From: Patescibacteria group bacterium
GTDB lineage: Bacteria; Patescibacteriota; Patescibacteriia; JACRDY01
Length of the DNA: 64,000 nt
Assembly: GCA_041650515.1 (NCBI GenBank)
Contig: JBAZLA010000001.1
Span: 221,866-285,865 of the forward strand
Reading direction: 5' to 3'
Notes under the pieces: model-generated
What the model was told of the DNA's origin: nothing
What the model saw: only the letters and a program-made list of their open reading frames with translations
Databases searched by the model: none
Made by a program: the position numbers and the translations under genes
Shown: in pieces, positions 1 through 64,000 of the stretch
Layout of the letters: every line of letters starts with the position of its first letter
Position numbering within the stretch: position 1 is the stretch's first letter

Positions 1-72
1 GCCGAAGATGGTTTGCGCTGGAAGAATGATCGCCGTTTTGTCTTAAAATCGCGGCCCGATTTGATTCTTTGA
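1..72 (+). CDS. 3' end of a CDS cut by the window start; product unknown
   Basis: Frame 1 is open from the window edge (…AEDGLRWKNDRRFVLKSRPDLIL) to TGA at 70-72. Confidence 0.3.
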   Translation, partial: AEDGLRWKNDRRFVLKSRPDLIL

Positions 73-427
73 GTTAGTGACATAAACTTAACCCTATTAT
101 AATGAATTGTGATAAAAAAAGATAGTTGGGCCAAACAAAAAGAAAGCCCGTTTGTAGCTTCCTTTTTGAGTGGATTTTAATTCTATTCTTCGTCCTCTTC
201 AGTGTTTAGGTCAGTGGCCGAGTCTAAATCATCATCGGCCTCTGATTTTTCCTCATCATTGATGTCTTCGTCCATAGAAGAACCATCATCCTGAGAGTCA
301 TCATCATAGCTAAAAGTCATAGGTTTAGCTTATTTTTTAATAAAATCACCGCAGTTAAGGGTGATATTTAGTAATGATAGCAGATTATTCAAATTAAGTC
401 AAGAGGTAAATGCTATTAAAATGTTAT

Positions 428-901
428 TTATAGAGTGATATCCTGGGTGGCGCAGATTGCTGTTGCCAGGGCATCAGCGGCGTCGTCGGGGCTGGGAATA
501 TTTTTTAAATTGAGCAAAATTTTGACCATTTTTTGGATCTGGCTTTTCTCGGCTCGGCCGTAGGATGTAACCGCTTGTTTAATCTGGAGCGGTGTATATT
601 CGACGATCGGGATATTAGCTTGAATGGAGGTTAATAGAATTACCCCTCTAGCCTGACCAACCATCAGGGCTGTTTTAACATTTTTGCAGAAAAAGAGTTC
701 TTCGATGGCGATTTTGTTAGGTTGATATTTTTTAATTAAGGCTTTGAGCTCTCGGTGGATTATATTTAGTCGGTCAGCGAAATTTGTCTTGGCTGGAGTT
801 TTGATAACACCAAAAGTAATTAGCGATAGTTGGTTACCTTGTTTGCTAATCAGACCGTAGCCAGTTGAGGCGACGCCGGGATCAATACCCAAGATGATCA
901 T
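428..901 (-). CDS. ruvC: Crossover junction endodeoxyribonuclease RuvC
   Basis: 157 aa; N-terminus MIILGIDPGVASTGYGLI with the RuvC catalytic Asp motif; length and conservation typical of RuvC. Confidence 0.9.
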   Translation of the reverse strand: MIILGIDPGVASTGYGLISKQGNQLSLITFGVIKTPAKTNFADRLNIIHRELKALIKKYQPNKIAIEELFFCKNVKTALMVGQARGVILLTSIQANIPIVEYTPLQIKQAVTSYGRAEKSQIQKMVKILLNLKNIPSPDDAADALATAICATQDITL

Positions 902-905
902 TGGT

Positions 906-1997
906 TTATTTGATTTTATTTAACTTGCCAGAAGCAAAGATAAACTCGTAGTCACCAGCCGGGCAGTTAGCCGCCGTGTTTTTAATCTGGTATTTTAGGA
1001 TACTATTATCTAAGTAGGTGACAATAATGTCGTCGATTGGTTCGATATTTATTTTAGTTGTTGTGGGGTCGACGGCTGTACAAGGCAGAGGGACGTTGGC
1101 GGTTTTGTTTTGATTGAAGAAGGTGAAATAACCAGGTTCTTCTCCCATCAGATCCCAGGTAGATTGGCTGACCACAGTGTTCTCGTCGGCCGAGAAGGTG
1201 ATGGTTGGGTTACAACCGCCAGTGATTATGGTCTTACCAGTGGTAGATGATACTAGCCCAGCGCCGCAACCTTCGAAGACGCTGTTGTTATAGGCGAGAT
1301 AATTTTTTTTAGGGCTGAAAACCAGCTTTTGTTTTTTACCGTCGGTGGTTAAGACCGAAAAAACCTCAGCATTAAGAGCTAAAACTTTATTACCTTCGGC
1401 GTTACGGCCACGAAAGGATAGTCTTTTAAAAGTGATGGTGCCCTTAGTTTGATTGTTATAAATACCGTCTTGATAAACATCAATAATATCTTTTTCTGAG
1501 AGGCATTTATCAAATGGACTATTGAGATTATATTTTTTATTGATCGTCGGACATTGGTCAGATTCTACAAGTTTTGACCAGTAGACCTTGTTGACATCTT
1601 TTTGGTAGATAGCGACGACGTTCTGGCTGTAGGTTATTTTATAAGTATTGGGTGCGGTTTCTCCCGAGGCGGCTTCTTGGTAAGGCTCAACTTTGGTAAT
1701 TTCGCCCCAGTCTTTAGGTTTGGGGATTGATTTTTCATCCAGCATAATAAACTCGGTCTTTGGTTCGGGGACGGCGGCGGGTGTGTTTTCAAGAGTGGCT
1801 ATTTGTTTTTCGAGTTTGCTAACTATTTGTTGATAGCTACTTTTAACCGTATTGATGTTTTCTCGTTTGGTATTGTCTTGTAAGTTAAAGTATTGAACTA
1901 AACAGTAGGCTCCGCCGCCGATGATCAGCGCTGTGGCACTGGCGGTTATAACCATTAACCAAGTCTTGGTTATTTTGGATTTGGCTTTCCTGGGCAT
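906..1997 (-). CDS. Hypothetical membrane-anchored extracellular protein
   Basis: 363 aa ORF with a basic N-terminus followed by one TM helix (WLMVITASATALIIGGGAY); remainder hydrophilic with several Cys; no family recognised. Confidence 0.65.
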   Translation of the reverse strand: MPRKAKSKITKTWLMVITASATALIIGGGAYCLVQYFNLQDNTKRENINTVKSSYQQIVSKLEKQIATLENTPAAVPEPKTEFIMLDEKSIPKPKDWGEITKVEPYQEAASGETAPNTYKITYSQNVVAIYQKDVNKVYWSKLVESDQCPTINKKYNLNSPFDKCLSEKDIIDVYQDGIYNNQTKGTITFKRLSFRGRNAEGNKVLALNAEVFSVLTTDGKKQKLVFSPKKNYLAYNNSVFEGCGAGLVSSTTGKTIITGGCNPTITFSADENTVVSQSTWDLMGEEPGYFTFFNQNKTANVPLPCTAVDPTTTKINIEPIDDIIVTYLDNSILKYQIKNTAANCPAGDYEFIFASGKLNKIK

Positions 1998-2024
1998 TTT
2001 GTTTATATTTTTTAAATTTAGTTA

Positions 2025-2750
2025 TCAGACCGCCATGTTGCTCCAGAAGTTTTGGACATCTTCGTTATCATCCAAATCTTCATAGATTTTTTCTAACGCT
2101 GGCCGCAGTTTATCGTCGACGGATAGCGTTTCTTTAGCCTTATAGCCAATCTCGCTGTCCATAATAGTTAGTCGATTGTTCTCCAGCTCCGCCTTAACTT
2201 TTTGAACCTCAGTTGGTTTGGTATAAACCCAAATAGTGTCGTCATCGAGCCATTCAAAGTCTTCGGCGCCAGCGTCAATCGTTATTAATTCAGTTTCCTC
2301 TTTGTTTTTATCAGTTGGTTTGGTGGCTTTTATTCCACCAACCTTATCGAACATCCAAGAAACACTATTGGTGTTGCCTAGGTTGCCGTTATTCTCAGAA
2401 AAAATATGTTTAATTTCGGAAGCGGCGCGGTTACGATTATCAGTAACCACATCAACAATAAAAGCGCTGCCGCTTGGACCAAAACATTCATAAGTTAGCT
2501 CTTCTAGCGCTTGCCCAGCTAATTCGCCAGTGCCGCGTTTGATCGCCTTTTCAATATTATCCTTGGGCATATTGACCGCCCGCGCCTGATCCATAGCGAG
2601 CCGGAGTTTAAAATTCATATCAGGATTGCCGCCGCCTTCTTTGGCCGCTAAGGTAACTACTTTAGCTAGGCGGGCAAAGGTGTTGGCCTTTTTGGCATCA
2701 GTTGCGCCTTTTTGGCGTTTGATTTGGGCCCATTTACTATGTCCAGACAT
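2025..2750 (-). CDS. YebC/PmpR-family probable transcriptional regulatory protein
   Basis: 241 aa; N-terminus MSGHSKWAQIKRQKGATDAKKANTFARLAKVVTLAAKEGGGNP is the YebC family signature. Confidence 0.9.
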   Translation of the reverse strand: MSGHSKWAQIKRQKGATDAKKANTFARLAKVVTLAAKEGGGNPDMNFKLRLAMDQARAVNMPKDNIEKAIKRGTGELAGQALEELTYECFGPSGSAFIVDVVTDNRNRAASEIKHIFSENNGNLGNTNSVSWMFDKVGGIKATKPTDKNKEETELITIDAGAEDFEWLDDDTIWVYTKPTEVQKVKAELENNRLTIMDSEIGYKAKETLSVDDKLRPALEKIYEDLDDNEDVQNFWSNMAV

Positions 2751-2858
2751 AAATTGATTTGAAAGTTAAAATTCGAGTTTTTATATTTGTTATCTAATTT
2801 TAGCAGAAGCAGGACCAAAAATCAATTTATTAATTATCCTTTACTTTTATTTATAAAG

Positions 2859-3320
2859 ATGTTAGTTTCTAGGCACACATTTTTTCAGGAGGGCGCCGTT
2901 TTGGCAAAAAAAAGAGTTTTCAGCAAAGAGTCGGCAGCAGCATTCGGCGCTGCTTCCCAGGCAGTTTATCTATGCCTGGCGGATGCCAAGGGTCTGGTTT
3001 TTATCTCGGGTCAATTACCGATTCACCCCGAGACCGGCCAGATTCCCGATGGGATCAAAGCTCAGACTGAGCGGGCCTTGTGCAACGTCGAAGCCGTGCT
3101 CCGCGCTGCAGGCACGAACTTCTCCCGGGTGATGGAAATCACCGTGTTCCTGGCCAGTCTCCAGCTGGTTGAGGAATTTGAGGAAGTTTATCGAAGTTTC
3201 CTGGCTGGTTGGGGTGTTGATGGGGAGCGCGTTGCTTTCCCAGCTCGAACCATGGTCAAGGGCCTGCCCGCCGACGACCGGGCGCTGCTGATGATCAAAG
3301 CCACTGCTTACGTCAAGTAA
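2859..3320 (+). CDS. RidA/YjgF/L-PSP family reactive-intermediate deaminase
   Basis: RidA-like core (VFISGQLPIHPETGQIPDGIKAQTERALCNVEAVLRAAGTNFSRVMEITVFL). Start moved to the internal ATG at 2859. The gene is markedly GC-richer than its flanks. Confidence 0.75.
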   Translation: MLVSRHTFFQEGAVLAKKRVFSKESAAAFGAASQAVYLCLADAKGLVFISGQLPIHPETGQIPDGIKAQTERALCNVEAVLRAAGTNFSRVMEITVFLASLQLVEEFEEVYRSFLAGWGVDGERVAFPARTMVKGLPADDRALLMIKATAYVK

Positions 3321-3337
3321 GCGTTATTTTTCTCTCT

Positions 3338-3364
3338 AGACGAGCCCGGTCTCGTCTTTTTTCT
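3338..3364 (+). terminator. Rho-independent terminator (hairpin AGACGAG-CCCGGT-CTCGTCT followed by a T-run)
   Basis: Perfect 7-bp GC-rich stem followed by TTTTTTT, immediately after the RidA stop. Confidence 0.6.
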
Positions 3365-3435
3365 TTACAATTATTTTGGGGTATGTTAGGGTTGAAATTG
3401 GTTGAAGTTAGGTACTAAAAATAATCCCAAGCTTC

Positions 3436-4626
3436 ATGCTAGAAACAAAAATCAAAAAAGGACTAGTGAATTTTAATTCGCAGTCTCTCAAGAGCAAGAT
3501 TGTTAAGATTAGTAAGTTGTCTTTACCTGATTTTGTCACTCACCGGCCAGATTTAAATCAATTACAGCAGATTGCTCGTCGTTATAATCGTTTTTCTAAG
3601 ATAGTTTTGATTGCCAACGGCGGTTCGCGTAATACCGCCTTGGCTTTTTACCAAAGTTTAGCTCTGGAGCGAAACAGTAAGGAGCTATTTTTTGTTTCCT
3701 CGGGCCAGCCAGACTATTTAACTGCGGTCAAAAAACAATGCCCGCCACGTCAGACTCTAGTTTTAGTTATCTCAGAGTCGGGGACCAATATTAACAACAT
3801 TGAGCCCTATTTGGCTTTTATTAATTATCCTACTCTGGTGATTACTGAAAACTCCAAGGGGGTTATTTATCAGATTGCCCAGAAGCGTCATTTACAAATT
3901 GTTAAACATCCAGTGATGTCCGGGCGGTTCTCGGGTCGGACAAGCTGCGCTTTGTTGCCGGCGGCTTTGACGGGTTTAGATATTAAGAAAATCAATCAAG
4001 GAGCGGTGAGCGGTTATAAAAAACATCAACGTTCAGCTCTTGGATTGGCTAGCTATCTATATCTGTTATATCAAAAGCAGTATCAAGAAATCTTTGTCTC
4101 CGTTTATTCTAGTTATATTACTGGTTTTTTGCCGTTGTTGGTTCAGCTGATCCATGAAAGCACGGGCAAGGCTGGTAGGGGTTTTACTATCTTTGGTGAT
4201 GGTGCGCCCGAATCTCACCATCATACCAACCAACGTTTTTTTGGCGGCCAGCAGAATGTGATTGGGTTGTTTATTCTGCAGGACGATTATTTATCAGGTG
4301 ATAATCTAAAAATTAAAGTGCCAACGGATTTTAAAAAAATTGATTATCGAGGTGGTAAACTAGGTGATCTAAATGGTTTATTTTATAAGAAGGGTTTGCT
4401 GTTTGATTTTCTGGGTGTTCAGGCCCACGCTGATAAGAAAAATTTGCCTTACGCTATTATTAGAATCAAAAAATGGGATGAGCAGACTGCCGGTGAGTTT
4501 TTGGCTTTTATCCAATTGGTGACTTATTATCTGTGTTTATTGCTGGGAGTTAATCCTTTTGACCAGCCAGAAGTAGAATATGCTAAACAAGTCGGTTGGG
4601 AACTAAGAAAACGCTATGGTCGATAA
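3436..4626 (+). CDS. SIS-domain sugar-phosphate isomerase, glucose-6-phosphate isomerase-like
   Basis: 396 aa; IANGGSRNTALAFYQ and VLVISESGTNIN resemble the PGI GGS and SxSGTT motifs; adjacent to a cupin mannose-6-phosphate isomerase gene. Confidence 0.55.
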   Translation: MLETKIKKGLVNFNSQSLKSKIVKISKLSLPDFVTHRPDLNQLQQIARRYNRFSKIVLIANGGSRNTALAFYQSLALERNSKELFFVSSGQPDYLTAVKKQCPPRQTLVLVISESGTNINNIEPYLAFINYPTLVITENSKGVIYQIAQKRHLQIVKHPVMSGRFSGRTSCALLPAALTGLDIKKINQGAVSGYKKHQRSALGLASYLYLLYQKQYQEIFVSVYSSYITGFLPLLVQLIHESTGKAGRGFTIFGDGAPESHHHTNQRFFGGQQNVIGLFILQDDYLSGDNLKIKVPTDFKKIDYRGGKLGDLNGLFYKKGLLFDFLGVQAHADKKNLPYAIIRIKKWDEQTAGEFLAFIQLVTYYLCLLLGVNPFDQPEVEYAKQVGWELRKRYGR

Positions 4627-4978
4627 TGGTTTAAAAAATTATTTGCACGTTGAGAAGCCCTGGGGCAGTTTTGACCAATATACTTTGAATGAGGCGACGA
4701 CAGTCAAAATTCTCACTATTAAGACTGGCCAGCGATTAAGTTTGCAGTCGCACACTCAGCGGACGGAATTGTGGATTGCCCTTGATGTCGGTTTGGTAGT
4801 GATGGTTAACGACCAAGAGATTAAACTCCAAGTTGGTGAAAAAATTTTTATTCCAGTCGGTAGCAGCCATCGAGCCACTTTTCTGGGTCAGGGGCAGGGC
4901 CGCATTTTAGAAATTAGTTTTGGTCATTTTGATGAAATGGATATTACTCGTTATCAAGACGATTATCAACGTAACTAG
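4616..4978 (+). CDS. Cupin-type mannose-6-phosphate isomerase (ManC C-terminal-like cupin)
   Basis: 120 aa; HVEKPWGSFDQYTLNE…GQRLSLQSHTQRTELWIALDVG…GSSHRATF matches the type II PMI cupin signature. Confidence 0.75.
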   Translation: MVDNGLKNYLHVEKPWGSFDQYTLNEATTVKILTIKTGQRLSLQSHTQRTELWIALDVGLVVMVNDQEIKLQVGEKIFIPVGSSHRATFLGQGQGRILEISFGHFDEMDITRYQDDYQRN

Positions 4979-4990
4979 ACTTTTTTTGAA

Positions 4991-5047
4991 AATCCACTAA
5001 GTTGATTCTCCCACCCATGCTTGGGGAGAAAATTAGTGGATTTTTAT
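4991..5047 (+). terminator. Long composite hairpin plus T-run after the cupin gene
   Basis: AATCCACTAA…TTAGTGGATT is a perfect 10-bp outer stem with an inner TCTCCCA/GGGGAGA stem, followed by TTTTTATTT. Confidence 0.55.
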
Positions 5048-5110
5048 TTGGTGTAAATTCTCATTAGCAGTACAATATAAGTAGGTGTTGCTTACAAGGA
5101 GGGTGCCAAA

Positions 5111-5467
5111 ATGGATAGGCAGGTGGACTTCTACCGAGCGGATTCTTTCCCATTTGCCTTCTGTGATGGCAAGCGGGAACGCGGGGTTTTCCTCGCCGCG
5201 GACACTGACTACCGGATTGGTGATCTAGTGCGGATCGCTGGTGATGATTTTTCTATCACCGGCGTCGTGATTGGGCTAGGTGGCTTCAGTCAGTCGGGTG
5301 TTCTTATCAATGGCGTTTGGCTGAAGGTCAATCACTTCGCTTTGCGCCAAGCTGAGCTCGAAGCGGCTTTTGGCCCGACGCTAGCGGCTAGTCACGCCCG
5401 AATCAAGTACGGCCTGCTCTTAGTTCGTTACTTGGTTGGGCTCTGGCTAATTCGCCGTTGTCGCTAA
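5111..5467 (+). CDS. Hypothetical protein (GC-rich; paralog of the next gene)
   Basis: 118 aa; SFPFAFCDG…GVFLA block shared with the ORF at 5557-5961; strong RBS; GC content far above flanks. Confidence 0.55.
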   Translation: MDRQVDFYRADSFPFAFCDGKRERGVFLAADTDYRIGDLVRIAGDDFSITGVVIGLGGFSQSGVLINGVWLKVNHFALRQAELEAAFGPTLAASHARIKYGLLLVRYLVGLWLIRRCR

Positions 5468-5490
5468 GTCACCCGCGGGTGACTTTTTTA
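5468..5490 (+). terminator. Rho-independent terminator (GTCACCCGCGGGTGAC followed by TTTTTT)
   Basis: Perfect palindromic stem followed by a T-run directly after the stop codon. Confidence 0.65.
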
Positions 5491-5556
5491 TTTGGTTGAC
5501 ATTCTTTAATACTAGTAGTAATTTAAGGTATTAATCTTCACATAGGAGGATGAAGA

Positions 5557-5961
5557 ATGCCGGATGCTGGTTGGGAACAAACGGGGATCAAAATCTGGTT
5601 AGAGGGATCGTTCCCGTTCGTGTTCGATGATGGCCAGGGGGTACAGGGTGTCTTCTTTGCCACACTGACGCCGTATTGCGGCGAAATAGGCCATGACGTT
5701 GAGGTCCATGTACCGATTCTGGTTCAGAACGTTGAACTATCGGGTGGATCGGCGTCAGTTGTCGCGGAAAGTGAGCAAGGGTTGACAGCACTTGGATCAC
5801 TGATCGTCAGCGGGGTCCTATTTGATCTCGATCATAAGACCAAAGATGGCCGACAGCTCCCCGGGATTTGGGTTGATTTAGGTGCAAACTTCCCTGAGCA
5901 CGAGCGGACTCTAGTTGCCTTCTTCGGGCCAGTCAGACATCTACGACGCGATCTCCACTAA
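5557..5961 (+). CDS. Hypothetical protein (GC-rich; paralog of 5111-5467)
   Basis: 134 aa; GSFPFVFDDGQGVQGVFFA block parallels the upstream paralog; AGGAGG RBS 8 nt upstream of the ATG. Confidence 0.55.
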   Translation: MPDAGWEQTGIKIWLEGSFPFVFDDGQGVQGVFFATLTPYCGEIGHDVEVHVPILVQNVELSGGSASVVAESEQGLTALGSLIVSGVLFDLDHKTKDGRQLPGIWVDLGANFPEHERTLVAFFGPVRHLRRDLH

Positions 5962-6010
5962 GCTCAAAACGCGCGGTGGAGTTTTTTTATTTTTCCGCTA
6001 TAATAGAGGC

Positions 6011-7654
6011 ATGAAAATGATCCATAAGATTGAGAATTTTTTTGAGGAAAGCCATTATATTTGGTATTTTTTTATTTTTATTTTAGCTTTTTTTGTTTTT
6101 GGTTTTTTACAGTCGGCGCCCAGGTTTATGGATCCCGACTCGTTCTATCATGCCAAGATGGCAGTGCTATTGCGCGACCAGGGAGTAGTAACCAATTTCC
6201 CGTGGTTACCCTGGACAGTTCTAAATGATTATTATATTGACCAGCATTTTTTGTATCATGTTTTTTTGTTGCCCTTTGTCACTGTTCTCAACCCGTTGGT
6301 TGGTATTAAGTTGGCCACGGCGGTTTTTGCTGCTTTATTTTTGGTAACTTTCTACTGGTTTTTAAAGAAAAATCAAGTTAATTGGGCTTTGATTTTTACT
6401 TTATTTTTGTTTCTGACTAAGCCGTTGGTTTTTCGAATTAATCTAGCTAAGGTGCCGGCTTTGTCGCTGATTTTTCTCTTAATCGGGTTTTATTTTATTG
6501 TTCATAAACGCTATTGGTTCCTTTTTTTGTTTTCCTTTTTTTATGTTTATCTTTATGGCGGTTGGCCACTGATTTTGGTAGTTTTATTCTTTTACCTTTT
6601 GGTTTCGGTGGTGGCTGACTACTTGGCTGGCCGCCAGGAGCATCGACGGCAATTAGACAGTCACTATTATTTATTAATGATCAAGAAACCCTTGTTTGAT
6701 TTTTACCTGCTTTTGTCAGTTATCTTTAATCGCGCTTACCTCAAGTTAGTGGGTTCTTGCTTATCGGGTTTAGCCGTTGGTCTTATCTTTAATCCTTATT
6801 TTCCCAAAAATTTTAGGTTTTATTGGTACCAGTTGGTCCAGATCGGTGTTATTAATTTTCGCGATAAGGTTCGGGTGGGGATGGAGTGGCTACCCTATAG
6901 CTTTCAGTCGCTTTTGCTTGATAATTGTTTATTACTAATTTTATTATTAGTAGCGATGGCTCTTTTTGTTATTAATATCAAGAAACAAAGCCGTTTAGTT
7001 TGGGTGTCTTTTTTGTTGTCGCTATTTTTTCTGATTATTACTTTTAAGTCGCAACGCTATATTGAATACTTTATTCCTTTTGCTGTTATTTATTGTGCTT
7101 TGGTTGTTAGCCCGTATTTGTCCTCGCACCGGTTAAGACAGTATTCTAACTGGTGGCAGAATCTTGGTGCCAAAAAAACCGCTCTAGCTGTCAGTTTGGG
7201 TATATTTTGGTTTATGGCTATTGTGATGCTGGCGAGTAAAGACTTAGGTAACGTTTGGTATCTCTATCAAAATAGCGGCATTCCACTAAGAACGATGGAA
7301 CAAAGTAGCCAGTGGTTAGCTAATAATGTTTCACCGGGGGAAATAATTTTTCATAGTGATTGGGATGAGTTTCCACTTCTCTTTTATTACAATAGCAATA
7401 ATAATTATATCGCCGGCCTAGATCCGACTTTTATGTATAGCGCCGACCCGAAGCTCTATAAACTATTTGAAGCTATCACCGTTGGTAATTTAAAAACTGG
7501 TTTAGCAACCATAATCCAAAATGATTTTAAAGCTAGTTATGTTTTAGTTAATAAGACCGACCACCAAAGTTTAAAAATGACTTTTGAGTCGGCTAATCAT
7601 TTTGAACCGATGTATGAAGATGATGAAGCCAAAATTTATCAGATCAGTCTTTGA
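6011..7654 (+). CDS. Polytopic integral membrane protein, GT-C-fold glycosyltransferase-like (PMT/ArnT-like); speculative
   Basis: More than 10 predicted TM helices plus a C-terminal soluble domain. Start moved to the internal ATG at 6011 (MKMIHKIENFF). First of four consecutive large membrane proteins. Confidence 0.6.
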   Translation: MKMIHKIENFFEESHYIWYFFIFILAFFVFGFLQSAPRFMDPDSFYHAKMAVLLRDQGVVTNFPWLPWTVLNDYYIDQHFLYHVFLLPFVTVLNPLVGIKLATAVFAALFLVTFYWFLKKNQVNWALIFTLFLFLTKPLVFRINLAKVPALSLIFLLIGFYFIVHKRYWFLFLFSFFYVYLYGGWPLILVVLFFYLLVSVVADYLAGRQEHRRQLDSHYYLLMIKKPLFDFYLLLSVIFNRAYLKLVGSCLSGLAVGLIFNPYFPKNFRFYWYQLVQIGVINFRDKVRVGMEWLPYSFQSLLLDNCLLLILLLVAMALFVINIKKQSRLVWVSFLLSLFFLIITFKSQRYIEYFIPFAVIYCALVVSPYLSSHRLRQYSNWWQNLGAKKTALAVSLGIFWFMAIVMLASKDLGNVWYLYQNSGIPLRTMEQSSQWLANNVSPGEIIFHSDWDEFPLLFYYNSNNNYIAGLDPTFMYSADPKLYKLFEAITVGNLKTGLATIIQNDFKASYVLVNKTDHQSLKMTFESANHFEPMYEDDEAKIYQISL

Positions 7655-9068
7655 TAAATTAGTTCAACCTAGTTCTCGGCTGTTTTTATGGGGGCTGGTT
7701 TTAGCTGTTTTATATTTCTCATTTTATTTGGTCAAAATTGTTTTATTAAAGAACGACCAAAATAATTATCCGCCGAATAGTAGCTGGGCGGTGGCGGTTT
7801 TTGCCGGGTTGGTTGTTGTTTTATTAATAGTTTATTATTGGTCATCCAGAGTATTTTTGGAATATCCGAAACTGAAGCTGATTTTGTTTTTTTCAGCAGT
7901 GTTTAGCGTAATTCTGCTGTTTATCCAACCCTTTTGTTCGGCTGATCTTTTTCACTACATTTTATACCCCAAGATCGTCTTAGTTTATCACCATAACCCT
8001 TATATTACGCCATTGATTGACTACTCTGGAGATATTCTGTTTCGGCTCGGTAGTCCGATTAAGATGTGGCTTAATAGTCCCTTAGTTTATGGTCCAGTTT
8101 GGTTGCTGCTGTCGATAGTCTTCACTTTCTGGTCTCTGAGTAGTGTTGGTTTGGCCCTGTTTAGTTTTAAACTAATGGCCACCATTTTCTTTTTTGGGTG
8201 TTTATTATTGGTTTATAAAATATTAGATCATATTGGTAGTCGGAATAAAAATTTGGCCGTGGCCTTATTTGCTTGGTCGCCGTTGATTTTAATTGAGTCG
8301 GTTAACAATGGCCATAATGATATCGTGATGCTTTTTTTCTTGTTGCTGGCGTTCTTTTGTTTAGTCAAAGAAAAGTATTTTTGGGTGTTGCCTATTATAA
8401 TATTGTCTATCCTCATTAAGTATGTCCCGATTATTTTGGCACCGTTTATATTTTTATATTTATGGCGTCGTTGTCAGCGTGACCAGAAGCGGATACTAAT
8501 TTGGTCAGTATTCTTTTCTTTATCACTGTTTGTTTTGTTTTATTTACCATTCTGGCATGGCTGGTCGACGCTCCATGGTGCCATCTTTATGTCAGTTGAG
8601 TACAATCTGAAGGGCTTATCAATCTTGGGCTATATTATTCAGCCATTTTATGAATGGTTAAAAATGGACTTATTCTTCTCAGGGTTGGGTCCGCTAGGTT
8701 TTATTAGTTTAATTTGTCGTTTGGTTTTTGCTTATTTTTACTTCTATTTGCTCTTTAAAGTTCGTCCAAATAATATTAATGATTTATTAAAGCTTTGTTG
8801 CTGGGTCGTTGGCTTGGTTTTTTTGACTATCACTTTTTATTTACAGCCATGGTATTTTGTCGTACCATTAGGTCTGATGGTCTTAGTTGACTCTTGGCCC
8901 AAACGCTGGTTTATCTTGATTAATCTGTTTGCTTTCCTGATTTATTTTTTCTTTGTCTTCGAACTATTCTTTGTTTTTTGTCTGTTTTTTGTCTTAGATC
9001 TTTATTTTAATTGGTTTTTAATCAAAGAAATTAGACGAATAAAAAATGTTATCCTGGTTAAAAAATAA
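7584..9068 (+). CDS. Polytopic integral membrane protein, GT-C-like; start uncertain (7584/7614/7623)
   Basis: 494 aa; very hydrophobic multi-TM protein; overlaps the upstream gene end by 41-70 nt depending on start. Confidence 0.6.
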   Translation: MSRLIILNRCMKMMKPKFIRSVFDKLVQPSSRLFLWGLVLAVLYFSFYLVKIVLLKNDQNNYPPNSSWAVAVFAGLVVVLLIVYYWSSRVFLEYPKLKLILFFSAVFSVILLFIQPFCSADLFHYILYPKIVLVYHHNPYITPLIDYSGDILFRLGSPIKMWLNSPLVYGPVWLLLSIVFTFWSLSSVGLALFSFKLMATIFFFGCLLLVYKILDHIGSRNKNLAVALFAWSPLILIESVNNGHNDIVMLFFLLLAFFCLVKEKYFWVLPIIILSILIKYVPIILAPFIFLYLWRRCQRDQKRILIWSVFFSLSLFVLFYLPFWHGWSTLHGAIFMSVEYNLKGLSILGYIIQPFYEWLKMDLFFSGLGPLGFISLICRLVFAYFYFYLLFKVRPNNINDLLKLCCWVVGLVFLTITFYLQPWYFVVPLGLMVLVDSWPKRWFILINLFAFLIYFFFVFELFFVFCLFFVLDLYFNWFLIKEIRRIKNVILVKK

Positions 9069-10683
9069 AAAAGAACGGTTGATTATTAGTTTGATTATAC
9101 TAGCTGTTGTTTTGGTCTCAATAGCGCCTCTATTATATGGCTATTTTATTGCTGGTCCTCAAGATCATTTTTTGGGCGCGCCGTATCAGCTGGCTGCTGA
9201 TTATCCGGTCTATTTGTCAATGATTGAGCAGGGCCGTCAGGGTAATTTGGTGATGAAGAATCTATATACTCCTGAGCTACAAAATCCGTCATTAATATCG
9301 CCTTTGTGGCTACTGCTGGGTTTGGTTGGCCGGGTGACTAATTGGTCGAATGTTTTTCTTTTTCATTTGGCCCGAGTTATTGCTGCTATCTTTTTTTTGT
9401 ATTTCCTTTATTTTTTTGTTAGTTGTTTTTTTCAGAAGTTTCAATCTCGGTTGATGGTTTTTGTTTTATTAATATTCAGCTCAGGTTTAGGCTCGTTTTT
9501 TTTACCAGGAGAGAACGTCTGGGATGTCTCGGTTATATTTTTAAAAACGCCGACTGATTTTTGGGTTTCTGAGTCCAATACGTTTTTGACGATTTATCAC
9601 TCGGCTCTGTTTATTCTATCGCAGCTTTTAGTGGTGACTATTTTTTATCTATTTATTAATCGGTTGAGCAATCGTCGGATATTAGTTTTGGTTTTGTTAT
9701 CTTTAATTTTGGGAATTTTCCACCCTTACGATTTAGTTACCATTTACGCAGTCCTTTTTGTTTATTTGGTTTTCAATTTTGCTACTGATAATAAAGAATG
9801 GCACAAAATTAAAGCTTATTTGCCGATGGTTTTTGTTTCCAGTCTAGCCCTGGTTTATTATTATGTTATCACCAAATCAGAGATAGCCATTGGTGGTTGG
9901 TCAACTCAAAATTATAATATTTCGCCGCCATTGTTTGCTTATATTACTGGTTATGGTCTGGTATTATTTTTGGCCATTCTAGGCACTTTTTGGGTGATTA
10001 GGGGAAAGAAGGATCAATTTTATTTTTTGGTGATTTGGTTTTTGACGTCGGCTTTTTTATTGTATGCCCCAATCGCTTTCCAACGTCGGTTGAGTAGTGG
10101 CTTACATATACCCCTGGCTCTTTTAGCCGGGTTAGCTATCGAAAAAATTTGGCTCGAGACCAAACACCATTTTGTGTGGCGTTCGGTCTTAGCTTGGATT
10201 TTTATCCCGCTATTATTTTTGTCTAATATCGCCGTTATCAATCAGGATATTCATAACTATAATCAAAGAGATTATCCTTATTTTTTTCCTCAAGAATATT
10301 ATCAAAGCTTTTTATGGCTTAAAGATAACGTTGATCCAGCCGAGGTGACTCTGGCGTCGCCATCGATTGGTAATTTGATTCCAGCTTTCGCCGGTCGGAC
10401 TGTTTATGCTGGCCATGGTCACCAAACGGTTACGTATGCAGCTAAGATTCAGGAGCTAAGTAGCCAACTGATGGTCAGTAATACTAGCGACCAGGAACGG
10501 TTTGGGTTTTTTAAAAAATACCAAATTGAGTATTTTTGGTATTCGGATCGGGAGAAAATGATTAGCCAGTTTGATCCAGCTGCCGCGAGTTATTTAGAAC
10601 AAATTTATAGCAACTCCCAGGTAGAAATTTATCGAGTTAAAGATACTTATTCGCCAGCCGGCTGTGGTTGTCAGAAGTATTAG
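9046..10683 (+). CDS. Polytopic integral membrane protein, GT-C-like
   Basis: 545 aa; multi-TM N-terminal two thirds, soluble C-terminal domain. Confidence 0.6.
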   Translation: MLSWLKNKKERLIISLIILAVVLVSIAPLLYGYFIAGPQDHFLGAPYQLAADYPVYLSMIEQGRQGNLVMKNLYTPELQNPSLISPLWLLLGLVGRVTNWSNVFLFHLARVIAAIFFLYFLYFFVSCFFQKFQSRLMVFVLLIFSSGLGSFFLPGENVWDVSVIFLKTPTDFWVSESNTFLTIYHSALFILSQLLVVTIFYLFINRLSNRRILVLVLLSLILGIFHPYDLVTIYAVLFVYLVFNFATDNKEWHKIKAYLPMVFVSSLALVYYYVITKSEIAIGGWSTQNYNISPPLFAYITGYGLVLFLAILGTFWVIRGKKDQFYFLVIWFLTSAFLLYAPIAFQRRLSSGLHIPLALLAGLAIEKIWLETKHHFVWRSVLAWIFIPLLFLSNIAVINQDIHNYNQRDYPYFFPQEYYQSFLWLKDNVDPAEVTLASPSIGNLIPAFAGRTVYAGHGHQTVTYAAKIQELSSQLMVSNTSDQERFGFFKKYQIEYFWYSDREKMISQFDPAAASYLEQIYSNSQVEIYRVKDTYSPAGCGCQKY

Positions 10684-12572
10684 GGTAGCGTAATGGTTTG
10701 GATTATCTCTTTTTGATCAATCATATTTTTAACCCCGCGCCAGTCGCTGATTTCTAGACCGCCGCTGATTTTGACTAGGTTGATAGTTATTTGATCGGCG
10801 GTTTTTTGTATTTGCTCTGGTAGAACCAGTGAGTAGTCAAAACTAATTAGCTCATCAGGTTTTAATTCGTTGGCTTGATATAGGCCATAAGCAAAAGGCA
10901 AAAAACGAGAGTAAATTGTTTGGTCGTTAGAATCTTTGATTACTAACTCTAATTCGTAGTTGTCATCAATCATCTGGCTAGTTTGAAATTGACAAGAAAT
11001 CGGTAGTCGATAGTCAATAGCTGATGGCTGATAACAAGTAAAGATGTCAGCTGGCGGTTGGCTCTCAGTGATTGTGTAAAGCTGCTGTTGGTCGCTAGGA
11101 TAGTTTTTTTGCCAAAGGCTGATTAGGTCTTCAGTTTTGACCAAACCGAAGTCACCTTGATTGATGGTTTGTCTTAGACGGGCCGCGCCATCAGAATAGA
11201 ATGGTTGGTAAAAAGCGACAAAATTAAATTGGAGGTCATAGGTGATGAAGTCAGCGGAGTCGATTAATAAATATTCAGTATCAGCTGGCAGTTGATAGTC
11301 CAAGTTAGAATATTGGTGTTTGCCAATAAAAGCGTAGTGTAGGCTATAAAGCGTTGGTCGCGAAGAAAGAGGGGGCAAAAATTCGTAGGTAGCGGCGATA
11401 GCAGCCTGGGGCGGGATTTGATTTAGGAACTCTTGTTTAATCGGTTTAAGATTAATAGCGTCAGCTTGTTCGATTCTAATACCTAATCCCCAAGCATTAT
11501 AAATATTAGTAACTAGCCAAAGGATGATAATTAGTTGGCGATGCTTGTGATATTTGGTCAGAATTAGCTTTAGACTATAGACCGTGGCAATAAATAAGGG
11601 AATAACAAATAGGGCACCATAGTGAGTCTGGAAAACCAGAGCCCCGCCGCCTGGTCCGCCAATGGTCATCTGAGCTAGATTCCCTAGCAGTAATATCAGG
11701 TAGTGGGGGTTGAGTAGTGGCAGGAAGAGAAAGGGTGTGAGAAAACCCAAGACCATTTCTAAGTTGGCATAGGTCGATAGGTGGCTTAGAAGTAATAGTG
11801 GGTGAGAAAAAATATTTTTTATTATTTCTGGTATGGAGTTGCCTAGCCAGCCGTAATAAAATAAAAATTTATAATTACCAGCTGGGTTAAGGCTGGCGAT
11901 AATTTTTAATGAGGCCCAGAACCAGAATATGCTTAGAGCCACTAGGGTAGTAACCCAGGACCAGAGAATTCTTTGTTGGTGTTTATGACAATCAACGATA
12001 ATAAACAGCGCTAGACAAAAAATATACAGCGACACATCCTCGCGGGTCATTAAAGCCAGGATGATGAAAGTGACAAAAGGATAAAACTGGCGTTTTTGGT
12101 AAAAGTAATAAGCGAAGAAGAGTAAAAAAACAGCCAAAGGTACAAGGTGAAACTCATAGAGATTGATATTGTGGATGAAGGGATTGAATAAATAGGCAAA
12201 AGGCAAGAGCAAATAATACTCGGGTTTGGCAAAAACACTTTTGGCAATTAGGTAGAGTGGCCAGGCCGCTAGGGCTAAAAAAATGGTTTGGAGAATCAAA
12301 AGAGTAATGGGCGATTGATAGATTAGATAAAAAGGTAAGAGCAGCAGTACTATGGGATTAAAATGATCAGCTAGATATGATGGTTCGTGGATTGAAGCGG
12401 CTAAGAGCTGACCGTGGGCGCTATTATAAAAGACCTGGTTGATGATGGCCAGATCGAGAGCGTTATAGCCGAAGTTAGAGTACTTATAGATGCAGATTGA
12501 GCTAAAGATAATAATATAAAGGCCAATTATCAACCAGAGCAGTAGCCAATGGTGTTTTTTAAATATTGACAT
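10680..12572 (-). CDS. Large polytopic membrane protein with C-terminal extracytoplasmic domain
   Basis: 630 aa; about 12 TM helices then a ~250 aa hydrophilic tail; convergent with the three upstream membrane genes. Confidence 0.6.
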   Translation of the reverse strand: MSIFKKHHWLLLWLIIGLYIIIFSSICIYKYSNFGYNALDLAIINQVFYNSAHGQLLAASIHEPSYLADHFNPIVLLLLPFYLIYQSPITLLILQTIFLALAAWPLYLIAKSVFAKPEYYLLLPFAYLFNPFIHNINLYEFHLVPLAVFLLFFAYYFYQKRQFYPFVTFIILALMTREDVSLYIFCLALFIIVDCHKHQQRILWSWVTTLVALSIFWFWASLKIIASLNPAGNYKFLFYYGWLGNSIPEIIKNIFSHPLLLLSHLSTYANLEMVLGFLTPFLFLPLLNPHYLILLLGNLAQMTIGGPGGGALVFQTHYGALFVIPLFIATVYSLKLILTKYHKHRQLIIILWLVTNIYNAWGLGIRIEQADAINLKPIKQEFLNQIPPQAAIAATYEFLPPLSSRPTLYSLHYAFIGKHQYSNLDYQLPADTEYLLIDSADFITYDLQFNFVAFYQPFYSDGAARLRQTINQGDFGLVKTEDLISLWQKNYPSDQQQLYTITESQPPADIFTCYQPSAIDYRLPISCQFQTSQMIDDNYELELVIKDSNDQTIYSRFLPFAYGLYQANELKPDELISFDYSLVLPEQIQKTADQITINLVKISGGLEISDWRGVKNMIDQKEIIQTITLP

Positions 12573-12687
12573 AATTTTTAGTTTATCTTACACTTTCCTT
12601 TGCTATATTATAGAATATCAATTGAAAAATAGCTAAGACTTTGCTAGAATACCGGTACCTGTTTTTTAAAAGAATCGAAGGTAGTAA

Positions 12688-12759
12688 GCGGGTGTCGTAT
12701 AAAGGTTATTATGTATCCTTGCCAAGGATAAGACGGCGGTTCGATTCCGCTCACCCGCT
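12688..12759 (+). tRNA. tRNA-Gly (anticodon GCC), atypical D-arm, no encoded CCA
   Basis: Acceptor GCGGGTG/CACCCGC; anticodon stem TATCC/GGATA with loop TTGCCAA; T-arm GGCGG-TTCGATT-CCGCT. D-arm pairing is poor, so this could be a pseudo-tRNA. Confidence 0.5.
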
Positions 12760-12793
12760 TAGTGCCTTTGATTAATAATAATGTTACCTTTAA

Positions 12794-12877
12794 GCCCAGG
12801 TGGTGAAACTGGTATACACGAGGGACTTAAAATCCCTTGCCCTTACGGGCGTGAGGGTTCGATTCCCTCCCTGGGCA
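12794..12877 (+). tRNA. tRNA-Leu (anticodon TAA), long variable arm, no encoded CCA
   Basis: Acceptor GCCCAGG/CCTGGGC; anticodon stem AGGGA/TCCCT with loop CTTAAAA; variable stem-loop GCCCTTACGGGC; T-arm GAGGG-TTCGATT-CCCTC. Confidence 0.85.
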
Positions 12878-13075
12878 TTTGAAATTTAGGCAAGCTGGGA
12901 GTAACGCCGACTTAGTTAGTCAAGGGTTCCCACCCTACGGGTGGTCCTCCGAAGGGGGAGATTCCCTCCCTGGGCATTTGAAATTTAGGCAAGCTGGGAG
13001 TAACGCCGACTTAGTTAGTCAAGGGTTCCCACCCTACGGGTGGTCCCCCGAAGGTGGAGATTCCCTCCCTGGGCA
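12878..13075. repeat. Two tandem 99-bp direct repeats, each ending with the 17-nt 3' end of tRNA-Leu (GATTCCCTCCCTGGGCA)
   Basis: Unit 1 is 12878-12976 and unit 2 is 12977-13075; they differ at 2 positions. The 17-mer also ends the tRNA itself at 12861-12877. The 67-aa track ORF here is a repeat artefact. Confidence 0.9.
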
Positions 13076-13156
13076 CCATTAATGAACAGAAAATAAGCTT
13101 CTGTTTTTTTGTTTAGTTCTGTTGTATAATATCTTCAAAATAAAAAATTAAATAAT

Positions 13157-14047
13157 ATGCCAGCAGAGGATAACAAAGTAAGAAAACAAAAAAGCAACAA
13201 AGTAACTGGTTTAGCTAATGGACGGAGGAAGAGTAAAATTTCACCGGTTCTAGTTAAAACAAAAATTAAGACAAAGCCGTCGGTAAAAACTAGACTAGTT
13301 CAGCCAGCGCCTGTCGCGCTAGTCACTCTTAATAAATCTAGTTTATCTAATATCTCTACCCGATTGGACAAGAAAAAAATTACTATTTATCACTGGCCAG
13401 TGGTGGTGGCTTTTGTCGCTTTTGTTTTTGTGATTACTAGTTTGGTTATATCCATTAGTTTAAGTAACAGTCAACAGTTGACTGGTACAAAATTGATTAT
13501 TGAGGAAACCGCGTCTCTAGACACAGGAATATTGACCGTGGTCGCTGATTGTCAGAGTGATAGTGGTTGTGGACCTAAATATAAATTATGGTCACCAGAT
13601 TTTAAAAATTTTGTACCATTAGTTGGTGATATTAGTGATCAAGATAATGGTCTATTGATAAGAGTGGTTGGCCAGATTGTAGAGTTACCAGCGGTTGAGT
13701 ATGATCCAGCCAGCTATCGTGGGTCGACTCAGGCTTGGCAAGTGACGAGCTATCAAGTTTTAGATAAAATTTCCTATCGTGATTTTCTGGTTCAGAAATC
13801 ACGTGAGTATACTAATAAGAATTATCTGTGTTTTTTAATGCCCGGTCGTCAGGGTTCTTTTAGCCAAGGTATGCAGACGATTTTTGGTTGGGCGTTAGTT
13901 GATAATCAACCGATTCTTAAAGTTAGAATGACCGATATTTATAGCGTAGATGATCCGCAGCCTTATTATGAGCTTTGGTATGATGGTAATAGCGGCGAGT
14001 TGGTTAAGGAAATTTTTAGTCCAGTTGATGGTAATTTTTGTAACTAG
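13157..14047 (+). CDS. Hypothetical membrane-anchored protein (Lys-rich N-terminus, one TM, extracytoplasmic domain)
   Basis: 296 aa ORF; TM segment WPVVVAFVAFVFVITSLVISISL; no recognisable family. Confidence 0.6.
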   Translation: MPAEDNKVRKQKSNKVTGLANGRRKSKISPVLVKTKIKTKPSVKTRLVQPAPVALVTLNKSSLSNISTRLDKKKITIYHWPVVVAFVAFVFVITSLVISISLSNSQQLTGTKLIIEETASLDTGILTVVADCQSDSGCGPKYKLWSPDFKNFVPLVGDISDQDNGLLIRVVGQIVELPAVEYDPASYRGSTQAWQVTSYQVLDKISYRDFLVQKSREYTNKNYLCFLMPGRQGSFSQGMQTIFGWALVDNQPILKVRMTDIYSVDDPQPYYELWYDGNSGELVKEIFSPVDGNFCN

Positions 14048-14101
14048 CAGCAAGAGCATTGTTTCTCACAAACAGCCGTTAATTAATGGTTGTTTTTTGT
14101 T

Positions 14102-14130
14102 TTTAAAAAAAAGCGGACAAATGTCCGCCA
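14102..14130 (-). terminator. Rho-independent terminator for the minus-strand gene 14153-14539
   Basis: On the minus strand: GCGGACA-TT-TGTCCGC followed by TTTTTTTT. Confidence 0.6.
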
Positions 14131-14152
14131 GGGCGAGTCGGCTGAGGTTGCT

Positions 14153-14539
14153 TTACCAAGTGACCAGAGTGATCCCAATAATGGGCAGGCGATGATCGCT
14201 CGGGTTGTGGTCGATTAGCTCGGGCAGCCAAACTGTTGGTGTCAGTTGTTCTGGCCAAACCGAGCGAGATTGCACCGGCGGCAGCTCTAGCGGTCTGATA
14301 TAATGGACCACGTGGTTCCGTCGGATTGGCAGCCTACCAGTGATAGACTGCAGGGTCATCAAGTATAGTTGGTCGGCCAATTGGCTGGTTGGTCCGCCTG
14401 GTTGGATTTCCTCCCAGAAGAGAGTCTCCAATATATCACCCGTTCGGACCTCAACAGTTTGCGGCCCAGCCGAGCTTTCGCTGGCCCAGGTGACTAGCCC
14501 AATCAAAACCACGACGAGCACAATCAGTAGTCTCTTCAC
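14153..14539 (-). CDS. Hypothetical secreted protein (signal peptide), GC-rich
   Basis: 128 aa; N-terminal MKRLLIVLVVVLIGLVTWASESSA looks like a signal peptide; GC above flanks; RBS GGAGG upstream. Confidence 0.5.
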   Translation of the reverse strand: MKRLLIVLVVVLIGLVTWASESSAGPQTVEVRTGDILETLFWEEIQPGGPTSQLADQLYLMTLQSITGRLPIRRNHVVHYIRPLELPPVQSRSVWPEQLTPTVWLPELIDHNPSDHRLPIIGITLVTW

Positions 14540-14656
14540 GGCACCCTCCTGCAGTTGCGGTTATTTTTAATATAACATTTTCTAAGTTTAGTTAAAGTAA
14601 AATGTCAAGAAAATCCTTGTTTTTTTAATCCAGACAGACTAAACTAATAGGGAAGT

Positions 14657-15736
14657 ATGCCTAGAAAAAAACAAACAATAATCAAGCCGGCCGTCGCTGA
14701 TGACGGTCTGGAGCGAGTTACTAGTCCCGAGGAAAAGAATGAGGAGAGAGTTTTTGATTTAATTCTTCGGCCTCAGAATTTAGGTGAATATATTGGTCAG
14801 GAGAAGGTCAAAAAGAATCTAGAGATTTTTATGGCCGCGGCGCGGCAGCGCGGCGAGCCGATTGAGCATGTTTTACTCTACGGCCCGCCAGGACTGGGCA
14901 AAACTACCCTGGCGCATATTATTGCTAAAGAGATGGGCGTGAGTATCCGGGTGACTAGTGGCCCGGCGATTGAGCGTTCGGGCGACCTAGCGGCGATTTT
15001 AACCAATCTGGGCGAAGGTGACGTCTTATTTATTGATGAAATTCATCGTCTTAACAAGGTGATTGAAGAAATTCTGTATCCAGCGATGGAAGAGCATGCT
15101 CTAGATATTGTTATCGGCAAGGGACCATCGGCTCGCACACTACGGCTGCAGCTACCCCATTTTACAATTATTGGCGCGACGACTCGCATCGGCAGTATCT
15201 CCTCGCCACTGCGCGACCGGTTTGGGAATATCTATCATCTCAATTTTTATGAAGACCAAGAAATCCAACAGATTTTAGATCGCTCGGCCAAGATTTTAGG
15301 AGTTGGTTTAATCGACGAGGCTTGTCAGCAGATCGCCAGCCGGTCGCGTCAAACGCCACGGATTGCTAATCGATTGCTTAAACGAGTGCGCGACTATGCG
15401 GAAGTTAAAGCTGATGGTAAAATAGATAACGAGGTTGCTCAAGCTGCCCTGGCTATGTTGGAGGTAGATCATTTTGGTCTGGACGCGGTTGACCGTCGCT
15501 TATTAAAAACGATTATTGAAAAGTTTAATGGTGGACCAGTTGGGTTGGGCACGTTAGCGGCGGCTATTTCGGAGGAGATAGAAACTATTGAAGAAGTCTA
15601 TGAGCCATTTTTGATGCAGCTGGGATTATTAAATCGGACACCGCGTGGTCGGCTGGCGACTAAATTAGCCTATGAGCATCTTGGTAAAATTCCGCCTAAG
15701 AGTTTGGCCGACGACCAGTCACAATTAGGGATTTAA
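14657..15736 (+). CDS. ruvB: Holliday junction branch migration DNA helicase RuvB
   Basis: 359 aa; Walker [10 protein letters not shown]; RuvB N-terminal block [22 protein letters not shown]. Confidence 0.95.
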
Positions 15737-15775
15737 TTATCGTTATAGGCTACCTTTAGGAGATATAATAACCCG

Positions 15776-16048
15776 ATGGAGACCAATATGATTACACTTT
15801 CTATATTCCTCTATATTTATCTGTTCTTAGTTGTTATTTTTATTTTATTTGCGATGTTTGTTATCTACCATGTAATTAGATTTTCTTTTTGGGGGTTGCC
15901 GGCATTTTTGGCGACTTTTTTGTTTATTGCGGCGACAGTTATTATTTTATTTGTTACACTAGATTATTGTGCTAGGGTTGATTGGCAGCAGCCGATTCAG
16001 ATTTTACCTAGCGGCGGTTTGTTTAGTACCCAAGATTTAATCAAATAA
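15776..16048 (+). CDS. Small 2-TM membrane protein
   Basis: 90 aa; two hydrophobic helices; precedes the bPH_2-type gene. Confidence 0.45.
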   Translation: METNMITLSIFLYIYLFLVVIFILFAMFVIYHVIRFSFWGLPAFLATFLFIAATVIILFVTLDYCARVDWQQPIQILPSGGLFSTQDLIK

Positions 16049-16049
16049 T

Positions 16050-16613
16050 ATGTATCGTGAACGTCTTTATTTGCCCGACCATTTACCGAATGAAAAAGTC
16101 GAGTTCGTCCTGCGGCGACATCTTTTTGTTGCTTTTGGTGAAGGATTATTATTTATCGTTTTATTTGCTATTCCAGTTGGTTTCTATTATTTTTTTAAGA
16201 TTTTATTTCCCCATTTATTGGCTAGTGAGGTTGTCTATACTTTATTGTTGCTGTCCGTTAGTGTTTATTACCTTTATATTTTACTTTTTGCCTATACTAG
16301 TTTTATTGATTATTGGCTAGATATCTGGGTAGTGACCAATGAACGAATTATCAGTATCGAGCAGAGAGGATTATTCGCCCGTAAGTTTTCGGAGCAGCAA
16401 CTTTTCTTACTACAGGACGTTTCCTCTGAGGTTCATGGTATTTTGGCAACCCTTTTTCACTTTGGGATATTGTTGCCCAGTCAGCTGGCTCAAAACAGAA
16501 CGCCATATTTAAACAGGTGCCGCGGGCTGACCAGATTGCTGTACGAATCATGCAACTCGCTGAGGCCAGCCGAAAAAATCATCCTGGAGAGGGGTAGCTT
16601 TAATTATCTTTAA
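16050..16613 (+). CDS. bPH_2 (YdbS/YdbT-like bacterial PH domain) membrane protein; probable frameshift near 16465-16470
   Basis: 2 TM then PH-like …NERIISIEQRGLFARKFSEQQLFLLQDVSSEVHGILATLF. Skipping one G in CACTTTGGG gives DIVAQSAGSKQNAIFKQVPRADQIAVRIMQLAEASRKNHPGEG* (stop 16595-16597), a much better family-like C-terminus than the track ORF tail. Confidence 0.55.
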   Translation: MYRERLYLPDHLPNEKVEFVLRRHLFVAFGEGLLFIVLFAIPVGFYYFFKILFPHLLASEVVYTLLLLSVSVYYLYILLFAYTSFIDYWLDIWVVTNERIISIEQRGLFARKFSEQQLFLLQDVSSEVHGILATLFHFGILLPSQLAQNRTPYLNRCRGLTRLLYESCNSLRPAEKIILERGSFNYL

Positions 16614-16663
16614 ATAACATCAGATTTTAAAATAGAGCAGACAGCTCTTTTTTTAGAAATAAA

Positions 16664-16704
16664 AAAACCCGCACATCCGGTAGGACCGAACGGCGGGGGT
16701 TTTA
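16664..16704. terminator. Weak bidirectional hairpin (CCCGC…GCGGG) with A-run before and T-run after, between convergent genes
   Basis: AAAAAAACCCGCACATCCGGTAGGACCGAACGGCGGGGGTTTTAG lies between the + gene ending 16613 and the - gene ending 16735. Confidence 0.35.
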
Positions 16705-16734
16705 GTTTCCAGAGAGCGAAGAGGTCGAGCCGGA

Positions 16735-17769
16735 TTAAGTCCTGGCGCTGTCTCGTTTTTCGTTGCGCCAGAGCCGGTCGAGATCTTCCAAATAGCGGGG
16801 CTCCACCTGCTCGGCCTCGTAGTCGAGCTGGGCCGGGAACAGCAGGTTGCCGAGCGCCATCTGATCGGTGAGCGATTTGCCCTGGGTCCAGCCGAGGAAG
16901 ACGCGGGGGTCACGAACTGCGAACGTGGTCGAGGGCTGCTCGACCAGATCATGGCTCATGCCCACTTTCTTGTCTCGGAAGAACAAGCAGAAGTCGCCAC
17001 CCGCCGTGCGAACATTGGCTGTGAACTCGGGAGCTTCGGCCAGGCGCGCTTGGTTTCTCGGGCTCTGGTTGGCCAGATCGATGAATCTCGTCATGGCTTC
17101 GAGAACACTCGGCATCGCCTCGGCGTACTCCGGCACCGGTTCGAAGGTGGGAACGGTGATCGCCCTGCTCCAATCGAGTTCATCATCGAAGAGCGGACTC
17201 TGGGCGATCTGAGTGGCCGAGAGCTCGGCCTGGGGGACGACAAACACGTCGGTGATCAGGCCTTCGCGTGTTCGCTTGAAGACCACTTTGATCGGCGTGT
17301 CGCCGCCGTAGATGCCCTGGCGGATGATGCCGGTGGTGGTGCGAATCGCCAGGGCGATCGCGCTGGTCGCTTGGGTCTGGTCGTCCTGCAGGTAGAAGAA
17401 ACCGAAGCCGAACGGCGCCTTGCCATGCATCCGAGCCGGTGCGAAATAAGTGATGACCGGTTCGGCGTAGGCGGCCATGCCGACGTCAGGTAGGTCGATC
17501 AACTCCAGTGCGGCATAGATGCATTTCGGGTTGGTGCACTTGGCCACGAAGGCAGGGGCATAGACCTGGCCGCATTTTGGGCATTGGGCGCCCACCAGCC
17601 GGGCTTCCCGTAGGAGCGGGATGAGCCAGCGGCTTTGTTCTCCGGCAGTCACCATCTGGGGAAAGCCGAAGAGGCGGGGTTGGAGTAGAACTTCGATCCC
17701 GTCGCCGAGTTGTTTGAGCTCGGGGACGAGGGCCATAATCGCTTCAAGCAATTGTCTGTCGATGTACAT
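16735..17769 (-). CDS. Zn-ribbon/OB-fold (DUF35-like) protein with C-terminal extension; thiolase partner
   Basis: Start set to MYIDRQLL (ATG at 17769, GGAGG RBS upstream). CxxC…CxxC zinc ribbon CPKCGQVYAPAFVAKCTNPKC. About 62% GC. Immediately downstream of the thiolase-like gene. Confidence 0.6.
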   Translation of the reverse strand: MYIDRQLLEAIMALVPELKQLGDGIEVLLQPRLFGFPQMVTAGEQSRWLIPLLREARLVGAQCPKCGQVYAPAFVAKCTNPKCIYAALELIDLPDVGMAAYAEPVITYFAPARMHGKAPFGFGFFYLQDDQTQATSAIALAIRTTTGIIRQGIYGGDTPIKVVFKRTREGLITDVFVVPQAELSATQIAQSPLFDDELDWSRAITVPTFEPVPEYAEAMPSVLEAMTRFIDLANQSPRNQARLAEAPEFTANVRTAGGDFCLFFRDKKVGMSHDLVEQPSTTFAVRDPRVFLGWTQGKSLTDQMALGNLLFPAQLDYEAEQVEPRYLEDLDRLWRNEKRDSART

Positions 17770-17783
17770 GGTGGCTGGCCTCC

Positions 17784-19040
17784 TCACGCCGCTTCGAGGT
17801 GGAAGATTTGGACGCCGCCATAGACAGCGCCATCGCCGCCGGTTCCATGGACGAGGCCCCATTCGACTTCGTTTTCGACCATGTACCAATAGACCTCGTT
17901 GGCGCTCATGATGTTTGAAGCGCCGACTGCATGGCCGCAGCCATACAGGCCACTGGCGGGGTCGATAACCCATTTCGGGTTCGGACCGACGACCAGACCG
18001 TCGTAGACGATGTCCTGGACATGCCCGGGTTGGCACATCTTCAGGGCGAGGAAGCTGAGCAGGGTTTGGCCGCCAAAGGCGCCATGATGTCCGATCACAC
18101 CCACTTGATCCGGGCCGATGCCGGCCATATCGTAGGCGCGTTCGGCAGCGATGCGGTGGGAGCGAAATTCGCTGATGTCTTGGAACTGAGGGCCGCGGCC
18201 GGGAATGGTTGATTCACAGGCGTGGCCGACGCCGGCGACGCGAACAAGCGGTCGACCGGTTTGCGAAGCGATCTCTTTGGCCCGGGCGTGGTTGGCCATG
18301 CCGATGACGGCTCCGCCTTCCGAATAAACGCAAACTTCGCCGAGCCGAGTATCGCCGATGATCGGACGGGAGTCCATGATCCAGTCGGCGGTGACCTGTT
18401 CCCCGTAGCGTTGGGCTTTCGGGTTGTTCCGGCTGTGGGAGCAGATCTCCTCGACCATCAGGGCGCGCGCTCGCAACTCGAGATCGCGGGGGTACCGGTA
18501 CTTGTAGCCGTTGATTCTGAATTGGTAGCTGCCGGCGGCGCTGAAGCCCAGCTTGTCGTGCAGCCAGTAGAGCCAGGAAGCCGCGATGGTATCGATGACC
18601 ATCGGGGTGGTGGAGTGGGAGAGCGGGTCGTAGGCGTCTTGGCATTTCTCTACGCCGAGAGCCAGACCGATCTGATGGCGGCCGCTCCGAATAGCATCGT
18701 ACAGCCGGGTCATCGCGGCAAGGCCGGTTTGGCCGCCGGTGGCGACACGGTCGCATTCGATGTTGTTCGTGCCGAGCACCATGTTGGCGAACGACTCGGC
18801 GATGAAGTGGTTCTGGAAGCTGGGATTGTACATCGCATAGGAGATGAAGTCGACCAGACTCATGTTGAACCACGGCCCCATGCGTTCACAGAAGGCCGCG
18901 ATGAGATCCTGGGTGATGCCCAGGAAAGTCTTGTCGAAGTATCTCCCTTTCATTGGCGTGATTTCAGCGCCAAAGACGAAGACGTTTTCCATGGTTACAG
19001 TCCTTTCGTTACGGGTCTCCGTTCGGGGTTTTAGATACAT
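17784..19040 (-). CDS. Thiolase-like protein (SCP-x/Ltp-type thiolase superfamily)
   Basis: 418 aa; thiolase-fold blocks (…GQTGLAAMTRLYDAIRSGRHQIGLALGVEKC…, C-terminal GCGHAVGASN…); GC-rich; same operon as the DUF35-like gene. Confidence 0.75.
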   Translation of the reverse strand: MYLKPRTETRNERTVTMENVFVFGAEITPMKGRYFDKTFLGITQDLIAAFCERMGPWFNMSLVDFISYAMYNPSFQNHFIAESFANMVLGTNNIECDRVATGGQTGLAAMTRLYDAIRSGRHQIGLALGVEKCQDAYDPLSHSTTPMVIDTIAASWLYWLHDKLGFSAAGSYQFRINGYKYRYPRDLELRARALMVEEICSHSRNNPKAQRYGEQVTADWIMDSRPIIGDTRLGEVCVYSEGGAVIGMANHARAKEIASQTGRPLVRVAGVGHACESTIPGRGPQFQDISEFRSHRIAAERAYDMAGIGPDQVGVIGHHGAFGGQTLLSFLALKMCQPGHVQDIVYDGLVVGPNPKWVIDPASGLYGCGHAVGASNIMSANEVYWYMVENEVEWGLVHGTGGDGAVYGGVQIFHLEAA

Positions 19041-19269
19041 TCATTCGTCACGTCTAGCTCGGCGGTGCGCGATTCTTCAATATCTTTCTCCTTTCTCTCT
19101 GAAATGTTGTTGTAAAGAGCAAAACAAAACAACCCTCCAGTCCTCCTTTGGGGTTGTTTATTCCCAATAAGCTAAAACTAACTCTCTCTCTCGTTTGTCA
19201 AGCTAAGTCACTCGGCTGGAGTTTTAGCTAAAAAACCGGTAGAATATACAAGAAAGCAAGTTTCTCCCC

Positions 19270-19366
19270 GTCATTGCGAGCCCCTCGGTTCACTCGGGAT
19301 AAACTCCGCGAAGCAATCTCCCTAATTATTCAGGGGATTGCTCCGTCGCTCCGCTCCTCGCAATGG
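19270..19366 (+). promoter_or_regulatory. About 95-nt imperfect long hairpin in the flippase 5' leader whose 3' arm contains the ATG
   Basis: CATTGCGAG (19272-19280) pairs with CTCGCAATG (19357-19365, ATG at 19363). Inner helices are GCGAAGCAATC/GATTGC… and CCC/GGG. Confidence 0.35.
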
Positions 19367-20811
19367 AAAGAAAACAATATTTTATGTCATTAACTAGTAA
19401 AGTCGCTCAGAATACTATTATCCAAATAATTGGTAAGGTGGTTTCCACGGCCTTGGGTTTGGCGACAGTTGGTTTGATGACCCGCTACCTGGGTCGTGAG
19501 GGCTTTGGTTGGTACACGACGGTGACGGCTTTTTTACAATTTTTTGGCATTTTAGTGGATATGGGTTTATCCATGGTGATTATTCAGCTGATCTCCGAGA
19601 CGCCAGAAGAGACTGAGAAAATTACCAAAAATATTTTTACTTTTAGATTAATTTCGGCAATCATTTTTCTAGGTCTGGCGCCATTTGTGGTTTTGTTTTT
19701 TCCCTACCCCGCGATTATCAAATGGGGCGTGGCACTGACGGCATTGTCTTTTTTGTTTATTTCGCTTAATCAGATTATCATTAGCTTATTCCAAAAATAT
19801 CTGCGGATGGATAAGGTGGCCATCGCCGAGATTATCGGCCGGTTAGTTTTGTTGGCCGGGGTGATCTTGGTAGTTTATTTTGGTTGGGGGTTTTTGCCAG
19901 TAATGGGCATGATCGTTTTAGGTAGTTTAGTTAATTTGGTGGCTAACCTGTTTTTTGTCCGTCGTTATGTGACAATCGGTTTAGCTTTTGATTTTGCAGT
20001 TTGGAAAAAGGTTTGGCTGCGCACCTGGCCGATTGCCCTATCAATCGCTTTTAATTTGGTTTATTTTAAAGCTGATACAATTATCCTTTCGCTTTATTGG
20101 CCACAGACTGAGGTGGGTATTTACGGGGCGACCTATAAAGTTTTGGAAGTATTGACCCAGCTAACTTATCTATTTATGGGCTTAATTCTGCCGATTTATT
20201 CAGCCTATTGGGCTAGTCAGAATTTTGATAAATTTAAACAGGCGATCCAAAAAGCTTTTGATTTTACCTCAATAATCACCTGGCCGATGGTGGTCGGTGG
20301 TTTTTTCTTGGCCGGGCCGATTATGATTTTTGTCGCCGGGGCCGACTTTAGTGCCGCGGCGCCGATTCTCCAAATTTTAATTTTTGCCACTGGAACAATA
20401 TTTATAACTAATGTTTTTACTTACGCCGTAGTGGCTGCTAACTTGCAAAAAAAGATGCTTTGGGGTTTTATTCTGGCCGCGATCTTCGGCCTGGCCGGCT
20501 ATCTTCTCCTTATTCCCACTTATTCCTACTTTGGCGCTGCCGGGATGACCGTGGCGGTTGAGTGCTTTATTACTCTGTTTGCTTTTTTGGTGGTTTATCG
20601 GACACTTAAGTTTGTACCTTCTTTTATAATTTTTGGTAAGGCTTTATTAGCTAGTTTGGTGATGGGAGTAGCCGTGGCCTTCTTGGTCGTTTATCAGATC
20701 AACTTATTAGTAGTCATTGTCTTAGGCGCTTTAATTTATACTTTAATATTATTTCTCTTGGGCGGCTACCAAAAGGAAACCGTACGAGAGATTTTAAATT
20801 GGCGAGGGTAG
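19363..20811 (+). CDS. Oligosaccharide flippase (Wzx-like, MOP/PST family)
   Basis: 482 aa with about 14 TM helices; typical polysaccharide-biosynthesis-protein N-terminus (VAQNTIIQIIGKVVSTALGL); adjacent to an O-antigen ligase-like gene. Confidence 0.75.
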   Translation: MERKQYFMSLTSKVAQNTIIQIIGKVVSTALGLATVGLMTRYLGREGFGWYTTVTAFLQFFGILVDMGLSMVIIQLISETPEETEKITKNIFTFRLISAIIFLGLAPFVVLFFPYPAIIKWGVALTALSFLFISLNQIIISLFQKYLRMDKVAIAEIIGRLVLLAGVILVVYFGWGFLPVMGMIVLGSLVNLVANLFFVRRYVTIGLAFDFAVWKKVWLRTWPIALSIAFNLVYFKADTIILSLYWPQTEVGIYGATYKVLEVLTQLTYLFMGLILPIYSAYWASQNFDKFKQAIQKAFDFTSIITWPMVVGGFFLAGPIMIFVAGADFSAAAPILQILIFATGTIFITNVFTYAVVAANLQKKMLWGFILAAIFGLAGYLLLIPTYSYFGAAGMTVAVECFITLFAFLVVYRTLKFVPSFIIFGKALLASLVMGVAVAFLVVYQINLLVVIVLGALIYTLILFLLGGYQKETVREILNWRG

Positions 20812-20812
20812 T

Positions 20813-22129
20813 ATGTTGGAGGTAACTTTACTAATCATTTTTCTTTTGCTCTTTGGCTGGTTGAGCTGGCATAATCTACAGCGGGGACTATTTTTGGTTA
20901 TTGTTTTATTGCCGGTTTATTTGGTTCGTTTCCACTTAGGTCCGGTGCCGGTAACTTTATTGGAGTCAATGATCTGGATTTTATTTATCAACTGGTTTTT
21001 AAAATCACTGTTGCATATTCACCTTTGGCCCAGAAGCAAATTTATTGGCGCCGCTTTGGTCATTTTGTTTATTTCGTTTCTGGCGATATTTGTTTCATCT
21101 GACCTGCGGGCCGCCGCCGGGCTTTGGAAAGCCTACTTTTTGGCGCCGTTTTTATTTTTGGTAGTTTTTTCTGGTTTGGTTAAGAAGTCAGAACATATCC
21201 GGGAAGTGATTTTGGCTTTGGGTATCTCGGCTTTACTGGTTTCGATAATGGCAATAATCCAAAAATTAGCCGGTGGTTATTTAGTGCCGACTGCTTATTG
21301 GCTTTTAGGTGAAGGTGAAAGAGTAACTAGTTTTTATCCTTATCCTAACGCAGTGGGATTGTTTTTAGCGCCGATAGTTATATTGTATGTAGGTTTAGTG
21401 GTCAGTCGCTGGTGGCTGGTGGCTAATAAAAAAGGCTGGTCTTTGTTTTTTTCTATGTCGGTTATTATTACCGGTGTGCTGGCAATTATTTTAGCTAAAT
21501 CAGATGGGGCGCTGGTTGGTCTAGTTGCTGGTTTGGCGGTTTTGGGGCTGTTTTTTAAGAAAAGTCGTTGGTGGGTGGCTGGTTTGGCGATTTTGGGTGG
21601 GGTAGCTTTTCTAGCTAATTTAGTACCACAGTCGATCGTAGATACACTTTTATTTCGCGATTGGTCGGGCAAGATACGATTGTTAATGTGGCGAGAAACT
21701 TGGCAACTAATCCGGGATCACTGGTTCTTGGGCGTTGGTTTAGCGGGTTATCAAACAGCATTAGCATCTTATCACCAGGCTAAGGAGATTGAGATTTTTA
21801 TGTATCCGCATAATTTTATCTTTAACTTTTGGGTGGAGCTGGGTTTAGCTGGTTTATTGACTTTCCTTTATATTATTGGTAAGTTCTTTCGGCTGGGAGT
21901 GGCAGTCTTAAAGTCGAAAGCCTGCCCCGAGCCCTTCGGCTTCGCTCAGGGCTGGCTCCGCCGGGAGGTCAAAAATTTTAGAGTTGTTGGTGCAGCATTA
22001 TTAGCGGCGTTGGTGGTAATTTTAGTTCACGGCTTGGTGGACGTTCCGTATTTTAAGAATGATTTAGCGATATTGTGGTGGACTATTTTTGGTCTAATGA
22101 GCAGCCTTTATAATTTAAAAAATGTCTAG
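20813..22129 (+). CDS. O-antigen ligase/polymerase family (Wzy_C) membrane protein
   Basis: 438 aa multi-TM; Wzy_C-like motif YPHNFIFNFWVELGLAGL. Contains a GC-rich in-frame segment at 21915-21972. Confidence 0.65.
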   Translation: MLEVTLLIIFLLLFGWLSWHNLQRGLFLVIVLLPVYLVRFHLGPVPVTLLESMIWILFINWFLKSLLHIHLWPRSKFIGAALVILFISFLAIFVSSDLRAAAGLWKAYFLAPFLFLVVFSGLVKKSEHIREVILALGISALLVSIMAIIQKLAGGYLVPTAYWLLGEGERVTSFYPYPNAVGLFLAPIVILYVGLVVSRWWLVANKKGWSLFFSMSVIITGVLAIILAKSDGALVGLVAGLAVLGLFFKKSRWWVAGLAILGGVAFLANLVPQSIVDTLLFRDWSGKIRLLMWRETWQLIRDHWFLGVGLAGYQTALASYHQAKEIEIFMYPHNFIFNFWVELGLAGLLTFLYIIGKFFRLGVAVLKSKACPEPFGFAQGWLRREVKNFRVVGAALLAALVVILVHGLVDVPYFKNDLAILWWTIFGLMSSLYNLKNV

Positions 22130-22562
22130 CAATTTAAGTTTTTATGAAAAAGTTTGTACTACTTTCTGGCGAGCAGTTGGTGAGACGAATTTTGCTAAGT
22201 GGGGGTATAGTTGGTTTAGAGATTTTCTGCTTCGTTTAAAATTAATTAGACATTGTGGCCGTCAGAATTTTTTTCTTGGTAAGTTGAGAAGCGATAAAAC
22301 CAGTGATGATTTAGTTACTTATCTAAGAACTCTTGGTTTTGAAAAAGATTATTATGCCTGGATTGATGAAGGTGAAGAATTGAGTCTTAGAAAAATAGAT
22401 GAGATACGCTATCAATATCATTTGCGGCTGCATGTTGACCGTGAGGTCAGGGGGCATTATGAGTATGCTCCAGACCGAAGGCCGTTGGGACATTTTTTTA
22501 GCATTAACCAGGAGTCGAGAGAAAATGAATTTAGGAAAATGTTAGTTGATTTTTTAGAATAA
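22122..22562 (+). CDS. Hypothetical protein
   Basis: 146 aa ORF overlapping the upstream stop by 8 nt; no family recognised. Confidence 0.45.
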   Translation: MSSNLSFYEKVCTTFWRAVGETNFAKWGYSWFRDFLLRLKLIRHCGRQNFFLGKLRSDKTSDDLVTYLRTLGFEKDYYAWIDEGEELSLRKIDEIRYQYHLRLHVDREVRGHYEYAPDRRPLGHFFSINQESRENEFRKMLVDFLE

Positions 22563-22660
22563 AATTATGGAGAGGTGGCTGCTGAGCGGTTTCCGCCTAC
22601 GTCCCAATTTATTGGGACTTCGGCGGACAAGGAAAGTGCAGCCCTGCCCCGTAGCAGAGC

Positions 22661-22747
22661 GGAGACGTGTCAGAGTGGTCGAATGAGCCGCACTCGAAAT
22701 GCGGTGTACCCATAAGGGTACCGGAGGTTCGAATCCTCCCGTCTCCG
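22661..22747 (+). tRNA. tRNA-Ser (anticodon CGA), long variable arm, no encoded CCA
   Basis: Acceptor GGAGACG/CGTCTCC; anticodon stem CCGCA/TGCGG with loop CTCGAAA; variable arm GTACCCATAAGGGTACC; T-arm GGAGG-TTCGAAT-CCTCC. Flanked by the 14-nt inverted repeat CCCCGTAGCAGAGC / GCTCTGCTACGGGG. Confidence 0.85.
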
Positions 22748-22881
22748 CTCTGCTACGGGGGTCGAGAAAAAGTTGTTTTAGTGAAAGTCCTCGCGAGTTT
22801 GAATCTCGCCCCTTACGCTTAGTGCTGGACTTCACCGTTAGTTAGAAAGATTTAAATAATATTAACAAACTATTTGTTTTT

Positions 22882-23490
22882 ATGAAAAATCAGAAAGGAG
22901 TTGCTGTTGTTGCCGTGGTTGTTTTAGTTATTGCTGGATTAGCGGCGACATCGATAATGTATATTGCCGTCAAAGAGCCGGCCCTATTTAATTTAATTGA
23001 AGAAAAATTAGAAAGTATAGTTACTCCCAAAGCGCCGATTGGTGATCTAACGCCTACTCGTGATTTAGAAGGTACCTGGGTTTCCAGCCTTTCGGGCAAA
23101 GGGATGCAACTTTATGGCCAATTTGCCGTGGCCGGCGGAACAACCAAAATTTATGAAGATGGTGATATTGAGCTAAAGATTGATCGAGTAGAAAATAATA
23201 TTGCTTCCGGCCAAATCCGTTATCATAACGTGTGTGGTTATGGCCAGTCGATTGTTCCTAATATTGCTACGGTGACCGTGCCCAGGACTTGTTTTCCAGA
23301 TTTTGGTTTTCAGCCGGTTGAAATAAGAGTCAGCGCCACTGCTTTGGATTTCGGTACTATTAATACTGGTGAGCTAACTGCGACAATGCAAGGTAGCTAT
23401 ACTACTGATTTAATGTCTGGATCAATGACTTTGAGTGTTCCAGCTTACGGGGTGGTTAAGGGGGAATTCCATTTAATGCGAAAAAGATAA
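22882..23490 (+). CDS. Hypothetical membrane-anchored protein
   Basis: 202 aa; N-terminal TM VAVVAVVVLVIAGLAATSIMYIAV; no family recognised. Confidence 0.55.
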   Translation: MKNQKGVAVVAVVVLVIAGLAATSIMYIAVKEPALFNLIEEKLESIVTPKAPIGDLTPTRDLEGTWVSSLSGKGMQLYGQFAVAGGTTKIYEDGDIELKIDRVENNIASGQIRYHNVCGYGQSIVPNIATVTVPRTCFPDFGFQPVEIRVSATALDFGTINTGELTATMQGSYTTDLMSGSMTLSVPAYGVVKGEFHLMRKR

Positions 23491-23513
23491 TTTATTTTGA
23501 TGCTTTTGTTTAT

Positions 23514-23538
23514 AAAATCACCCGCGAGGGTGATTTTT
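23514..23538 (+). terminator. Rho-independent terminator (ATCACCC-GCGA-GGGTGAT followed by TTTTT)
   Basis: Perfect 7-bp stem and T-run 24 nt after the stop. Confidence 0.6.
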
Positions 23539-23608
23539 AGTTTAGATTTTTTTAATATTTGTTGTATTATACTAGGGGAGTGTATAGCTTAATTAAATAA
23601 ACAACCCT

Positions 23609-24322
23609 ATGTCCACTTTAATTTTTGACATCGAAACAATCGGCGAGAGCTGGAATGCGCTAGATGAAACGACGCAAGAAGTCCTAACTCGCTGGATTAA
23701 GAAGACTTCTGAAGACGAAGGCGCCTATCAAGCTAAACTAGCCGACCTCAAAAATGAGCTGGGTTTTTCGCCTTTTACCGGTGAGATCGTGGCGATCGGC
23801 GTGCTGGATTTAGAAAAAGACAAAGGCGCGGTTTATTATCAAGCCCCGGGTCAAAAAGACCAAGAAACTGAGAATAAAGGGATTAAGTTTAAACCGTTGA
23901 GCGAAAAAGAAATGTTGGAGCAGTTTTGGCAGGGCGTGAGTAAGTATCAGGATTTTGTCAGTTTTAATGGTCGTAGTTTTGATGTGCCTTATTTAATGAT
24001 TCGCTCGGCTATCAATCAAGTGCGACCCAGCAAAGATTTATTATCCAACCGTTATCTGAGTAGCCAAAAGTTTGAAGCTAAGCATATTGATCTCTTGGAT
24101 CAGCTAACTTTTTACGGCGCTTCTTGGACTCGTAAGCCGAGTTTGCATGTAGCTTGTCGCGCTTTTGGTATCCAAAGCCCTAAAGCTGGTGGTGTTACTG
24201 GTGATGACGTAGCTGGTTTATTCCGGGATAAAAAATATTTAGATATTGCCCGTTATAATGTTGGTGATTTACGGGCCACTAAAGCGTTGTATCAATACTG
24301 GCGAGATTATTTGAAGTTTTAG
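23609..24322 (+). CDS. RNase H-like 3'-5' exonuclease (PolB-exonuclease-related/COG3298-like)
   Basis: 237 aa; MSTLIFDIETIG (DxE exo motif I), …FNGRSFDVPYL…, …YNVGDLRATKALY (exo III-like). Confidence 0.65.
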   Translation: MSTLIFDIETIGESWNALDETTQEVLTRWIKKTSEDEGAYQAKLADLKNELGFSPFTGEIVAIGVLDLEKDKGAVYYQAPGQKDQETENKGIKFKPLSEKEMLEQFWQGVSKYQDFVSFNGRSFDVPYLMIRSAINQVRPSKDLLSNRYLSSQKFEAKHIDLLDQLTFYGASWTRKPSLHVACRAFGIQSPKAGGVTGDDVAGLFRDKKYLDIARYNVGDLRATKALYQYWRDYLKF

Positions 24323-24403
24323 GGGATTAGGATATAAAAGTGCTAAAAGTCGCCCCAGCTGGCGATTTTTGATATACTATAGATAGTTATTATTAATAAT
24401 CAT

Positions 24404-24874
24404 ATGAAAAAAGATTATCAGCCATTTGTTATTTTAGCTCTTATTTTAGTCGTCGTTGTGGGGGTAATTTTTTTACGTTTTTGGTTGGGCGGGCCAGAAG
24501 ACACTTGGCTTTGTAATAATGGTCAGTGGATTAGGCATGGCAATCCTAGTGAACCCCAGCCGACCAAGCCGTGTGGTGTCGCGGCTACACTTAATCTCAA
24601 TCCGTCTCCACTTGTCGAAGGTGCGGATGAATATTGCACTAATAAGGAAACGGGCGAACAGTTAAATTATGCCGCTGCTAAGGAGATCGCCGTCAGAAGT
24701 GATTGTGTTAAAGAGGGCATTTTGGAGAATGAACATTGGTGCAACGAGAATAGTGGTACTTGGTGGATCAAACTAGCTACGGCCAAAACCGGCTGCAATC
24801 CAGCTTGTGTTATAAATGTTGAGGATCAAAAGGCTGAGATCAATTGGATGTGTACCGGTTTGCAACCAAACTAA
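24404..24874 (+). CDS. Hypothetical Cys-rich membrane-anchored protein
   Basis: 156 aa; N-terminal TM; 8 Cys in the extracytoplasmic part. Confidence 0.5.
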   Translation: MKKDYQPFVILALILVVVVGVIFLRFWLGGPEDTWLCNNGQWIRHGNPSEPQPTKPCGVAATLNLNPSPLVEGADEYCTNKETGEQLNYAAAKEIAVRSDCVKEGILENEHWCNENSGTWWIKLATAKTGCNPACVINVEDQKAEINWMCTGLQPN

Positions 24875-24933
24875 TTAATATTTCCGCTATCGGCGGACCA
24901 GCCTTTGGCTGAAATAATTAAGAACCAAATTTT

Positions 24934-25506
24934 ATGTCTAATAAATCATTGATTATCAGTTTAGTAGTGTTAAGCTTGGTTATTAGCGGAGGAGCTATGG
25001 CAGCAGATAACGCTAACGTTAATGCCAACTCAGCTAAGGATAATATTAAGAAAAAAGTAGAAGAGCTCCGGGATAATGTTTGTAAGAACACGGAGTCAAG
25101 GATAGCTATCCGAGCCACCCGTTATAAGAACAACAAAGAGCGCCACGCCGCTGTCCATAACCAAATTAGAGAAAAGATTCAAAAGTTGATCAGTCGGCTA
25201 CAAGCTAAGGGCTACGATGTTGCTAAATTAAATGAAGATTTGGCTACTTTGGATAGTAAAATTAGTAAATTTGGTACTGACTACGAAATCTATATTAATC
25301 AGTTAACCGCCACCCAGGGCTACATTTGTGGTCAGTCAGAAGGTAAATTTATTGCCGCCCTTAAAGAAGCTAATACCTATCTTAAGTTAGTTCACCAAGA
25401 TAGTTTAGACATTCGGCTTTTTTATCAGCAGACTATTCGGCCGGATATCTTGGCCCTTAAAGAGCAGATCAAAGCGGCTTTGCCCGAAACCGGGAGTGTA
25501 GAATAA
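24934..25506 (+). CDS. Hypothetical secreted coiled-coil protein
   Basis: 190 aa; signal peptide (LIISLVVLSLVISGGAMA), then charged helical sequence. Confidence 0.5.
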   Translation: MSNKSLIISLVVLSLVISGGAMAADNANVNANSAKDNIKKKVEELRDNVCKNTESRIAIRATRYKNNKERHAAVHNQIREKIQKLISRLQAKGYDVAKLNEDLATLDSKISKFGTDYEIYINQLTATQGYICGQSEGKFIAALKEANTYLKLVHQDSLDIRLFYQQTIRPDILALKEQIKAALPETGSVE

Positions 25507-25531
25507 AATTAATTCATTTTAAATAATTAAT

Positions 25532-25810
25532 ATGAAAAAAAATATTTTTCTTTTGTCCACCTTGCTCATTTTAGTGATTTTGGTCCTAGCTGGCTGTGCA
25601 CCAACCGAGCGGCCGAATATTGCCCAGGAGGGTGGGTTGACTGGTCAGCTAAATAACGATATTGAACCGGTTGATGATATCAGCGGCGAAAATGATGATG
25701 GGGCAATCGATATTAATCAAGAAGTGGATGATCTAGATAAAGAAATTAACTCCATTAATAGTAATGACTTTGATCCTAATGATCTACCGTTGGAGAGTGA
25801 TAAATTTTAA
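25532..25810 (+). CDS. Small acidic lipoprotein (lipobox LAGC)
   Basis: 92 aa; signal peptide ending LVLAGC; Asp/Glu-rich mature part. Confidence 0.5.
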   Translation: MKKNIFLLSTLLILVILVLAGCAPTERPNIAQEGGLTGQLNNDIEPVDDISGENDDGAIDINQEVDDLDKEINSINSNDFDPNDLPLESDKF

Positions 25811-25887
25811 TCAAAATTGATTCAAGTTGGCTAGTCTAGACAAAGTAAGAATTAACGAATGTTATAACAGGGAAATACTTTAGTATA

Positions 25888-27414
25888 ATGAAATTTTTTG
25901 ATCAGACTAAAAAATATTCTGTCGGCTCGCTAGAGTTGGTTGTTTTTATTTGTGGCGCCGTGGTAATGGTTTTTGAATTGGCTGGCTCGCGGGTTTTAGC
26001 GCCATATCTGGGCACTTCAATTTATATTTGGACGTCGTTGATCGGCGTGATCTTGGGTAGTCTGAGCGTTGGTTATTGGCTAGGCGGAAAATTAGCTGAT
26101 AAGAAGTCGGAGATATGGTATTTGTCCCTAATCATTCTATTGGCCGCGGCCGCCATTGGTATAACCGTCATAATCAAAGATAAAGTCTTAATTTTTTTTC
26201 CGATCTCAACAACTAACTGGCAGTGGATTTCCTCTCTTATTTCTTTAATTTTATTTGCTCCTGCTAGCATTCTACTGGGCATGGTTTCGCCTTATGCTCT
26301 TAAGTTGCAGCTAAAAGATTTGGCCGTTTCGGGTCGGACGGCCGGCAGCCTTTATGCTATTTCTACTGTTGGCAGTATCGTCGGTACTTTTTTTGCTGGT
26401 TTCTATCTAATTCCGCATTTGGGTAATACCCAGATTCTTTTTTTACTAGCGGTTATTTTAATACTTACTTCGATTTTTGTCGCTCCCAAATCTTTAATCA
26501 AGACCAAGATTGCCTTGTTATTATTTTTAGTTTTTTTTTGGTGTTTAACCGGCTTAATTAGAAATATTACTTATCAGCGGTTGGGATTTTTAGACCTCGA
26601 CACACAGTATAATCGTATTTGGATATATCAAGGAGTTGACTTGGCAACCGGTCGGCCGGTTATTAATCTAGCCACCGATAAAATGTTTGCCCAGTCGGTT
26701 CGTTTTTTGGATAGTGACGAGTTGGTCGCAGAATATGCCAAATATTATCGTTTAGCTAAGCATTTTAATCCCAAGATTGAAAAATCCCTGATGCTTGGCG
26801 GTGGCGGGTATTCATATCCTCAAGATTATTTAAAAAATTTTCCATTAGCGACTATTGATGTGGTGGAGATTGATCCTAAAGTAACTGCACTAGCCAGAAC
26901 CTATTTTGGCTTGGAAGATAATCCGAGGCTAAAAATTTATCATGAAGATGGGCGGTTATTTTTAAATCAGGCTGAGGAAAAATATGATGTTATTTTTGGC
27001 GATGTTTTTAATTCCTTTGCGGCTGTTCCCTATCAGTTGGCTACTCAAGAAGCAATCAAAAGAGAGTATGAAATTTTAAATGATGGTGGGGTGGTGATTA
27101 TTAATATTGCTTCGGCTTTGGCGGGTGATCACGGCCGATTCTTACAGGCAGAATACATAACTTACCAAAGTGTTTTTCCTCAAGTGTATCTATTACCAGT
27201 ACAAGCGCCTCAAGACAGTCAGCAGTTGCAGAATATTATTTTAGTCGCGCTCAAATCAAATGATTTGCCATCTTGGCAAAGTACTGATCCAGAGTTAAAC
27301 GGTTACTTGCAGCACTTATGGGTTGAGCCGATTGCTGACAATTTGCCGGTTCTGGTGGATAATTACGCTCCAGTAGAATATTATCAGCGAAGCTTATTTA
27401 CCAATAAAGATTAA
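25888..27414 (+). CDS. Membrane-fused spermidine/spermine synthase family protein (polyamine aminopropyltransferase-like)
   Basis: 508 aa; about 7 N-terminal TM helices then an AdoMet-dependent aminopropyltransferase fold (MLGGGGYSYPQDYL…DVVEIDPKV…IYHEDGRLFL…YDVIFGD). Confidence 0.7.
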   Translation: MKFFDQTKKYSVGSLELVVFICGAVVMVFELAGSRVLAPYLGTSIYIWTSLIGVILGSLSVGYWLGGKLADKKSEIWYLSLIILLAAAAIGITVIIKDKVLIFFPISTTNWQWISSLISLILFAPASILLGMVSPYALKLQLKDLAVSGRTAGSLYAISTVGSIVGTFFAGFYLIPHLGNTQILFLLAVILILTSIFVAPKSLIKTKIALLLFLVFFWCLTGLIRNITYQRLGFLDLDTQYNRIWIYQGVDLATGRPVINLATDKMFAQSVRFLDSDELVAEYAKYYRLAKHFNPKIEKSLMLGGGGYSYPQDYLKNFPLATIDVVEIDPKVTALARTYFGLEDNPRLKIYHEDGRLFLNQAEEKYDVIFGDVFNSFAAVPYQLATQEAIKREYEILNDGGVVIINIASALAGDHGRFLQAEYITYQSVFPQVYLLPVQAPQDSQQLQNIILVALKSNDLPSWQSTDPELNGYLQHLWVEPIADNLPVLVDNYAPVEYYQRSLFTNKD

Positions 27415-27428
27415 CTTAAACAAAAAGT

Positions 27429-28268
27429 ATGCTGACGAAAAAGAATAAGACTATAGGTATTGTTATGCTGCTGCTAGCTATTCTGGTTGGTTGTTGGTGG
27501 TTACTGAATAAATCAAGTTTTAGTTTAGATGGCGGTAGCCAACGCCTTGAGCGGCCGATCCTAGTTGCTTCTGGTCATCCAGAATGGTCGCCGATTATGT
27601 GGCAGAGGGGTGATGAAATAATTGGTGTTGGCCCAGAGTTGGTAACTAAAATTTTTGATCAACTTGGTATTGATGTCAGTTCTGAGTATGCTGGTACCTG
27701 GGACGTGGTGCAAAAAAAAGCCAAGAGCGGCGAGATTGATGTTTTAGTAGCGGCTTACAAAACTAGTGAACGAGAAACCTACATGGATTATTCTGACGCT
27801 TACACTGTTGATCCGGTAGCGCTGTTTGTTAAAAAGGGCCAGAGTTTTACTTATAATAATTGGGATGATCTAGTTGGTAGGAATGGTGTGGCCACCATTG
27901 GTGATAGCTATGGTCAGCAATTTGATGATTTTCTTAAAACTAGTCTAACAGTTGAGCGGGTGGTAACTGCTCAAGAAGCATTTGAGAAAGTACTGGCTGG
28001 CCAAGCGGATTATTTCGTTTATGCTCTCTATTCTGGACAAAAGGCGATTGCCGATAATAATTATAGTGAACAAATTGAGATATTACCAAAATATGTTGCT
28101 CAGGAAAATTTTTATATCACGATTTCTAAAAAATCACCTTATAATAAATATCTGCCGCAGGTTAATGAATTGATTAAGCAATATCAAAAAGACGGGACAA
28201 TTATAAAGTTAATTAAGAAATATCAAGATCAGATTCTTTCTGGTTCAATTGATCTTGGCAATAATTAA
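27429..28268 (+). CDS. Substrate-binding protein (SBP family 3-like; amino-acid/polar-solute binding), orphan
   Basis: 279 aa; N-terminal TM/signal then a periplasmic-binding-protein type 2 fold pattern; no permease or ATPase adjacent. Confidence 0.55.
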   Translation: MLTKKNKTIGIVMLLLAILVGCWWLLNKSSFSLDGGSQRLERPILVASGHPEWSPIMWQRGDEIIGVGPELVTKIFDQLGIDVSSEYAGTWDVVQKKAKSGEIDVLVAAYKTSERETYMDYSDAYTVDPVALFVKKGQSFTYNNWDDLVGRNGVATIGDSYGQQFDDFLKTSLTVERVVTAQEAFEKVLAGQADYFVYALYSGQKAIADNNYSEQIEILPKYVAQENFYITISKKSPYNKYLPQVNELIKQYQKDGTIIKLIKKYQDQILSGSIDLGNN

Positions 28269-28278
28269 TTATTTTTTT

Positions 28279-28758
28279 ATGACCAAACAAAAAATTGGTT
28301 TGTTATTTGTTGCCATCTTAGTTTGTTTCGTCGCCGCGGCGATCGGATCGATTTTTACCACGCCAGCGATTCCAGTCTGGTACGCCAGTTTGATCAAACC
28401 TAGTTTTAGTCCGCCTAATTGGCTATTCGGTCCAGTCTGGTCGACTCTGTATCTATTGATGGGTATTGCACTATATTTGGTTTGGCGATTGGGTTGGGAT
28501 CAGAAAAAAGTTCGTTTGGCAGTGATTGTCTTTTTAGTTCATCTGGTTATTAATGCCCTGTGGAGTGTTTTATTTTTTGGTTTACATAGCCCGCTGCTGG
28601 GCTTAATTGGGATTTCGATTTTGTGGTTAATGATTATTTGGTTGATTTGGCGGTTTTGGTCGTTGCAACGGACGGCTGCCTATCTTCTTATTCCTTATTT
28701 ATTTTGGGTCTCTTTTGCCTCGGTGCTTAATTTTAGTATTTGGTGGCTGAATTCCTAA
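28279..28758 (+). CDS. tspO: TspO/MBR (tryptophan-rich sensory protein) family
   Basis: Start moved to MTKQKIGLLF (28279). 5 TM; FGPVWSTLYLLMGIALYLVWR…LIPYLFWVSFASVLNFSIWWLN matches the TspO signature. Confidence 0.85.
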   Translation: MTKQKIGLLFVAILVCFVAAAIGSIFTTPAIPVWYASLIKPSFSPPNWLFGPVWSTLYLLMGIALYLVWRLGWDQKKVRLAVIVFLVHLVINALWSVLFFGLHSPLLGLIGISILWLMIIWLIWRFWSLQRTAAYLLIPYLFWVSFASVLNFSIWWLNS

Positions 28759-28822
28759 AATTTTAAAATAGCTCGATCTGTAGTAGAATAAGAGCAGATT
28801 TAATTAATCTCTAAAATAGTTT

Positions 28823-29140
28823 ATGAATTTGTTTTATCTCTATATTTCTTGTATCGCTGTGTTGGATTTAGGTGGAATGTTGTCGGGTAAAATGTGGAAT
28901 ATTACCCGACAGCCGGTCTATCTGGTAGTAACTTGTTTAGCTTTTACGGTGGCTGGTTTTTTCTTCGCTTTATCATTGCGCTACGAAGGTATGGCGATTA
29001 CTAACATTTTTTGGATTGCTGTCTCTACTGTTTTAACCACCATTGCTGGGTACTTTGTTTTTAAAGAGCAGATTAGTTCGGTTCAGTTTATTGGTGTTTT
29101 AATAATAATTATTGGTGTTGCTTTGATTAACTGGCGCTAA
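28823..29140 (+). CDS. SMR/DMT-superfamily small membrane transporter (EmrE/ArnE-like)
   Basis: 105 aa, 3-4 TM helices; layout typical of small multidrug-resistance-type proteins. Confidence 0.6.
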   Translation: MNLFYLYISCIAVLDLGGMLSGKMWNITRQPVYLVVTCLAFTVAGFFFALSLRYEGMAITNIFWIAVSTVLTTIAGYFVFKEQISSVQFIGVLIIIIGVALINWR

Positions 29141-29145
29141 TAATT

Positions 29146-29472
29146 ATGAAAGATTTGTCTATCCAGCAGCTGACTAATCTAATAATGGCTCAGGCTAAGG
29201 TCAAGGGTTTTGGTACTAAGCCAATAGAGGTTGATGTGGCTGAGAAGATCGTTTTAGTCCATTCCGAAATAAGCGAGGCCTTCGAGGCTTATCGGCATAA
29301 GAAAATCAGAGGAGTTGATGCTTTTGAAGGTGAATTGTGCTCGGCTATTTTGCGGTTGTTGCATCTCTGTGGTGTTTTTGACATTAATGTTGAGCAGATG
29401 ATTCTAAAAAAAGTTAAGAGAAACAAAAGCCGTCAATGGCGCTGGCGGCAGATGAACGAGAAACATTCATAG
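29146..29472 (+). CDS. MazG-like nucleotide pyrophosphohydrolase domain protein
   Basis: 108 aa; LVHSEISEAFEAYRHK carries the MazG EExxE-type metal-binding motif. Confidence 0.6.
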   Translation: MKDLSIQQLTNLIMAQAKVKGFGTKPIEVDVAEKIVLVHSEISEAFEAYRHKKIRGVDAFEGELCSAILRLLHLCGVFDINVEQMILKKVKRNKSRQWRWRQMNEKHS

Positions 29473-29585
29473 CTGGTATTAAGCCGCTCATTGGGCGGTT
29501 TTATTGATCCATTGATTTAAGTCTAAATTTAGTGTAAAATAGCACTAATTAGTTAACTCAAACAAATATTAATAAATTTTATTCT

Positions 29586-31124
29586 ATGACTAATAAATTT
29601 ACCTCGACCGTTAGTACTACTTTTGCTGAATATCTGCTTTTGCCGCGGTTAACTACCAAACAGCATTCACCCGATAAAATCTCCTTGGCTACGCCGCTAG
29701 CTAGATACCGGCTAAAAGAAAAATCAAAGTTGTTTTTAAACGTTCCTTTTACCTCAGCGGTGATGCAAGCGGTTTCGGGACCAGATTTAGCGATTGCGTT
29801 AGCCCGCGAAGGCGGTTTGAGTTTTATTTATTGTTCACAGCCGATCGCCGAAGAGACTGCTATGGTTCTGCGAGTTAAGGATTATAAGGCGGGCTTTGTT
29901 ACCTCAAAGGCCAATCTTAAGCCGAGTAATACTTTAGCCGATGCGCTTAGGTTAACTGAAGAAACTGGCTATTCGACCATCGCGATTACCAAAAATGGCC
30001 AGCCTGATTCCGAGTTGTTGGGTATTTTGACGGATCAAGATTATTGGCTAGACTATGATTCACTTAATATTCCCTTGAGCAAATTAATGACGCCTTTTAC
30101 TAAATTGACTTATGGTTTGGCCGGCATTGCCTTGGATCAGGCCAATAAGATTCTGCGTGATTCTAAAAAATCTTGTATTCCGATTATTAATAACAAAAAA
30201 GAGCGCAAGTTAAAATTCTTAGTTTTTAAAAAAGATCGTGAGCAGCATTTGGAGCACTCTTTAGAGCTAATTGATGATCAAAAACGCTTATTAGTTGGGG
30301 CTGGTATTAATACCCGCGATTATTCTGAACGGGTACCCGAGTTAGTTAGGTCGGGTGCTGATGTTTTGGTAATTGATACTTCTGATGGCTATAATGAGTA
30401 TGTTAAAGATACAGTTACTTGGGTTAAAAAACACTACCCACAGATTCCGATTGGCGCCGGCAACGTGGTTGATGGGGCTGGTTTTAAATATTTGGCTAAT
30501 GCTGGTGCAGATTTTGTCAAAGTTGGTATCGGCGGCGGCTCAATCTGCATCACCCAAGAGGTTAAGGGTATCGGCCGCGGTCAGGTAACTGCTCTTTACG
30601 AGGTAGCCCAGGCCCGGGCTGAGTATTTGAAAAATAAAAAAGTCTATATCCCAATTTGTTCTGATGGCGGTTTGGTCCAAGACTCACACATCTTAATCGC
30701 TCTATCCCTGGGCGCTGATTTTGTAATGATGGGTCGTTATTTTGCCCGCTGTGCTGAGAGCCCGACCGAAGAGAAAATTTTGGGTGGTATGGGTCTGGTT
30801 AAGCCTTATTGGGGTGAGGGGTCAGACCGGGCGCGTAATTGGCAACGCTATCACAATAGTGAAGAAAACAATAATTTACCTTTTGAAGAAGGCGTCGATG
30901 GCTGGGTGCCCTTTGCGGGCAATCTATCAGATATAGTTCAAAAATCGGTTAAGATTACTAAATCGACTATGAGTAATTTAGGTTGTTTAAATATTGGTGA
31001 ATTGCATGAGAAGGTAATTCTAGAACGTCGTTCCTCCGCTTCCATCCATGAAGGCAAACCCCATGATGTCCAACTCCATGCCGATAATCTGGGTAGCTAC
31101 AAAAAACTTTATTGGGGTAAATAA
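29586..31124 (+). CDS. IMP dehydrogenase/GMP reductase family protein
   Basis: 512 aa; TIM-barrel catalytic loop [27 protein letters not shown] with catalytic Cys; phosphate-binding CSDGG…MMG; inserted subdomain between. Confidence 0.7.
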
Positions 31125-31130
31125 TTTTTT

Positions 31131-31739
31131 ATGTCTAGTAATCACCAACCCGGTTGCGGCCATTGCCCAGGCGGATTTGGTTTAGCCAGTCCTTTAGTTG
31201 AAGAGGAAAGGTTTTGGGTTGTTTGTGATCGTAATCCGCTTACCGAAGGACATATTCTAGTAATTCCACGTGAGCATATTTCTTGTGTTGGCAATTTAGT
31301 TGATGATGATTTTTTGCAACTTAAAAATTGGTATCAAAAAATTAGTCAGTTTATTTCAAATAATTATGGTCCGGTGGCGGTGTTTGAGCATGGCATCGCT
31401 GGTCAGACTGTGCCACATTGTCATGTCCATTTTTTGCCATTTAACGGCAATGTTGCTGATATTATTAGCCAAGCTGATAAATTAAAAGAAGTTAGTTCGC
31501 TAGACGAGTTACGTCGGGAGTTTGTAAACAAAGGTGAATATCTTTTTTTGGAAGTTGGCGGTAAACAGTATTTGGTTGATACCATTATTGGTTACCCACG
31601 ATTTTTTCGGGAATTATTCGCGGCCGCTTTAGGCGCACCAGAACGGGCTAATTGGCGAGTGGCGCGTCAAGATCCTGATATAAACAGTAAGATGGATAAC
31701 GAGATTAAGACTTTAGAAAATAAATGGAATGAAATTTAA
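31131..31739 (+). CDS. HIT (histidine triad) family hydrolase
   Basis: 202 aa; HILVIPREHIS and the triad HCHVHFLPF. Confidence 0.75.
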   Translation: MSSNHQPGCGHCPGGFGLASPLVEEERFWVVCDRNPLTEGHILVIPREHISCVGNLVDDDFLQLKNWYQKISQFISNNYGPVAVFEHGIAGQTVPHCHVHFLPFNGNVADIISQADKLKEVSSLDELRREFVNKGEYLFLEVGGKQYLVDTIIGYPRFFRELFAAALGAPERANWRVARQDPDINSKMDNEIKTLENKWNEI

Positions 31740-32058
31740 TCCACCCAAAAATTCTGATCGTTTTGTCTGGACTGCTCACGCCAAAGATAAGATGCGCTAT
31801 TACCAGTTGTCGGTTAGCCGCGTTTTACGCGTTTTTAATTATCCTAAACGGATTGAGGAAGGAATCGCTCCAAAGACGACGGCGGTGATGCAGCCAGCTA
31901 CTTATAAGCATACTTCGGAGATTTGGTTGATGTACCAGCTGGATGATAAAAAAAGAGTTAAAATAATCACGGCTTGGCGGTATCCAGCCAAAAGTCCGGT
32001 TGGTAAACAGATCCCGATTCCGGAGGAAATCAAAAAAGAATTAAAAATCTTAAATTGA
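31729..32058 (+). CDS. Hypothetical small protein (possibly DUF4258-like)
   Basis: 109 aa; WTAHAKDKMRYYQLSVSRVL resembles the HAxxRMxxRxI motif of DUF4258; weak. Confidence 0.4.
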   Translation: MKFNPPKNSDRFVWTAHAKDKMRYYQLSVSRVLRVFNYPKRIEEGIAPKTTAVMQPATYKHTSEIWLMYQLDDKKRVKIITAWRYPAKSPVGKQIPIPEEIKKELKILN

Positions 32059-32642
32059 TAATCAATTTTATGTTGGCAATCATCGCAACTAATATTTACC
32101 TGTTTATTCTGGCCGTGGTTTTAGCGATTTTAGAGATTCAGATTGAAGGTTCACATGGTTGGGCTAAAAATTTACCTACTTGGCGACCATCATCAGCAAA
32201 ATGGTATGTCCGGTGGTATCAAAAAATAATGGGCGGTAAAGAATGTACTGGCTATCATTTGGCTCTTTTTGGTTTTATATTTTTATTCTTTCACTCGCCC
32301 TATTTTTTTGGCGCACCGTTAACTTTAGAAAGTTGGCTGGAAACCTTGTCGCTTTATTTTATGTTTATGGTGGTTTGGGATTTTTTGTGGTTTGTCTTCA
32401 ACCCCGACTATCCAATCAAAAAATTTAAAAAAGAACATATCTGGTGGCACCGAAGATGGTGGTGGCTAGCGCCGGTGGAGTATTATTTTGGTTTTCTTAT
32501 TTCTTTTCTGGTCTTACTGCCGATCGTCAATTTAGATTTATTCTATTGGTGGTTGACTAATTTTGGTTTATTTTTTGTTGAGTCTTTAGTAGTGATTATC
32601 TTTACCCTGTTTATCATTAAAATTGATGACTGGCGTAAATAA
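32055..32642 (+). CDS. Hypothetical multi-TM membrane protein (Trp-rich)
   Basis: 195 aa; 4-5 TM; overlaps the upstream stop by 4 nt. Confidence 0.5.
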   Translation: MIINFMLAIIATNIYLFILAVVLAILEIQIEGSHGWAKNLPTWRPSSAKWYVRWYQKIMGGKECTGYHLALFGFIFLFFHSPYFFGAPLTLESWLETLSLYFMFMVVWDFLWFVFNPDYPIKKFKKEHIWWHRRWWWLAPVEYYFGFLISFLVLLPIVNLDLFYWWLTNFGLFFVESLVVIIFTLFIIKIDDWRK

Positions 32643-32644
32643 AT

Positions 32645-33439
32645 ATGGATAGCCTTTTCATTTGGAAATTGATTTTGGCTTTTTTAGTTGGTGGCGCCGG
32701 CATCGCTCTGACGACCGTTGCCGCTGAGCGATTTGGCAGTAAAGTGGGTGGTTTTATTGGGGGGTTGCCATCAACCTCTTTTCTCTCATTTTTGTTTATC
32801 GGTTTAGCCCAAGGGCCGTTAGCGGCCGCCGAAGCAACGACGGTTTTTCCTCTAATTCAAGCCATTGATGTCTTTTTTTTAGTGATCTTAGGCTGGTTGC
32901 TAAATAAAGGTCTAAAAACCGCCCTGGCCAGCTCATTTTTTGTTTGGTTAGTTTTTGCCATCTTGACTGTGCTCATGCAGCCGCATAATTTTTTCTTGCT
33001 TATTTTTTTGGGTCTAGCGATTTTTGTTGTTGCCATTTTTATTTTTAATAAAAAATTTGGTTATTTGACAGTCGGTGGCGAAAAAATTATCTATTCACCA
33101 CAACAAATCTTGGGCCGAGCGGTTTTTGGCGGTACGATTATTTTTATGGCGGTGCTTTTAAGTAAAATTGGCGGGCCGGTTTTTGGTGGTATCTTCTCCG
33201 CTTTTCCAGCGATGTTTACTTCGACTATGATCATTAGTTACCGCGCCAAAGGAATAAACTTTGCTCGGGCTTTAGTAAAGCCCTTAACCACCACGGCTAC
33301 GGTTACTTGTATTATCTATGGTATGGGTGTGCGTTATTTTTATCCCTCGCTGGGTTTAGCCCTGGGAACGATAGCTGCTTATTCTATCGCCGCCGCTAGC
33401 GCTTGGTTAACTTATAAATTTTTGTTAAACAAAATTTAG
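32645..33439 (+). CDS. Hypothetical multi-TM membrane protein
   Basis: 264 aa; about 8 TM helices. Confidence 0.5.
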   Translation: MDSLFIWKLILAFLVGGAGIALTTVAAERFGSKVGGFIGGLPSTSFLSFLFIGLAQGPLAAAEATTVFPLIQAIDVFFLVILGWLLNKGLKTALASSFFVWLVFAILTVLMQPHNFFLLIFLGLAIFVVAIFIFNKKFGYLTVGGEKIIYSPQQILGRAVFGGTIIFMAVLLSKIGGPVFGGIFSAFPAMFTSTMIISYRAKGINFARALVKPLTTTATVTCIIYGMGVRYFYPSLGLALGTIAAYSIAAASAWLTYKFLLNKI

Positions 33440-33440
33440 T

Positions 33441-34202
33441 ATGAATACCAATAAAATAATTAAAGAGTGGCAGACTGAGTTTAAAAGAATGGGTGATCCG
33501 GCGCGCGCGGTTAAGGAAAAAAGTTATGTTCGCAGTCCGTTTAAATTTTATGGCGTGGGCATGGCTGGTCGGGAGAAGATGGCTAAAAAGTTTTTTACAG
33601 ACCACCGAGATTGGAGTATTAAAGATTTATGGCAACTAGTTTGGCCGCTCTGGAATTCCGGCTGGCATGAGTTGCGCGGTTTAGCTTTGGATTTATTGGC
33701 TTTATATAATAAGAAGTTAGCTTACGCGGATTTGCCCTACTTGGAAAAGTTGCTGCGGACGTCAGTTAATTGGGACCAGGTGGATGAAATCTCGGCGCAT
33801 CTGGTGGGATCGGTTTTAGCTCGCGATGAAAGAGTTTATGCTGATCTTAAACGTTGGAGCACGGACAGAAATTTTTGGCTGCGTCGGGCCGCGATGCTTA
33901 GTCAGTTAATTTTATTTCGTCAAAATCTTGGCGATCGTCAATTATTTTATGGTTTTGCCACCAAGATGATGGATGAGTCTTGGCAAAATTTTGATTCCTG
34001 GGCTAAAAATCACCCGGAGAAAATGGGCCGTTGGTTTATCCGCAAGGCGATTGGCTGGGTGCTGCGAGAAATGTCCAAAAAATGGCCGGGGGAAGTTTTC
34101 CAATTTTTACGGAAAAATAAGACTAAACTATCACCGCTGAGTTTCAAAGAGGGCAGCCGTAAGTTGCCGGTTGAGTACAAGGAGAAGCTGGAGATTAGTT
34201 AG
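33441..34202 (+). CDS. DNA alkylation repair enzyme (AlkD-like HEAT-repeat glycosylase family)
   Basis: 253 aa; MNTNKIIKEWQTEFKRMGDPARAVKEKSYVRSPFKFYGVGMAGREKMAKKFF is characteristic of this family. Confidence 0.75.
   Translation: MNTNKIIKEWQTEFKRMGDPARAVKEKSYVRSPFKFYGVGMAGREKMAKKFFTDHRDWSIKDLWQLVWPLWNSGWHELRGLALDLLALYNKKLAYADLPYLEKLLRTSVNWDQVDEISAHLVGSVLARDERVYADLKRWSTDRNFWLRRAAMLSQLILFRQNLGDRQLFYGFATKMMDESWQNFDSWAKNHPEKMGRWFIRKAIGWVLREMSKKWPGEVFQFLRKNKTKLSPLSFKEGSRKLPVEYKEKLEIS
34146..34169. repeat. 24-bp direct repeat AAAGAGGGCAGCCGTAAGTTGCCG, copy 1, inside the 3' end of the AlkD-like gene
   Basis: Identical 24-mer recurs at 35720-35743 on the far side of the beta-helix gene. Confidence 0.85.
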
Positions 34203-35592
34203 TTTTATTTATTCTTACTTTATCGCAAAACTTCTTTTTTTCTGCAACATTAAGACAACTTCCATCGCAGTTTTTTTGGCAAGTATTTGAAGTATTATAA
34301 CAAGACGGTTCGATCTGATCTCTGTTCCTCAGACATCGATAGCCAGCGCACTTGTCGTTGCTAATTGAATAATCATTTTTTTGACTTATAAAACCGTCGT
34401 TATTGTGCCAAGTGAAATAATATTTTAACAAGCAGGAAAAATTATCGCACGATGATAGTTCGATCCCGCAATCACTAGTTTCCGCGATGTTATCTTTCTG
34501 CTCGGAAAAAATTGACCCGTTGTTTATACCGCAATAAATATCGTACAAACCATGATAAGGGGAACAAAAATCTTTTTGATGAGATGTGCAGGCGGTATTG
34601 TTAACTAAAGTGATATCCTTTACTCCATTAAGTACAATATTATTTGAATGATCGGTCTGCCCAAACTCATTAATGTATCCTCTTGAATCAATAATGTTAT
34701 TTTTTATAACAGCGTTAGATACTAATTCTGTTGGACGTGACCAATCTCCAACGGTAATGCCATAATTACTTTTGGCGATTTCGTTATTTATAATGTCAAC
34801 GTTTTTTGAATTATAGATACTTATTCCTTGATAAAAATTTGATATTCTGCAGTTTCTAACAACTACATTTTCTCTAGCAGGATGCCCAACATAATTGCCA
34901 ATATAGAAACCTAAACCGTTGTAGCTTGGTTTTATTTCCACCATTTTATGGCCCTGGCAATCAACAATCACATTGTTTTGACGGATGCCAATACCCTCGC
35001 CAGAAATACTTAAATCTTCAGTGAGTAGATATGTTCCCGGCTCTTTGATATCTAGGGATTCGTTTCGCGAAGATATTTCAAAAAACGGTGTACTGCACTT
35101 TTTTTGGCTGTCTACGCAGGAACCGCTGCCGGTTGTGCACCAGTAACAGCCAGATCTCCCGCACGCATTAATGTTTGATTTTTTTTCGCAAGAGGTTGGT
35201 ACTAGTTGATTAATCATAACATAGCTAAGTTGACCCTGGCTTTCGAGTTTTTTAAATGTACTTTCATAATCTAACGAGCCAGATGATGTCTTTTCCTTAT
35301 TAGGAAGAGCTGCCTTGGCTATGCCAATGTTGCTACTTTTGCCCGCTTCAAGAACTGGCTGGTTGTCGGCATTAGGAAGAGCTGCCTTGGCTATGCCAAT
35401 GTTGCTATCCCCATCCACTTCAGAGATTGGTTGACTATTTTTTATTTTATCGTTTTTATAGATAATAATTCCCAAGATCGTCGTTGCAATTACTATTGTT
35501 AAGACAATCAACCCAGTGATGGCTTTTATTTTATTGGACTTCGGGACTCGCAATATTGGTGTTTGGTTTAGTGGCATCATTGATTCATCCAT
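34195..35592 (-). CDS. Membrane-anchored right-handed parallel beta-helix repeat protein (pectate-lyase/NosD-like fold)
   Basis: 465 aa; N-terminal TM; repeated beta-helix rungs (VVVRNCRISNFYQGISIYNSKNVDIINNEIAKSNYGITVG…NNIIDSRGY); internal 37-bp DNA duplication (35299-35335 and 35371-35407) encodes NIGIAKAALPN twice. Confidence 0.65.
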   Translation of the reverse strand: MDESMMPLNQTPILRVPKSNKIKAITGLIVLTIVIATTILGIIIYKNDKIKNSQPISEVDGDSNIGIAKAALPNADNQPVLEAGKSSNIGIAKAALPNKEKTSSGSLDYESTFKKLESQGQLSYVMINQLVPTSCEKKSNINACGRSGCYWCTTGSGSCVDSQKKCSTPFFEISSRNESLDIKEPGTYLLTEDLSISGEGIGIRQNNVIVDCQGHKMVEIKPSYNGLGFYIGNYVGHPARENVVVRNCRISNFYQGISIYNSKNVDIINNEIAKSNYGITVGDWSRPTELVSNAVIKNNIIDSRGYINEFGQTDHSNNIVLNGVKDITLVNNTACTSHQKDFCSPYHGLYDIYCGINNGSIFSEQKDNIAETSDCGIELSSCDNFSCLLKYYFTWHNNDGFISQKNDYSISNDKCAGYRCLRNRDQIEPSCYNTSNTCQKNCDGSCLNVAEKKKFCDKVRINKTN

Positions 35593-35719
35593 ACTTTTTA
35601 AGTTAATCGTTAAATACCTAAATTAAACCCTTATTAAGTAGCTTTCCCTTTAATAGTATCAGACCCGGCCCTAAAAAGAAAAGAATAGGGTTGATTATAT
35701 CATCAGCGGTTTAAACTCT

Positions 35720-35743
35720 AAAGAGGGCAGCCGTAAGTTGCCG
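35720..35743. repeat. 24-bp direct repeat AAAGAGGGCAGCCGTAAGTTGCCG, copy 2, intergenic
   Basis: Exact copy of 34146-34169. Confidence 0.85.
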
Positions 35744-35875
35744 CTTAGCTATCAACGGCGATTGGGGATTAAGTAGTTAAATTTTGGCTTATTTAAGCTA
35801 AAAAAGAGTTACATAAATAAACTGTTGATGATTATTCATTTTTTTAATCTTTTCTGTTATAATAAAAGCAAGTCT

Positions 35876-36742
35876 ATGCAAAAAGTACGCAAAGTTATTA
35901 TCCCCGCCGCTGGTTTGGGCACCCGTTTATTACCGGCCACTAAAGCGCAGCCTAAAGAAATGCTGCCAATTGTTGATAAGCCGATTATTCAGTATGTAGT
36001 AGAAGAGGCGGTGGCCGCGGGGATTGAAGATGTGATTATTGTGACCGGTAGTAATAAACGGGCGATTGAGGACCATTTCGATTATAATTACGAGCTACAA
36101 AACCAACTAAAAAAACAGGGCAAACACCGCGAGCGTCAGGAAATTAAGAAGATTGCTGATTTAGCCAATTTTATTTATATCCGTCAAAAGGGTCCTTATG
36201 GTAATGGGACGCCAGTGTTAAATTGTGCCAATTTAATTGGCGATGAGCCTTTTGCGGTTCTATGGGCGGATGATTTGATAGTCGGCCAAAAACCAAGACT
36301 GAAGCAGTTAATTGAAGTCTATGAAAGGTACGGTGACCCAGTCTTAACCGCGATTAAAACCGATACCGCCGGTACCAAAAAATATGGCATGATTGAAGGT
36401 TTAAAAATAGAAGAGAATATTTTGCAGGTAAAAAACATTATTGAAAAGCCAGGACCAGCGGCGGCGCCTTCTCTCTGGGCAGCGGTTGGAGGCTATATTC
36501 TAACGCCGGATATTTTTCCAATTTTAAGAAAGACCAAATTAGGCCGAGGCGGTGAGCTTTGGTTAGTGGATGCAATTTTTGCCCTGGCCAAACGACGTCC
36601 GATTTATGCTTGTTTAGTGGATGGCCAGTATTATGATGCTGGTTCGCCTTTAGGATTACTTAAAACCAACGTCGATTTTGCCTTGATGGATAAAAATATT
36701 AGCGAAGATTTCAAAAAATACCTAAAACAAATTATTAAATAG
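35876..36742 (+). CDS. galU: UTP--glucose-1-phosphate uridylyltransferase
   Basis: Start moved to MQKVRKVIIPAAGLGTRLLPATKAQPKEMLPIVDKP (ATG 35876); canonical GalU N-terminal motif. Confidence 0.9.
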   Translation: MQKVRKVIIPAAGLGTRLLPATKAQPKEMLPIVDKPIIQYVVEEAVAAGIEDVIIVTGSNKRAIEDHFDYNYELQNQLKKQGKHRERQEIKKIADLANFIYIRQKGPYGNGTPVLNCANLIGDEPFAVLWADDLIVGQKPRLKQLIEVYERYGDPVLTAIKTDTAGTKKYGMIEGLKIEENILQVKNIIEKPGPAAAPSLWAAVGGYILTPDIFPILRKTKLGRGGELWLVDAIFALAKRRPIYACLVDGQYYDAGSPLGLLKTNVDFALMDKNISEDFKKYLKQIIK

Positions 36743-36745
36743 TTT

Positions 36746-38143
36746 ATGTTTAAAAGCCAAACCCAAATCAAAATTTTGACCATTTTTTTACTTTTTGTTT
36801 TTTTGATTACAGCTGGTTTAGGTTGCAAAACCCCTTCTCAGGATGTTCAGCAGGCGACTCAGCCAGTCACTTTAAAATTTTGGCGGGTTTGGGATGACAA
36901 TGAAGATTTTAGTGAAATCATTGCTGCTTATCAGGCGGCTCACCCTTATGTCAATATTGAATATCGACGTTTTCGTTATGAAGAATATGAGCAGGCCCTT
37001 GTTGAAGCTTTAGCTGAAGATCGTGGTCCGGATATTTTTTCGATCAGTAACACTTGGGTCAACCGCTATTTAAGCAAGATTGCTCCGTTGCCCGATCAAA
37101 CTACTATGCCCTATATTAGTACGGTTAAACATCTGGGCATTCAGGAAGAGACAGTTGTTGAGATGAAGTCTAAAAAATCTATCACCCCTCGGGGTGTTAG
37201 AGAAAAGTTTGCTGATGTGGTCGGTCAGGATGTTATTTGGCAAGACCCAGAAACTAATCAGGAAAAAGTGTGGGGTCTACCTCTAAGTGTTGATACTTTA
37301 GCTCTATTTTATAATATTGATTTACTCAATAATGCTGGCATTCCTGAGCCGGCTCGGACCTGGGTTGAGTTTCAGGATCATGTCAAAAAAATCGTTAAAC
37401 AAGATAAAAAAGGTAATATTACTCAAGCTGGGGCGGCCTTAGGTACGGCTGATAATGTTGTGCGGAGTTTTGATATTTTATCATTGTTAATGATGCAAAA
37501 TGGCACTCAGATGAACGCTGGCAATTCGGTTATTTTTAATAGCATCCCCGACAGTTTGAAAGGCCGCGAGATGCCGCCGGGTGAGGAGGCTCTAATCTTC
37601 TATACTGATTTTGCTTACCCAGCTAAAGAAGTGTATACTTGGAATGAGGAAATGCCCAGTTCCCTTGATGCTTTTATCCAGGGTCAGGTGGCCTATTTTT
37701 TCGGCTACGCTTATCATTTAACCGATATCACGAATCGAGCGCCAAAGTTGAGGTTTAATTATAAGACCATGCCGCAGATTGAAGGGAACCCTGAGATTAA
37801 CTTTGCTAATTATTGGATAGAGACGGTTTCGAAAAAGAGTGCTAATACTAATATTGCTTGGGATTTTATTCAATTTGCTACTTCTGCCGAGCAAGTTAAA
37901 AGCTATCTGGATAAAACCGAGCGGCCGACAGCGCTCAAGGAATTAATCAGTACGCAGATTAATGATGAAGCGATGGCGCCGTTTGCCAGCCAATTATTAA
38001 CTGCCAAGAGCTGGTATCGCGGGCGAGATTATGCCACCGCTGAGAAGCTTTTTAAAGACATGATTACAGCGGTAGTTAAGGCTCAAATGACTGTACCCGA
38101 GGCGATTGATCTAGCCGCTTCGCGGATTCAGCAAACGATGTAA
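36746..38143 (+). CDS. Extracellular solute-binding lipoprotein (SBP family 1, sugar-type), orphan
   Basis: 465 aa; signal peptide with lipobox (GLGC); periplasmic binding fold pattern; no permease adjacent. Confidence 0.6.
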   Translation: MFKSQTQIKILTIFLLFVFLITAGLGCKTPSQDVQQATQPVTLKFWRVWDDNEDFSEIIAAYQAAHPYVNIEYRRFRYEEYEQALVEALAEDRGPDIFSISNTWVNRYLSKIAPLPDQTTMPYISTVKHLGIQEETVVEMKSKKSITPRGVREKFADVVGQDVIWQDPETNQEKVWGLPLSVDTLALFYNIDLLNNAGIPEPARTWVEFQDHVKKIVKQDKKGNITQAGAALGTADNVVRSFDILSLLMMQNGTQMNAGNSVIFNSIPDSLKGREMPPGEEALIFYTDFAYPAKEVYTWNEEMPSSLDAFIQGQVAYFFGYAYHLTDITNRAPKLRFNYKTMPQIEGNPEINFANYWIETVSKKSANTNIAWDFIQFATSAEQVKSYLDKTERPTALKELISTQINDEAMAPFASQLLTAKSWYRGRDYATAEKLFKDMITAVVKAQMTVPEAIDLAASRIQQTM

Positions 38144-38172
38144 AAATAATTATCAAGTAAAAATATCTGACT

Positions 38173-38883
38173 ATGGTGGAAACTAAGATAATAAAAAGAT
38201 CGATCTGGCCCAGGCTGATTCTGGTGTTGTTGGTTGTTTTGGTAATTATTATTTTTAATTTTACCGTGGCTCGGGCTGGTTTTGATGGTTATACTTGTGA
38301 AAGTCAGTCGCAGCAGGCAACAATTTGTGTTGGTGGTTGCACCAGCGATTGTCTCAGTTGTTCTGAGACTTCGGATTGTTGTTTAGATGGTGGCAGCAGC
38401 TGTGATACTGGCAGTACCACTGATACTGGCAGTACCACTGATACTGGCAGTACCACTCCGCAAGCATTACCAAAGTGTCAGGCCGGTTGGTATTCTAAAC
38501 CAGTTGGTTTGTTCGCTGATGTTGATCCTAATTGTTACGCCTGTGGTGATTGTACTCTGTGTGATTTTTTGGCGGTGGCTAATGGTTTAGCTAAAATTAT
38601 TTTTTCGGTTTTTGGTGGTGTTGCTTTGGTGATGTTTCTATGGGGTGGTTTAAGCTTTATTTTGGCCGGGGGAGCGGCTGAGAAGATTACTAATGCCAAG
38701 AAGATTCTAATTAGTGCGGTTGTGGGTATTGTGATAATTTTAGCCGCTTGGGAAATAGTTCATTTGGTAATCATCGTTTTTTCTACTTCGCCAGAGCAAT
38801 TACATAAGGGTAATTTTGTCACTGAGTTATTTTCGAATAAAGAAGGTAAGGGTTTACCTTGGAACAATCCGACCTGTAAATAA
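38173..38883 (+). CDS. TrbC/VirB2-like (T4SS pilin-like) family protein, paralog 1, with Cys-rich and GSTTDT-repeat insert
   Basis: 236 aa; N-terminal TM; C-terminal block FGGVALVMFLWGGLSFILAGGAAEKITNAKKILISAVVGIVIILAAWEIV shared with the ten downstream genes. Confidence 0.7.
   Translation: MVETKIIKRSIWPRLILVLLVVLVIIIFNFTVARAGFDGYTCESQSQQATICVGGCTSDCLSCSETSDCCLDGGSSCDTGSTTDTGSTTDTGSTTPQALPKCQAGWYSKPVGLFADVDPNCYACGDCTLCDFLAVANGLAKIIFSVFGGVALVMFLWGGLSFILAGGAAEKITNAKKILISAVVGIVIILAAWEIVHLVIIVFSTSPEQLHKGNFVTELFSNKEGKGLPWNNPTCK
38404..38457. repeat. 18-bp in-frame tandem repeat x3 (GATACTGGCAGTACCACT; encodes GSTTDT)
   Basis: Three perfect copies head to tail inside paralog 1. Confidence 0.9.
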
Positions 38884-38886
38884 AGT

Positions 38887-39315
38887 ATGAATAAAGTCCA
38901 AAAAATCATTATTTTTAGTTTGTTAGTCTTTATTGGTCTAACTTTTCTGGTTAATCTAGCCGTGGCTTTTGAGCCATTAAAAAACCCCTTGAATATTGAG
39001 ATTAAGAGCCCCGCCCAGGTCTATGAGTTGATCGGTCGGGTATCTCAGGCGATTTTGGGTTTAGTTGGTTCAGCGGTTTTTGTGATGTTCATTTACGGTG
39101 GAATTACCTGGTTGCTATCTGGCGGTGCCGAAGAAAAGATCAAAAAGGCTCGAGGAACATTAGTTTGGTCGCTCTTTGGCTTATTAATTATATTCACTAG
39201 CTACGCCTTATTAAGTTTTACCATCCGTTATATTACTATTGCGACTGGCGTCAGCACCGAAGCTTTTAGTGACAGCGGTAGCGATCAACCAGGTCCGCCG
39301 GCTGGTGGGCAGTAA
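38887..39315 (+). CDS. TrbC/VirB2-like pilin-like family protein, paralog 2
   Basis: 142 aa; signal/TM; C-terminal VGSAVFVMFIYGGITWLLSGGAEEKIKKARGTLVWSLFGLLIIFTSYALLSF. Confidence 0.75.
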   Translation: MNKVQKIIIFSLLVFIGLTFLVNLAVAFEPLKNPLNIEIKSPAQVYELIGRVSQAILGLVGSAVFVMFIYGGITWLLSGGAEEKIKKARGTLVWSLFGLLIIFTSYALLSFTIRYITIATGVSTEAFSDSGSDQPGPPAGGQ

Positions 39316-39321
39316 TCTGTA

Positions 39322-39351
39322 TTGACAATTTGGGGTAAAAGATATTATAAT
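39322..39351 (+). promoter_or_regulatory. Sigma70-like promoter (TTGACA, 18-nt spacer, TATAAT) upstream of paralog 3
   Basis: Consensus hexamers at 39322-39327 and 39346-39351; followed by RBS AAAGGGGG. Confidence 0.45.
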
Positions 39352-39406
39352 ATAGAGGTATTAATTAGTTTATTAATTTAATCTCCACAAAGAAAGGGGG
39401 TGAAGT

Positions 39407-39766
39407 ATGAACAAAATTATTAAAGTATCGACCTTAGTTTTCCTTTTGGCCCTGTTAGTTGTCCCACATTTTGCTGGTGCCATCGACTTGGGCTTGGGTT
39501 ATGCCACGGCCACTGGTTTGACCAGTACGGATATTCGCGTAACCGTTTCTCGGATTATTAACGTCGCCCTAGGTCTTTTGGGTGTTATCGCAGTGGTGAT
39601 TATTTTAGTTGGCGGCTTCAAGTGGATGACGGCTGGTGGTAATGAAGAAAAAGTTACCGAAGCTAAAAAATTGATTGCGGCTGGTGTTATTGGTTTAGCA
39701 ATTATCTTAACTGCTTATGCCATCGCTGCCTTCGTGATCAACTCCTTGCTCAAGGCCGTACAATAG
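39407..39766 (+). CDS. TrbC/VirB2-like pilin-like family protein, paralog 3
   Basis: 119 aa; C-terminal LGVIAVVIILVGGFKWMTAGGNEEKVTEAKKLIAAGVIGLAIILTAYAIAAFV. Confidence 0.75.
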   Translation: MNKIIKVSTLVFLLALLVVPHFAGAIDLGLGYATATGLTSTDIRVTVSRIINVALGLLGVIAVVIILVGGFKWMTAGGNEEKVTEAKKLIAAGVIGLAIILTAYAIAAFVINSLLKAVQ

Positions 39767-39822
39767 TTAGTTTGAGTAATCATTGAAGTGTTTAATGCCT
39801 CAGCTGGGTAATTAAATTTTTG

Positions 39823-39937
39823 GGGGCCCAGCCCCTTTCTTACTCACGATGATCATAGTTTCGCCTAATAGGATAATTTGGCGCTAGCTGTAGGTAATAT
39901 TAACTACCCGTGGTTGAGAAAGGGGCGGGCCCCCCTA
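39823..39937. repeat. GC-rich ~30-bp imperfect inverted repeat with 55-bp spacer between pilin-like genes 3 and 4
   Basis: TTTTGGGGGCCCAGCCCCTTTCTTACTCACG … CGTGGTTGAGAAAGGGGCGGGCCCCCCTAAA; about 27 of 31 arm positions are complementary. Confidence 0.7.
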
Positions 39938-39948
39938 AATAAGCATTT

Positions 39949-40353
39949 ATGAATCGGAAAAATATTAATAAAGTGTTGTTTCTTGCGTTGGTTGGTATTT
40001 TGGTTTTGCCAGTGTTATGTCTAGCAGCGACTCAACCCGGTACGGCTGATTTTGGCTTAACATCAACAGCGAGCCAGGCTTATGGCACTAAGCCAGCGCA
40101 GACTGATCCGACGGTGATTACTGGCACCATCATTGGCGTGATTCTTTCTTCATTGGGTATTATTTTTATGATCCAGGTTATTTTGGCTGGCATCAAATGG
40201 CTGACCGCTCAAGGTAATGAAGAGAAAATCACTAGCGCTCGCAAGAGCTTGATTCATTCTATCATTGGTTTGGTTATTGTTCTGTCGGCCTATACTCTAG
40301 TCTACTTTGTGATGGGGCAGATACTTTTTCCAGCTATTGGTATCAAGAAATAA
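39949..40353 (+). CDS. TrbC/VirB2-like pilin-like family protein, paralog 4
   Basis: 134 aa; C-terminal LGIIFMIQVILAGIKWLTAQGNEEKITSARKSLIHSIIGLVIVLSAYTLVYFV. Confidence 0.75.
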   Translation: MNRKNINKVLFLALVGILVLPVLCLAATQPGTADFGLTSTASQAYGTKPAQTDPTVITGTIIGVILSSLGIIFMIQVILAGIKWLTAQGNEEKITSARKSLIHSIIGLVIVLSAYTLVYFVMGQILFPAIGIKK

Positions 40354-40366
40354 TTTTGTATAATAC

Positions 40367-40777
40367 ATGAAAGTTTTTTCGAACAAAATACTGATAATCA
40401 TAGTCACCTGGTTTCTTATAATTTTTGCTGTTCCAGCCGTGGCTACTGAGGTGCCGCCAACCTTATTAAATGCCCCCGAACAAGCCGGTGGTCTAGCTGT
40501 TAAGGCCGGTTATCCCGAGAAACCGCGGGCACCAGAAGAAGTGGTCGGCCGGCTGATTTCTTATGCGATGGGCGCTTTGGGCGTTGTTTTCTTTGTCCTG
40601 ATGGTTTATGGTGGTTGGCTGTGGCTAACAGCTAGCGGCAATGAAGAACAAATTACTAAAGCCAAGAAACTAATTATCGAAGCAGTTATTGGTCTAGCGA
40701 TTATTTTTGCCGCTTATGCCATCACCTACTTTGTGGTTAGTAAAGCTCTAAGTAGCATTACGCCCGAGACAGAGTAG
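40367..40777 (+). CDS. TrbC/VirB2-like pilin-like family protein, paralog 5
   Basis: 136 aa; C-terminal LGVVFFVLMVYGGWLWLTASGNEEQITKAKKLIIEAVIGLAIIFAAYAITYFV. Confidence 0.75.
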   Translation: MKVFSNKILIIIVTWFLIIFAVPAVATEVPPTLLNAPEQAGGLAVKAGYPEKPRAPEEVVGRLISYAMGALGVVFFVLMVYGGWLWLTASGNEEQITKAKKLIIEAVIGLAIIFAAYAITYFVVSKALSSITPETE

Positions 40778-40784
40778 TAATATT

Positions 40785-41243
40785 GTGATATTGATTATGG
40801 CTAATATTTTTAAAAAAATCTATTTTCTAGCTCTTGTATTTTTATTACTCCTACCCTTGGTGGGCGTTTTGGCCGGTGATAAGGATGAGTGGAAACCCGG
40901 TAAGCTAACCAATATTACCAGTGAGCTGGAGCGAACTGGTGGTGAACAAGGTATGGGTGTGGATGTTGAAAATTTGAGCAAAGACGAGGCGCTGTATAAA
41001 ATTATTGGTAAGTGGGTTAATTGGGTAACTTCTTTTTTGGGTGTAGTGTTTACTTTATTAATAATCTATGGCGGCTGGTTGTGGTTTTCGGCTAATGGTA
41101 ATGAAGAAAAAATTACCCAAGCTAAAAAAATTATTATTAATTCAGTGATTGCCCTGGCCATAGTGCTGTTTGCTTGGATAATTACATCGACCGTATTGTA
41201 TTATACAGCTAGTGCTTCAGTGACTTCCGTAAGTGGACAATAA
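40785..41243 (+). CDS. TrbC/VirB2-like pilin-like family protein, paralog 6
   Basis: 152 aa; C-terminal LGVVFTLLIIYGGWLWFSANGNEEKITQAKKIIINSVIALAIVLFAWIIT. Confidence 0.75.
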   Translation: MILIMANIFKKIYFLALVFLLLLPLVGVLAGDKDEWKPGKLTNITSELERTGGEQGMGVDVENLSKDEALYKIIGKWVNWVTSFLGVVFTLLIIYGGWLWFSANGNEEKITQAKKIIINSVIALAIVLFAWIITSTVLYYTASASVTSVSGQ

Positions 41244-41248
41244 TTTAT

Positions 41249-41734
41249 ATGATATATGTAACACAATATGGTTTTTTGAAAATTATCTCAATACTATTTT
41301 TAGTATTGTTTTTGTTTAATAGTTTGTTAACGCCGGCTCTAGCTGTTGAGAACGCTTTGTTGGATATTGAGAATATGGCAAAAACTGGTGCCCAAGTGGC
41401 GGGGGAAGGTGGTTATTATACTGGCGATGACCCGGCGGTTGGTGCTAAAGTTTGGGTAGAGAGTACTAGTTATATTATTAGAATAATTATAACCTTTGTT
41501 GGTGTTTTATTTTTTGTTTTGATGATCTATGGCGGGGTTTTATGGATGACGGCTGGTGGCAATGAAGAACAGGTTAAAAAAGCCAGAAGTATATTAATCC
41601 AAGCATTGGTTGGTATAGTGATTGTTTTTGCTGCCTATGCCGTTACTGTCCTAGTATTTTATGTCCTTGGCAGTGAAACCTCTGGTGTTTATAATGTTGG
41701 TGAGATGCCGACAGATACACCTGAAGTTGATTAG
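41249..41734 (+). CDS. TrbC/VirB2-like pilin-like family protein, paralog 7
   Basis: 161 aa; C-terminal VGVLFFVLMIYGGVLWMTAGGNEEQVKKARSILIQALVGIVIVFAAYAVTVLVF. Confidence 0.75.
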   Translation: MIYVTQYGFLKIISILFLVLFLFNSLLTPALAVENALLDIENMAKTGAQVAGEGGYYTGDDPAVGAKVWVESTSYIIRIIITFVGVLFFVLMIYGGVLWMTAGGNEEQVKKARSILIQALVGIVIVFAAYAVTVLVFYVLGSETSGVYNVGEMPTDTPEVD

Positions 41735-41800
41735 CGGTTGGGACCTAATATTCTGGTAAATTATTAGTTTAAAAATAGTAAGAGGGTTTTTAGCTAGTTT

Positions 41801-42244
41801 ATGTCTATAAAATACAGTTATAAAATTTGTCTTCTGACCTTGTTAGCTATGATGTTAATTTCGCCATTGATTGGCTGTCTAGCGGGGGAAGAGGTTGACC
41901 TTAATGCAACGGTAGTTGATAGTTTACGTAATTCCGCTGGTGTTAAGGGTGCTGGTTATAACACGGAGGCAACAGAGGAAGGAACGAATGGAAATATTAT
42001 AGTTATCTACCTTGGTAGAATAATCAAATACGCCTTGACTTTTTTGGGTGTAATTTTCTTTCTTTTTATGATTTATGGCGGTATCCGCTGGATGGTTGCT
42101 CAGGGTAATGAGGAACAGGTGACTGAGGCAAAAAAAATGATTAAAAGTAGTGTTATTGGTTTGGTTATTATTCTATCTGCCGGAATTGTCGCCTGGGTTG
42201 TTTTTGAATATTTATTTAAGGCGACCACTGGTCAATCCAGTTAA
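41801..42244 (+). CDS. TrbC/VirB2-like pilin-like family protein, paralog 8
   Basis: 147 aa; C-terminal LGVIFFLFMIYGGIRWMVAQGNEEQVTEAKKMIKSSVIGLVIILSAGIVAWVVF. Confidence 0.75.
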   Translation: MSIKYSYKICLLTLLAMMLISPLIGCLAGEEVDLNATVVDSLRNSAGVKGAGYNTEATEEGTNGNIIVIYLGRIIKYALTFLGVIFFLFMIYGGIRWMVAQGNEEQVTEAKKMIKSSVIGLVIILSAGIVAWVVFEYLFKATTGQSS

Positions 42245-42258
42245 GTTTATCTAAATTT

Positions 42259-42735
42259 GTGTTTATGTTGATCGAGACAAAAAAAATTAAATTTTTATTC
42301 TCATTTATTTTGTTGGTATTTTGTTTATTACCGTCATTATCTGTGATGGCTGTAGAGCAACCTCATCAGACTGCTACAGACTGGCATCGTGATTTTATAA
42401 CTGCTAGTGGTTTTGCTATACCCGGTACGACCGAGGGTGCTAATCTAGAAAGTGGAATCACCAATATTATCGCGCTTATTTTGTCAGTTGTTTTATCGAC
42501 CTTGGGCGCAATCTTTTTGATTCTAGTTCTTTATGCTGGTATTCTGTGGATGACCGCTGGTGGCAACCAAGAGCAGGTGACTAAGGCTAAGAAGCTGTTA
42601 ATTAATGCTACCATTGGTTTAACGATTGTTTTGTCGGCTTATGCTATTACCTATATTGTGATGGCCTGGCTGGGTAATGCCATTGGTTATGATACTGGCG
42701 ACGGCTTTACGGCTCCGCCAGCCGGCTCTCTATAA
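42259..42735 (+). CDS. TrbC/VirB2-like pilin-like family protein, paralog 9
   Basis: 158 aa; C-terminal LGAIFLILVLYAGILWMTAGGNQEQVTKAKKLLINATIGLTIVLSAYAITYIVM. Confidence 0.75.
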   Translation: MFMLIETKKIKFLFSFILLVFCLLPSLSVMAVEQPHQTATDWHRDFITASGFAIPGTTEGANLESGITNIIALILSVVLSTLGAIFLILVLYAGILWMTAGGNQEQVTKAKKLLINATIGLTIVLSAYAITYIVMAWLGNAIGYDTGDGFTAPPAGSL

Positions 42736-42765
42736 ATCAAGTTAACTCATTGTCTGATATAAAGT

Positions 42766-43194
42766 ATGTATAAACGAATCACTATTTTTATCCTGGGGTT
42801 GGTTTTATTATCTAATATGCTGGGCGTTGGATTGGCGGCTGCTGCTGATGGTGAAGACCCGACAATTATGGGCACGCTGGGCCCGATTGCCACCCAGGCG
42901 GGCTATAGCGAGGATACGCAAGAGATGAGTGTGTTTATCATTGTGGCTAATGTTTTGTCTATTCTTTTTACTACTCTGGGCGTCATCTTTATGCTTATTG
43001 TGCTCTATGCTGGTTTTCGCTGGATGACGGCTGGTGGTAATGAAGAAAAGGTTACCGAAGCTAAAAAACTACTGATTAACGCGACAATCGGCTTAGCCAT
43101 TGTTTTATTGGCTCTGAGTATTACCTATTTTGTTGGCGGCGCCCTAGGGCCAGCGATTGGCGAAGAGTATAATCCCGCTCAAGGTTTCTTTTAA
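42766..43194 (+). CDS. TrbC/VirB2-like pilin-like family protein, paralog 10
   Basis: 142 aa; C-terminal LGVIFMLIVLYAGFRWMTAGGNEEKVTEAKKLLINATIGLAIVLLALSITYFV. Confidence 0.75.
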   Translation: MYKRITIFILGLVLLSNMLGVGLAAAADGEDPTIMGTLGPIATQAGYSEDTQEMSVFIIVANVLSILFTTLGVIFMLIVLYAGFRWMTAGGNEEKVTEAKKLLINATIGLAIVLLALSITYFVGGALGPAIGEEYNPAQGFF

Positions 43195-43211
43195 ACTTAA
43201 ATATTTGCTTT

Positions 43212-43661
43212 ATGGCTAAAAAGATTTTCTTTTCGATAATTTTGTTGTTTACTCTATCGCTATTAGTAGCTCCGGCTTTGGTTTTTGCTGAAAAAGATGA
43301 CCTTGGCGTACCCTGGGAAGAAGGTGAAGCCACGGTTTGGGATCGAATGAGATTTGGCTTACAGCCGACTGAGAAGATCGCCTATGGTATTGAAGGCGAG
43401 GTCAGAATACCGCTACTGCTAGATACCGTAATGTATTTGGTGCAGGTATTTTTGACTACCCTGGGTGTTATTTTTGTGATTATTGTGGTCTATGCTGGTT
43501 TTCGTTGGATGACCGCTGGCGGCAACCAGGAGCAAGTGACTGAGGCTCGTAAACTATTGATCAACGCCACGATTGGTCTGGCAATTGTCATTATGTCTTT
43601 ATCTATTACCTATTTTATCGTTTACGCCCTATTGTATAGTTCTAGAGGCACCAAGAATTAA
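43212..43661 (+). CDS. TrbC/VirB2-like pilin-like family protein, paralog 11
   Basis: 149 aa; C-terminal LGVIFVIIVVYAGFRWMTAGGNQEQVTEARKLLINATIGLAIVIMSLSITYFIV. Confidence 0.75.
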   Translation: MAKKIFFSIILLFTLSLLVAPALVFAEKDDLGVPWEEGEATVWDRMRFGLQPTEKIAYGIEGEVRIPLLLDTVMYLVQVFLTTLGVIFVIIVVYAGFRWMTAGGNQEQVTEARKLLINATIGLAIVIMSLSITYFIVYALLYSSRGTKN

Positions 43662-43684
43662 CATTGGTCGTTTATAGTTTACCT

Positions 43685-43709
43685 AAAAAGCCCCTTCGGG
43701 GGCTTTTAT
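43685..43709. terminator. Bidirectional rho-independent terminator (AAAAAGCCCC-TTCG-GGGGCTTTT)
   Basis: Perfect GC stem with A-run before and T-run after, between the convergent pilin array (+) and the PFOR delta-subunit gene (-). Confidence 0.75.
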
Positions 43710-43726
43710 TGTAGAGGGTTATTATA

Positions 43727-43999
43727 TTACTTTTCATCCCTAATCATGGTAATTGCCGCAAAGGGGCAGACCTTAGCACAAAGACCACAACCTTTACAAA
43801 AATCATAGTCGGTGTCTCGATAATTTTTATTATTCTTATTTGTTTTGCCAGTTGGATAGATTATGCCCTCGGGGCAGCTTTGTTCACAAAGGCCGCAGCC
43901 GGTGCACTGATCATGCAAAAACACTGGCTTAAATGTCCGCCAATTGCCGGTTTTATTTTTGGTGCTCTCGCCCGCTGGAGTTGAAGGTTGATATTTCAT
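43727..43999 (-). CDS. porD: Pyruvate/2-oxoacid:ferredoxin oxidoreductase delta subunit (2[4Fe-4S] ferredoxin)
   Basis: 90 aa; two CxxCxxCxxxCP clusters (CTGCGLCEQSCP and CKGCGLCAKVCP); follows the gamma subunit. Confidence 0.8.
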   Translation of the reverse strand: MKYQPSTPAGESTKNKTGNWRTFKPVFLHDQCTGCGLCEQSCPEGIIYPTGKTNKNNKNYRDTDYDFCKGCGLCAKVCPFAAITMIRDEK

Positions 44000-44106
44000 A
44001 GTTTAGTTCGCAGTCCGTAGTCCACAGTCCCCCTCGACGAGACCGGCCCTGAGTTTAGCCGAAAGGCTCGGGGCAGGCATAGTAGAGGAACGTTGAACCG
44101 CCAAGG

Positions 44107-44670
44107 TTATTTATTTATAGTGGTATTAATTACATAGTTGTAAGCTTTTTGGGCTAGTCGGATGTTTTTAGCTGCCAGCTCTTTATTTTTTTCGTTGAAT
44201 TTTTCACTGATGGCTTGTTCTAAAGCTTTCAGACTAATTAGATTAGTGGCCGCGGCAAAAGCGCCTAATAAAGCGGTATTAATAATCGGTTTACCCAGGA
44301 TTTCTAGAGCTAGGCTAGTGGCTGGAATAGTAAAAACTTTAATATTTTTTGATAGGTTAAGGTTGTTTAGTTCTTTTTCGGAATTGATAATGACTATAGC
44401 TTGTTGTTTGATCCCATTTAGAGTACGCGGGTCGCTAATAAGGCTAGGATCCTGGATAATTAAAAAATCAGGTTGATAAATTTGGCTGCGGAGGCTGATT
44501 GGCTGGTCGCTGATTCGGCAATAGGCTTCGACTGGCGCGCCTTGTCGTTCGACACCAAAAAAAGGAAAAGCCTGAGCGTATTTATTTTGGTGGAAGGCAG
44601 CGATCGCGATTAGCTCAGCGGCGGTCACCACGCCTTGGCCACCCCGGCCATGAAGACGAACCTCGATCAT
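44107..44670 (-). CDS. porG: Pyruvate/2-oxoacid:ferredoxin oxidoreductase gamma subunit
   Basis: 187 aa; MIEVRLHGRGGQGVVTAAELIAIAAF…GVERQGAPV is the POR gamma signature. Confidence 0.8.
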   Translation of the reverse strand: MIEVRLHGRGGQGVVTAAELIAIAAFHQNKYAQAFPFFGVERQGAPVEAYCRISDQPISLRSQIYQPDFLIIQDPSLISDPRTLNGIKQQAIVIINSEKELNNLNLSKNIKVFTIPATSLALEILGKPIINTALLGAFAAATNLISLKALEQAISEKFNEKNKELAAKNIRLAQKAYNYVINTTINK

Positions 44671-44675
44671 AAGAT

Positions 44676-45443
44676 TTATTTAGCTTGTTGTAGTAAGTAG
44701 TTAATCGCCTCGCGCCAGCTAGCCAAAGTCTGGAAACCGGTCACTTTTTCGTTGTTGACAAAGAAGGTGGGTGTGCCGGCTGCGCCAGCCTGGTAAGCAG
44801 CGTTCAGGTCTTGGCTAATTTCGTTTTTGTATTTTTGACTATCGAGACATTGGTTAAAACGGCCGGTATCCAGTTGGGTCGCGGCGGCTAAACTTTTAAT
44901 TAGGTCGGTAGTTAGTTGTTCTTGGTTATCAAACATTTTGTCATGGAGGGACCAGAAAAAGACATCGCCCTGTTCCTTGGCGCATTGGCCGGCCAGGGCG
45001 GCGGTAATAGACATCTCGCTGACAATTGGGAAATCACGGAAAATAATCCGAATATCGCGAGGATAGAGTAAGTAGAGTTGCTTAATGATTGGATAGGATT
45101 GTTTACAGACTGGGCAGGTAAAATCAGCAAATTCCACAATAGTGATGGTGGCGGTTGTATTACCAAGCATCGGGTCGTCGTCAGTAGCAACATTAATCAA
45201 ACCTGGCTGGTTGGTTGACGACTGGCCAGTTAGTTGCTCCCAGTTGATTTGGCCTTGTTTATATTTGGAGAGGAGGTCGAGCGTCTGAAAAGCAACTGCC
45301 AGGCCAAAGGCCAAAACCAGCATTAAAACTATCAACAGCGGTATTTTCCACCACTTGGTTGGTTTTTTAGGTCTTAGTTGATAGGCTGGTGGTGTTGTTT
45401 GATCCAGACTAGGCATATAGGGTATTATAGCGGAAAAAGTCAT
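44676..45443 (-). CDS. DsbA-family thiol:disulfide oxidoreductase (membrane-anchored)
   Basis: 255 aa; N-terminal TM; thioredoxin-fold CxxC (FADFTCPVCKQSYP). Confidence 0.75.
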   Translation of the reverse strand: MTFSAIIPYMPSLDQTTPPAYQLRPKKPTKWWKIPLLIVLMLVLAFGLAVAFQTLDLLSKYKQGQINWEQLTGQSSTNQPGLINVATDDDPMLGNTTATITIVEFADFTCPVCKQSYPIIKQLYLLYPRDIRIIFRDFPIVSEMSITAALAGQCAKEQGDVFFWSLHDKMFDNQEQLTTDLIKSLAAATQLDTGRFNQCLDSQKYKNEISQDLNAAYQAGAAGTPTFFVNNEKVTGFQTLASWREAINYLLQQAK

Positions 45444-45534
45444 ATTTTAAAATCATCATTTGTTAGTAACATCATTTGCGATTGACAAAAAAATCGTTTT
45501 GTAATAGACTAGGGGGTAGTTTTTACTCTTATTT

Positions 45535-45747
45535 ATGGTTATTCTCTCAATCATCCAAGTTATTTTAGCGGTTTTGTTGGTTATTGCGATTCTACTCCAG
45601 AATCGTGGTGCTGGTATGGGCGCGGTTTTTGGTGGTGAAGGTAATGTCTATAAGACCAAACGCGGCGCCGAAAAAATCCTTTTTTGGTCAACCGTTGTTC
45701 TGTCAGTCGCTTTTTTGGTCGTTGCTTTATTAAACGTAATTTTATAG
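45535..45747 (+). CDS. secG: Preprotein translocase subunit SecG
   Basis: 70 aa; ILAVLLVIAILLQNRGAGMGAVFGG matches the SecG signature; 2 TM. Confidence 0.85.
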   Translation: MVILSIIQVILAVLLVIAILLQNRGAGMGAVFGGEGNVYKTKRGAEKILFWSTVVLSVAFLVVALLNVIL

Positions 45748-45790
45748 TTTTTAAGATAGCCTCTTTCTTCTCTTATTATTTTATTGCTCT

Positions 45791-47797
45791 GTGCCAGAAA
45801 ACAGCACTCCGACAGGTGAAATAGATAACGCTAAAAAGACAATCAAGAAAAAAGATTTTTTTTCTCTTTTTAAACGTCATCGACAATCAACTGAGGAGGA
45901 AAAACTAATGGAAAAACAAAAGCAAAAATCCGATCTTGATCGGCAGTTAGTTTTTGGTTTAACGAATCAGGCCAAAAAATCGGTTCCGACCTGGCAACAG
46001 ATTAAATATCTAAGTAAGGTTTTGAGTTTTAAAGAGAAGAAGGCTATTAAGATTTCAGTTATTATCATTATCTTCGCCGCTGTTTTCTTGGCCGTCAGTT
46101 TTTACTTCTTTTCTCTTAAACTGGTGCCGGCTTTTGGTGGGGAATATTCTGAAGGACTAGTCGGTAGCCCGAGATACATTAATCCAATTCTAGCCCAGAC
46201 CAATGATGTAGATATGGACCTGGCGGCAGTGATTTTTTCTGGTTTGATGAGACGTAACCAGAGTCAAGAGCTGCAGCCCGACTTGGTGGGCAGCTATCAG
46301 ATTTCTGAGGATCAGAAAGAATATACGTTTATTTTAAAAGAGGGGATCAAGTGGCACGATGGTCAGCCAGTGACCGTTGAGGATATTCTGTTTACCTTTG
46401 ATTTAATTAAGGACCAAGAAGTCGCCTCTCCTTTAGCGGTCAGTTTTAAAGGGGTTAGTATTGAGCAAATCGATGAATTAAGTTTTAAGTTTGTTCTATC
46501 CGAACCATTTACACCTTTTCTTAGTACTTTGACCTTTGGTATTTTACCTAAACATCTTTGGCAAGAGATCGATCCGGCCAACCTTCGTTTGGCTGATCTA
46601 AATCTTAAACCGATTGGTTGTGGTCCGTTCAAATTTTATTCTTTAAAAAAAGATAGTCTTGGTGAGATTAAGTCAATTGTTTTAAACCGTTATGATGATT
46701 ATCATTTTGGTCGAGCTTATCTAGATCAAATCACTTTTAAGTTTTATCCCGATCTTGGCTCGATTGAGCAAGCTTTGGTTAATAAAAACGTTCAAGGTGT
46801 AAGCTATTTGCCAAAAGAAGCTAAAGATAAAATTTTTGATAAGGGGTTGGATTCGGCTAAGGGTTATCATCTTTATCCTCTAAATTTTCCACAATATACC
46901 GCTGTTTTCTTTAATCAAAAAAATAGTGAAGTTCTGCAAGACAAAAATATTCGCCAGGCTCTCGCTCAAGCGACCGACCGATCGCGATTAGTTTGGCAAA
47001 CCCTTAGTGGTGACGCCGTGATTATTGATGGGCCGATTTTGCCGGGCTTTATTGGTTACTATCCCGAGATTAAAAAATATGACTATTTGCCGGAAGCGGC
47101 GGCGGCCTTATTAGATCAAGCTAAGTGGCAAGCGATTAGTCCCAATGATTTTATTACTTGGCAGCGGCAGCAGGAGAAGGCTAGTCTACCCGCCGACAGC
47201 GAGTACATTGATCAGAGCGATGAGGAGCGGTTAGCTGCGTTGGGTGGCCAGGAGTATTTTAGAAAAAAAGGTGACAAAATTTTAGAAATTACTCTGACCC
47301 TAGTTGATCGGGCCGAGAATGTCGAGGTGGCTAAAGTTATCCAAGAAAATTGGCAGATGATCGGCATACGAACAATTTTAAATATTGTACCAGCCGATAA
47401 TATTCGTAAAGATGTTATTAAACCACGTAATTATCAGGCTTTGATCTATGGTGAGATTGTTGGTGCGGATCCAGATCCTTATCCCTTTTGGCATTCTTCA
47501 CAGAATGTTGACCCAGGATTGAATTTAGCTATTTTTACTGATCGTCGGGTGGATAATTACATCGAAGCGGCTCGTCAGACCAGTGATACTAGTAAGCAGG
47601 AAGAAAATTACAAAAAATTTCAAGACATTTTAGCTGAGGAACTGCCAGCAATTTTTCTCTATAGCCCGACTTATAACTATGTTTTAAGTGAGCAGGTTAG
47701 AGGATTTAGCGTAGAGAATATTTCTAAACCGTCGGATAGGTTGGTTGATTTGACTCAGCGCTATATCAAAACTAAGCGGGTTTGGTCATCGAACTAA
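45791..47797 (+). CDS. ABC-type substrate-binding protein, family 5 (peptide/nickel-like), N-terminally membrane-anchored, orphan
   Basis: 668 aa; Lys-rich N-terminus plus TM; long SBP-5-like domain; no permease or ATPase adjacent. Confidence 0.65.
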   Translation: MPENSTPTGEIDNAKKTIKKKDFFSLFKRHRQSTEEEKLMEKQKQKSDLDRQLVFGLTNQAKKSVPTWQQIKYLSKVLSFKEKKAIKISVIIIIFAAVFLAVSFYFFSLKLVPAFGGEYSEGLVGSPRYINPILAQTNDVDMDLAAVIFSGLMRRNQSQELQPDLVGSYQISEDQKEYTFILKEGIKWHDGQPVTVEDILFTFDLIKDQEVASPLAVSFKGVSIEQIDELSFKFVLSEPFTPFLSTLTFGILPKHLWQEIDPANLRLADLNLKPIGCGPFKFYSLKKDSLGEIKSIVLNRYDDYHFGRAYLDQITFKFYPDLGSIEQALVNKNVQGVSYLPKEAKDKIFDKGLDSAKGYHLYPLNFPQYTAVFFNQKNSEVLQDKNIRQALAQATDRSRLVWQTLSGDAVIIDGPILPGFIGYYPEIKKYDYLPEAAAALLDQAKWQAISPNDFITWQRQQEKASLPADSEYIDQSDEERLAALGGQEYFRKKGDKILEITLTLVDRAENVEVAKVIQENWQMIGIRTILNIVPADNIRKDVIKPRNYQALIYGEIVGADPDPYPFWHSSQNVDPGLNLAIFTDRRVDNYIEAARQTSDTSKQEENYKKFQDILAEELPAIFLYSPTYNYVLSEQVRGFSVENISKPSDRLVDLTQRYIKTKRVWSSN

Positions 47798-47885
47798 AAA
47801 TTTTGTCCCAAGTATATTAGTTAGATGGTATTTGGTGGTTGGGTTTTAGTGATGGAGAATTGTGGAATTATCCGTCAACGCCTAC

Positions 47886-47967
47886 GCCGGTGTGGTGAAA
47901 TTGGTATACACGCACCGTTCAGGTCGGTGTGCCGTAAGGCGTGGAGGTTCGAGTCCTCTCACCGGCA
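47886..47967 (+). tRNA. tRNA-Leu (anticodon CAG), long variable arm, no encoded CCA
   Basis: Acceptor GCCGGTG/CACCGGC; anticodon stem CACCG/CGGTG with loop TTCAGGT; variable stem-loop GCCGTAAGGCGT; T-loop TTCGAGT; D-arm nearly identical to that of tRNA-Leu(TAA). Confidence 0.85.
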
Positions 47968-48128
47968 TAGACGTTGGTGGTGAACAAGCACTGTTGGTAG
48001 TGCCGTAATTGCAAGGCCGTAAAATTCCTCATCCTCTCCTGGGTAATTTATGCAAAGGAGTTATAAATTATGAAGTTGGTAGTTATAGATTGTTTGACTT
48101 TCGGCTTTATAATCTTATAATTTTTACT

Positions 48129-49928
48129 ATGGATCACAAACAAAAAACCCAAAAAGGGGCCAAGATTGACCACAAATTTTTAACTTCGCCAGCTTTAACA
48201 ATTGGCGATCGGCGGAGTTTTAATCTAGCGACTAAGGCTCTAGCTAACGCCGAGAAGAATTCTCGTGAAAAACTTAGAGTTATTCCTCTGGGCGGTATGG
48301 AAGAAGTCGGTCGTAATATGATGGTTTTGGAATATAATGACGACATTATTATTATTGACATGGGACTGCAGTTTCCTGAGGAAGATATGCCGGGGATTGA
48401 CTATATCATCCCTAATATCAGCTACTTGCGTGATAAGGTCAATAAAATTAGGGGAGTAATTATTACTCACGGTCATTACGATCATATTGGCGCGGTGCCT
48501 CATTTGATTGGTCAGTTGGGCAACCCAGTAATCTATACTGGGGCTTTAACGGCGGGTATCTTGAGAAAACGTCAAGAAGATTATCGTGGCGCGCCTAAAT
48601 TAAACCTAGCACAGATTGATGAGCGTTCCAAAATTAAACTGGGTCGGTCATTTCGGATAGAATTTTTTCGGGTCAATCATAATATTCCGGATAGTTTTGG
48701 TGTAGTGATCAAAACGCCGATTGGTACGATAGTGCATACTGGCGATTTTAAATTTGATGAAAATCCGGTTCATGATAAGCCGATTGATTTTAACCGGCTT
48801 AAAACTATCGCTAGAGATAAGATCTTGTTATTGATGTCGGATAGCACTAACGCCGAACATCCTGGCCACCAGCTTTCCGAAAGCCAGGTGGGGGTTGAGC
48901 TCTCGACTATATTAGCTGAGGCCAAGGGTCGGATTATTGCTGGTACCTTTGCTTCTAATCTATCGCGCGTCCAACTTTTGGTTGCCTTAGCCGAAGAGCA
49001 CGGCCGAAAAGTTTTAATTGAGGGTCGTAGTTTAAATGATAACTTAGAAATCGTTAGAGATTTGGGGTATACCAAAATAAAAAAGAATACGATTGTCAGC
49101 TGGCACGAAGCTAAAGATTTGCCCGATAATAAATTATTGATTATTTGTACTGGGGCCCAAGGTGAAAAAAATGCGGTTTTAATGCGCTTAGCCAACATGG
49201 AACATAAATATTTAAAACTTAAGAAGGGTGATACGATCATTTTTTCTTCTTCGGTTATTCCTGGTAATGAGCGAACGGTCCAGAGTCTTAAAGACACATT
49301 GTATCGTCACGGCGCTAAGGTTATTCATTATCAAATGATGGACATTCATGCTGGTGGCCATGCTAAACAGGAAGATCTAAAAAAACTGATCAATATCTTC
49401 CGTCCTAAGTTTTTTATGCCGATTGAAGCCAATTATTACATGTTGGTAATTCATGGCGAGGTGGCCCAACAGGCAGGAATCCCCGAGAAAAGTATTTTGA
49501 TCCCTAATAATGGCCAGATAGTAGAGATAACTAAAAATGGCGCTAAATTAAGTAGCCAGCAGGTACCCAGTGATTATGTTTTTGTGGATGGTTTGGGCGT
49601 GGGTGATATTTCGGAAATTGTTTTGCGCGACCGGCGAGTGATGGCTGAAGATGGCATGCTGGTAGTGATCGTGACGATTCGCCAAAAAACTGGCGAATTA
49701 GTGCAGAACCCCGATCTGATCTCGCGTGGTTTTATTTATATGAAGGAAAACAAGAATTTAGTTGAAGAAACCCGTAATAAAGTTAAGGTTTTACTCAAAG
49801 ATAAAGACCATCACTCACCAGCTTTTGAGAATTATCTTAAAAACAAGATCCGCAATGAGATTGGCGATTTTTTATGGAAGAAGACTAATCGTCGGCCAAT
49901 GATACTGCCGGTGCTGATTGAAGTCTAA
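48129..49928 (+). CDS. rnj: Ribonuclease J (beta-CASP metallo-beta-lactamase RNase)
   Basis: Start moved to MDHKQKTQKG (48129). MBL motif ITHGHYDHIGAVP; beta-CASP and C-terminal domains; about 600 aa. Confidence 0.9.
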   Translation: MDHKQKTQKGAKIDHKFLTSPALTIGDRRSFNLATKALANAEKNSREKLRVIPLGGMEEVGRNMMVLEYNDDIIIIDMGLQFPEEDMPGIDYIIPNISYLRDKVNKIRGVIITHGHYDHIGAVPHLIGQLGNPVIYTGALTAGILRKRQEDYRGAPKLNLAQIDERSKIKLGRSFRIEFFRVNHNIPDSFGVVIKTPIGTIVHTGDFKFDENPVHDKPIDFNRLKTIARDKILLLMSDSTNAEHPGHQLSESQVGVELSTILAEAKGRIIAGTFASNLSRVQLLVALAEEHGRKVLIEGRSLNDNLEIVRDLGYTKIKKNTIVSWHEAKDLPDNKLLIICTGAQGEKNAVLMRLANMEHKYLKLKKGDTIIFSSSVIPGNERTVQSLKDTLYRHGAKVIHYQMMDIHAGGHAKQEDLKKLINIFRPKFFMPIEANYYMLVIHGEVAQQAGIPEKSILIPNNGQIVEITKNGAKLSSQQVPSDYVFVDGLGVGDISEIVLRDRRVMAEDGMLVVIVTIRQKTGELVQNPDLISRGFIYMKENKNLVEETRNKVKVLLKDKDHHSPAFENYLKNKIRNEIGDFLWKKTNRRPMILPVLIEV

Positions 49929-50012
49929 TTAAGATAACAGGACGATAGGACGCTAGGACGGTAGGTAAATACAAATACCCGGTGGTCATATCGTCATAGT
50001 GTTCTAAATTAT

Positions 50013-50783
50013 ATGGAAATAACTATTTTAGGTTCAGGAAGCTATCAGCCAGAGCTTAGTCGGCACTCGGCTGGCTATTTGGTTCGAGCAGGCAAAAAAA
50101 ATCTAGTTTTTGATTTTGGTCGGGGAGCGGTTGACCAGCTGATGAAAGTTGGTGTTAATTATTATGATATCGACGCTATTTTTATCACTCATTTGCATTC
50201 TGACCATTGCTCTGACTTGTTAGCTGTTTTGCATATTCTACTTATTGAGCCAGCTTTCTTGTCTTTTAGAAAAAAGAAACTAGTTGTTTATGGTCCGGTA
50301 GGGTTTAATAAGGTAATGGCTAAGTTAATGGTGATATTTAATTTAACTAAGTATCGGCCACAGTATAAGATTGTTTTTAAAGAGATAAAAGATGGTCAGA
50401 GTGCTAGGATCGGCAGTTGCCAGATTAGGGGTTATAAGGTTAAACACTCGCGGACCTGGAATTGTTTAGCTTATCGGATTAGCGCCAATAAAAAAGTGTT
50501 GACCTATTCTGGTGATTCGGAGCAATGCCCGGGTTTATTAAAGGCTGCCCGAGGAGCGGATTTGGCAATTTTAGAAGCTAGCTGGCCAGAGAAATTTATT
50601 GCGGGCGGTCATATGAGCGCTAGCCAAGCAGCGGCTTTGGCTCAAAAAGCTGGAGTCAAGAGATTAGTTTTAAGCCACATGCATTCTTTTTATTTTAGAA
50701 AATATAATCCGCTGGCTGAAGCAAAAAAGAATTATCGTGATCAAGTAGTGGTTGCTAGAGATTTGATGGTAATTGATGTTTGA
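50013..50783 (+). CDS. MBL-fold metallo-hydrolase (RNase Z/ElaC-like), paralog A
   Basis: 256 aa; HxHxDH motif (ITHLHSDHC); paralogous to 53176-53952. Confidence 0.7.
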   Translation: MEITILGSGSYQPELSRHSAGYLVRAGKKNLVFDFGRGAVDQLMKVGVNYYDIDAIFITHLHSDHCSDLLAVLHILLIEPAFLSFRKKKLVVYGPVGFNKVMAKLMVIFNLTKYRPQYKIVFKEIKDGQSARIGSCQIRGYKVKHSRTWNCLAYRISANKKVLTYSGDSEQCPGLLKAARGADLAILEASWPEKFIAGGHMSASQAAALAQKAGVKRLVLSHMHSFYFRKYNPLAEAKKNYRDQVVVARDLMVIDV

Positions 50784-50825
50784 TAGTTGGGTATATTAGG
50801 ACCTAATTTTAAGACTAAAGTTATT

Positions 50826-50848
50826 ATCCCCGGATAGGGGATTTTATT
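50826..50848 (+). terminator. Rho-independent terminator (ATCCCC-GGATA-GGGGAT followed by TTT)
   Basis: Perfect 6-bp stem followed by TTTTATT after the MBL gene. Confidence 0.55.
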
Positions 50849-50849
50849 A

Positions 50850-51290
50850 TTGACAAAGAAGGTAATAAGTGTTAAGGTTAAAAATCATTTAGTGTTTTTT
50901 TTGGATCAAAAACAGGAGGTGTCTGGGATGACTACCAGGAAAGTGATTACGATCCATGCGCGCGAGCATGGCGGAACCCTGATTTTCCGGGTCTGGAACG
51001 GCCTCAAAGAGGCCTACGAGACCAATGGTTTGCCGGCGGCTGGGGTTTTCAAGTGGTTGATGGTTCAATGTATGGTTGAAAATATTCAACCTGCATCCGT
51101 CATCGATCTGCGAGACCTGGGGTTGGCTGACCTGACGCAGAAGATTACGGAGCTGTATGATCTGTGCGATGGGTTCGCCAAGCGGGCGCTCGGCATCGCT
51201 GAGCGGACCGGTGATTCGGCCGACGAGCAGGCTGACCTGCTCGATGAGGAAACCTGGCTGGACGGCCAGCCGGTGGTCGCGGCATTCTGA
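50850..51290 (+). CDS. Hypothetical protein, GC-rich (start probably MTTRKVITIH at 50928)
   Basis: 146 aa ORF; sequence after 50928 is about 60% GC, unlike flanks; GGAGG RBS before 50928; terminator at 51325. Confidence 0.5.
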   Translation: MTKKVISVKVKNHLVFFLDQKQEVSGMTTRKVITIHAREHGGTLIFRVWNGLKEAYETNGLPAAGVFKWLMVQCMVENIQPASVIDLRDLGLADLTQKITELYDLCDGFAKRALGIAERTGDSADEQADLLDEETWLDGQPVVAAF

Positions 51291-51324
51291 CGCCGCTTCC
51301 CCGTCGTCCGATTCTAGGAGGTTG

Positions 51325-51347
51325 GGCGTGCTTGCACGCCTTTTTTT
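51325..51347 (+). terminator. Rho-independent terminator (GGCGTG-CTTG-CACGCC followed by TTTTTTT)
   Basis: Perfect stem and T7 run. Confidence 0.7.
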
Positions 51348-51358
51348 ATATCAGTTAT

Positions 51359-51390
51359 CTGCTATTTGGTATCTGTTATTTGTTATTTGA
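51359..51390. repeat. Left arm of the imperfect inverted repeat flanking the four-helix-bundle gene
   Basis: CTGCTATTTGGTATCTGTTATTTGTTATTTGA is the reverse complement (with mismatches) of 51886-51920. Confidence 0.7.
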
Positions 51391-51397
51391 TTTGGTT

Positions 51398-51760
51398 TCA
51401 GCGGCGGAGGTTAAGATTAGTTCCTTTAATTAAGCCATTAATTAATTCTGGCAGCGAATTTAATTTATCAGTTATAGAATTATATTCTTTTAGACTAATT
51501 AATTCTCGGATTTTAGATTTTTCTATAAAGTCTTTGGTCTCAGCGACAGAACCACGGGCGTAGATATAAAATAATATCTTGTCCTTTTTATAATATCGGA
51601 ACCAACCTTCAGCTATGTTGCTCGATATAGAATCAGCCGACCTAATTAGCTGCTTGCCGATAGTGTCTTTAGCTAAGTAATCCCAGCGGCTGACGATATT
51701 CCAAATATCATTAGCCAACTCAAAACCCAAGATATAGGCATAATGTTCTTCTAATTTCAT
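51398..51760 (-). CDS. Four-helix-bundle protein (TIGR02436, 23S rRNA intervening-sequence protein family; Avd-like)
   Basis: 120 aa; LIRSADSISSNIAEGWFRYYKKDKILFYIYARGSVAETKDFIEK matches the family signature. Confidence 0.75.
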   Translation of the reverse strand: MKLEEHYAYILGFELANDIWNIVSRWDYLAKDTIGKQLIRSADSISSNIAEGWFRYYKKDKILFYIYARGSVAETKDFIEKSKIRELISLKEYNSITDKLNSLPELINGLIKGTNLNLRR

Positions 51761-51885
51761 ATATTTTAAGTGTGTATTATTGATTATTAAATAAATCTAA
51801 AATTTTATACTCAGCTTGAATAAGCGGTAAAATAATGATATTATAAAGGCATTAGTAAGTCAGCAAATAATCAAAATTCAGGTAT

Positions 51886-51920
51886 CAAATAGCAAATACC
51901 AAATAGCAAATACCAAATAA
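51886..51920. repeat. Right arm of the inverted repeat (tandem AAATAGCAAATACC units)
   Basis: CAAATAGCAAATACCAAATAGCAAATACCAAATAA; ends 3 nt before the trpS ATG. Confidence 0.7.
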
Positions 51921-51923
51921 TCT

Positions 51924-52907
51924 ATGGCTAAAAAACCAATTATTCTATCCGGTATCCAACCCAGTGGCGAGCTGCATATTGGCAATTATTTAGGTTCGCT
52001 CAAAAATTTTGTTGAGCTGCAGAATAGTGGGGATTATGACTGCTATTTTTTTGTGGCTGATCTGCACGCCATGACCGAGAATTATAATCCGTTGGAGTTG
52101 GCTAAAAAGACGCGCGGCGTAGTTCTTGACTATTTAGCGGCTGGTTTAGATCCGAAAAAATCAACTATTTTTATCCAATCGCAAGTGGTTGGCCATACTG
52201 AGTTGGCTTGGATTTTTAACACACTGTCACCAATGGGCGAGCTAGAGCGAATGACTCAGTATAAAGATAAGGCCGCGCGGCAGAAAGAGAATGTTAATGT
52301 TGGTTTATTTGTTTATCCGGTCTTACAAGCGGCGGATATTTTAATGTATCACGGTGAGCTGGTGCCAGTTGGTTATGATCAGTTACAGCACGTGGAGTTA
52401 ACCCGGAGCGAGGCGCGTTGGTTTAATAATAAATACGGCCAGACTTTTATTGAACCAAAACCATTATTAACTAAAACGCCTAAGATAATGAGTTTATTAG
52501 ATCCAGAAAAAAAAATGTCCAAGAGTTTGGGCCCTGGGCACTATATTGGTATTAATGAATCGCCGGTGGAGATTAAACAAAAATTAAAACGAGCCGTATC
52601 TGACGAGGGTCATGGCAATTCAGCTGGCGGTAAAAATTTGTTGTTGCTTTTGGAAAATTTTTCGCCCAAAGAAATAGTCAGTCACTTTCAGACTCAGCAA
52701 AAACAGGGTCAAATAAAATTCGGCGAGCTAAAAGAGCGCCTGGCTGATGATATTGCTAATTATTTTGCACCCTTTAGGGACAAGCGTCAGGAGCTAGAAA
52801 AAGATAAAAAACAGGTTGATTTGGTTATTAGCGGGGGAAATAAGAAAGCTCAGGTGGTAGCTGATAAAACCATTATTGAGGTGAAGAAGAAGGTTGGACT
52901 AATATAG
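51924..52907 (+). CDS. trpS: Tryptophan--tRNA ligase
   Basis: 327 aa; class I HIGH motif (GELHIGNYLG) and KMSKS; TrpS-like length. Confidence 0.9.
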   Translation: MAKKPIILSGIQPSGELHIGNYLGSLKNFVELQNSGDYDCYFFVADLHAMTENYNPLELAKKTRGVVLDYLAAGLDPKKSTIFIQSQVVGHTELAWIFNTLSPMGELERMTQYKDKAARQKENVNVGLFVYPVLQAADILMYHGELVPVGYDQLQHVELTRSEARWFNNKYGQTFIEPKPLLTKTPKIMSLLDPEKKMSKSLGPGHYIGINESPVEIKQKLKRAVSDEGHGNSAGGKNLLLLLENFSPKEIVSHFQTQQKQGQIKFGELKERLADDIANYFAPFRDKRQELEKDKKQVDLVISGGNKKAQVVADKTIIEVKKKVGLI

Positions 52908-52911
52908 ACAT

Positions 52912-53169
52912 ATGACAAAAAACAGAAAAATTGGGTTGGCTATAATTTTTATTCCATTAGCTATTATTTTTATATTATATTTAATTTATATTGTGGTGCC
53001 ATCTTGTGTCGAACCAACTTATTTACCAAACCAGGGATATACCTGTGCCAGCATAGGAGATACTGTGAAGTTTTTTATATTTTTAATGATATTTATTATT
53101 TGGATAATCTTAGGTGTACCGTTAGGAATTTATCTGATATTTAGGAAAAATAAACCATCAGTTAAGTGA
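52912..53169 (+). CDS. Small 2-TM membrane protein
   Basis: 85 aa; two hydrophobic helices. Confidence 0.45.
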   Translation: MTKNRKIGLAIIFIPLAIIFILYLIYIVVPSCVEPTYLPNQGYTCASIGDTVKFFIFLMIFIIWIILGVPLGIYLIFRKNKPSVK

Positions 53170-53175
53170 TTTTAT

Positions 53176-53952
53176 ATGAAGATTACTCTTTTAGGTACGG
53201 GGGCGCCTTATCCAGATCCACAAAGAAATGCGCCTGGGTTTTTATTAGAACACGATGAAGTGCCTTATTTAATCGACTGTGGTGGTGGGGTGTGCCACCA
53301 GCTAGCTAAGATTGGTTGCCCGGGAGCCAAATTAGATAATATTTTTATTAGTCACATTCACATTGATCACTGTGTCGAGTTTCCAGCTTTGGTTTTTAGT
53401 TCGTATTTAACTGGTAAAGAAGGCAGCTTCCATCTATTTGGTCCGGCCGGAGTCAAACATTGGGTCGAGAGCACTTTCAACACTACTTATGACTTCGCGC
53501 CGCAGATGATGCGCGATTTACGAAATAAGGAGATTAGCGTTATTACTCAAGAAGTTGAATCAGGTAAAATTTTTGAACAAGATGGTTTGGTAGTTGAGGC
53601 CGAACCAGTGGAACATGGTTTTCCCACTTTAGCTTATAAATTTACTGCCAATGGTAAAAGCGTAGTTTTTAGCGGTGATACCCAGCCCTGCGCTGGTTTG
53701 ACTAAAATTGCCCAAGGCGCGGATTTACTAATTATTGAGTGTTCTTTCCCAGAAGACATGGGCATTAAGCCAAATCATTTAATCCCATCGCAGGTTGGCC
53801 GGATTGCTCAAGCGGCTAAGGCTAAAAAAGTTTTGTTAGTTCATCTTTTTCCTTTTTGCCACGGCAAAGAAGAAGCGATATTAGCGGAAATTAAAAAACA
53901 TTATTCTGGACCAGTCGAGATTGGACAGGATTTGCAAGTGATGGAAGTTTAA
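53176..53952 (+). CDS. MBL-fold metallo-hydrolase (RNase Z/ElaC-like), paralog B
   Basis: 258 aa; ISHIHIDHC motif; collinear similarity to 50013-50783. Confidence 0.7.
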   Translation: MKITLLGTGAPYPDPQRNAPGFLLEHDEVPYLIDCGGGVCHQLAKIGCPGAKLDNIFISHIHIDHCVEFPALVFSSYLTGKEGSFHLFGPAGVKHWVESTFNTTYDFAPQMMRDLRNKEISVITQEVESGKIFEQDGLVVEAEPVEHGFPTLAYKFTANGKSVVFSGDTQPCAGLTKIAQGADLLIIECSFPEDMGIKPNHLIPSQVGRIAQAAKAKKVLLVHLFPFCHGKEEAILAEIKKHYSGPVEIGQDLQVMEV

Positions 53953-53973
53953 TTATTATTCAAATTAGATTTT

Positions 53974-54690
53974 ATGTTGTTGAATAAGAAGAAAATATTT
54001 ATCGTCGTTATTTGTTTGGTTATAGTTTTGGTTACTGTCTTTTTAGTGTCAGTCGTTATTTGTCTAGCTAAAAAGCAGCGTAGTTTAGTCATTGAGAATG
54101 GAAAAATGCTCCTGGCGATTAACGCTTTGGATAAAGAGGGTAAAATCTGTCAGAGCAGTTTAGATTATGAACGCTATGATGGCAAGTGGCACAATCTTGA
54201 TGAATTAGAAACGATAGCTGTGGTTGACGATAAATATTGGGTGGCGGCTAGTTTAATCAGTGGCGTACCTGGAACACGAGAATTGGTGGTTTTCAATATG
54301 ACGGATTCAGGTCGTGGGGTGATGTTTGCTGACCAAAATTTGTTTATTTATCTTAATGATTATCCTTTGATTGATGAGGCGGCTGGTAACATTTTTGCTT
54401 TTGGCTATTATAACGAGGAAAGAGATCTTTTTAAGTTAGATTTGAAAAATAGTCAGGCCACCAAGATTTTTTCTCCGAGCGACCAGTCTGGAGAACTCTT
54501 GGTGCAAGCAATATCCAAAGATAAAAAGTTTTTGCTGTTATATGAACATACTGGTTCGCCGTACGAATGTTATACTTGTACTGCTGAAGAGATGGAAGAT
54601 AAATCGTTAGGTTATAAAGCAGTTAGTATAGAAACTGGTAAAATTCAGTTGATTGAAGATTATACTCATTGGGAGGATGAAATAAAGTAG
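53974..54690 (+). CDS. Hypothetical membrane-anchored protein
   Basis: 238 aa; N-terminal TM; no family recognised. Confidence 0.55.
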   Translation: MLLNKKKIFIVVICLVIVLVTVFLVSVVICLAKKQRSLVIENGKMLLAINALDKEGKICQSSLDYERYDGKWHNLDELETIAVVDDKYWVAASLISGVPGTRELVVFNMTDSGRGVMFADQNLFIYLNDYPLIDEAAGNIFAFGYYNEERDLFKLDLKNSQATKIFSPSDQSGELLVQAISKDKKFLLLYEHTGSPYECYTCTAEEMEDKSLGYKAVSIETGKIQLIEDYTHWEDEIK

Positions 54691-54702
54691 TTATTTTAAA
54701 AA

Positions 54703-54732
54703 TAAAAAATCCGACGAATCGTCGGGTTTTTT
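54703..54732. terminator. Bidirectional rho-independent terminator (AAAAAAT-CCGACG-AAT-CGTCGG-GTTTTTT)
   Basis: Perfect stem with A/T runs; ends the + gene 53974-54690 and follows the 3' end of minus-strand rnpB. Confidence 0.75.
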
Positions 54733-54737
54733 AGTAT

Positions 54738-55205
54738 CTAAGTAGGGTAGTAAGCCGAATTCAGTCACGTAAAGGCTCGCTGGCGCTCGCCCACGCGACA
54801 AGTCCCAGCTTAGAATTATTGGACTTGTCCCGTAAACGAGCGTAGCGAGTTCTACGGGATGGTTATCTATCTAGGTCCGATGTTGCCACCGGACTCAAGC
54901 GAGCAACTAAATTGCTCTTGCACCAGGGAGGGTTTACCATCACATCCCGGTCGCCCGGGAGGAAGAAAAGTAGCTACTTTAAGAAATCATATGATTTTCT
55001 CAAGAAACACCTTTTCTCTTTTCACCTTTGGCCCGCCAAATTGGTGGGTTATCATTGTCTCTGTGACACTTTCCCTAAGATTACTCTTGGTCGCTGTTAG
55101 CGACTCCCATTAACTCCGATAAATCGGAGGGTGTTCGGACTTTCCTCCCCCATGATCCGTCAAATTGGCGGATTTTACGGGGGCAACCACCTTGCCTACT
55201 TAGAT
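54738..55205 (-). ncRNA. rnpB: RNase P RNA (bacterial type A)
   Basis: Minus strand carries GGGGGAGGAAAGTCCGAAC (P4 5' strand), …GACTGAATTCGGCTTAC (P4 3' strand), CACAGAGACAA (ACAGARA), and GGTAAACCCTCCCTGGTGCAAG. The P1 ends CTAAGTAGG and CCTACTTAG are complementary. Confidence 0.8.
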
Positions 55206-55248
55206 TTTGGTATTATACTTGGCTTATAGTTAGTTGTCAAGGCTTAGA

Positions 55249-55277
55249 TTGACTTTTAGCTCAAAATTGAATAGAAT
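55249..55277 (+). promoter_or_regulatory. Sigma70-like promoter (TTGACT, 17 nt, TAGAAT) upstream of the sugar transferase gene
   Basis: Hexamers at 55249-55254 and 55272-55277; a perfect 5'-UTR hairpin GGGCAAAC-ACAT-GGGTTTGCCC follows at 55292-55313. Confidence 0.4.
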
Positions 55278-55330
55278 AGAGGGCAGTTAGAGGGCAAACA
55301 CATGGGTTTGCCCCAACATGCCCAGACTCT

Positions 55331-56755
55331 ATGAAAAAAGCTGAATTAACCTTTACCGCCTTACTTTTGCCTGTCGATTATATGATGGTCGTCGGCGCGG
55401 GTATTATTGCTTATTTTTTGCGGTTTCAGTCATTTTTGAAAGAGGTCCGACCAGTAATTTTTGCTTTGCCTTTTGATCGCTATTTGGACATCGTTTTATT
55501 AATGGCTCTGGGCTGGTTGGTGGTTTTCATTTTTTCTGGTTTGTACAAAACTGCTGGTTCTCGTAAATTTTTGGCTGAATTTTCTCGGATAATTCTGGCT
55601 TGTTCCACTGCATCATTAGTGTTAATTTTGATCATTTTTTTCCGTAAAGAGGAGCTGTTCTCCTCTCGTTTTATTATCTTGGCGGTTTGGGTTCTTAGTA
55701 TTATTACGGTTACTGTCGGTCGGGCGCTGGTCCGAGGTATGCAGCGATTTTTGTTTACCACTGGTTATGGGGTTCATAATTTAGCTATTTTTGGCGCTGA
55801 TAAAACAACCCAAGACGTGGTAAATGAGATTAAACTAAAAAAATATTTAGGCTTTAGGGTGATTGGTGTTTTTTATAATTTTAATGGTGAGGAGAAGAAA
55901 ACTTTGCGGGTTTTATTGAATAATGGTCAGCTGGACGAGGTTATGCAAGTTGATCCGCGTTTACCCAAAGAACAAGTATTAGAATTGGTCGATTGGTGTA
56001 GTGAGAATCACGTTGTTTTTAAATATGCACCAGATTTATTTCAAGCTAAGGCTACTAATATTGATATTAGCACTATTGCTGGTGTACCGATCATCGAGCT
56101 GAAAAAAACTCCGCTTGACGGTTGGGGCAAAATCTTAAAGCGGGTTGTCGATTTTATTCTAGGCCTGATCATAACTATTATTTTATTGCCAGTGATGTTG
56201 GTGATCGCTGTTTTAATCAAACTAGATTCGCGTGGGCCGGTTATCTATAAAAATCAAAGAGTGTCACGCGAGGGTATATTTAATACTTATAAATTTCGTT
56301 CGATGAAGCTAGAATACTGCACCGGCTTGGGTTATGGCGGTCAGAAAGCCGAAGAATATGAGAGACAGTTGATTCAAGAAAAAAATCAGCGTCAAGGTCC
56401 GGTTTATAAAGTTTTAGCTGATCCGCGGCGAACCCGAGTAGGCCGTTTTTTAGAGCGAACTAGTCTGGACGAATTGCCGCAGTTTTTTAATGTTATATTG
56501 GGTAATATGAGCTTAGTGGGACCACGACCGCATCAACCGCGTGAGGTGGAGAAATATCAGCGTCATCATAAAGAAGTTTTGGCGATCAAACCGGGCGTCA
56601 CTGGGCTAGCGCAGATCTCTGGTCGGAGTGATCTTGATTTTGATGAAGAAGTCAAATTAGATACTTATTATATCGAAAATTGGAGTTTATTTCTGGATTT
56701 ATGGATTTTGTTTCGGACGCCGTTGGCAGTATTAATTCGAAAATCGCGAGTCTAA
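55331..56755 (+). CDS. Polyprenyl glycosylphosphotransferase (bacterial sugar transferase, WbaP/PglC-like)
   Basis: 474 aa; N-terminal TM helices; C-terminal [22 protein letters not shown] is the sugar transferase signature. Confidence 0.85.
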
Positions 56756-56769
56756 AAGTTGAATCTATT

Positions 56770-57882
56770 ATGAAAGTCGCTTTAGTTCATGATCATTTAG
56801 TCCAAGACGGTGGTGCCGAAAGAGTCTTGAAGATTTTTCAAGATATTTTTCCTAATGCTCCCATTTACACCCTGCTCTATAATGCCAAGACGATGGGTAA
56901 TGATTTTCGTCAGAAGGATATCCGGACTTCGTTTATTCAAGATTTACCCTGGGGGCTTAAGAAATATCAGTGGTATTTGCCGTTGATGCCAATGGCGACC
57001 GAGCGGCATGATCTGACTGGTTATGATTTAGTTATTTCTTCGGCTTCGGCAATGGCCAAAGGCGTGATTACTCATCCTAATACACTCCATATTTGTTATT
57101 GTCATACGCCGACGCGCTATCTTTGGACGGACACGCATAGTTATATCAAAGAGTTGAATGTTAACCGTGTCTTGAAGCGAATTATTCCTTTGTTTTTGAC
57201 CCGCTTGCGTAAGTGGGATCGATTAGCGGCCGATCGGGTAGATTATTATGTGGCTAATTCTAAAAACGTTGCTAAGCGGATTTATAAATATTATCGTCGG
57301 CAAAGCGAGGTGATCTATCCACCGGTTGAGATTGATAAATTTTATATTGCTGACCAGCTAAATCATTATTATTTAGCTGGTGGCCGGCTAGTACCTTATA
57401 AGCGGTTTGATATGGTGGTGCAGGCTTTTAATAAGCTAGGTATTCCTTTAAAAATCTTTGGTACTGGGCCAGAAGAAGCCAAACTAAAGAAAATGGCTAA
57501 ACCGCATATTGAGTTTTTGGGACGAGTATCACCTAAGCAACTAGCTGAATTGTATGCTCATGCTTTAGCCTATATCCATCCCCAGGAGGAAGATTTTGGT
57601 ATTACTTCGGTTGAAGCCATGGCTTCGGGTCGGCCGGTGATTGCTTATCCAGTCGGTGGGGCGTTAGAAACAGTAATTCCTGGTGTCACTGGCGAGTTTT
57701 TTGATGAGCAGACCTGGGAGAGCCTCGGCGATGCAGTAATTCGTTTCAAGCCAGAAAGTTATGACCCACAGACAATTCGGCAGCACGCTACTAAGTTTGG
57801 TGTTGATGAATTTAAAAATCGGATAATGGACTATATTGAAAAGACTTATCAGGAGTTTAAGGGGAATAAGTTAATCAAATAG
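56770..57882 (+). CDS. Glycosyltransferase family 4 (GT-B)
   Basis: Start moved to MKVALVHDHLVQDGGAERV (56770). C-terminal GT4 donor-binding region (…EDFGITSVEAMASGRPVIA). Confidence 0.8.
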   Translation: MKVALVHDHLVQDGGAERVLKIFQDIFPNAPIYTLLYNAKTMGNDFRQKDIRTSFIQDLPWGLKKYQWYLPLMPMATERHDLTGYDLVISSASAMAKGVITHPNTLHICYCHTPTRYLWTDTHSYIKELNVNRVLKRIIPLFLTRLRKWDRLAADRVDYYVANSKNVAKRIYKYYRRQSEVIYPPVEIDKFYIADQLNHYYLAGGRLVPYKRFDMVVQAFNKLGIPLKIFGTGPEEAKLKKMAKPHIEFLGRVSPKQLAELYAHALAYIHPQEEDFGITSVEAMASGRPVIAYPVGGALETVIPGVTGEFFDEQTWESLGDAVIRFKPESYDPQTIRQHATKFGVDEFKNRIMDYIEKTYQEFKGNKLIK

Positions 57883-57996
57883 TACCCTTCGGTTCGCTAC
57901 GCTCGCTCAGGCTCAGTGCACAGTACTGAGTACTTTAGTGAGCGGATTAAACTATCATTGAGTATTGCGTACTGAGCGTTAATCACTAAGCGCTAT

Positions 57997-59139
57997 ATGA
58001 TTATTGGAATCGATATTAGGCCTTTAATGGACCAAAACCGGAGTGGCGTGGGTGAATATGTTACTCAACTCTTGGATAATTTGTTTAAAATTGACCAAAC
58101 CAATCAGTATAAACTTTTTTATAATTCCTTTAGATCAGTAGCTGCCGATTTACCCAAGTGGGATTACCCAAATGTTAGATTTTATGGCTGGCGGTTGCCG
58201 AATAAACTGTTGAGTCTTTCCTTTTTGTTTTTGGGGTGGCCTAAAATAGACAAGCTGATTGGCGGTTGTGACGTTTTTATTATTCCCAATCTTTGTTATT
58301 TTTCTTTATCCAAAGGCTGCCACCAGGTGGGGATAGTTCATGATCTTTCTTTTGAATTGTATAAAGAATTTTATAAACGTAAGTGGCGTCTTTCTTATTG
58401 GCTAATCAACGCTCGGAATATTTTTAAAAGAGCCGATCAATTGGTAGCTGTTTCTCAAAACACCAAAGATGATTTGATTAAATGTTATGGTATCGCTGAG
58501 GAAAAAATTGAGGTCATCTATCCGGGAGTCCGCGAGCCGGTGTTACCAGATGGCGGTCGTCAGCAATTAGTCAATTTACCCGAGCGTTTTATTTTGATGC
58601 TTGGTACACGTGAGCCCAGAAAAAATTTAATCGGCATAGTTCGGGCTTTTGAAAGAATAAAAACCGAATCCGGAGATTTGGACCTCGGGCTAGTAATTGC
58701 CGGTGGCAGCGGTTGGCTGAATGCGGCAGTTGATCGGGCTATTAAGAAGAGTAATTTTAAAAAAGACATTAAGGTTTTGGGTTATGTCAGCGAAGAAGTA
58801 AAAACAGAACTTTATCGCCAGGCGGACGTTTTTATTTATCCTTCTTTCTATGAAGGTTTTGGTTTTTCACCCTTAGAAGCGATGCAGCAGGGCTGCCCGG
58901 TTATTACCAGTCTATCGCCAGCGACTGCCGAAATTGCCGGCGGCGCGGCGTTGTTGGTCAATCCGTATAACATTTCGGAAATGGCGGAAGCAATTGAAAA
59001 AATTACGAATTACGAATTAAGAATTAAAGATTTGTTAATTAATAAGGGTTTGGAGCGAGCCAAAGGGTTTAATTGGGAGACGACGGCAAGGAAGGTTTTG
59101 GATTTGATAAATAGTTTTGAATTTTTGGCTAAGAGTTGA
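57997..59139 (+). CDS. Glycosyltransferase family 4 (GT-B)
   Basis: 380 aa; EGFGFSPLEAMQQGCPVITS GT4 signature. Confidence 0.85.
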   Translation: MIIGIDIRPLMDQNRSGVGEYVTQLLDNLFKIDQTNQYKLFYNSFRSVAADLPKWDYPNVRFYGWRLPNKLLSLSFLFLGWPKIDKLIGGCDVFIIPNLCYFSLSKGCHQVGIVHDLSFELYKEFYKRKWRLSYWLINARNIFKRADQLVAVSQNTKDDLIKCYGIAEEKIEVIYPGVREPVLPDGGRQQLVNLPERFILMLGTREPRKNLIGIVRAFERIKTESGDLDLGLVIAGGSGWLNAAVDRAIKKSNFKKDIKVLGYVSEEVKTELYRQADVFIYPSFYEGFGFSPLEAMQQGCPVITSLSPATAEIAGGAALLVNPYNISEMAEAIEKITNYELRIKDLLINKGLERAKGFNWETTARKVLDLINSFEFLAKS

Positions 59140-59151
59140 AGTTAATCATTT

Positions 59152-60096
59152 TTGTTTAAAACTATGCAAAACGACAGTTATCTTAATTTGAATAATGGAG
59201 ACAAGATGCCGGTTATTGGTTTGGGAACCTGGAAATCATCCCCGGCAGAAGTGGGGTCGGCCGTTGAATATGCTTTATTAGAGTGCGGCTATAAGCATAT
59301 TGATTGTGCCGCTATTTATGGTAATGAAAAAGAAATCGGTTTGGCTTTTAAAAATGTTTTTAGTGACAAAAAAAATAGTCGGCAGGAGGTGTTTATTACC
59401 AGTAAATTATGGAATAACGCCCATGCTAAAGATGATGTCGCCATCGCCTGTAAAAATACTTTGCGGGATTTGCAGTTAGAATATCTTGATCTTTATCTGA
59501 TGCACTGGGGCGTTGCTACGTCGCTGGATTTAGGTCGGGAGCCGGTAGATAAGACGGGAAAACTAATCACGGCTAAGCTGCCAATTAGAGAAACCTGGGA
59601 AGCGATGGAAGAACTAGTTAAGCTTGGTTTGGTTCGATCGATTGGCGTAGCCAATTTTACTGCTCCGATGTTGGTTGATCTTTTTACTTACGCAAAAATT
59701 ATGCCGTCGGTTAATCAGGTTGAACTCCATCCGTATAACCAACAGTCCAGGCTGGTAGAATTTTGTCAGGATCATAAAATGGTGGTAACCGCCTACTCTC
59801 CCCTAGGTTCACCTGGTAATAACCCAGGCGATCAGCCGGTTTTGTTGGATGACCGGGTTATTAAAGAAATTGCCCAGAGCCATCAGAAGTCTCCAGCTCA
59901 AATTTTGATCCGCTGGGCCAGACAGCGTGAGACTATTGCTATACCAAAAACCGTTACGGCCGAACGGATCAAGGAAAATATAGCGGTTTTTGATTTTGAA
60001 TTGTCTTCAGCTGAAATGGATTCGGTCAGCGCTCTAGAAAGGGGTTATCGTTATGTTGATCCTTGGGATTGGTGGCGGATACCGTATTTTGATTAA
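59152..60096 (+). CDS. Aldo/keto reductase (AKR1-like NADPH-dependent oxidoreductase)
   Basis: 314 aa; GLGTWKS…IDCAAIYGNEKEIG and LDLYLMHW AKR signatures. Confidence 0.85.
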   Translation: MFKTMQNDSYLNLNNGDKMPVIGLGTWKSSPAEVGSAVEYALLECGYKHIDCAAIYGNEKEIGLAFKNVFSDKKNSRQEVFITSKLWNNAHAKDDVAIACKNTLRDLQLEYLDLYLMHWGVATSLDLGREPVDKTGKLITAKLPIRETWEAMEELVKLGLVRSIGVANFTAPMLVDLFTYAKIMPSVNQVELHPYNQQSRLVEFCQDHKMVVTAYSPLGSPGNNPGDQPVLLDDRVIKEIAQSHQKSPAQILIRWARQRETIAIPKTVTAERIKENIAVFDFELSSAEMDSVSALERGYRYVDPWDWWRIPYFD

Positions 60097-60130
60097 ATCA
60101 ATTTTGTTGAATAAAATAATTGTTAAGTTT

Positions 60131-61276
60131 ATGAGAATTCTTATTGATGCTCGATTATATGGCCCTCGTGGAGCTAAGGGTCTGGGTCGTTATGTCCAAG
60201 AATTAGTTTTGGGTTTGCAGAAGATAGATCAAGAAAATCAATACATTATTTTATTAACCAAAGATAATTGGGATGAATTTAGCGCCAGCGCTAATTTTCA
60301 GAAAGTTTTAGCGCCTTGGCGTTGGTATACTTTAGCCGAACAAATCTATCTACCAAGTTTGATTAAAAAGCAGCAACCAGACTTAGTCCATTTCCCCCAT
60401 TTTAATGTGCCGCTTTTTTATCATGGTCGGCTTATTATTACTATCCATGATTTGCTTCTTCGGACCTACCCTTCGCGGCGAGCAAGTACTTTAGGTCTAT
60501 ATAGGTATTGGTTAAAGAATCTGGCGTATCGACTGGTAGTCTGGTCAGCGGTGCGCCGAGCGCAGAAAATTATTGCTGTTTCCGAGTTTACTCGGTCAGA
60601 GATTGTTAAATATTATCCTTGGGCGGCTAGCAGAACTGAAATGGTTTATAATGGCTTAACTAAGCTAGAAAATTTAGTTGATTCATCAATCGACAAATCA
60701 GTGCTTTTAAGATATAATATAACAAAACCATTTTTACTTTATGTTGGCAACGCTTATCCGCATAAAAATTTGGAAAATTTGGTTTTGGCCTTTAAACAAA
60801 TCAGTCAAGAAGTTGATTATCAGTTGGTTTTCGCTGGCCAGAAAGATTATTTTTCCCAGCGGCTGGCTGATTTTACCCAGCAGCAAGGTTTGACTGATCA
60901 GCAGGTACTTTTTTTGGACTATGTGGCTGATGCTGATTTGGCAACATTGTATCAAACCGCTGCGCTGTATGTTTTTCCCTCGCTCTATGAAGGTTTTGGT
61001 TTGCCGTTGCTTGAGGCCATGAGCTGGGGTTTGCCGGTGGTCGGGTCAAAAGTTCCCTGCTTAGAAGAGATCGGCGGCCTGGCTTATGAAAAATTTTATC
61101 CCCAAAGTGTCAATGATATAGCCGACAAGATTGTTGCCTTATTAAATAATCCTACTCGTCAATCAGAGTTAAGAGAGTTAGGCCTAGAGCGAATAAAAAA
61201 ATTTGATTGGCCGGAGAGCATTAGTAAACATTTAGCTATTTATCGCCATGCCGCAGAAAAAAACAAAAATAAATAA
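60131..61276 (+). CDS. Glycosyltransferase family 4 (GT-B)
   Basis: Start moved to MRILIDARLYG (60131). C-terminal EGFGLPLLEAMSWGLPVVGS GT4 motif. Confidence 0.8.
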   Translation: MRILIDARLYGPRGAKGLGRYVQELVLGLQKIDQENQYIILLTKDNWDEFSASANFQKVLAPWRWYTLAEQIYLPSLIKKQQPDLVHFPHFNVPLFYHGRLIITIHDLLLRTYPSRRASTLGLYRYWLKNLAYRLVVWSAVRRAQKIIAVSEFTRSEIVKYYPWAASRTEMVYNGLTKLENLVDSSIDKSVLLRYNITKPFLLYVGNAYPHKNLENLVLAFKQISQEVDYQLVFAGQKDYFSQRLADFTQQQGLTDQQVLFLDYVADADLATLYQTAALYVFPSLYEGFGLPLLEAMSWGLPVVGSKVPCLEEIGGLAYEKFYPQSVNDIADKIVALLNNPTRQSELRELGLERIKKFDWPESISKHLAIYRHAAEKNKNK

Positions 61277-63719
61277 TTTAGAAGAACTGACGGCTAGATT
61301 AGAATCTGGTAAGGTTTCTGGTCGCACTAAGAAAAAAAATTTTACGCTCCAAGAGGTAAAAGTGCCGGTTAAAGTTAGCAATTATCTCAATCATTATATT
61401 TCTCCCCACTTAGTTGATCTTAAGTCTTTTTTTTCAGCGAGTAATCTTCCTGAAAAACTAGAGATTACTTATTCTGAGCCAGTTGAGGACTACTTTGAGG
61501 CAGCTAAAATTAGCCTAAGACCGAACGAGGAGGATAATTCTAATGATGCCGGGGAACTAGAAGTGGCTGAAGTTGATCTTTCGCCCGATGAGGTTATTAG
61601 CCAGGAAATGATTGGACCGGTCGAGGAATCAATCGTGGTTTTAGCTCCGATGGCAGGTAGTCTCTGGCGGCGAATATTAGTCACGCCAGTGAGAGCAACG
61701 CGTTGGGTTTTATGGGTGGCTGATCAGGGGGCTAATCGAGTCATTCAACCTCTACGCCGATTGCCTTTTACGCCCCAAAATAAGGCTTTATTGGCTTTCA
61801 TCGTGATGGCAGTTGTTTTAGTTTTACCGATTAGCGGCCTGACTTATTATAAGACGTTGCAGGATAAAAAGAACACTATCTTGAGCCAAACAGAAGCGGC
61901 AGTTGGCGATCTAAAAGAGGCAGAATTTTTGGCGGCTCAAGAGAGTTTTAATACTGCTAAAGAGGAATTAGACAGTATTAACGCTTTAGTGGCTGGCATT
62001 ATTCATTTGATTCCGGATACAGATAAAACCTTGACCTCGGGCCAAGCTTTGATAAAAATCGGCGAAAATTTGTCCCTAGTTGGTAACTCATTAGAGGAAG
62101 CCCTGGGATTTTTGACCGACGATTCTCAAAGCCTGGCGGCCAAAGTAGAGAAGCTTAAATTTAGTTTGGATTATTCGCTGCCCTTGGTTGAAGAAATTAA
62201 TCAAGAAATTATCAAAGTAGATATTAGTCTGATACCTCAAGATAAACGTCAGACATTTCAAACGGCTCTGGAGAAGATGCCTCAGATTGCTCAGAGTTTT
62301 AAATACTTTAGTGATGTTACTGGTTTGGTTGTTGATATCTTGGGCCAGAATGAACTCAAACGCTACTTACTAGTTTTTCAAAATAACAATGAGATCCGTC
62401 CAGCCGGTGGTTTTATTGGTAGTTTTGCTCTGCTTGATTTGGTTGATGGCCAAATCAAAAATTTAGAAATTCCCGGGGGCGGTTCTTATGATCTGCGAGC
62501 TGGCTTAAAAGAAAATTTTATTAGTCCAGAACCACTGCAGTTAGTTCGGGCTCGTTGGGAGTTTCAAGACAGTAATTGGTTTAGTGATTGGCCGACCGCG
62601 GCGAGTAAGATCATTTGGTTCTATAACCAATCTGGTGGGCCGACCGTTGATGGCGTGATTGCTCTTAATGCTGATTTGATGGAGAATTTATTAAAAATTG
62701 TTGGTTCGGTTGAGATGGCGGGGTATAGCCGTGATATTGATAGCGACAATTTTTTTGTGGAAACCCAGAAAATTGTTGAGCTGGAGTATGATCGGGCCGA
62801 GAATAAACCAAAACAGTTTATTGCTGATCTAGCTCCAGAAATGTTGGATAAAATATTCAAAGCCAACCGGCAACAATTAGTCGGCATTTTGTCCTTATTA
62901 AACCAATCGTTAACTAATAAAGATTTACAACTTTATTTTACTAATCCTGATACCCAGGCCGAAGTTAAAGATTTGGGTTGGAGCAATGAAATTGAAAAAA
63001 CCGATGGGGACTATTTGCTGGTCGTTAATGCTAATATTGGCGGTCAAAAAACCGATGCGGTGATTGAACAAAGTATTATGCATCAGGCTGACGTTAATGC
63101 AGACGGTAGCATCATTAACACCGTTACTGTTATCCGTAAACATTTAGGCCATAGTGGCGACCTATTCACTGGCGGTCGGAATGTTAACTACTTACGACTC
63201 TATGTTCCAGCGGGTAGTCAGTTAATTTCGGCTAGTGGTTTTGATTCCCCGGCCAAGGATTTATTTAAACCGGTTTTGGACAGTTATCAGCCAGATGATG
63301 ATTTGCAGCGATTGTCTGGTCTAGCGGTGACTAATCAGGAGCAGCAGGTGAGTATTAACCAGGAGTTTGGCAAAACTGTTTTTGGTGGTTGGACGCAGAC
63401 CGACCCTGGCACCGCTTCGGTGATAACCTTCAAATATCGATTACCTTTTAAAATAGATTTTGCTACCTACAAGACTAATATTGACTGGTTGGATAAGCTG
63501 GAAAATAAATTAGGTTGGGCGCCAACCACCGCTCAATATAGTCTTTTAGTTCAAAAACAATCAGGGGTATTTTCAGGTTTTTATAGTTTGGTTAACTACC
63601 CGAACGATTGGCGAGAGGTCTGGCATTATCCAGGGGATCTCCAGATCACGGGCAATGAAATCAAATATGGTCATTATTTAGACCAGGATAGAATTTATAG
63701 TCTAATGTTTATCAAATAA
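61248..63719 (+). CDS. Large hypothetical membrane-anchored extracytoplasmic protein in the glycan cluster (possibly DUF4012-like)
   Basis: 823 aa; one TM near residue 190 (LLAFIVMAVVLVLPISGL); long soluble domain; start may be downstream of 61276 (overlaps GT4 by 29 nt). Confidence 0.55.
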   Translation: MPQKKTKINNLEELTARLESGKVSGRTKKKNFTLQEVKVPVKVSNYLNHYISPHLVDLKSFFSASNLPEKLEITYSEPVEDYFEAAKISLRPNEEDNSNDAGELEVAEVDLSPDEVISQEMIGPVEESIVVLAPMAGSLWRRILVTPVRATRWVLWVADQGANRVIQPLRRLPFTPQNKALLAFIVMAVVLVLPISGLTYYKTLQDKKNTILSQTEAAVGDLKEAEFLAAQESFNTAKEELDSINALVAGIIHLIPDTDKTLTSGQALIKIGENLSLVGNSLEEALGFLTDDSQSLAAKVEKLKFSLDYSLPLVEEINQEIIKVDISLIPQDKRQTFQTALEKMPQIAQSFKYFSDVTGLVVDILGQNELKRYLLVFQNNNEIRPAGGFIGSFALLDLVDGQIKNLEIPGGGSYDLRAGLKENFISPEPLQLVRARWEFQDSNWFSDWPTAASKIIWFYNQSGGPTVDGVIALNADLMENLLKIVGSVEMAGYSRDIDSDNFFVETQKIVELEYDRAENKPKQFIADLAPEMLDKIFKANRQQLVGILSLLNQSLTNKDLQLYFTNPDTQAEVKDLGWSNEIEKTDGDYLLVVNANIGGQKTDAVIEQSIMHQADVNADGSIINTVTVIRKHLGHSGDLFTGGRNVNYLRLYVPAGSQLISASGFDSPAKDLFKPVLDSYQPDDDLQRLSGLAVTNQEQQVSINQEFGKTVFGGWTQTDPGTASVITFKYRLPFKIDFATYKTNIDWLDKLENKLGWAPTTAQYSLLVQKQSGVFSGFYSLVNYPNDWREVWHYPGDLQITGNEIKYGHYLDQDRIYSLMFIK

Positions 63720-63729
63720 TTTTTAAATT

Positions 63730-64000
63730 ATGAAGCGAAAAATTAGGGGAATGAAAGAATATACTAATATCTTGAGTGATAAAGAAATTAATCAAGACTT
63801 AGAAAATATTTATGAAGATGAGAATGGCGAAATGCCATCCATGTTCAGCCTCGAGCCTAAGAAGCGCAGTCGTCTGATGAGGTTTCTCATCTACCTAGGT
63901 GTTATTCTACTGCTTATAGTGATAGTAGCTTGGAGTGGTTTTTATCTTTTTAATCGTTATGCTCCAGAAAGTGTCCAGAAATTTTTGGGTGATGATGGTA
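63730..64000 (+). CDS. 5' part of a CDS running off the window end (membrane-anchored hypothetical)
   Basis: ATG at 63730 then open frame to the edge (MKRKIRGMKEYTNILSDKE…); TM segment LIYLGVILLLIVIVAWSGFYLF. Confidence 0.4.
   Translation, partial: MKRKIRGMKEYTNILSDKEINQDLENIYEDENGEMPSMFSLEPKKRSRLMRFLIYLGVILLLIVIVAWSGFYLFNRYAPESVQKFLGDDG

Follow-up and report, generated by a model that had tools for sequence, protein, structure and literature searches.

Eleven small genes follow one another on one strand of the Patescibacteria DNA analysed here (a stretch of 64,000 nt, hereafter the window). Their products, alike towards the C-terminus and divergent before it, raise the question of whether a VirB2-like pilus could be encoded apart from the machinery that would assemble it. 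The original prediction took the block for an unexplained, locally amplified and diversifying family of surface or pilus-subunit-like proteins.

Eleven complete genes of the T4SS pilin family

The ORF listing contained 11 same-strand ORFs of 119-236 aa in tandem at 38173-43661, as predicted (Table 1), and the gaps between them, put beforehand at 3-180 bp, are short as claimed and reach 182 nt at the upper end (3-182 nt). Every one of the 11 genes is complete and includes a leader. Hydropathy gave every copy a hydrophobic N-terminal leader, then a variable ectodomain, then two hydrophobic helices, and the AF2 model of copy 3 has helices at residues 3-24, 40-75 and 80-118 (pLDDT 81 overall, >90 in the hairpin), so that the expected leader, divergent middle and two-helix layout holds. 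The C-terminal module was likewise reproduced by MAFFT, with the consensus LGVIF..YGG..WMTAGGNEEKVT.AKK.LI.A.IGL.I recovered across copies and W, G, G and E invariant in its conserved loop motif. The leaders are followed by A-x-A-type sites, at which they are presumably cleaved. The PilD-type class III leader (G/F-T-L-I-E-type motif) is absent from 11/11 N-termini.

Pfam PF18895 (T4SS_pilin; 71 model positions, gathering cutoff 26.6 bits) was matched by all 11 copies at 30.2-50.5 bits with most of the model covered, and because every copy exceeds the cutoff, the resemblance is far beyond chance. The parallel expectation for PF04956 (TrbC) was not borne out, since no copy reaches the 27.9-bit cutoff and copy 3 alone matches (18.4 bits, E 0.0026); among close copy-3 homologues, however, roughly one in four also has a PF04956 match, and many are named 'pilin' by NCBI. 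Alignment by hhalign of profile A3 with A4, the latter representing plasmid VirB2 pilins encoded between virB1 and virB3, gave a probability of 36% and E 3.7e-4 over 61 columns, scores that hydrophobic helices can inflate, and brought the mature N-terminus, TM1, WM motif, loop and TM2 into register. Where the criterion for an array is at least two tandem PF18895 or PF04956 genes in a Patescibacteria genome, 11 adjacent same-strand genes were found here, and the 80 related loci compared all come from Patescibacteria-type MAGs. Judged by sequence, the block is a Patescibacteria-type VirB2-like T4SS pilin array of family PF18895, in agreement with the T4SS-pilin reading proposed for it.

Table 1. 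Features of the pilin array and its surroundings (window coordinates)
Feature	Position	Strand	Details
galU-like UTP--glucose-1-phosphate uridylyltransferase	35825..36742	+	Pfam NTP_transferase; gene caller start 35876
Family-1 sugar-type extracellular solute-binding protein (SBP)	36746..38143	+	Pfam SBP_bac_1 and SBP_bac_8
Pilin copy 1	38173..38883	+	236 aa; PF18895 40.4 bits
Perfect 18-nt tandem repeat x3.1	38403..38457	+	encodes DTGSTT in copy-1 ectodomain; TRF
Pilin copy 2	38887..39315	+	142 aa; PF18895 38.2 bits; divergent position-2 subfamily
Sigma-70 consensus promoter TTGACA-18-TATAAT	39322..39351	+	12/12 match; 55 nt 5' of copy-3 start
Pilin copy 3	39407..39766	+	119 aa; PF18895 40 bits; MFA5076044.1 / WC480_01355
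Structured 182-nt spacer 3' of copy 3	39767..39948	+	MFE -72.1 kcal/mol, z -5.4
Pilin copy 4	39949..40353	+	134 aa; PF18895 40 bits
Pilin copy 5	40367..40777	+	136 aa; PF18895 37.9 bits
Pilin copy 6	40785..41243	+	152 aa from GTG; PF18895 50.5 bits; gene caller start ATG at 40797, 148 aa (gene call in L007)
Pilin copy 7	41249..41734	+	161 aa; PF18895 30.2 bits
Pilin copy 8	41801..42244	+	147 aa; PF18895 37.3 bits
Pilin copy 9	42259..42735	+	158 aa from GTG; PF18895 30.5 bits; gene caller start 42265, 156 aa
Pilin copy 10	42766..43194	+	142 aa; PF18895 39.4 bits
Pilin copy 11	43212..43661	+	149 aa; PF18895 32 bits
DsbA-like thiol-disulfide oxidoreductase	44676..45443	-	Pfam Thioredoxin_4 and DSBA

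The paralogs form an ordered, divergent set

Identity among all 11 copies ranges from 18 to 48% (mean 31%) and averages 14.5% in the pre-module region versus 40% in the module; the N-terminal halves can thus be called hypervariable in the sense that ectodomains diverge faster than the module, and in no other. The closest group in the identity matrix is copies 9-11 (module identity 57-67%). At the DNA level the modules of different copies are 60-72% identical, and a search for recombination between paralogs found no long shared tracts and none >72% identical. The array, whose clade is ABY1-like, is colinear with orthologous arrays elsewhere, with ordered reciprocal best hits for 10/11 and 8/11 copies; positions 1-3 are widely conserved among related loci, position-2 orthologues being found at many of them, and three relatives (L010, L083, L047) have arrays of 12-13 pilin genes. 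Independent assemblies are identical over the array apart from the 18-nt repeat in copy 1, of which an ENA contig has one unit fewer as the sole difference over 20.4 kb, and the copy-5 protein is matched exactly on ENA and Logan contigs. Low identity combined with colinear orthology thus marks the block as a long-established, ordered series of distinct subunits and lends no support to the 'locally amplified, diversifying' family first proposed.

Copy 3 as candidate major subunit and the Cys-rich copy 1

Copy 3 is the shortest, minimal and most conserved member, almost devoid of an ectodomain, and is 68-76% identical to its own orthologues versus 33-54% for the other copies. Its promoter scores best in the region and recurs 5' of copy-3 orthologues, with 12/12 matches in L009, L028, L059 and L069 and 11/12 in L010, L057 and L075. 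Among the array genes only copy 3 has a strong Shine-Dalgarno sequence. In the spacer that follows it, for which none of 200 shuffles was equally stable, ~39822-39846 pairs with ~39915-39937 in a long stem, with a local terminator-like hairpin at 39822-39836 as an alternative; Rfam returned no match to this spacer. Stable structure also lies 3' of copy-3 orthologues in 28/29 foldable spacers (p = 6e-8 against control spacers). Being the most conserved copy, with a perfect promoter, the only strong ribosome-binding site and a conserved stable hairpin, copy 3 looks like the major subunit of the array.

Copy 1, which belongs to a position-1 subfamily, fits its earlier description as Cys-rich with a GSTTDT repeat: it contains 14 Cys, with a Cys-rich ectodomain in which the repeat is set, a 4-Cys motif (CYACGDCTLCDF) directly before TM1 and a C-terminal tail. 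The motif C-x-x-C-G-[DN]-C-x-[LIV]-C-D-[FI] is common to its reciprocal-best orthologues in 26 other loci. The DsbA-like protein encoded 3' of the array might be an accessory for this copy; only 3 loci have a homologue ~1 kb 3' of the array.

A conserved galU-SBP-array unit away from T4SS genes

The galU-like gene (NCBIfam TIGR01099, 325.2 bits, just under the 326.8 cutoff) is the first of a conserved galU-SBP-array unit, with an orthologue just 5' of SBP in 31/46 array loci. SBP is a probable lipoprotein, as suggested by its ..AGLGC.. sequence; among solved structures it most resembles ABC binding proteins for sugar or maltose, and its stop codon lies 29 nt before the start of pilin copy 1. 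Of the 39 loci whose upstream sequence extends to 1.6 kb or more, 31 have an SBP orthologue directly 5' of the array and in the same orientation, often at a gap of -4 to +50 nt, and the galU/SBP placement is seen in ABY1-type relatives. No BPD_transp or ABC_tran (permease, ATPase) genes occur in the annotated 30 kb around SBP. Genes for envelope glycans also neighbour related arrays, among them GT2 (14 loci) and DUF2079 (directly 3' in 9), as do flippase and lectin genes.

No VirB4, VirB6 or VirD4 family was detected by Pfam in the window plus ~10 kb on each side (~84 kb of a 287-kb contig, where a few ORFs have no Pfam match), so the absence of T4SS components stated for the 64 kb extends to the ground just outside it. 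Likewise, neither VirB4 nor another gene of a T4SS cluster was found within 10 kb of the array at any of the 80 related loci, nor were invertible elements or a recombinase found near the array.

In relatives, the module is also joined to giant adhesins of 700-3,600 aa with Ig-like/lectin domains or strung into polyproteins of 6-17 concatenated modules behind a single signal peptide; the ectodomains here are N-terminal and of 25-130 aa, and Cys-rich extensions can precede or follow the module. Fusion to adhesins and the covalent linking of several modules both speak for paralogs that are displayed at the surface and assemble side by side.

Discussion

Far from being an unexplained block, the array is largely ordinary, since such arrays have already been published: a survey of Patescibacteria describes 441 VirB2-like arrays with 2-11 genes each, at a mean within-array identity of 25% and a maximum of 54% (Quinonero-Coronel et al. 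2025, PMC12102498), and Ca. Southlakia epibionticum has a series of 6 pilins that is essential (Wang et al. 2023, PMC10633639; also PMC12857230). The present array shares with them PF18895, phylum, tandem same-strand genes and similarly low identity (mean 31%), and its 11 copies stand at the top of the published range. The survey found arrays most abundant in Microgenomatia and Saccharimonadia (PMC12102498), whereas this one is ABY1-like. The Southlakia pilins lie within a T4SS cluster; in contrast, those here and at the 80 ABY1-type loci are detached from T4SS genes. We found no mention in the searchable literature of the galU-SBP placement, the copy-3 signature or the adhesin and polyprotein fusions, nor in PMC12102498 and PMC10633639 of the ordered orthology or the major-subunit signature.

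What the sequences show directly is family membership, topology, the order and orthology of the genes, signals for expression, and synteny; pilus formation, the subunit roles, a function and reliance on a T4SS encoded at another locus are what we infer. The explanation we consider probable is a heteromeric set of VirB2-type pilus subunits that such an unlinked T4SS assembles. Patescibacteria pilin arrays often lie away from virB4 (PMC12102498, PMC10633639, PMC12857230), the pilin genes being unlinked to it in 813/1,948 assemblies (PMC12102498). VirB4 is present in 2,417/3,035 Patescibacteria assemblies (80%) and in 17/18 ABY1 genomes that we sampled from the published Table S1. The near-universal presence of VirB4 in the sampled ABY1 genomes counts against an envelope assembly independent of any T4SS, in which the modules would oligomerise laterally as a hetero-oligomeric membrane platform and work with SBP, and perhaps with UDP-glucose-dependent glycosylation, in capturing host sugars or organising the surface. 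Such a platform seems unlikely, even though it would suit the linkage to SBP (31/39 loci, often with a 4-nt overlap), which persists across lineages with SBP identity down to 44%, the galU gene 5' in 31/46 loci, the envelope-glycan neighbours, the absence of VirB4 near all 80 loci, the generic fold, and the 6-17-module polyproteins, which resemble polytopic membrane proteins and not extractable pilins. However, the PF18895 model and the in-register VirB2 alignment (probability 36%) favour pilin ancestry, the same family in Saccharibacteria lies inside a T4SS cluster and is essential (PMC10633639, PMC12857230), SBP has no accompanying ABC permease or ATPase, and synteny by itself is not physical interaction.

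The very different cargo of the module, from small ectodomains to Ig/lectin adhesins, its Cys-rich extensions on either side and the faster divergence of ectodomains would also be expected if each paralog were a generic anchor displaying a different small ectodomain, such as an adhesin or a receptor-binding peptide, with neither polymer nor dedicated machinery. Generic anchors would, however, need neither the strongly conserved cytoplasmic loop motif, nor a copy 3 that has hardly any ectodomain but leads the array in conservation and apparently in expression, nor a gene order fixed over long evolutionary distances, and we regard this reading as rather improbable. Least credible, with very little probability left to it, is that the paralogs recombine or are expressed singly to vary the surface, as had been suggested. 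The large number of divergent paralogs, the exposure of their variable parts, the repeat-number polymorphism in copy 1 and the likening of arrays in the literature to Bartonella and Anaplasma VirB2 paralogs speak for it; yet the completeness of all 11 copies with their leaders leaves no silent cassettes, the colinear 1:1 orthology with other genomes makes the set a stable one, and the limit of 72% DNA identity, the near-identical independent assemblies and the lack of recombinases or invertible elements point the same way. Cassettes of the pilE/pilS kind are largely refuted by the same complete copies, 60-72% module identity and missing long shared tracts.

Comparison with known systems places the putative pilins more exactly. 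A. tumefaciens VirB2 and other TrbC proteins (PF04956) share a cleaved leader (presumed here), two helices, a short loop and, in the weak profile-profile alignment, the G..WM end of helix 1; the loop here is 8 residues longer with a distinctive AGGNEEK motif, virB1, virB3 and virB4 are not adjacent, the PF04956 score is below threshold, and those systems are diderm with one pilin, whereas our host is presumed monoderm and has eleven paralogs. The Bartonella and Anaplasma loci are also divergent tandem paralogs, proposed to broaden host-surface interactions, but they are linked to the T4SS of a pathogen, with immune evasion as their presumed role, whereas the ancient, ordered set here is orthologous between genomes and has no recombination signature. 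Type IV and chaperone-usher pap/fim operons likewise combine one short, highly conserved and strongly expressed major gene, with a stable hairpin after it, and several less conserved subunits, some with larger adhesive domains; the analogy is one of organisation, the proteins being unrelated and without PilD-type leaders here.

In the proposed pilus set, the array would be transcribed together with galU and the sugar-binding lipoprotein, and its products exported by Sec and freed of their signal peptides. The mature pilin would form a two-helix hairpin in the membrane, with the variable N-terminal ectodomain and a short C-tail outward and the conserved W-M-T-A-G-G-N-E-E-K..AKK loop facing the cytoplasm. 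A VirB4-based T4SS encoded elsewhere would extract this membrane pool and polymerise a surface fibre, as with VirB2 and TraA, the conserved loop lining the inside and the variable parts being exposed; extracellular pilus polymerisation has been raised as a possibility for Patescibacteria (PMC12857230). The eleven genes would then supply differing subunits and not interchangeable variants, with copy 3 as the abundant core subunit, given its own promoter, sole strong ribosome-binding site and hairpin, and the Cys-rich copy 1 and remaining copies as lower-abundance accessory or adhesive subunits. Such a fibre would likely serve host-cell contact, or uptake from the host cell.

The array and its family

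Eleven same-strand pilin-like paralogs (copies 1–11, numbered 5' to 3') had been predicted from the DNA alone, and all eleven ORFs were borne out, encoding proteins of 119–236 aa separated by gaps of 3–182 nt. MAFFT alignment of the eleven proteins reproduced the predicted C-terminal consensus, in which the G, G, G, E, A and I columns are invariant and the W column nearly so. All eleven match PF18895 (T4SS_pilin) at 30.2–50.5 bits (gathering cutoff 26.6). The suggested TrbC/VirB2 family (PF04956), by contrast, was matched by copy 3 only, below threshold (18.4 bits vs 27.9), and the NCBIfam matches, also sub-threshold, were to the 'pilin-like conjugal transfer protein' of a Mycoplasma ICE. In each protein a hydrophobic leader precedes two more hydrophobic helices, and AlphaFold2 modelled copy 3 as a leader helix (residues 3–24) followed by a hairpin (40–75 and 80–118), with pLDDT above 90 in the hairpin and 81 overall. 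Type IV pilin identity was ruled out by the leader motifs. Mean identity between paralogs is 14.5% in the ectodomain preceding the module, 40% in the module and 31% over the whole protein (range 18–48%). The array is real and its family correctly assigned.

Copy 3 is deposited as MFA5076044.1 (WC480_01355), a 'hypothetical protein' on a 287-kb contig of a Patescibacteria group bacterium MAG, and many of its close relatives are already called 'pilin' by NCBI. The family is very large: exhaustive HMM search at E ≤ 1e-3 returned 77,949 representative clusters. For copy 6, the start chosen by the gene caller differs from the GTG start. One ENA contig carries the array DNA as well, as do Logan contigs. 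A perfect 18-nt tandem repeat encoding DTGSTT units in the copy-1 ectodomain has 3.1 units in the window and 2.1 in the ENA assembly, the sole difference across 20.4 kb, which could be a true length polymorphism or an assembly artefact.

Such arrays are known. A survey of 3,035 Patescibacteria genomes with PF18895 and PF04956 among its profiles (PMC12102498) catalogued 441 VirB2 arrays of 2–11 pilin genes across 383 assemblies, with a mean within-array identity of 25% and a maximum of 54%, and epibiotic growth of Southlakia requires a predicted pilin series encoded inside its T4SS cluster (PMC10633639). A pilus is described in a review as a possibility, so far unobserved (PMC12857230). The array studied here resembles the surveyed ones in family, phylum, arrangement and divergence, although its source MAG is missing from the supplement of PMC12102498. 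The block, originally deemed unexplained, belongs to a published kind and is no unexplained system.

Conserved gene order and neighbours in relatives

Relatives were surveyed with one genome per species, which gave 80 related loci, all from Patescibacteria MAGs of Falkow-, Magasanik-, Uhr-, Kerfeld-, Komeili- or Buchananbacteria type; according to Table S1 of PMC12102498, Falkow-, Uhr- and Magasanikbacteria belong to class ABY1. Searched with a local HMM of the module, 45 of these 80 loci proved to carry arrays of at least five genes, and the largest arrays have 13 (L047) and 12 genes (L010 and L083). The array is colinear with that of L010, with 10 of 11 reciprocal best matches in order, and with that of L009 (8 of 11), and for positions 1, 2 and 3 both orthology and order extend to many more distant loci. 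This colinear orthology speaks against recent local amplification, and the idea that the family was amplified recently and is diversifying does not hold.

Of the 39 array loci whose 5' flank is long enough, 31 have a same-strand gene for a sugar-type family-1 solute-binding lipoprotein (SBP) immediately 5' of the array, often between a 4-nt overlap and 50 nt away, and the linkage is kept even where SBP identity falls to 44%. A galU-like gene lies 5' of the SBP gene in 31 of 46 loci. GT2, DUF2079, flippase and lectin-domain genes also recur as neighbours: the DUF2079 gene lies immediately 3' of the array in 9 related genomes and a small GT2 gene within ~5 kb in 14. Together with galU, the DUF2079 and GT2 neighbours hint at extracytoplasmic glycosylation. 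The window itself holds a cluster of large polytopic membrane proteins, including a GT87/MptA_B-like protein, DUF2079 and two 545–579-aa proteins with no Pfam match. It also encodes three solute-binding proteins, for which no ABC permease or ATPase was found in the annotated 84 kb.

Unequal members of the array

Copy 3, at 119 aa the shortest member, shares 68–76% identity with its orthologues, against 33–54% for the other ten copies, a conservation on par with that of GalU (74%) and SBP (63–64%). It is located between the two largest gaps of the array, follows a perfect promoter and has the only strong Shine-Dalgarno sequence in the array; this ribosome-binding site is supportive only, since SD-like motifs are scarce in the genome (4 of 36 other genes). 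The spacer 3' of copy 3 folds at -72 kcal/mol (z -5.4), and none of 200 shuffles was equally stable. A reciprocal-best copy-3 orthologue was identified in 43 of 45 other array loci, with promoters matching at 12/12 positions in four loci and 11/12 in three more. Unusually stable 3' spacers follow the orthologues in 28 of 29 foldable cases, with a median z of -5.6 versus -2.4 for 90 ordinary same-strand control spacers (Mann-Whitney p = 6e-8). Equivalents of the spacer structure occur in 27 other genomes; in the window, alternative folds are a short terminator-like hairpin with a T-rich run and a long-range stem. The copy-3 flanks gave zero Rfam matches at E ≤ 1. The spacer is a possible attenuator or mRNA-stabilising element.

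Position-1 orthologues (27 loci) constitute their own subfamily, carrying the motif C-x-x-C-G-[DN]-C-x-[LIV]-C-D-[FI] immediately before helix 1 and Cys-rich extensions before or after the module.

Adhesins and polyproteins carrying the module

In about 22 related loci we found a conserved adjacent gene pair encoding proteins of ~700 aa and 2,700–3,460 aa. Both proteins have a leader and, at the N-terminus, a single PF18895 module, after which come the adhesin-type domains Big_5, TIG and Laminin_G_3. The pair occurs in Magasanikbacteria-type genomes (L017, L031, L048, L068, L081 and ~17 others). Exhaustive HMM search further revealed true polyproteins, in which one signal peptide precedes 6–17 concatenated ectodomain-helix-loop-helix units with no internal leaders. 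The predicted topology has the mature N-terminus outside, the loop inside, with positive charges before helix 2, and the C-terminus outside; both the adhesin fusions and the polyproteins agree with it. By Rosetta-stone logic, these fusions also argue that paralogous units stand side by side in one assembly.

Coordinates of features in the window and in related sequences (L, related locus; P, protein from the exhaustive HMM search)
Feature	Position	Remark
Polytopic membrane protein cluster	5915-12572	
High-GC stretch	16000-19000	GC 0.52-0.53 vs ~0.40 elsewhere
Solute-binding protein gene	27429-28268	family 3
galU-like gene	35825-36742 (+)	5' of copy 1
SBP gene	36746-38143 (+)	family 1; 5' of copy 1
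Pilin-like array, copies 1-11	38173-43661 (+)	
18-nt tandem repeat	38403-38457	copy 1
Promoter TTGACA-18-TATAAT	39322-39351	perfect; 5' of copy 3
Copy 3	39407-39766	
3' spacer of copy 3	39767-39948	182 nt; long hairpin
Terminator-like hairpin	39822-39836	alternative fold
Long-range stem partner	39915-39937	alternative fold
Solute-binding protein gene	45791-47797	family 5
Metallo-beta-lactamase-fold gene	50013-50783	PF23023
Metallo-beta-lactamase-fold gene	53176-53952	PF23023
dnaN, dnaA, rpmH-rnpA-yidD	L003:15468-18273	~6-7 kb left of window position 1
DUF2079 gene 3' of the array (example)	L057:14109-16097	and 8 other loci
Adhesin gene pair (example)	L048:7633-9828 and 9851-20224	
PilB-type T2SSE gene	L024:11609-13321	
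PilB-type T2SSE gene	L030:17069-20089	apparent tandem double ATPase, 1,006 aa
Polyprotein	P0122	552 aa
Polyprotein	P0127	1147 aa
Polyprotein	P0128	1775 aa; 17 matched stretches

Search for T4SS genes and relation to VirB2

Pfam annotation, precomputed and fresh, of the entire window and ~10 kb on either side revealed housekeeping, transport and envelope-glycan genes and no VirB4, VirB6, VirD4 or relaxase family, so the statement that no secretion machinery lies within the 64 kb stands. No VirB4-like ATPase turned up within 10 kb when every 450–1,100-aa ORF around the 80 loci was screened for Walker-A motifs; the P-loop candidates proved to be FtsK, Mfd, UvrA, PilB-type T2SSE and DnaA. Three single-pilin loci considered as VirB4 sites (L023, L039 and L065) have polysaccharide, lectin and housekeeping genes as neighbours. 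PilB-type T2SSE ATPase genes, of type IV pilus/T2SS type, lie 1–7 kb 3' of the array in 2 of 46 loci.

T4SS genes adjoin dnaA in many Patescibacteria. The dnaN and dnaA genes left of the window place the array ~45 kb from the probable replication origin, and no T4SS genes lie beside dnaA at this locus.

To compare the family with classical VirB2, we fetched annotated virB2/trbC genes, flanked by virB1 and virB3, from MPF_T conjugative plasmids with an A. tumefaciens VirB2 sequence used as bait only, and aligned seven of them for a profile comparison. hhalign placed 61 columns in register, at a probability of only 36% and a pairwise E of 3.7e-4, covering the mature N-terminus, helix 1 with its 'G..WM' end, the loop, to which the window family adds 8 residues, and helix 2. 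The alignment fits a putative distant homology to VirB2, with which it is compatible without being proof. Fold searches were non-discriminating because the helical hairpin matches more than 1,000 unrelated structures; a profile search of PDB sequences (E ≤ 10) and tblastn of copy 3 against 72,556 plasmids each gave zero matches.

Elsewhere in the window, the high-GC stretch contains overlapping ORFs on both strands, including a thiolase-like gene on the minus strand by one gene caller, and may be horizontally acquired; differing gene calls had suggested a variable island there, but its DNA is identical in the other assembly. Two metallo-beta-lactamase-fold proteins with precomputed matches to PF23023 (Anti-Pycsar Apyc1) are probably generic MBL hydrolases.

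Discussion

We regard a heteromeric VirB2-type pilin set as the best-supported and a fairly probable reading, in which pilus formation, T4SS dependence and subunit roles are inferred. The proteins would be exported by Sec and, after leader cleavage, form a membrane pool of hairpins, which a VirB4-based T4SS encoded elsewhere would extract and polymerise. Copy 3 would supply the bulk of the fibre and copy 1 and the remaining copies minor or adhesive subunits, with the variable ectodomains exposed and the conserved loop buried. It is plausible that the T4SS is unlinked, because 17 of 18 ABY1 genomes sampled from Table S1 of PMC12102498 carry VirB4, and because 42% of the assemblies with both pilin and VirB4 genes in that survey keep them apart. 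The survey found VirB4 in 2,417 of 3,035 genomes, and pilin and virB4 genes were close together in only 1,135 of 1,948 assemblies.

The main rival is a T4SS-independent membrane or surface assembly acting with the SBP, which is predicted to be co-transcribed; the recurrent SBP linkage and the lack of VirB4 within 10 kb of the 80 loci speak for it and the VirB4 carriage of the sampled ABY1 genomes against it, and we hold it unlikely. In its boldest form, the ABY1-type galU-SBP-pilin array would be a self-contained surface apparatus displaying the SBP to the host surface, its two-helix subunits building a membrane platform or fibre around copy 3, with translation of the Cys-rich copy 1 coupled to that of the SBP, while in relatives the giant lectin/Ig adhesins would be presented as well. 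It would resemble the archaeal 'bindosome', although subunits there are type IV pilin-like and here VirB2-like, and we think it improbable. That the module is a plain anchor for variable ectodomains, as the giant adhesins might suggest, is likewise doubtful to us. Least credible is a recombinational variation system: recombination or gene conversion among the copies is ruled out because their module DNA is only 60–72% identical and long shared tracts are absent.

The array alone adds little, since arrays of this kind have already been catalogued and one of them proved essential to epibiotic growth; its use lies in being a clean case in which to ask what such pilins build. We found no mention in the searchable literature of the conserved neighbours, the ordered orthology or the unequal members. 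Likewise absent there are the hypotheses that the array encodes a heteromeric set in fixed order in which the copy-3 orthologue is the one major subunit, that the Cys-motif position-1 subunit and a sugar-binding lipoprotein are its constant partners, and that one module both anchors giant adhesins and makes polyproteins. With one major subunit, copy 3 would be the obvious target for antibodies, tagging and cryo-ET. The galU-SBP-array unit, the copy-3 major-subunit signature and the adhesin and polyprotein fusions offer handles on what the pilins build and, if the pilus hypothesis is true, would give clues to the way ultra-small bacteria attach to their hosts and obtain nutrients from them.

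Follow-up and report, generated by a model that had tools for sequence, protein, structure and literature searches.

What is the role of a long GC-rich inverted repeat placed between two genes of a pilin array? The question is raised by a stretch of 64,000 nucleotides from a Patescibacteria genome, referred to here at its full length as the window, in which such a repeat lies between the third and the fourth of a series of pilin-like paralogues. An earlier note on this DNA proposed several candidate roles, namely an attenuator or terminator splitting the array into two units, a small RNA, or an invertible or insertion-site element recognized by a recombinase.

Pilin array and its transcription signals

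The T4SS_pilin array consists of 12 tandem genes on the + strand (38173-43661), and a match to PF18895 (T4SS_pilin) was found in all ten array genes that were scanned against Pfam. The gap between gene 3 and gene 4, which contains the inverted repeat, is the widest of the array with its 182 nt. The genes on both sides of the gap and the signals in front of them are as follows.

39322..39351, + strand: sigma-70-type promoter TTGACA-18-TATAAT, 12/12 match to the consensus
39394..39403, + strand: strong Shine-Dalgarno sequence of gene 3, AAGGGGGTGA, read from the sequence
39407..39766, + strand: gene 3, T4SS_pilin (PF18895), Pfam E = 4e-10
39949..40353, + strand: gene 4, a fast-evolving pilin paralogue without its own promoter and without its own Shine-Dalgarno sequence

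Database homologues of gene 3 number 2247 at E ≤ 1e-8 and those of gene 4 number 12 at E ≤ 1e-5, the closest database proteins carrying the label of a Patescibacteria (CPR) metagenome-assembled genome; by this measure no other gene of the array is nearly as conserved as gene 3. Its product is probably the major, highly expressed subunit, a level of expression that is read only from its consensus promoter, its Shine-Dalgarno sequence and how well the gene is conserved. The promoter at 39322, which the earlier note had described as sigma70-like, turned out to be a perfect TTGACA-18-TATAAT. The suggestion that it defines a transcription unit fits with the presence of an equivalent promoter in 10/10 lineages scored, where the match is 10-12/12 and the distance to the ATG of the pilin 3 orthologue is 41-84 nt. 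The Shine-Dalgarno sequence AAGGGGGTGA is also kept in three related lineages (L019, L021 and L082).

The start of gene 4 is differently equipped. Its ATG is located 14 nt past the last G-C pair of the stem, no Shine-Dalgarno sequence is present at a normal distance from this ATG, and the promoter scan (threshold 9/12) returned zero promoter-like sites from the stop codon of gene 3 up to this ATG. Because gene 4 lies behind the hairpin without a promoter, the hairpin must let some transcription pass, which is the behavior of a leaky structure or an attenuator. Further promoter-like sites within the array are located at 40337-40364 (10/12) and 41667-41695 (11/12). The former ends 3 nt before the ATG of gene 5, which would imply either a leaderless or a non-functional arrangement.

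The first pilin paralogue (38173-38883, + strand) carries a Cys-rich N-terminal extension with three GSTTDT repeats, and upstream of the array (34195-35592, - strand) a cysteine-rich protein of 465 aa is encoded, for which Pfam gave no match.

Geometry and folding of the inverted repeat

The repeat was delimited by a repeat search of the window and by folding of the corresponding RNA, which divide it into three parts.

39818..39848, + strand: 5′ arm (repeat search, RNAfold), flagged as terminator-like
39849..39908, + strand: interior of 60 nt, forming two small hairpins (39855-39891 and 39893-39908) atop the long stem
39909..39939, + strand: 3′ arm (repeat search, RNAfold), followed by UAAAUAAG

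The GC-rich inverted repeat reported in the earlier note does exist, and its dimensions have to be corrected: the two arms of 31 nt are complementary at 25/31 positions without gaps (81%) rather than at 27/31, and they are separated by 60 nt rather than 55 bp. A 19-nt arm pattern, allowing up to 3 mismatches, is expected by chance 0.01 times in the window and was found only as the two arms. A chance origin of the inverted repeat is excluded. The repeat search detected no second strong inverted repeat between paralogues in 38000-44000, in agreement with the earlier statement that nothing comparable separates the other paralogues, and the element is thus confined to one of the 11 junctions of the array.

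In the RNA of the + strand, RNAfold pairs 39822-39848 with 39909-39934 in a main stem interrupted by one bulged A (39830) and one C.U mismatch and including two U.G wobbles. Four outer A-U pairs (39816-19 with 39937-40) bring the stem to 29 pairs in total. On the 3′ side of the stem 20 pairs follow each other in an unbroken run and on the 5′ side there is one bulge, so that the stem has the length of near-continuous double-stranded RNA (about 20 bp) that characterizes an RNase III substrate. The folding energy of the + strand is -62.7 kcal/mol (z -6.5), and none of the 200 shuffled sequences was as stable, which confirms the expectation of a very stable RNA stem-loop. The fold of the - strand is weaker (-56.8 kcal/mol), and the imperfect pairs of the stem read U.G on the + strand, which is G+T-rich.

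Among the local structures of up to 140 nt on both strands of the 64 kb (RNALfold), the element occupies rank 6, preceded by a tRNA region and GC-rich islands. Two GC-rich regions were recorded elsewhere in the window. The segment 16000-20000 is a GC-rich island (52-53%, against ~40% for the genome), whose - strand carries ORFs for a thiolase-like protein (17784-19040) and for a protein with weak similarity to a ChsH2/DUF35-type zinc ribbon (16735-18036); since the pairing of a thiolase and a zinc ribbon is typical of archaeal thiolase complexes, horizontal transfer is possible. The second region, at 51185-51340, is a GC-rich patch (~64% GC by eye) with a folding energy of -80 kcal/mol (z -2.9), and it adjoins a gene for a 23S rRNA intervening-sequence protein (51398-51760, - strand; PF05635, E = 4e-22).

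The composition of the element itself was overstated in two respects. The GC content is 70% in the arms and 37% in the spacer, and as the latter is close to the genome average of ~40%, the spacer is not unusually AT-rich as had been supposed. The description of the stem as compositionally alien to the genome is misleading, because the relatives have GC-rich hairpins at the equivalent position.

The same locus in related lineages

Orthologous loci were fetched via the two flanking proteins. The order of genes is kept among them and includes NTP_transferase, SBP_bac_8, pilin 1, pilin 2, a gap, pilin 3, a gap of 50-200 nt, pilin 4 and the remaining genes. A strong hairpin follows pilin 3 in 10 of the 12 lineages read, and these hairpins are unrelated in sequence and variable in size. 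The structures after pilin 3 are listed below.

L019: perfect 24-nt palindrome, GGGGGGCGCCAGCTGGCGCCCCCC
L020: 10-bp stem
L021/L022: two hairpins
L074: weak remnant only
L077/L078: 23-bp stem
L079: 7-bp AU stem only, in a 50-nt gap; left out of the z-scores
L080/L081: stem of ~23 bp with a 5′ arm as in L077 and a 95-nt branched interior
L082: one hairpin of ~45 nt
L084: one hairpin of ~95 nt
L089: 11-bp stem with a U-rich tail
L090/L091: 33-bp stem and a second hairpin

The stability of these structures was compared with that of the gaps on the other side of the gene. Across ten lineages, the z-scores of the downstream gap lie between -3.6 and -7.9 in eight cases and reach -2.0 in L089, where a hairpin is locally clear despite this value, and -0.6 in L074. 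The upstream gaps of pilin 3, which bear the promoter, are unstructured in ten lineages (z -0.8 to +1.3). The gap behind the gene therefore holds what characterizes a protective hairpin, namely a stable structure 3′ of the upstream cistron with a position conserved across orthologous operons.

Two further observations concern the level at which the structure is maintained. In 10/10 downstream gaps the better fold is that of the + strand, a preference that might stem partly from the G+T-rich composition of this strand. Where L077 differs from L080, or L090 from L091, the pairing is retained, through changes of A-U to G.U or G.U to G-C; the chance that all four L077-L080 changes would be tolerated under neutrality is ~18%. 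The strand preference and the changes that keep the pairing may lend weak support to selection at the RNA level, and the argument from wobble pairs by strand was downgraded because of the G+T-rich + strand and this neutral chance, the substitutions being too few for a statistical decision.

In L079 (3376-3553) the conserved pilin is followed by 50 nt and then by an apparent second copy, at which the 323-kb contig ends. The contig may break off here because the assembly failed at a tandem duplication.

Long form and copy number

The window carries a long variant of the hairpin, and the closest relative, L019 (75-76% protein identity), indicates where the additional length is located. Both have in common the intergenic flanks, including a 29-nt AT-rich box, and the outer G/C clamp of the hairpin (GGGGG(G)C..CC / GG..GCCCCCC). 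The loop of the L019 hairpin has 4 nt, and the window version is ~91 nt longer in its apical part. L077 and L080, too, are set apart by sequence gained or lost at the apex. The interiors of the long forms are dissimilar to each other and to every fetched locus.

No second copy of the element, full or partial, was present in the 64-kb window or in the fetched loci. The arm pattern GGGGGCCCN{0,1}GCCCCTTTCT matched 16 times in the species-representative genomes, each a single chance match in a high-GC genome, the pattern GCCCCTTTCT-N61-91-AGAAAGGGGC gave 38 unrelated hairpins in the JGI metagenomes, and the 9-nt pattern CCCCTTTCT-N61-91-AGAAAGGGG gave 13 unrelated hairpins in viral contigs. As none of the three scans returned the window's own locus, they are weak evidence on the copy number.

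The scans brought up two groups of sequences from other organisms. Long hairpins with the arms AAAAGGGGCCTGCCCCTTTCTCGACAA / TTGTCGAGAAAGGGGCAGGCCCCTTTT are present in two high-GC soil metagenome contigs (L030 690-812 and L057 137-257), where they sit among overlapping ORF calls on both strands. Their layout, with a small GC hairpin, a T tract, a spacer and an inverted copy, is that of the window element in unrelated organisms. An identical stretch, unrelated to the window, occurs in 13 metagenome contigs (L023, L026, L035, L036, L038, L039, L042, L049-L051, L054, L058 and L060), four of them labelled as human-gut assemblies. Bounded by the inverted pattern, it measures 102 nt with the 9-nt pattern and 104 nt with the 10-nt pattern, and it probably represents one common species or a conserved element.

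Terminator features and the AT-rich box

The stem begins 55 nt past the stop of gene 3 on the sense (+) strand, and it provides the GC-rich stem-loop of an intrinsic terminator. A U tract directly 3′ of the full stem is absent, its place being taken by UAAAUAAG, and for this reason the element is not a canonical terminator. Within the 5′ arm, a possible mini-hairpin GGGGGCCCAGCCCCU, which could form during transcription, is located at 39822-39836, with 6 GC base pairs and -9.6 kcal/mol, and is followed by UUUCUUACU. It is the only part of the element with a U-rich follow-on (UUUCUU). Such a combination may plausibly act as a weak intrinsic terminator; the mini-hairpin with its U tract is absent from L077, L080 and L090.

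Two further elements define the context of the hairpin.

39790..39818, + strand: AT-rich box GTTTAATGCCTCAGCTGGGTAATTAAATT, just 5′ of the hairpin, 27/29 identical in L019
43686..43707, no strand assigned: canonical bidirectional intrinsic terminator AAAAGCCCCTTCGGGGGCTTTT, found by the exact-stem scan, -13.9 kcal/mol

The terminator AAAAGCCCCTTCGGGGGCTTTT sits between the last pilin gene and a convergent ferredoxin-like gene, and its presence means that this genome does use terminators with a U tract. The AT-rich box stands out in the comparison of the window with L019, where the remaining intergenic sequence has diverged. Its core GTAATTAAWTT is found also in L074 and L084. The box GTTTAATRCCYCAGCTGGGTAATTAAATT corresponds to 39790-39818 in the window, 1050-1078 in L019, ~3394-3412 in L074 and ~1892-1905 in L084, and in these four lineages it is located 2-7 nt 5′ of hairpins that differ in sequence. 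As a candidate promoter, the box is not convincing.

A probable stem-loop at the 3′ end of the major-pilin transcript

The consensus promoter, the pilin gene and the + strand hairpin form a conserved cassette, and on this basis the element is read as the 3′ stem-loop of the major-pilin transcript. The window element is most likely a long variant of a transcript-end or attenuator hairpin whose position after the major pilin gene is conserved. We consider it probable that this intercistronic stem-loop partly terminates the major-pilin transcript, stabilizes it, or does both, and sets its level apart from that of the downstream paralogues. The earlier proposal of an attenuator or terminator splitting the array fits the evidence, as the promoter, the conserved pilin and the hairpin recur in most lineages; only a canonical terminator, which would have a U tract, does not.

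The course of events that we infer, with termination, shielding from decay, a possible RNase III cut and their effect on the protein ratio, would be as follows. Transcription would start from the consensus promoter at 39322 and proceed through gene 3. About 55 nt past its stop, the small GC hairpin followed by UUUCUU would halt part of the polymerases. Behind those polymerases that pass the mini-hairpin, the full 29-bp stem would form, a structure expected to block 3′→5′ exonucleases and long enough to serve as an RNase III substrate. The gene 3 message would then end in a protective hairpin, and genes 4 onward would receive only read-through transcripts or transcripts begun at weaker promoters within the array, near 40337 and 41667. 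The predicted outcome is an abundance of major pilin with only small amounts of the paralogues further downstream.

Several features speak against this reading. A 29-bp stem with a branched interior of 60 nt far exceeds what termination or protection needs. No U tract follows the full stem, though the genome has one at 43686, and the structure is weak in L074 and reduced to a 7-bp AU stem in L079.

Alternative explanations

The same hairpin can be considered from the side of the genes that follow it. A weak promoter in the AT-rich box (39790-39818), from which transcripts would begin at the G run, or an RNase cut in this box would give the mRNA of genes 4-12 a start with a protective 5′ hairpin guarding it against RNase J, and papBA is a known type of such mRNA protection by a 5′ hairpin. 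This role as a processing site or 5′ stabilizer appears unlikely. It is favored by the constancy of the box in front of differing hairpins, by a TAAATT hexamer at 39813-39818 that would put the start of transcription at about 39825, within the first bases of the stem, by the RNase J gene that the same genome carries 4 kb downstream of the array, and by a stem of at least 20 bp, which is competent for RNase III. However, the promoter scan gave nothing at or above 9/12 at the box, the supposed -35 and -10 elements lie at varying distances (L074 is 11 nt shorter), and the box is absent from L077, L080, L082, L089 and L090. The six-frame translation of the 64-kb window, a small sample of the genome, contains no RNase III signature.

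The apical position of the additional length would also fit a different origin, in which a short terminator hairpin of the ancestor, similar to that of L019, would have received in its loop either a miniature inverted-repeat element of the Correia or REP kind or a palindrome arising from template switching, and the long form would do no more than the hairpin before it. The arms would then be terminal inverted repeats of ~30 bp, and the difference of ~91 nt between two hairpins with the same flanks and outer clamp would be the insertion itself; the apical change between L077 and L080 and the unrelated interiors of the lineages point in the same direction. Such a selfish insertion is rather improbable, since the inverted ends are accompanied neither by a target-site duplication, none being read from the sequence around the repeat, nor by a transposase nearby, and no copy was found in the 64 kb or in the public scans, which also missed the window's own locus. 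A more speculative view, to which we give a similarly small chance, treats the long GC-clamped hairpins (23-33 bp) with variable apices after the conserved pilin of several Patescibacteria lineages as a class of their own, either a module processed by RNase III that would release a 3′UTR-derived RNA or bind a pilus regulator, or a small palindromic mobile element that would specifically colonize terminator loops in these reduced genomes.

An independently transcribed gene for a small structured RNA of ~115 nt would account for the high stability, the three-way branching, the preference for the + strand and the G run at the start of the element. Yet it would lack its own promoter or terminator, and neither the interior sequence nor the architecture is conserved in any orthologous locus. 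Rfam 15, applied at the gathering threshold to the whole window, returned RNase P RNA and four tRNAs and nothing at the element, and even at E ≤ 10 the 351 nt around the element gave only two chance matches, to eukaryotic families. With no Rfam match, no promoter-like site in front and no conserved interior, the small RNA suggested in the earlier note is very unlikely. SRP/4.5S RNA, 6S RNA, Y RNA, hammerhead ribozymes and retron msr/msd were each rejected, as their conserved motifs are absent in a by-eye comparison, with which Rfam agrees. The RNase P RNA found in the window is of the bacterial class A (54735-55202, - strand), and its 468 nt against a model of 367 positions imply sizeable insertions. 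The last alternative acts at the level of DNA and sees the repeat as a switch or recombination site, which might be a segment that inverts, a cassette site of the attC kind or some other target of a recombinase. Inverted repeats flanking a short segment within an array of paralogous surface proteins are a common setting of phase variation. The 60-bp spacer, however, contains no promoter in either orientation, no recombinase or integrase is encoded within 10 kb on each side, and two other assemblies from different samples (L001 and L002) are identical to the window over a 196-bp region and have the same orientation, the sampling being limited to these three assemblies. This leaves the invertible or insertion-site role put forward earlier, and any recombination site in general, hardly credible. 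An integron attC site was rejected on account of the single site among the 11 junctions, the lack of a GTTRRRY / RYYYAAC core and the lack of an integrase.

Implications for pilin arrays

The main value of the element lies in what it marks. The trio of promoter, conserved gene and hairpin points to gene 3 as the gene that probably encodes the major subunit in patescibacterial T4SS_pilin arrays, which makes it a concrete candidate for structural or expression work, and the trio offers a simple rule for locating the equivalent gene in other genomes. Apart from this, the element is most likely an ordinary kind of expression signal. A search of the literature on pilin hairpins in Patescibacteria found nothing specific.

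Comparison with known systems

Correia- and REP-type elements share with the window element a length of ~115 bp, inverted ends of ~30 bp, an intergenic location and the possibility of an RNA hairpin. They differ from it in that the window element was detected as a single copy, has no target duplication and occupies a position orthologous to plain hairpins in the relatives.

RNase III processing hairpins between cistrons are exemplified by the sites of the phage T7 early mRNA, e.g., R1.1. The cleavage of a long intercistronic stem by RNase III leaves a 3′ hairpin that stabilizes the upstream message. The window stem resembles R1.1 as a long, nearly perfect double-stranded stem between cistrons, and by analogy it may be cleaved. 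In the 64 kb covered by the window, no gene for RNase III came to light.

In the pap pilus operon, a terminator after papA is combined with mRNA processing, and the product is also a major pilin. Its arrangement, like that of mccA-mccB, includes a strong promoter, a short and abundant first product, a hairpin in the first gap and expression of the downstream genes by read-through, all of which have their observed or predicted likeness in the window. The difference is that the full stem of the window has no U tract, and only the 6-bp mini-hairpin at 39822-39836 precedes UUUCUU. The intrinsic terminator between mccA and mccB is leaky (PMC4231749).

The malE-malF intergenic region of E. coli contains a protective REP hairpin, and differential decay within operons is widespread (Dar & Sorek 2018, PMC5927463). 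The window element differs from it by its place outside any detected genome-wide repeat family, by its much longer stem (29 bp) with a branched top, and by its host, a Patescibacterium with RNase J rather than the RNase set of E. coli; a role in decay would be assigned to it by analogy. The likeness of the two lies in a stable stem-loop after a cistron that is, in the window presumably, needed in excess, in the downstream cistrons on the same transcript, and in a structure whose position is conserved in the relatives.

Follow-up and report, generated by a model that had tools for sequence, protein, structure and literature searches.

The locus examined here raises the question of what kind of element lies between a protein-coding gene and trpS in a Patescibacteria group bacterium, and of how its repeated borders relate to the gene that they enclose. 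We addressed it in a 64,000-nucleotide stretch of contig JBAZLA010000001.1 (hereafter, the window; Table 1). The original prediction had described an inverted-repeat-flanked cassette carrying a four-helix-bundle (4HB) gene of the 23S rRNA intervening sequence (IVS)/Avd type, set between a rho-independent terminator and the trpS start codon in a region without rRNA. Its placement is borne out: the terminator-like hairpin proper occupies 51324-51341, the hairpin and its T run (51324..51347) are the left boundary of the cassette and lie outside it, and the right array stops 3 nt before the trpS ATG at 51924. As predicted, no rRNA is present in the 64-kb window. The cassette is 573 bp long and inverted relative to the neighbouring genes, with its 4HB ORF antisense to them, and its left array lies 8 nt past the 4HB stop codon.

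Table 1. Features of the cassette and its immediate surroundings, in window positions.
Feature	Position	Strand	Basis or detail
Terminator-like hairpin and T run	51324-51347	+	End of upstream GC-rich gene; 7-pair stem, 5 G-C pairs
Left array, six NTATYTG heptads	51348-51389	+	Hand reading of sequence; TRF
Left array units		+	ATATCAG TTATCTG CTATTTG GTATCTG TTATTTG TTATTTG
4HB protein gene, 120 aa (PF05635 / TIGR02436)	51398-51760	-	ORF and profile matches
AT-rich spacer, 118 nt, ~25% G+C	51761-51878	.	Composition
Right array, six NTATYTG heptads	51879-51920	-	Hand reading; TRF
Right array as read on the + strand		+	CAGGTAT CAAATAG CAAATAC CAAATAG CAAATAC CAAATAA
trpS	51924-52907	+	TIGR00233, 3.3e-89

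The spacer, which the alignment places at ~80 nt longer than in the closest homologue (locus L163), contains promoter-like sites in both directions, all of them consensus matches only. Three point toward the 4HB gene on the minus strand (51863-51835, 51831-51802 and 51790-51763), and one points toward trpS on the plus strand (51816-51844, TTGAAT-17-TATTAT with TG). The trpS promoter probably lies inside this spacer and the right array is probably the trpS leader; the cassette would in this way probably provide trpS with a CA-rich leader devoid of a Shine-Dalgarno sequence. No Rfam family was detected over the arrays, either at gathering thresholds in the window and 20 loci or at E values up to 1 in the cassette.

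The minus-strand ORF contains the sequence ...SADSISSNIAEGW...ARGSVAE..., and its profile matches agree with the TIGR02436 signature previously noted in it. The encoded protein scores well above cut-off against both PF05635 (E 3.9e-22, 78.9 bits, cut-off 33.8) and TIGR02436 (E 8e-24, 84 bits, cut-off 24), and all family-invariant residues are present. It also carries the RxxxSxxxNxxE motif defined previously (PMC3936711), as R40-S44-N48-E51 in ...LIRSADSISSNIAEG... An AF2 model of the monomer (mean pLDDT 96.8) consists of four helices, spanning residues 7-23, 28-53, 58-84 and 90-117. In Foldseek comparisons, the model is closer to the non-DGR proteins XCC0516 (PDB 2gsc, TM 0.89) and BT_0352 (PDB 2rld, TM 0.78) than to Avd (TM 0.75, identity 5%). 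XCC0516 and BT_0352, the closest solved structures (sequence E values of 1e-9 and 3e-6, respectively), share the RxxxSxxxNxxE motif and ~24-26% identity with the window protein; both are homopentamers. No match to it was found in PADLOC or PHROGs. Together, these results identify the 120-aa protein as a four-helix-bundle member of the IVS/Avd superfamily, in line with the original prediction.

The borders of the cassette are indeed complementary and opposed: over 37 nt (51355-51391 and 51884-51920) the two arms are 84% complementary, a value that drops to 78% when they are stretched to 45 nt. A tandem repeat had been predicted in the right arm, where TRF reports a period of 7 (51886-51919, 4.9 copies) and a period of 14 (2.4 copies at 100%). 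The left arm, however, is a heptad array as well, according to both hand reading and TRF (51354-51389, period 7, 5.1 copies). In a permutation test on the window arms, 28 matches were observed against 28.8 with shuffled unit order, and the complementarity of the arms is hence fully accounted for by both being arrays of the same unit. The arms are two opposite-orientation arrays of one unit, with unit order not mirrored between them, and not a base-by-base inverted repeat. In the 64 kb, no other inverted repeat with arms close together reaches 35 nt, and no other opposed-array pair occurs. An arm-derived 20-mer, allowing up to 3 mismatches, matched five times, always within the two arms (0.03 expected), and the search for further arm copies suggested by the original prediction returned none in the window outside the cassette. 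The window likewise holds no second 4HB gene; the two weak tblastn matches obtained fall within genes for a 630-aa membrane protein and for a glycosyltransferase.

Comparison of trpS upstream regions, which the original prediction had recommended, revealed that the 4HB gene is absent at all 80 related trpS loci and that none of the 80 carries an array like that of the window. RNase J is the immediate neighbour of trpS in many relatives (L098, L100, L126, L127, L130 and L131), which shows the cassette, as far as sequence comparison goes, to be a lineage-specific insertion into an otherwise conserved RNase J-trpS junction. No nucleotide-level empty site was found among the trpS relatives compared; in the nearest of them, whose TrpS protein is 79% identical, the gap holds a different gene. 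The closest homologue of the 4HB protein (L163, 70% identity) lies among other genes and is bracketed by the same heptad arms, and DNA similarity between the two loci stops at the outer edges of the arrays. The recurrence of this unusual heptad elsewhere and the extent of the similarity show that the gene and its arrays travel together as one unit. The predicted mobility of the cassette is in this respect supported, apart from its likening to a classical MITE.

Arrays of period 7-8 are present on both sides of the gene in 56 of 71 related loci, all from other species and with both flanks complete; the loci counted are not independent events, as the 80 loci share ancestry. Array density is 3.18 per kb near the 4HB gene and 0.33 per kb elsewhere; 7-8-nt arrays are ~40-fold enriched near the gene, and their geometry is almost always the same. 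In 46 kb near the genes, a strict Bacteroidota motif, which the window heptad NTATYTG fails to match, yields 46 upstream arrays on the plus strand and 47 downstream arrays on the minus strand, with one array on each side in the other orientation. It yields 17 arrays in 344 kb farther off in the same loci and none in 487 kb of control CPR loci, and 95 of 112 strict-motif arrays in the Bacteroidota/CPR set adjoin a 4HB gene. The median cassette is 483 bp long and has a median of 4-5 units per side, array length ranging from 2 to 29 units. Cassettes are usually wedged flush between co-directional genes: 38 of 47 are co-oriented with both neighbours, and the stop codon upstream is a median of 3.5 nt away, the start codon downstream a median of 6 nt. 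Linkage to tRNA genes is confined to one sub-lineage, between tRNA-Arg and tRNA-His. Exceptions are a Pseudanabaena plasmid locus (L172) devoid of arrays, an ambiguous case in Urbifossiella, and locus L186, where the orientation of the arrays is direct rather than opposed.

The profile of the unit reads T-T-w-a-A-T-K-G and hardly varies at positions 2, 5, 6 and 8; its core (ATTG or ATTTG) is nearly invariant over phyla. On the protein tree, loci with ATGG units are polyphyletic, and the protein alignment has no column that tells ATGG from ATTG units; this lack of covariation between unit variants and protein offers no support for base-by-base reading of the unit by a protein. Two other identities for the repeats were rejected. 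The Bacteroidetes -7 promoter box is TAnnTTTG, and the unit has an invariant A where the box needs T; in telomeres, the polarity of the G/T-rich strand is opposite to that seen here. Opposed-array hairpins without an ORF also occur, both in these genomes and in CPR relatives; that of L091 lies 11 nt upstream of a trpS ATG.

The same layout, with lineage-specific units, is found in Bacteroidota, Patescibacteria, Xanthomonadales, Cyanobacteriota and Desulfobacterales. In Xanthomonas, the order is accB, GGGAATC heptads, the XCC0516 homologue, inverted heptads and the accC ATG, that is, the same kind of cassette between accB and accC with GGGAATC as its unit instead. Cyanobacterial loci use other units (TCATTRG or CTnTTAG). 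Cylindrospermum has 20 TCATTRG copies upstream of the gene and CCAATGA heptads downstream of it, abutting the obg ATG, and in cyanobacterial plasmids the 4HB gene lies between cas6 and cas4. TCATTRG is a rotation of TTGGTCA, which we take to be STRR2. The recurrence of one layout in at least five phyla links the 4HB family to long-unexplained short tandem repeats. The cassette type is widespread, and we found no description of it: in the full-text literature searched, which left subscription journals mostly uncovered, no PF05635, S23p or four-helix-bundle gene is tied to tandem repeats.

The best reading of the cassette is as a non-rRNA counterpart of the ORF-bearing 23S IVS element. In its full form, this reading holds that the window contains an intact cassette in which a PF05635 gene is combined with opposed 7-8-nt arrays that are cis-acting, stem-forming and protein-bound, a proposal to which we assign roughly an even chance of being correct. 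The arrays would be the cis-acting part of the element. Within one transcript, the G/T-rich 5' array would pair with the C/A-rich 3' array in any register, forming a stem of ~30-45 bp that would loop out the 4HB ORF and bring the flanking host sequences together. Such a stem would be open to cleavage by RNase III, which has been demonstrated by experiment for 23S IVSs, and with the insertion looped out, rRNA, tRNA operons and mRNA operons would be able to tolerate it. The near-invariance of the unit core across phyla suggests that the arrays may also be bound by a protein, for which the presumably pentameric 4HB product would be the most likely candidate; by analogy with Avd, it would bind the arrays with one unit per protomer.

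Folding predictions are consistent with stem formation, the arms being paired in the minimum-free-energy fold of both strands (z = -3.6 and -5.2). Other observations tell against parts of this mechanism. In neither transcript are the arm mismatches biased toward G.U wobble (53 vs 62, P = 0.46), and mirrored order of unit variants between arms is absent across 31 loci (mean z = -0.13), so that, the common unit aside, nothing points positively to selection for pairing. Furthermore, all promoter-like sites at this locus lie between the right array and the 4HB gene and the terminator precedes the left array, so that neither the 4HB mRNA nor the trpS mRNA may carry both arrays.

A wider and more tentative extension, which we regard as possible and rather doubtful, is that PF05635 proteins are the missing trans-acting partners of STRR-type repeats, each pentamer sitting on about five units and being encoded inside its own arrays, with ORF-less pairs as non-autonomous relatives. 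It would cover cyanobacterial STRRs, Xanthomonas GGGAATC, Bacteroidota TTnnATTG and CPR heptads, and would amount to a RAYT/REPIN-like system built on a non-enzymatic barrel, with the 23S IVSs and the insertions of STRRs into RNase P RNA as particular instances.

Among the competing explanations, the one that survives best, which we consider unlikely, is that STRR-like hairpins are made by the host independently and that the 4HB gene inserts or persists in their loops with no functional tie to them. The ORF-less hairpins of the same genomes and of CPR relatives, such as L091, are what it would predict, and in Xanthomonas ~186 GGGAATC sites with 70 inverted pairs (PMC4692102) far outnumber the 4HB genes. 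Units that look genome-specific and do not co-vary with the protein, in an order that is not mirrored, also fit a cargo gene. This explanation has to contend, however, with L163, which retains the same unusual heptad in another context with similarity ending at the array edges, with the adjacency of 95 of the 112 strict-motif arrays to a 4HB gene, and with the conservation of the unit core across phyla.

Improbable, in our assessment, is a non-autonomous MITE-like transposon whose transposase, encoded at another locus, would bind the arrays as subterminal sites, with the 4HB gene carried as a passenger. It would account for motifs repeated in inverted orientation at both ends, for related cassettes at different insertion sites and for the scattered sites already published in CPR rRNA genes and cas operons (PMC11270868; PMC3936711). 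Against it, the window holds a single copy, no transposase is found in the cassette neighbourhood and no target-site duplication is recognisable at the outer edges; moreover, no protein other than the 4HB protein is conserved, and in place of defined termini the arms consist of arrays whose length varies from 2 to 29 units. A classical MITE, to which the original prediction had alluded, is not supported, given the single copy in 64 kb and arms that are arrays and not mirrored terminal repeats.

We attach an equally low probability to the right heptad run being a regulatory 5' leader of trpS whose likeness to the other arm is secondary. The 3-nt distance to the ATG leaves no space for a Shine-Dalgarno sequence, and in 27 of the 38 co-oriented loci the downstream array stops no more than 15 nt short of the start codon that follows. 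Heptamer direct repeats that stop just upstream of start codons have been described before, as with the TAACTGA repeats of Beggiatoaceae, found 1 nt before start codons (MacGregor 2015; PMC4679880). The arrays, however, flank the 4HB gene whichever gene is its neighbour, this array is missing from all 80 related trpS genes, and the opposed second array faces a terminator, with no gene to regulate.

The weakest explanation, an orphan avd left after loss of a reverse transcriptase and a TR/VR pair, can draw on the fold superfamily shared with Avd and on DGRs being common in CPR bacteria, and is very improbable. No reverse transcriptase was found among genes with precomputed Pfam hits within 10 kb on either side, no YxDD-containing ORF of more than 250 codons in the 64 kb, and no TR/VR-like pair among direct repeats of 35 nt or more, which in this window come down to pilin paralogues, one tRNA-linked duplication and short repeats within coding sequence; the DGR origin raised by the original prediction is hence unsupported. 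Since the fold is also nearer to non-DGR proteins, with 5% identity to Avd, IMG/VR viral contigs hold no relatives, and the array architecture is common to dozens of DGR-free loci, a DGR remnant is close to refuted for the 64 kb available.

The role of 23S IVS/S23p proteins has been a puzzle since 1993, and STRRs have been known since 1990. The non-rRNA IVS reading would join two puzzles, the role of the non-DGR 23S IVS/S23p proteins and the existence of 7-8-nt repeat families (STRRs, GGGAATC, TAACTGA), and if gene and arrays form one system both questions become directly testable. Cassettes occupy essential operons, tRNA operons and cas operons, where they may set the expression of the following gene, here trpS, and they give rise to assembly breaks and to spurious CRISPR-like or repeat annotations.

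Among known systems, the cassette shares with STRRs, Xanthomonas GGGAATC and Beggiatoaceae TAACTGA repeats its tandem, intergenic 7-nt units, often in opposed hairpin-forming pairs that finish beside start codons. The window arrays have all three features, being tandem, intergenic and an opposed hairpin-capable pair, and the units at the 4HB genes of Cylindrospermum (TCATTRG) and Xanthomonas (GGGAATC) belong to those repeat families. STRR heptamers form hairpins between the genes of operons (PMC2670836). The known repeats are dispersed in tens to hundreds per genome, whereas the window unit occurs only at the cassette within 64 kb, and the literature searched on them never connects them with PF05635 genes. 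With RAYT/REPIN systems, the cassette shares only the logic of one gene inside a pair of repeats that are also dispersed without an ORF, as at Xanthomonas, cyanobacterial and Bacteroidota loci. RAYTs are HUH tyrosine transposases with known catalysis and their repeats are REP hairpins, whereas the 4HB protein has no known catalytic site and is flanked by tandem arrays. Avd (PDB 4dwl, 8ube) has the same barrel-forming four-helix-bundle fold, and its five protomers bind an RNA stem-loop via equivalent residues, which provides a model for the reading of a repeated ligand. Unlike Avd systems, the cassette has no reverse transcriptase, TR or VR in the parts of the 64-kb window searched, and tandem arrays have not been reported around avd genes.

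The closest parallel is with the 23S IVSs, whose ORFs (Leptospira, Coxiella, Brucella and Xanthomonas-type S23p) also belong to PF05635. RNase III cuts the 428-nt Coxiella IVS, which has a terminal stem of 28 bp (PMC4990558). The cassette differs from these elements in lying outside rRNA, between protein-coding genes and here antisense to them, the window having no 23S rRNA helix into which it could be inserted, and in having borders made of 7-nt tandem arrays instead of a unique inverted repeat. The IVS-like character proposed by the original prediction is supported by the anatomy: stem-capable borders enclosing a ~120-aa ORF in an element of ~570 bp, within the ~0.4-0.75 kb typical of IVSs. 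Like the 23S IVSs, the cassette places such an ORF inside complementary borders with a potential stem of 28-45 bp, falls in the same size class (428-444 nt in Coxiella, 573 bp here, with a family median of 483 bp) and is sporadically distributed, which suggests horizontal transfer.

The gene of the cassette, which encodes a 120-aa four-helix-bundle (4HB) protein on the minus strand as originally predicted, matches both PF05635 (E 3.9e-22, 78.9 bits against a cut-off of 33.8) and TIGR02436 (E 8e-24). A repeat finder placed the arms at 51355-51391 and 51884-51920 (37 nt, 84% complementarity); no other inverted repeat of 35 nt or more in the window has closely spaced arms. The description of the right arm as a tandem repeat holds, but it missed that the left arm is also a heptad array, with TRF resolving both at period 7 (5.1 and 4.9 copies). 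The cassette, confirmed to lie between a terminator-like hairpin and the trpS start codon, is the only opposed-array pair in the window and, because its arrays are opposed, either strand reads a G/T-rich array first and a C/A-rich array second. Its 118-nt spacer contains promoter-like sites facing both directions. All five matches to a 20-mer from the arm with three or fewer mismatches in the 64-kb window (0.03 expected) fall within the two arms, and no further copies of the arm were found there. Nor does the window hold a second 4HB gene, two weak tblastn matches falling in unrelated large genes.

Features of the trpS-proximal cassette and its immediate surroundings, in window positions
Feature	Position	Strand or direction	Description
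Terminator-like hairpin	51324-51341		ahead of the cassette
Left array	51348-51389	+	six NTATYTG units, read by hand
4HB gene	51398-51760	-	ORF
Promoter-like sequence	51816-51844	facing trpS	TTGAAT-17-TATTAT
Right array	51879-51920	-	six NTATYTG units, read by hand
trpS	start 51924		3 nt past the right arm; TIGR00233, E 3.3e-89

Profile, structural model and Foldseek search agree on membership in the predicted four-helix-bundle family. A profile of 40 homologues matched the solved structures of XCC0516 (2gsc, E 1.2e-9) and BT_0352 (2rld, E 3.4e-6), and the AlphaFold model of the window protein contains four helices (mean pLDDT 96.8). Foldseek ranked 2gsc (TM 0.89) above 2rld (TM 0.78) and the Bordetella phage DGR accessory protein Avd (4dwl and 8ube, TM about 0.75), to which the window protein is only 5% identical. 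This ranking of structures and sequences makes the modelled protein a typical family member of the non-DGR type. Neither PADLOC nor PHROGs returned a match for it, and no relatives were found in IMG/VR viral contigs.

The closest 4HB homologue (P0002, 70% identity; locus L163) has unrelated neighbours and the same unusual heptads as the window, reading TTATTTG CTATTAG TTATTTG CTATTTG upstream and CAAATAG CAAATAA CAAACAG CAAATAA downstream. In the DNA alignment of the two loci, similarity spans the ORF and the arrays and stops at the outer array edges, the spacer that separates the 5' array from the ATG being about 80 nt longer in the window copy. The shared heptads and the end of similarity at the array edges therefore demonstrate, at the level of sequence, that the 4HB gene and its arrays are linked as one unit found in different places.

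This association extends across the family. Scanning with the family alignment, at one genome per species, yielded 80 loci from Bacteroidota, Ignavibacteriota, Patescibacteria, Omnitrophota, Planctomycetota and others, which share ancestry, so that counts are not of independent events. Upstream flanks aligned to reverse-complemented downstream flanks scored 30-116 for most loci, versus about 14-25 for direct-orientation controls and at most about 30 for shuffles. Each arm repeats a 7- or 8-nt unit in tandem, the two sides of a locus sharing one unit and loci differing in theirs; TRF detected arrays on both sides in 56 of 71 full-flank loci. Individual arrays are mostly of period 8 (124, versus 10 of period 7), and they number 3.18 per kb up to 300 nt from the gene versus 0.33 per kb in the rest of the same loci. 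Under a strict motif (at least three exact units of T..ATKG for period 8 or T.ATKG for period 7), 46 kb contained 46 upstream plus-strand and 47 downstream minus-strand arrays, with one each in the other orientation; 344 kb away from the gene contained 17, and the CPR control loci, at 487 kb, none. Units follow the profile T-T-w-a-A-T-K-G and hardly vary at positions 2, 5, 6 and 8; the window unit NTATYTG is a variant not captured by the strict motif.

Median copy number is 4.0 units upstream and 4.7 downstream, with median gaps of 25 nt from array to ATG and 6 nt from stop codon to array; 20 arrays overlap the ORF end, and median cassette length is 483 bp. With neighbours called by a simple ORF rule, 38 of the 47 cassettes where both were callable have a 4HB gene oriented like its two neighbours, and the arrays are separated from the adjoining codons by median gaps of 3.5 nt (stop) and 6 nt (start). 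In two cases, one of them the window, the 4HB gene runs antisense to both neighbours; the window array still lies 3 nt from the next start codon. These results demonstrate flush placement between genes and spread across phyla, and this general gene-array association is the interesting part of our analysis. Full-text literature, of which coverage is incomplete so that a prior description is possible, yielded no paper tying PF05635, S23p or 4HB genes to tandem repeats.

In one sub-lineage (L003, L165 and L171, e.g. L165 367-1025; unit TAATWGRT), the cassette lies between tRNA-Arg(TCT) and tRNA-His(GTG) in the same orientation, and its position between co-oriented tRNA genes places it probably inside a tRNA precursor transcript. 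More distant members present the same layout. Cylindrospermum PCC 7417 presents 20 copies of TCATTRG after the upstream stop and CCAATGA-type heptads up to the obg ATG; we take its unit to be a rotation of STRR2 (TTGGTCA; Mazel 1990), one of the cyanobacterial short tandem heptamer repeats (STRR). In Desulfobacterales, TCATTYG and its complement flank a 4HB gene located between two response-regulator genes. Xanthomonas homologues of XCC0516 split the accB-accC operon (L173 2424-2872; L176 2484-2932), with the heptads GGGAATC GGGAGTG GAGAATC GGGAATC from 6 nt after the accB stop and inverted heptads (CCATTCC and CGATTCT types) up to the accC ATG. The ORF probably starts at a GTG within the upstream array and is hence longer than the 109-aa call. 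The GGGAATC family comprises about 186 sites in X. campestris, 70 of them inverted pairs (PMC4692102); the 4HB gene is mentioned neither there nor in another heptamer-repeat paper (PMC4679880).

Opposed heptads also occur on plasmids of Anabaena sp. 90 and Calothrix. The 4HB gene lies between cas6 and cas4 in cyanobacterial type I-D CRISPR loci (L184 838-1700; L186, from P. galeata, 950-1660); for Anabaena this placement was noted earlier without mention of repeats (PMC3936711). Arrays are very long in these loci (about 45 units in Anabaena sp. 90), and the cas4 start codon annotated in L184 may be miscalled, because the downstream array falls within the annotated 5' end. Exceptions include the Pseudanabaena PCC 7367 plasmid copy, with no arrays beside the 4HB gene, an Urbifossiella locus of ambiguous array layout, and P. 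galeata, with direct-orientation arrays plus an extra inverted array. ORF-less opposed arrays with short loops are present in Bacteroidota loci that also carry the cassette (L049, L078, L082), and CPR controls contain 10 ORF-less pairs in 487 kb. Two such hairpins lie in CPR relatives: one in L091 (3899-3983), whose GTAGTCN and CTACTGA arrays stop 11 nt short of the trpS ATG, where the window cassette also lies, and one in L111 (2930-3003), whose CAAGATA and TTGTATC arrays follow the RNase J terminator.

For comparison of the trpS upstream region, we gathered 80 metagenomic loci containing related trpS genes. In many of these (L098, L100, L126, L127, L130, L131) RNase J immediately precedes trpS, at gaps of 17-65 nt; in the window the two are about 2 kb apart, separated by an MBL-fold gene, a 120-aa ORF rich in G+C and the cassette. 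No 4HB gene occupies the RNase J-trpS gap in any of the 80 loci; in the closest trpS relative (L094, 79% identical) the gap holds a different gene. The comparison demonstrates that the cassette is an insertion into the RNase J-trpS junction. The junction (window 48009-51923, and the seven loci named here) is an insertion hotspot, with three extra genes in the window and an unrelated 268-aa minus-strand gene in L094. The GC-rich ORF (50928-51290, +; 55-63% G+C amid about 40%) has its own terminator (51324-51341) and resembles foreign DNA inserted separately. Pfam, NCBIfam and PADLOC gave no match to it, PHROGs a marginal one (phrog_133, E 0.0095), and tblastn against the phage and plasmid collections none. 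Lactamase_B_2 MBL-fold paralogues with weak similarity to anti-Pycsar Apyc1 flank trpS (50013-50783 and 53176-53952, +).

Other repeats were noted in the window. A 99-nt tandem duplication (12794-13075; 2.2 copies, 96-98% identical) begins in the 3' end of tRNA-Leu(TAA) and is reminiscent of the scar left by an integrated element at its attachment site. A GC-rich 49-nt inverted repeat (21920-21968 and 44030-44078; 78% complementary) has arms 22 kb apart in an AT-rich genome, and eight diverged direct repeats (39581-43609), spaced by about 460-550 nt with one gap of 999 nt, are a T4SS-pilin-like paralogous gene array (PF18895 in matching contig L001). The bacterial RNase P RNA at 54735-55202 (-; 163 bits) carries about 100 nt extra, being 468 nt long against a 367-position model, and TRF found no array in it. 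STRR repeats are said, going by the title of Vioque 1997, to lie within cyanobacterial RNase P RNA genes.

Among the identities originally proposed, the IVS-like reading survives in part: the cassette would work like a 23S IVS yet fails its defining feature, location in rRNA. A DGR remnant is rejected, with no reverse transcriptase among Pfam-annotated genes within 10 kb on either side (which include glycosyltransferases, MBL-fold proteins, RNase J, SecG and pilins), no YxDD in ORFs of more than 250 codons in the 64-kb window and no TR/VR-like repeat in the window. Nor is the cassette a classical MITE.

Folding predicts paired arms on both strands of the window cassette (z = -3.6 and -5.2), and arm mismatches have no G.U wobble bias in either transcript (53 vs 62, p = 0.46). 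Shuffling the unit order in one arm leaves the match unlowered (31 loci, mean z = -0.13), so the arms represent two arrays sharing one motif rather than a repeat preserved base for base. On the protein tree the ATGG and ATTG unit types are polyphyletic, and neither is tracked by any column of the protein alignment. Together, these outcomes indicate that arm pairing is physically expected but not supported by covariation, while the conserved unit core and fixed geometry point to sequence-specific recognition.

We propose that both arrays, when on one transcript, would pair in any register into a long stem that would loop out the ORF and bring flanking host sequences together. The arrays could also be ligands of a pentameric 4HB product, which a run of about five units would suit, by analogy with the DGR ribonucleoprotein, where five Avd protomers contact one RNA stem-loop by the same residues (bioRxiv 10.1101/2023.10.23.563531). 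In the window, neither mRNA may carry both arrays, and the promoter-like sites in the spacer and the terminator before the left array suggest that trpS probably takes its promoter, and with it a CA-rich leader, from the cassette. The arrays belong to the STRR kind of repeat, and for STRR hairpins between operon genes a role in transcript stability or translational coupling has been proposed (PMC2670836). In the homologous 23S IVS, RNase III cuts a 28-bp terminal stem (PMC4990558); the cassette would share with it the stem looping out the ORF, as proposed here, but the IVS lies in rRNA and the cassette does not.
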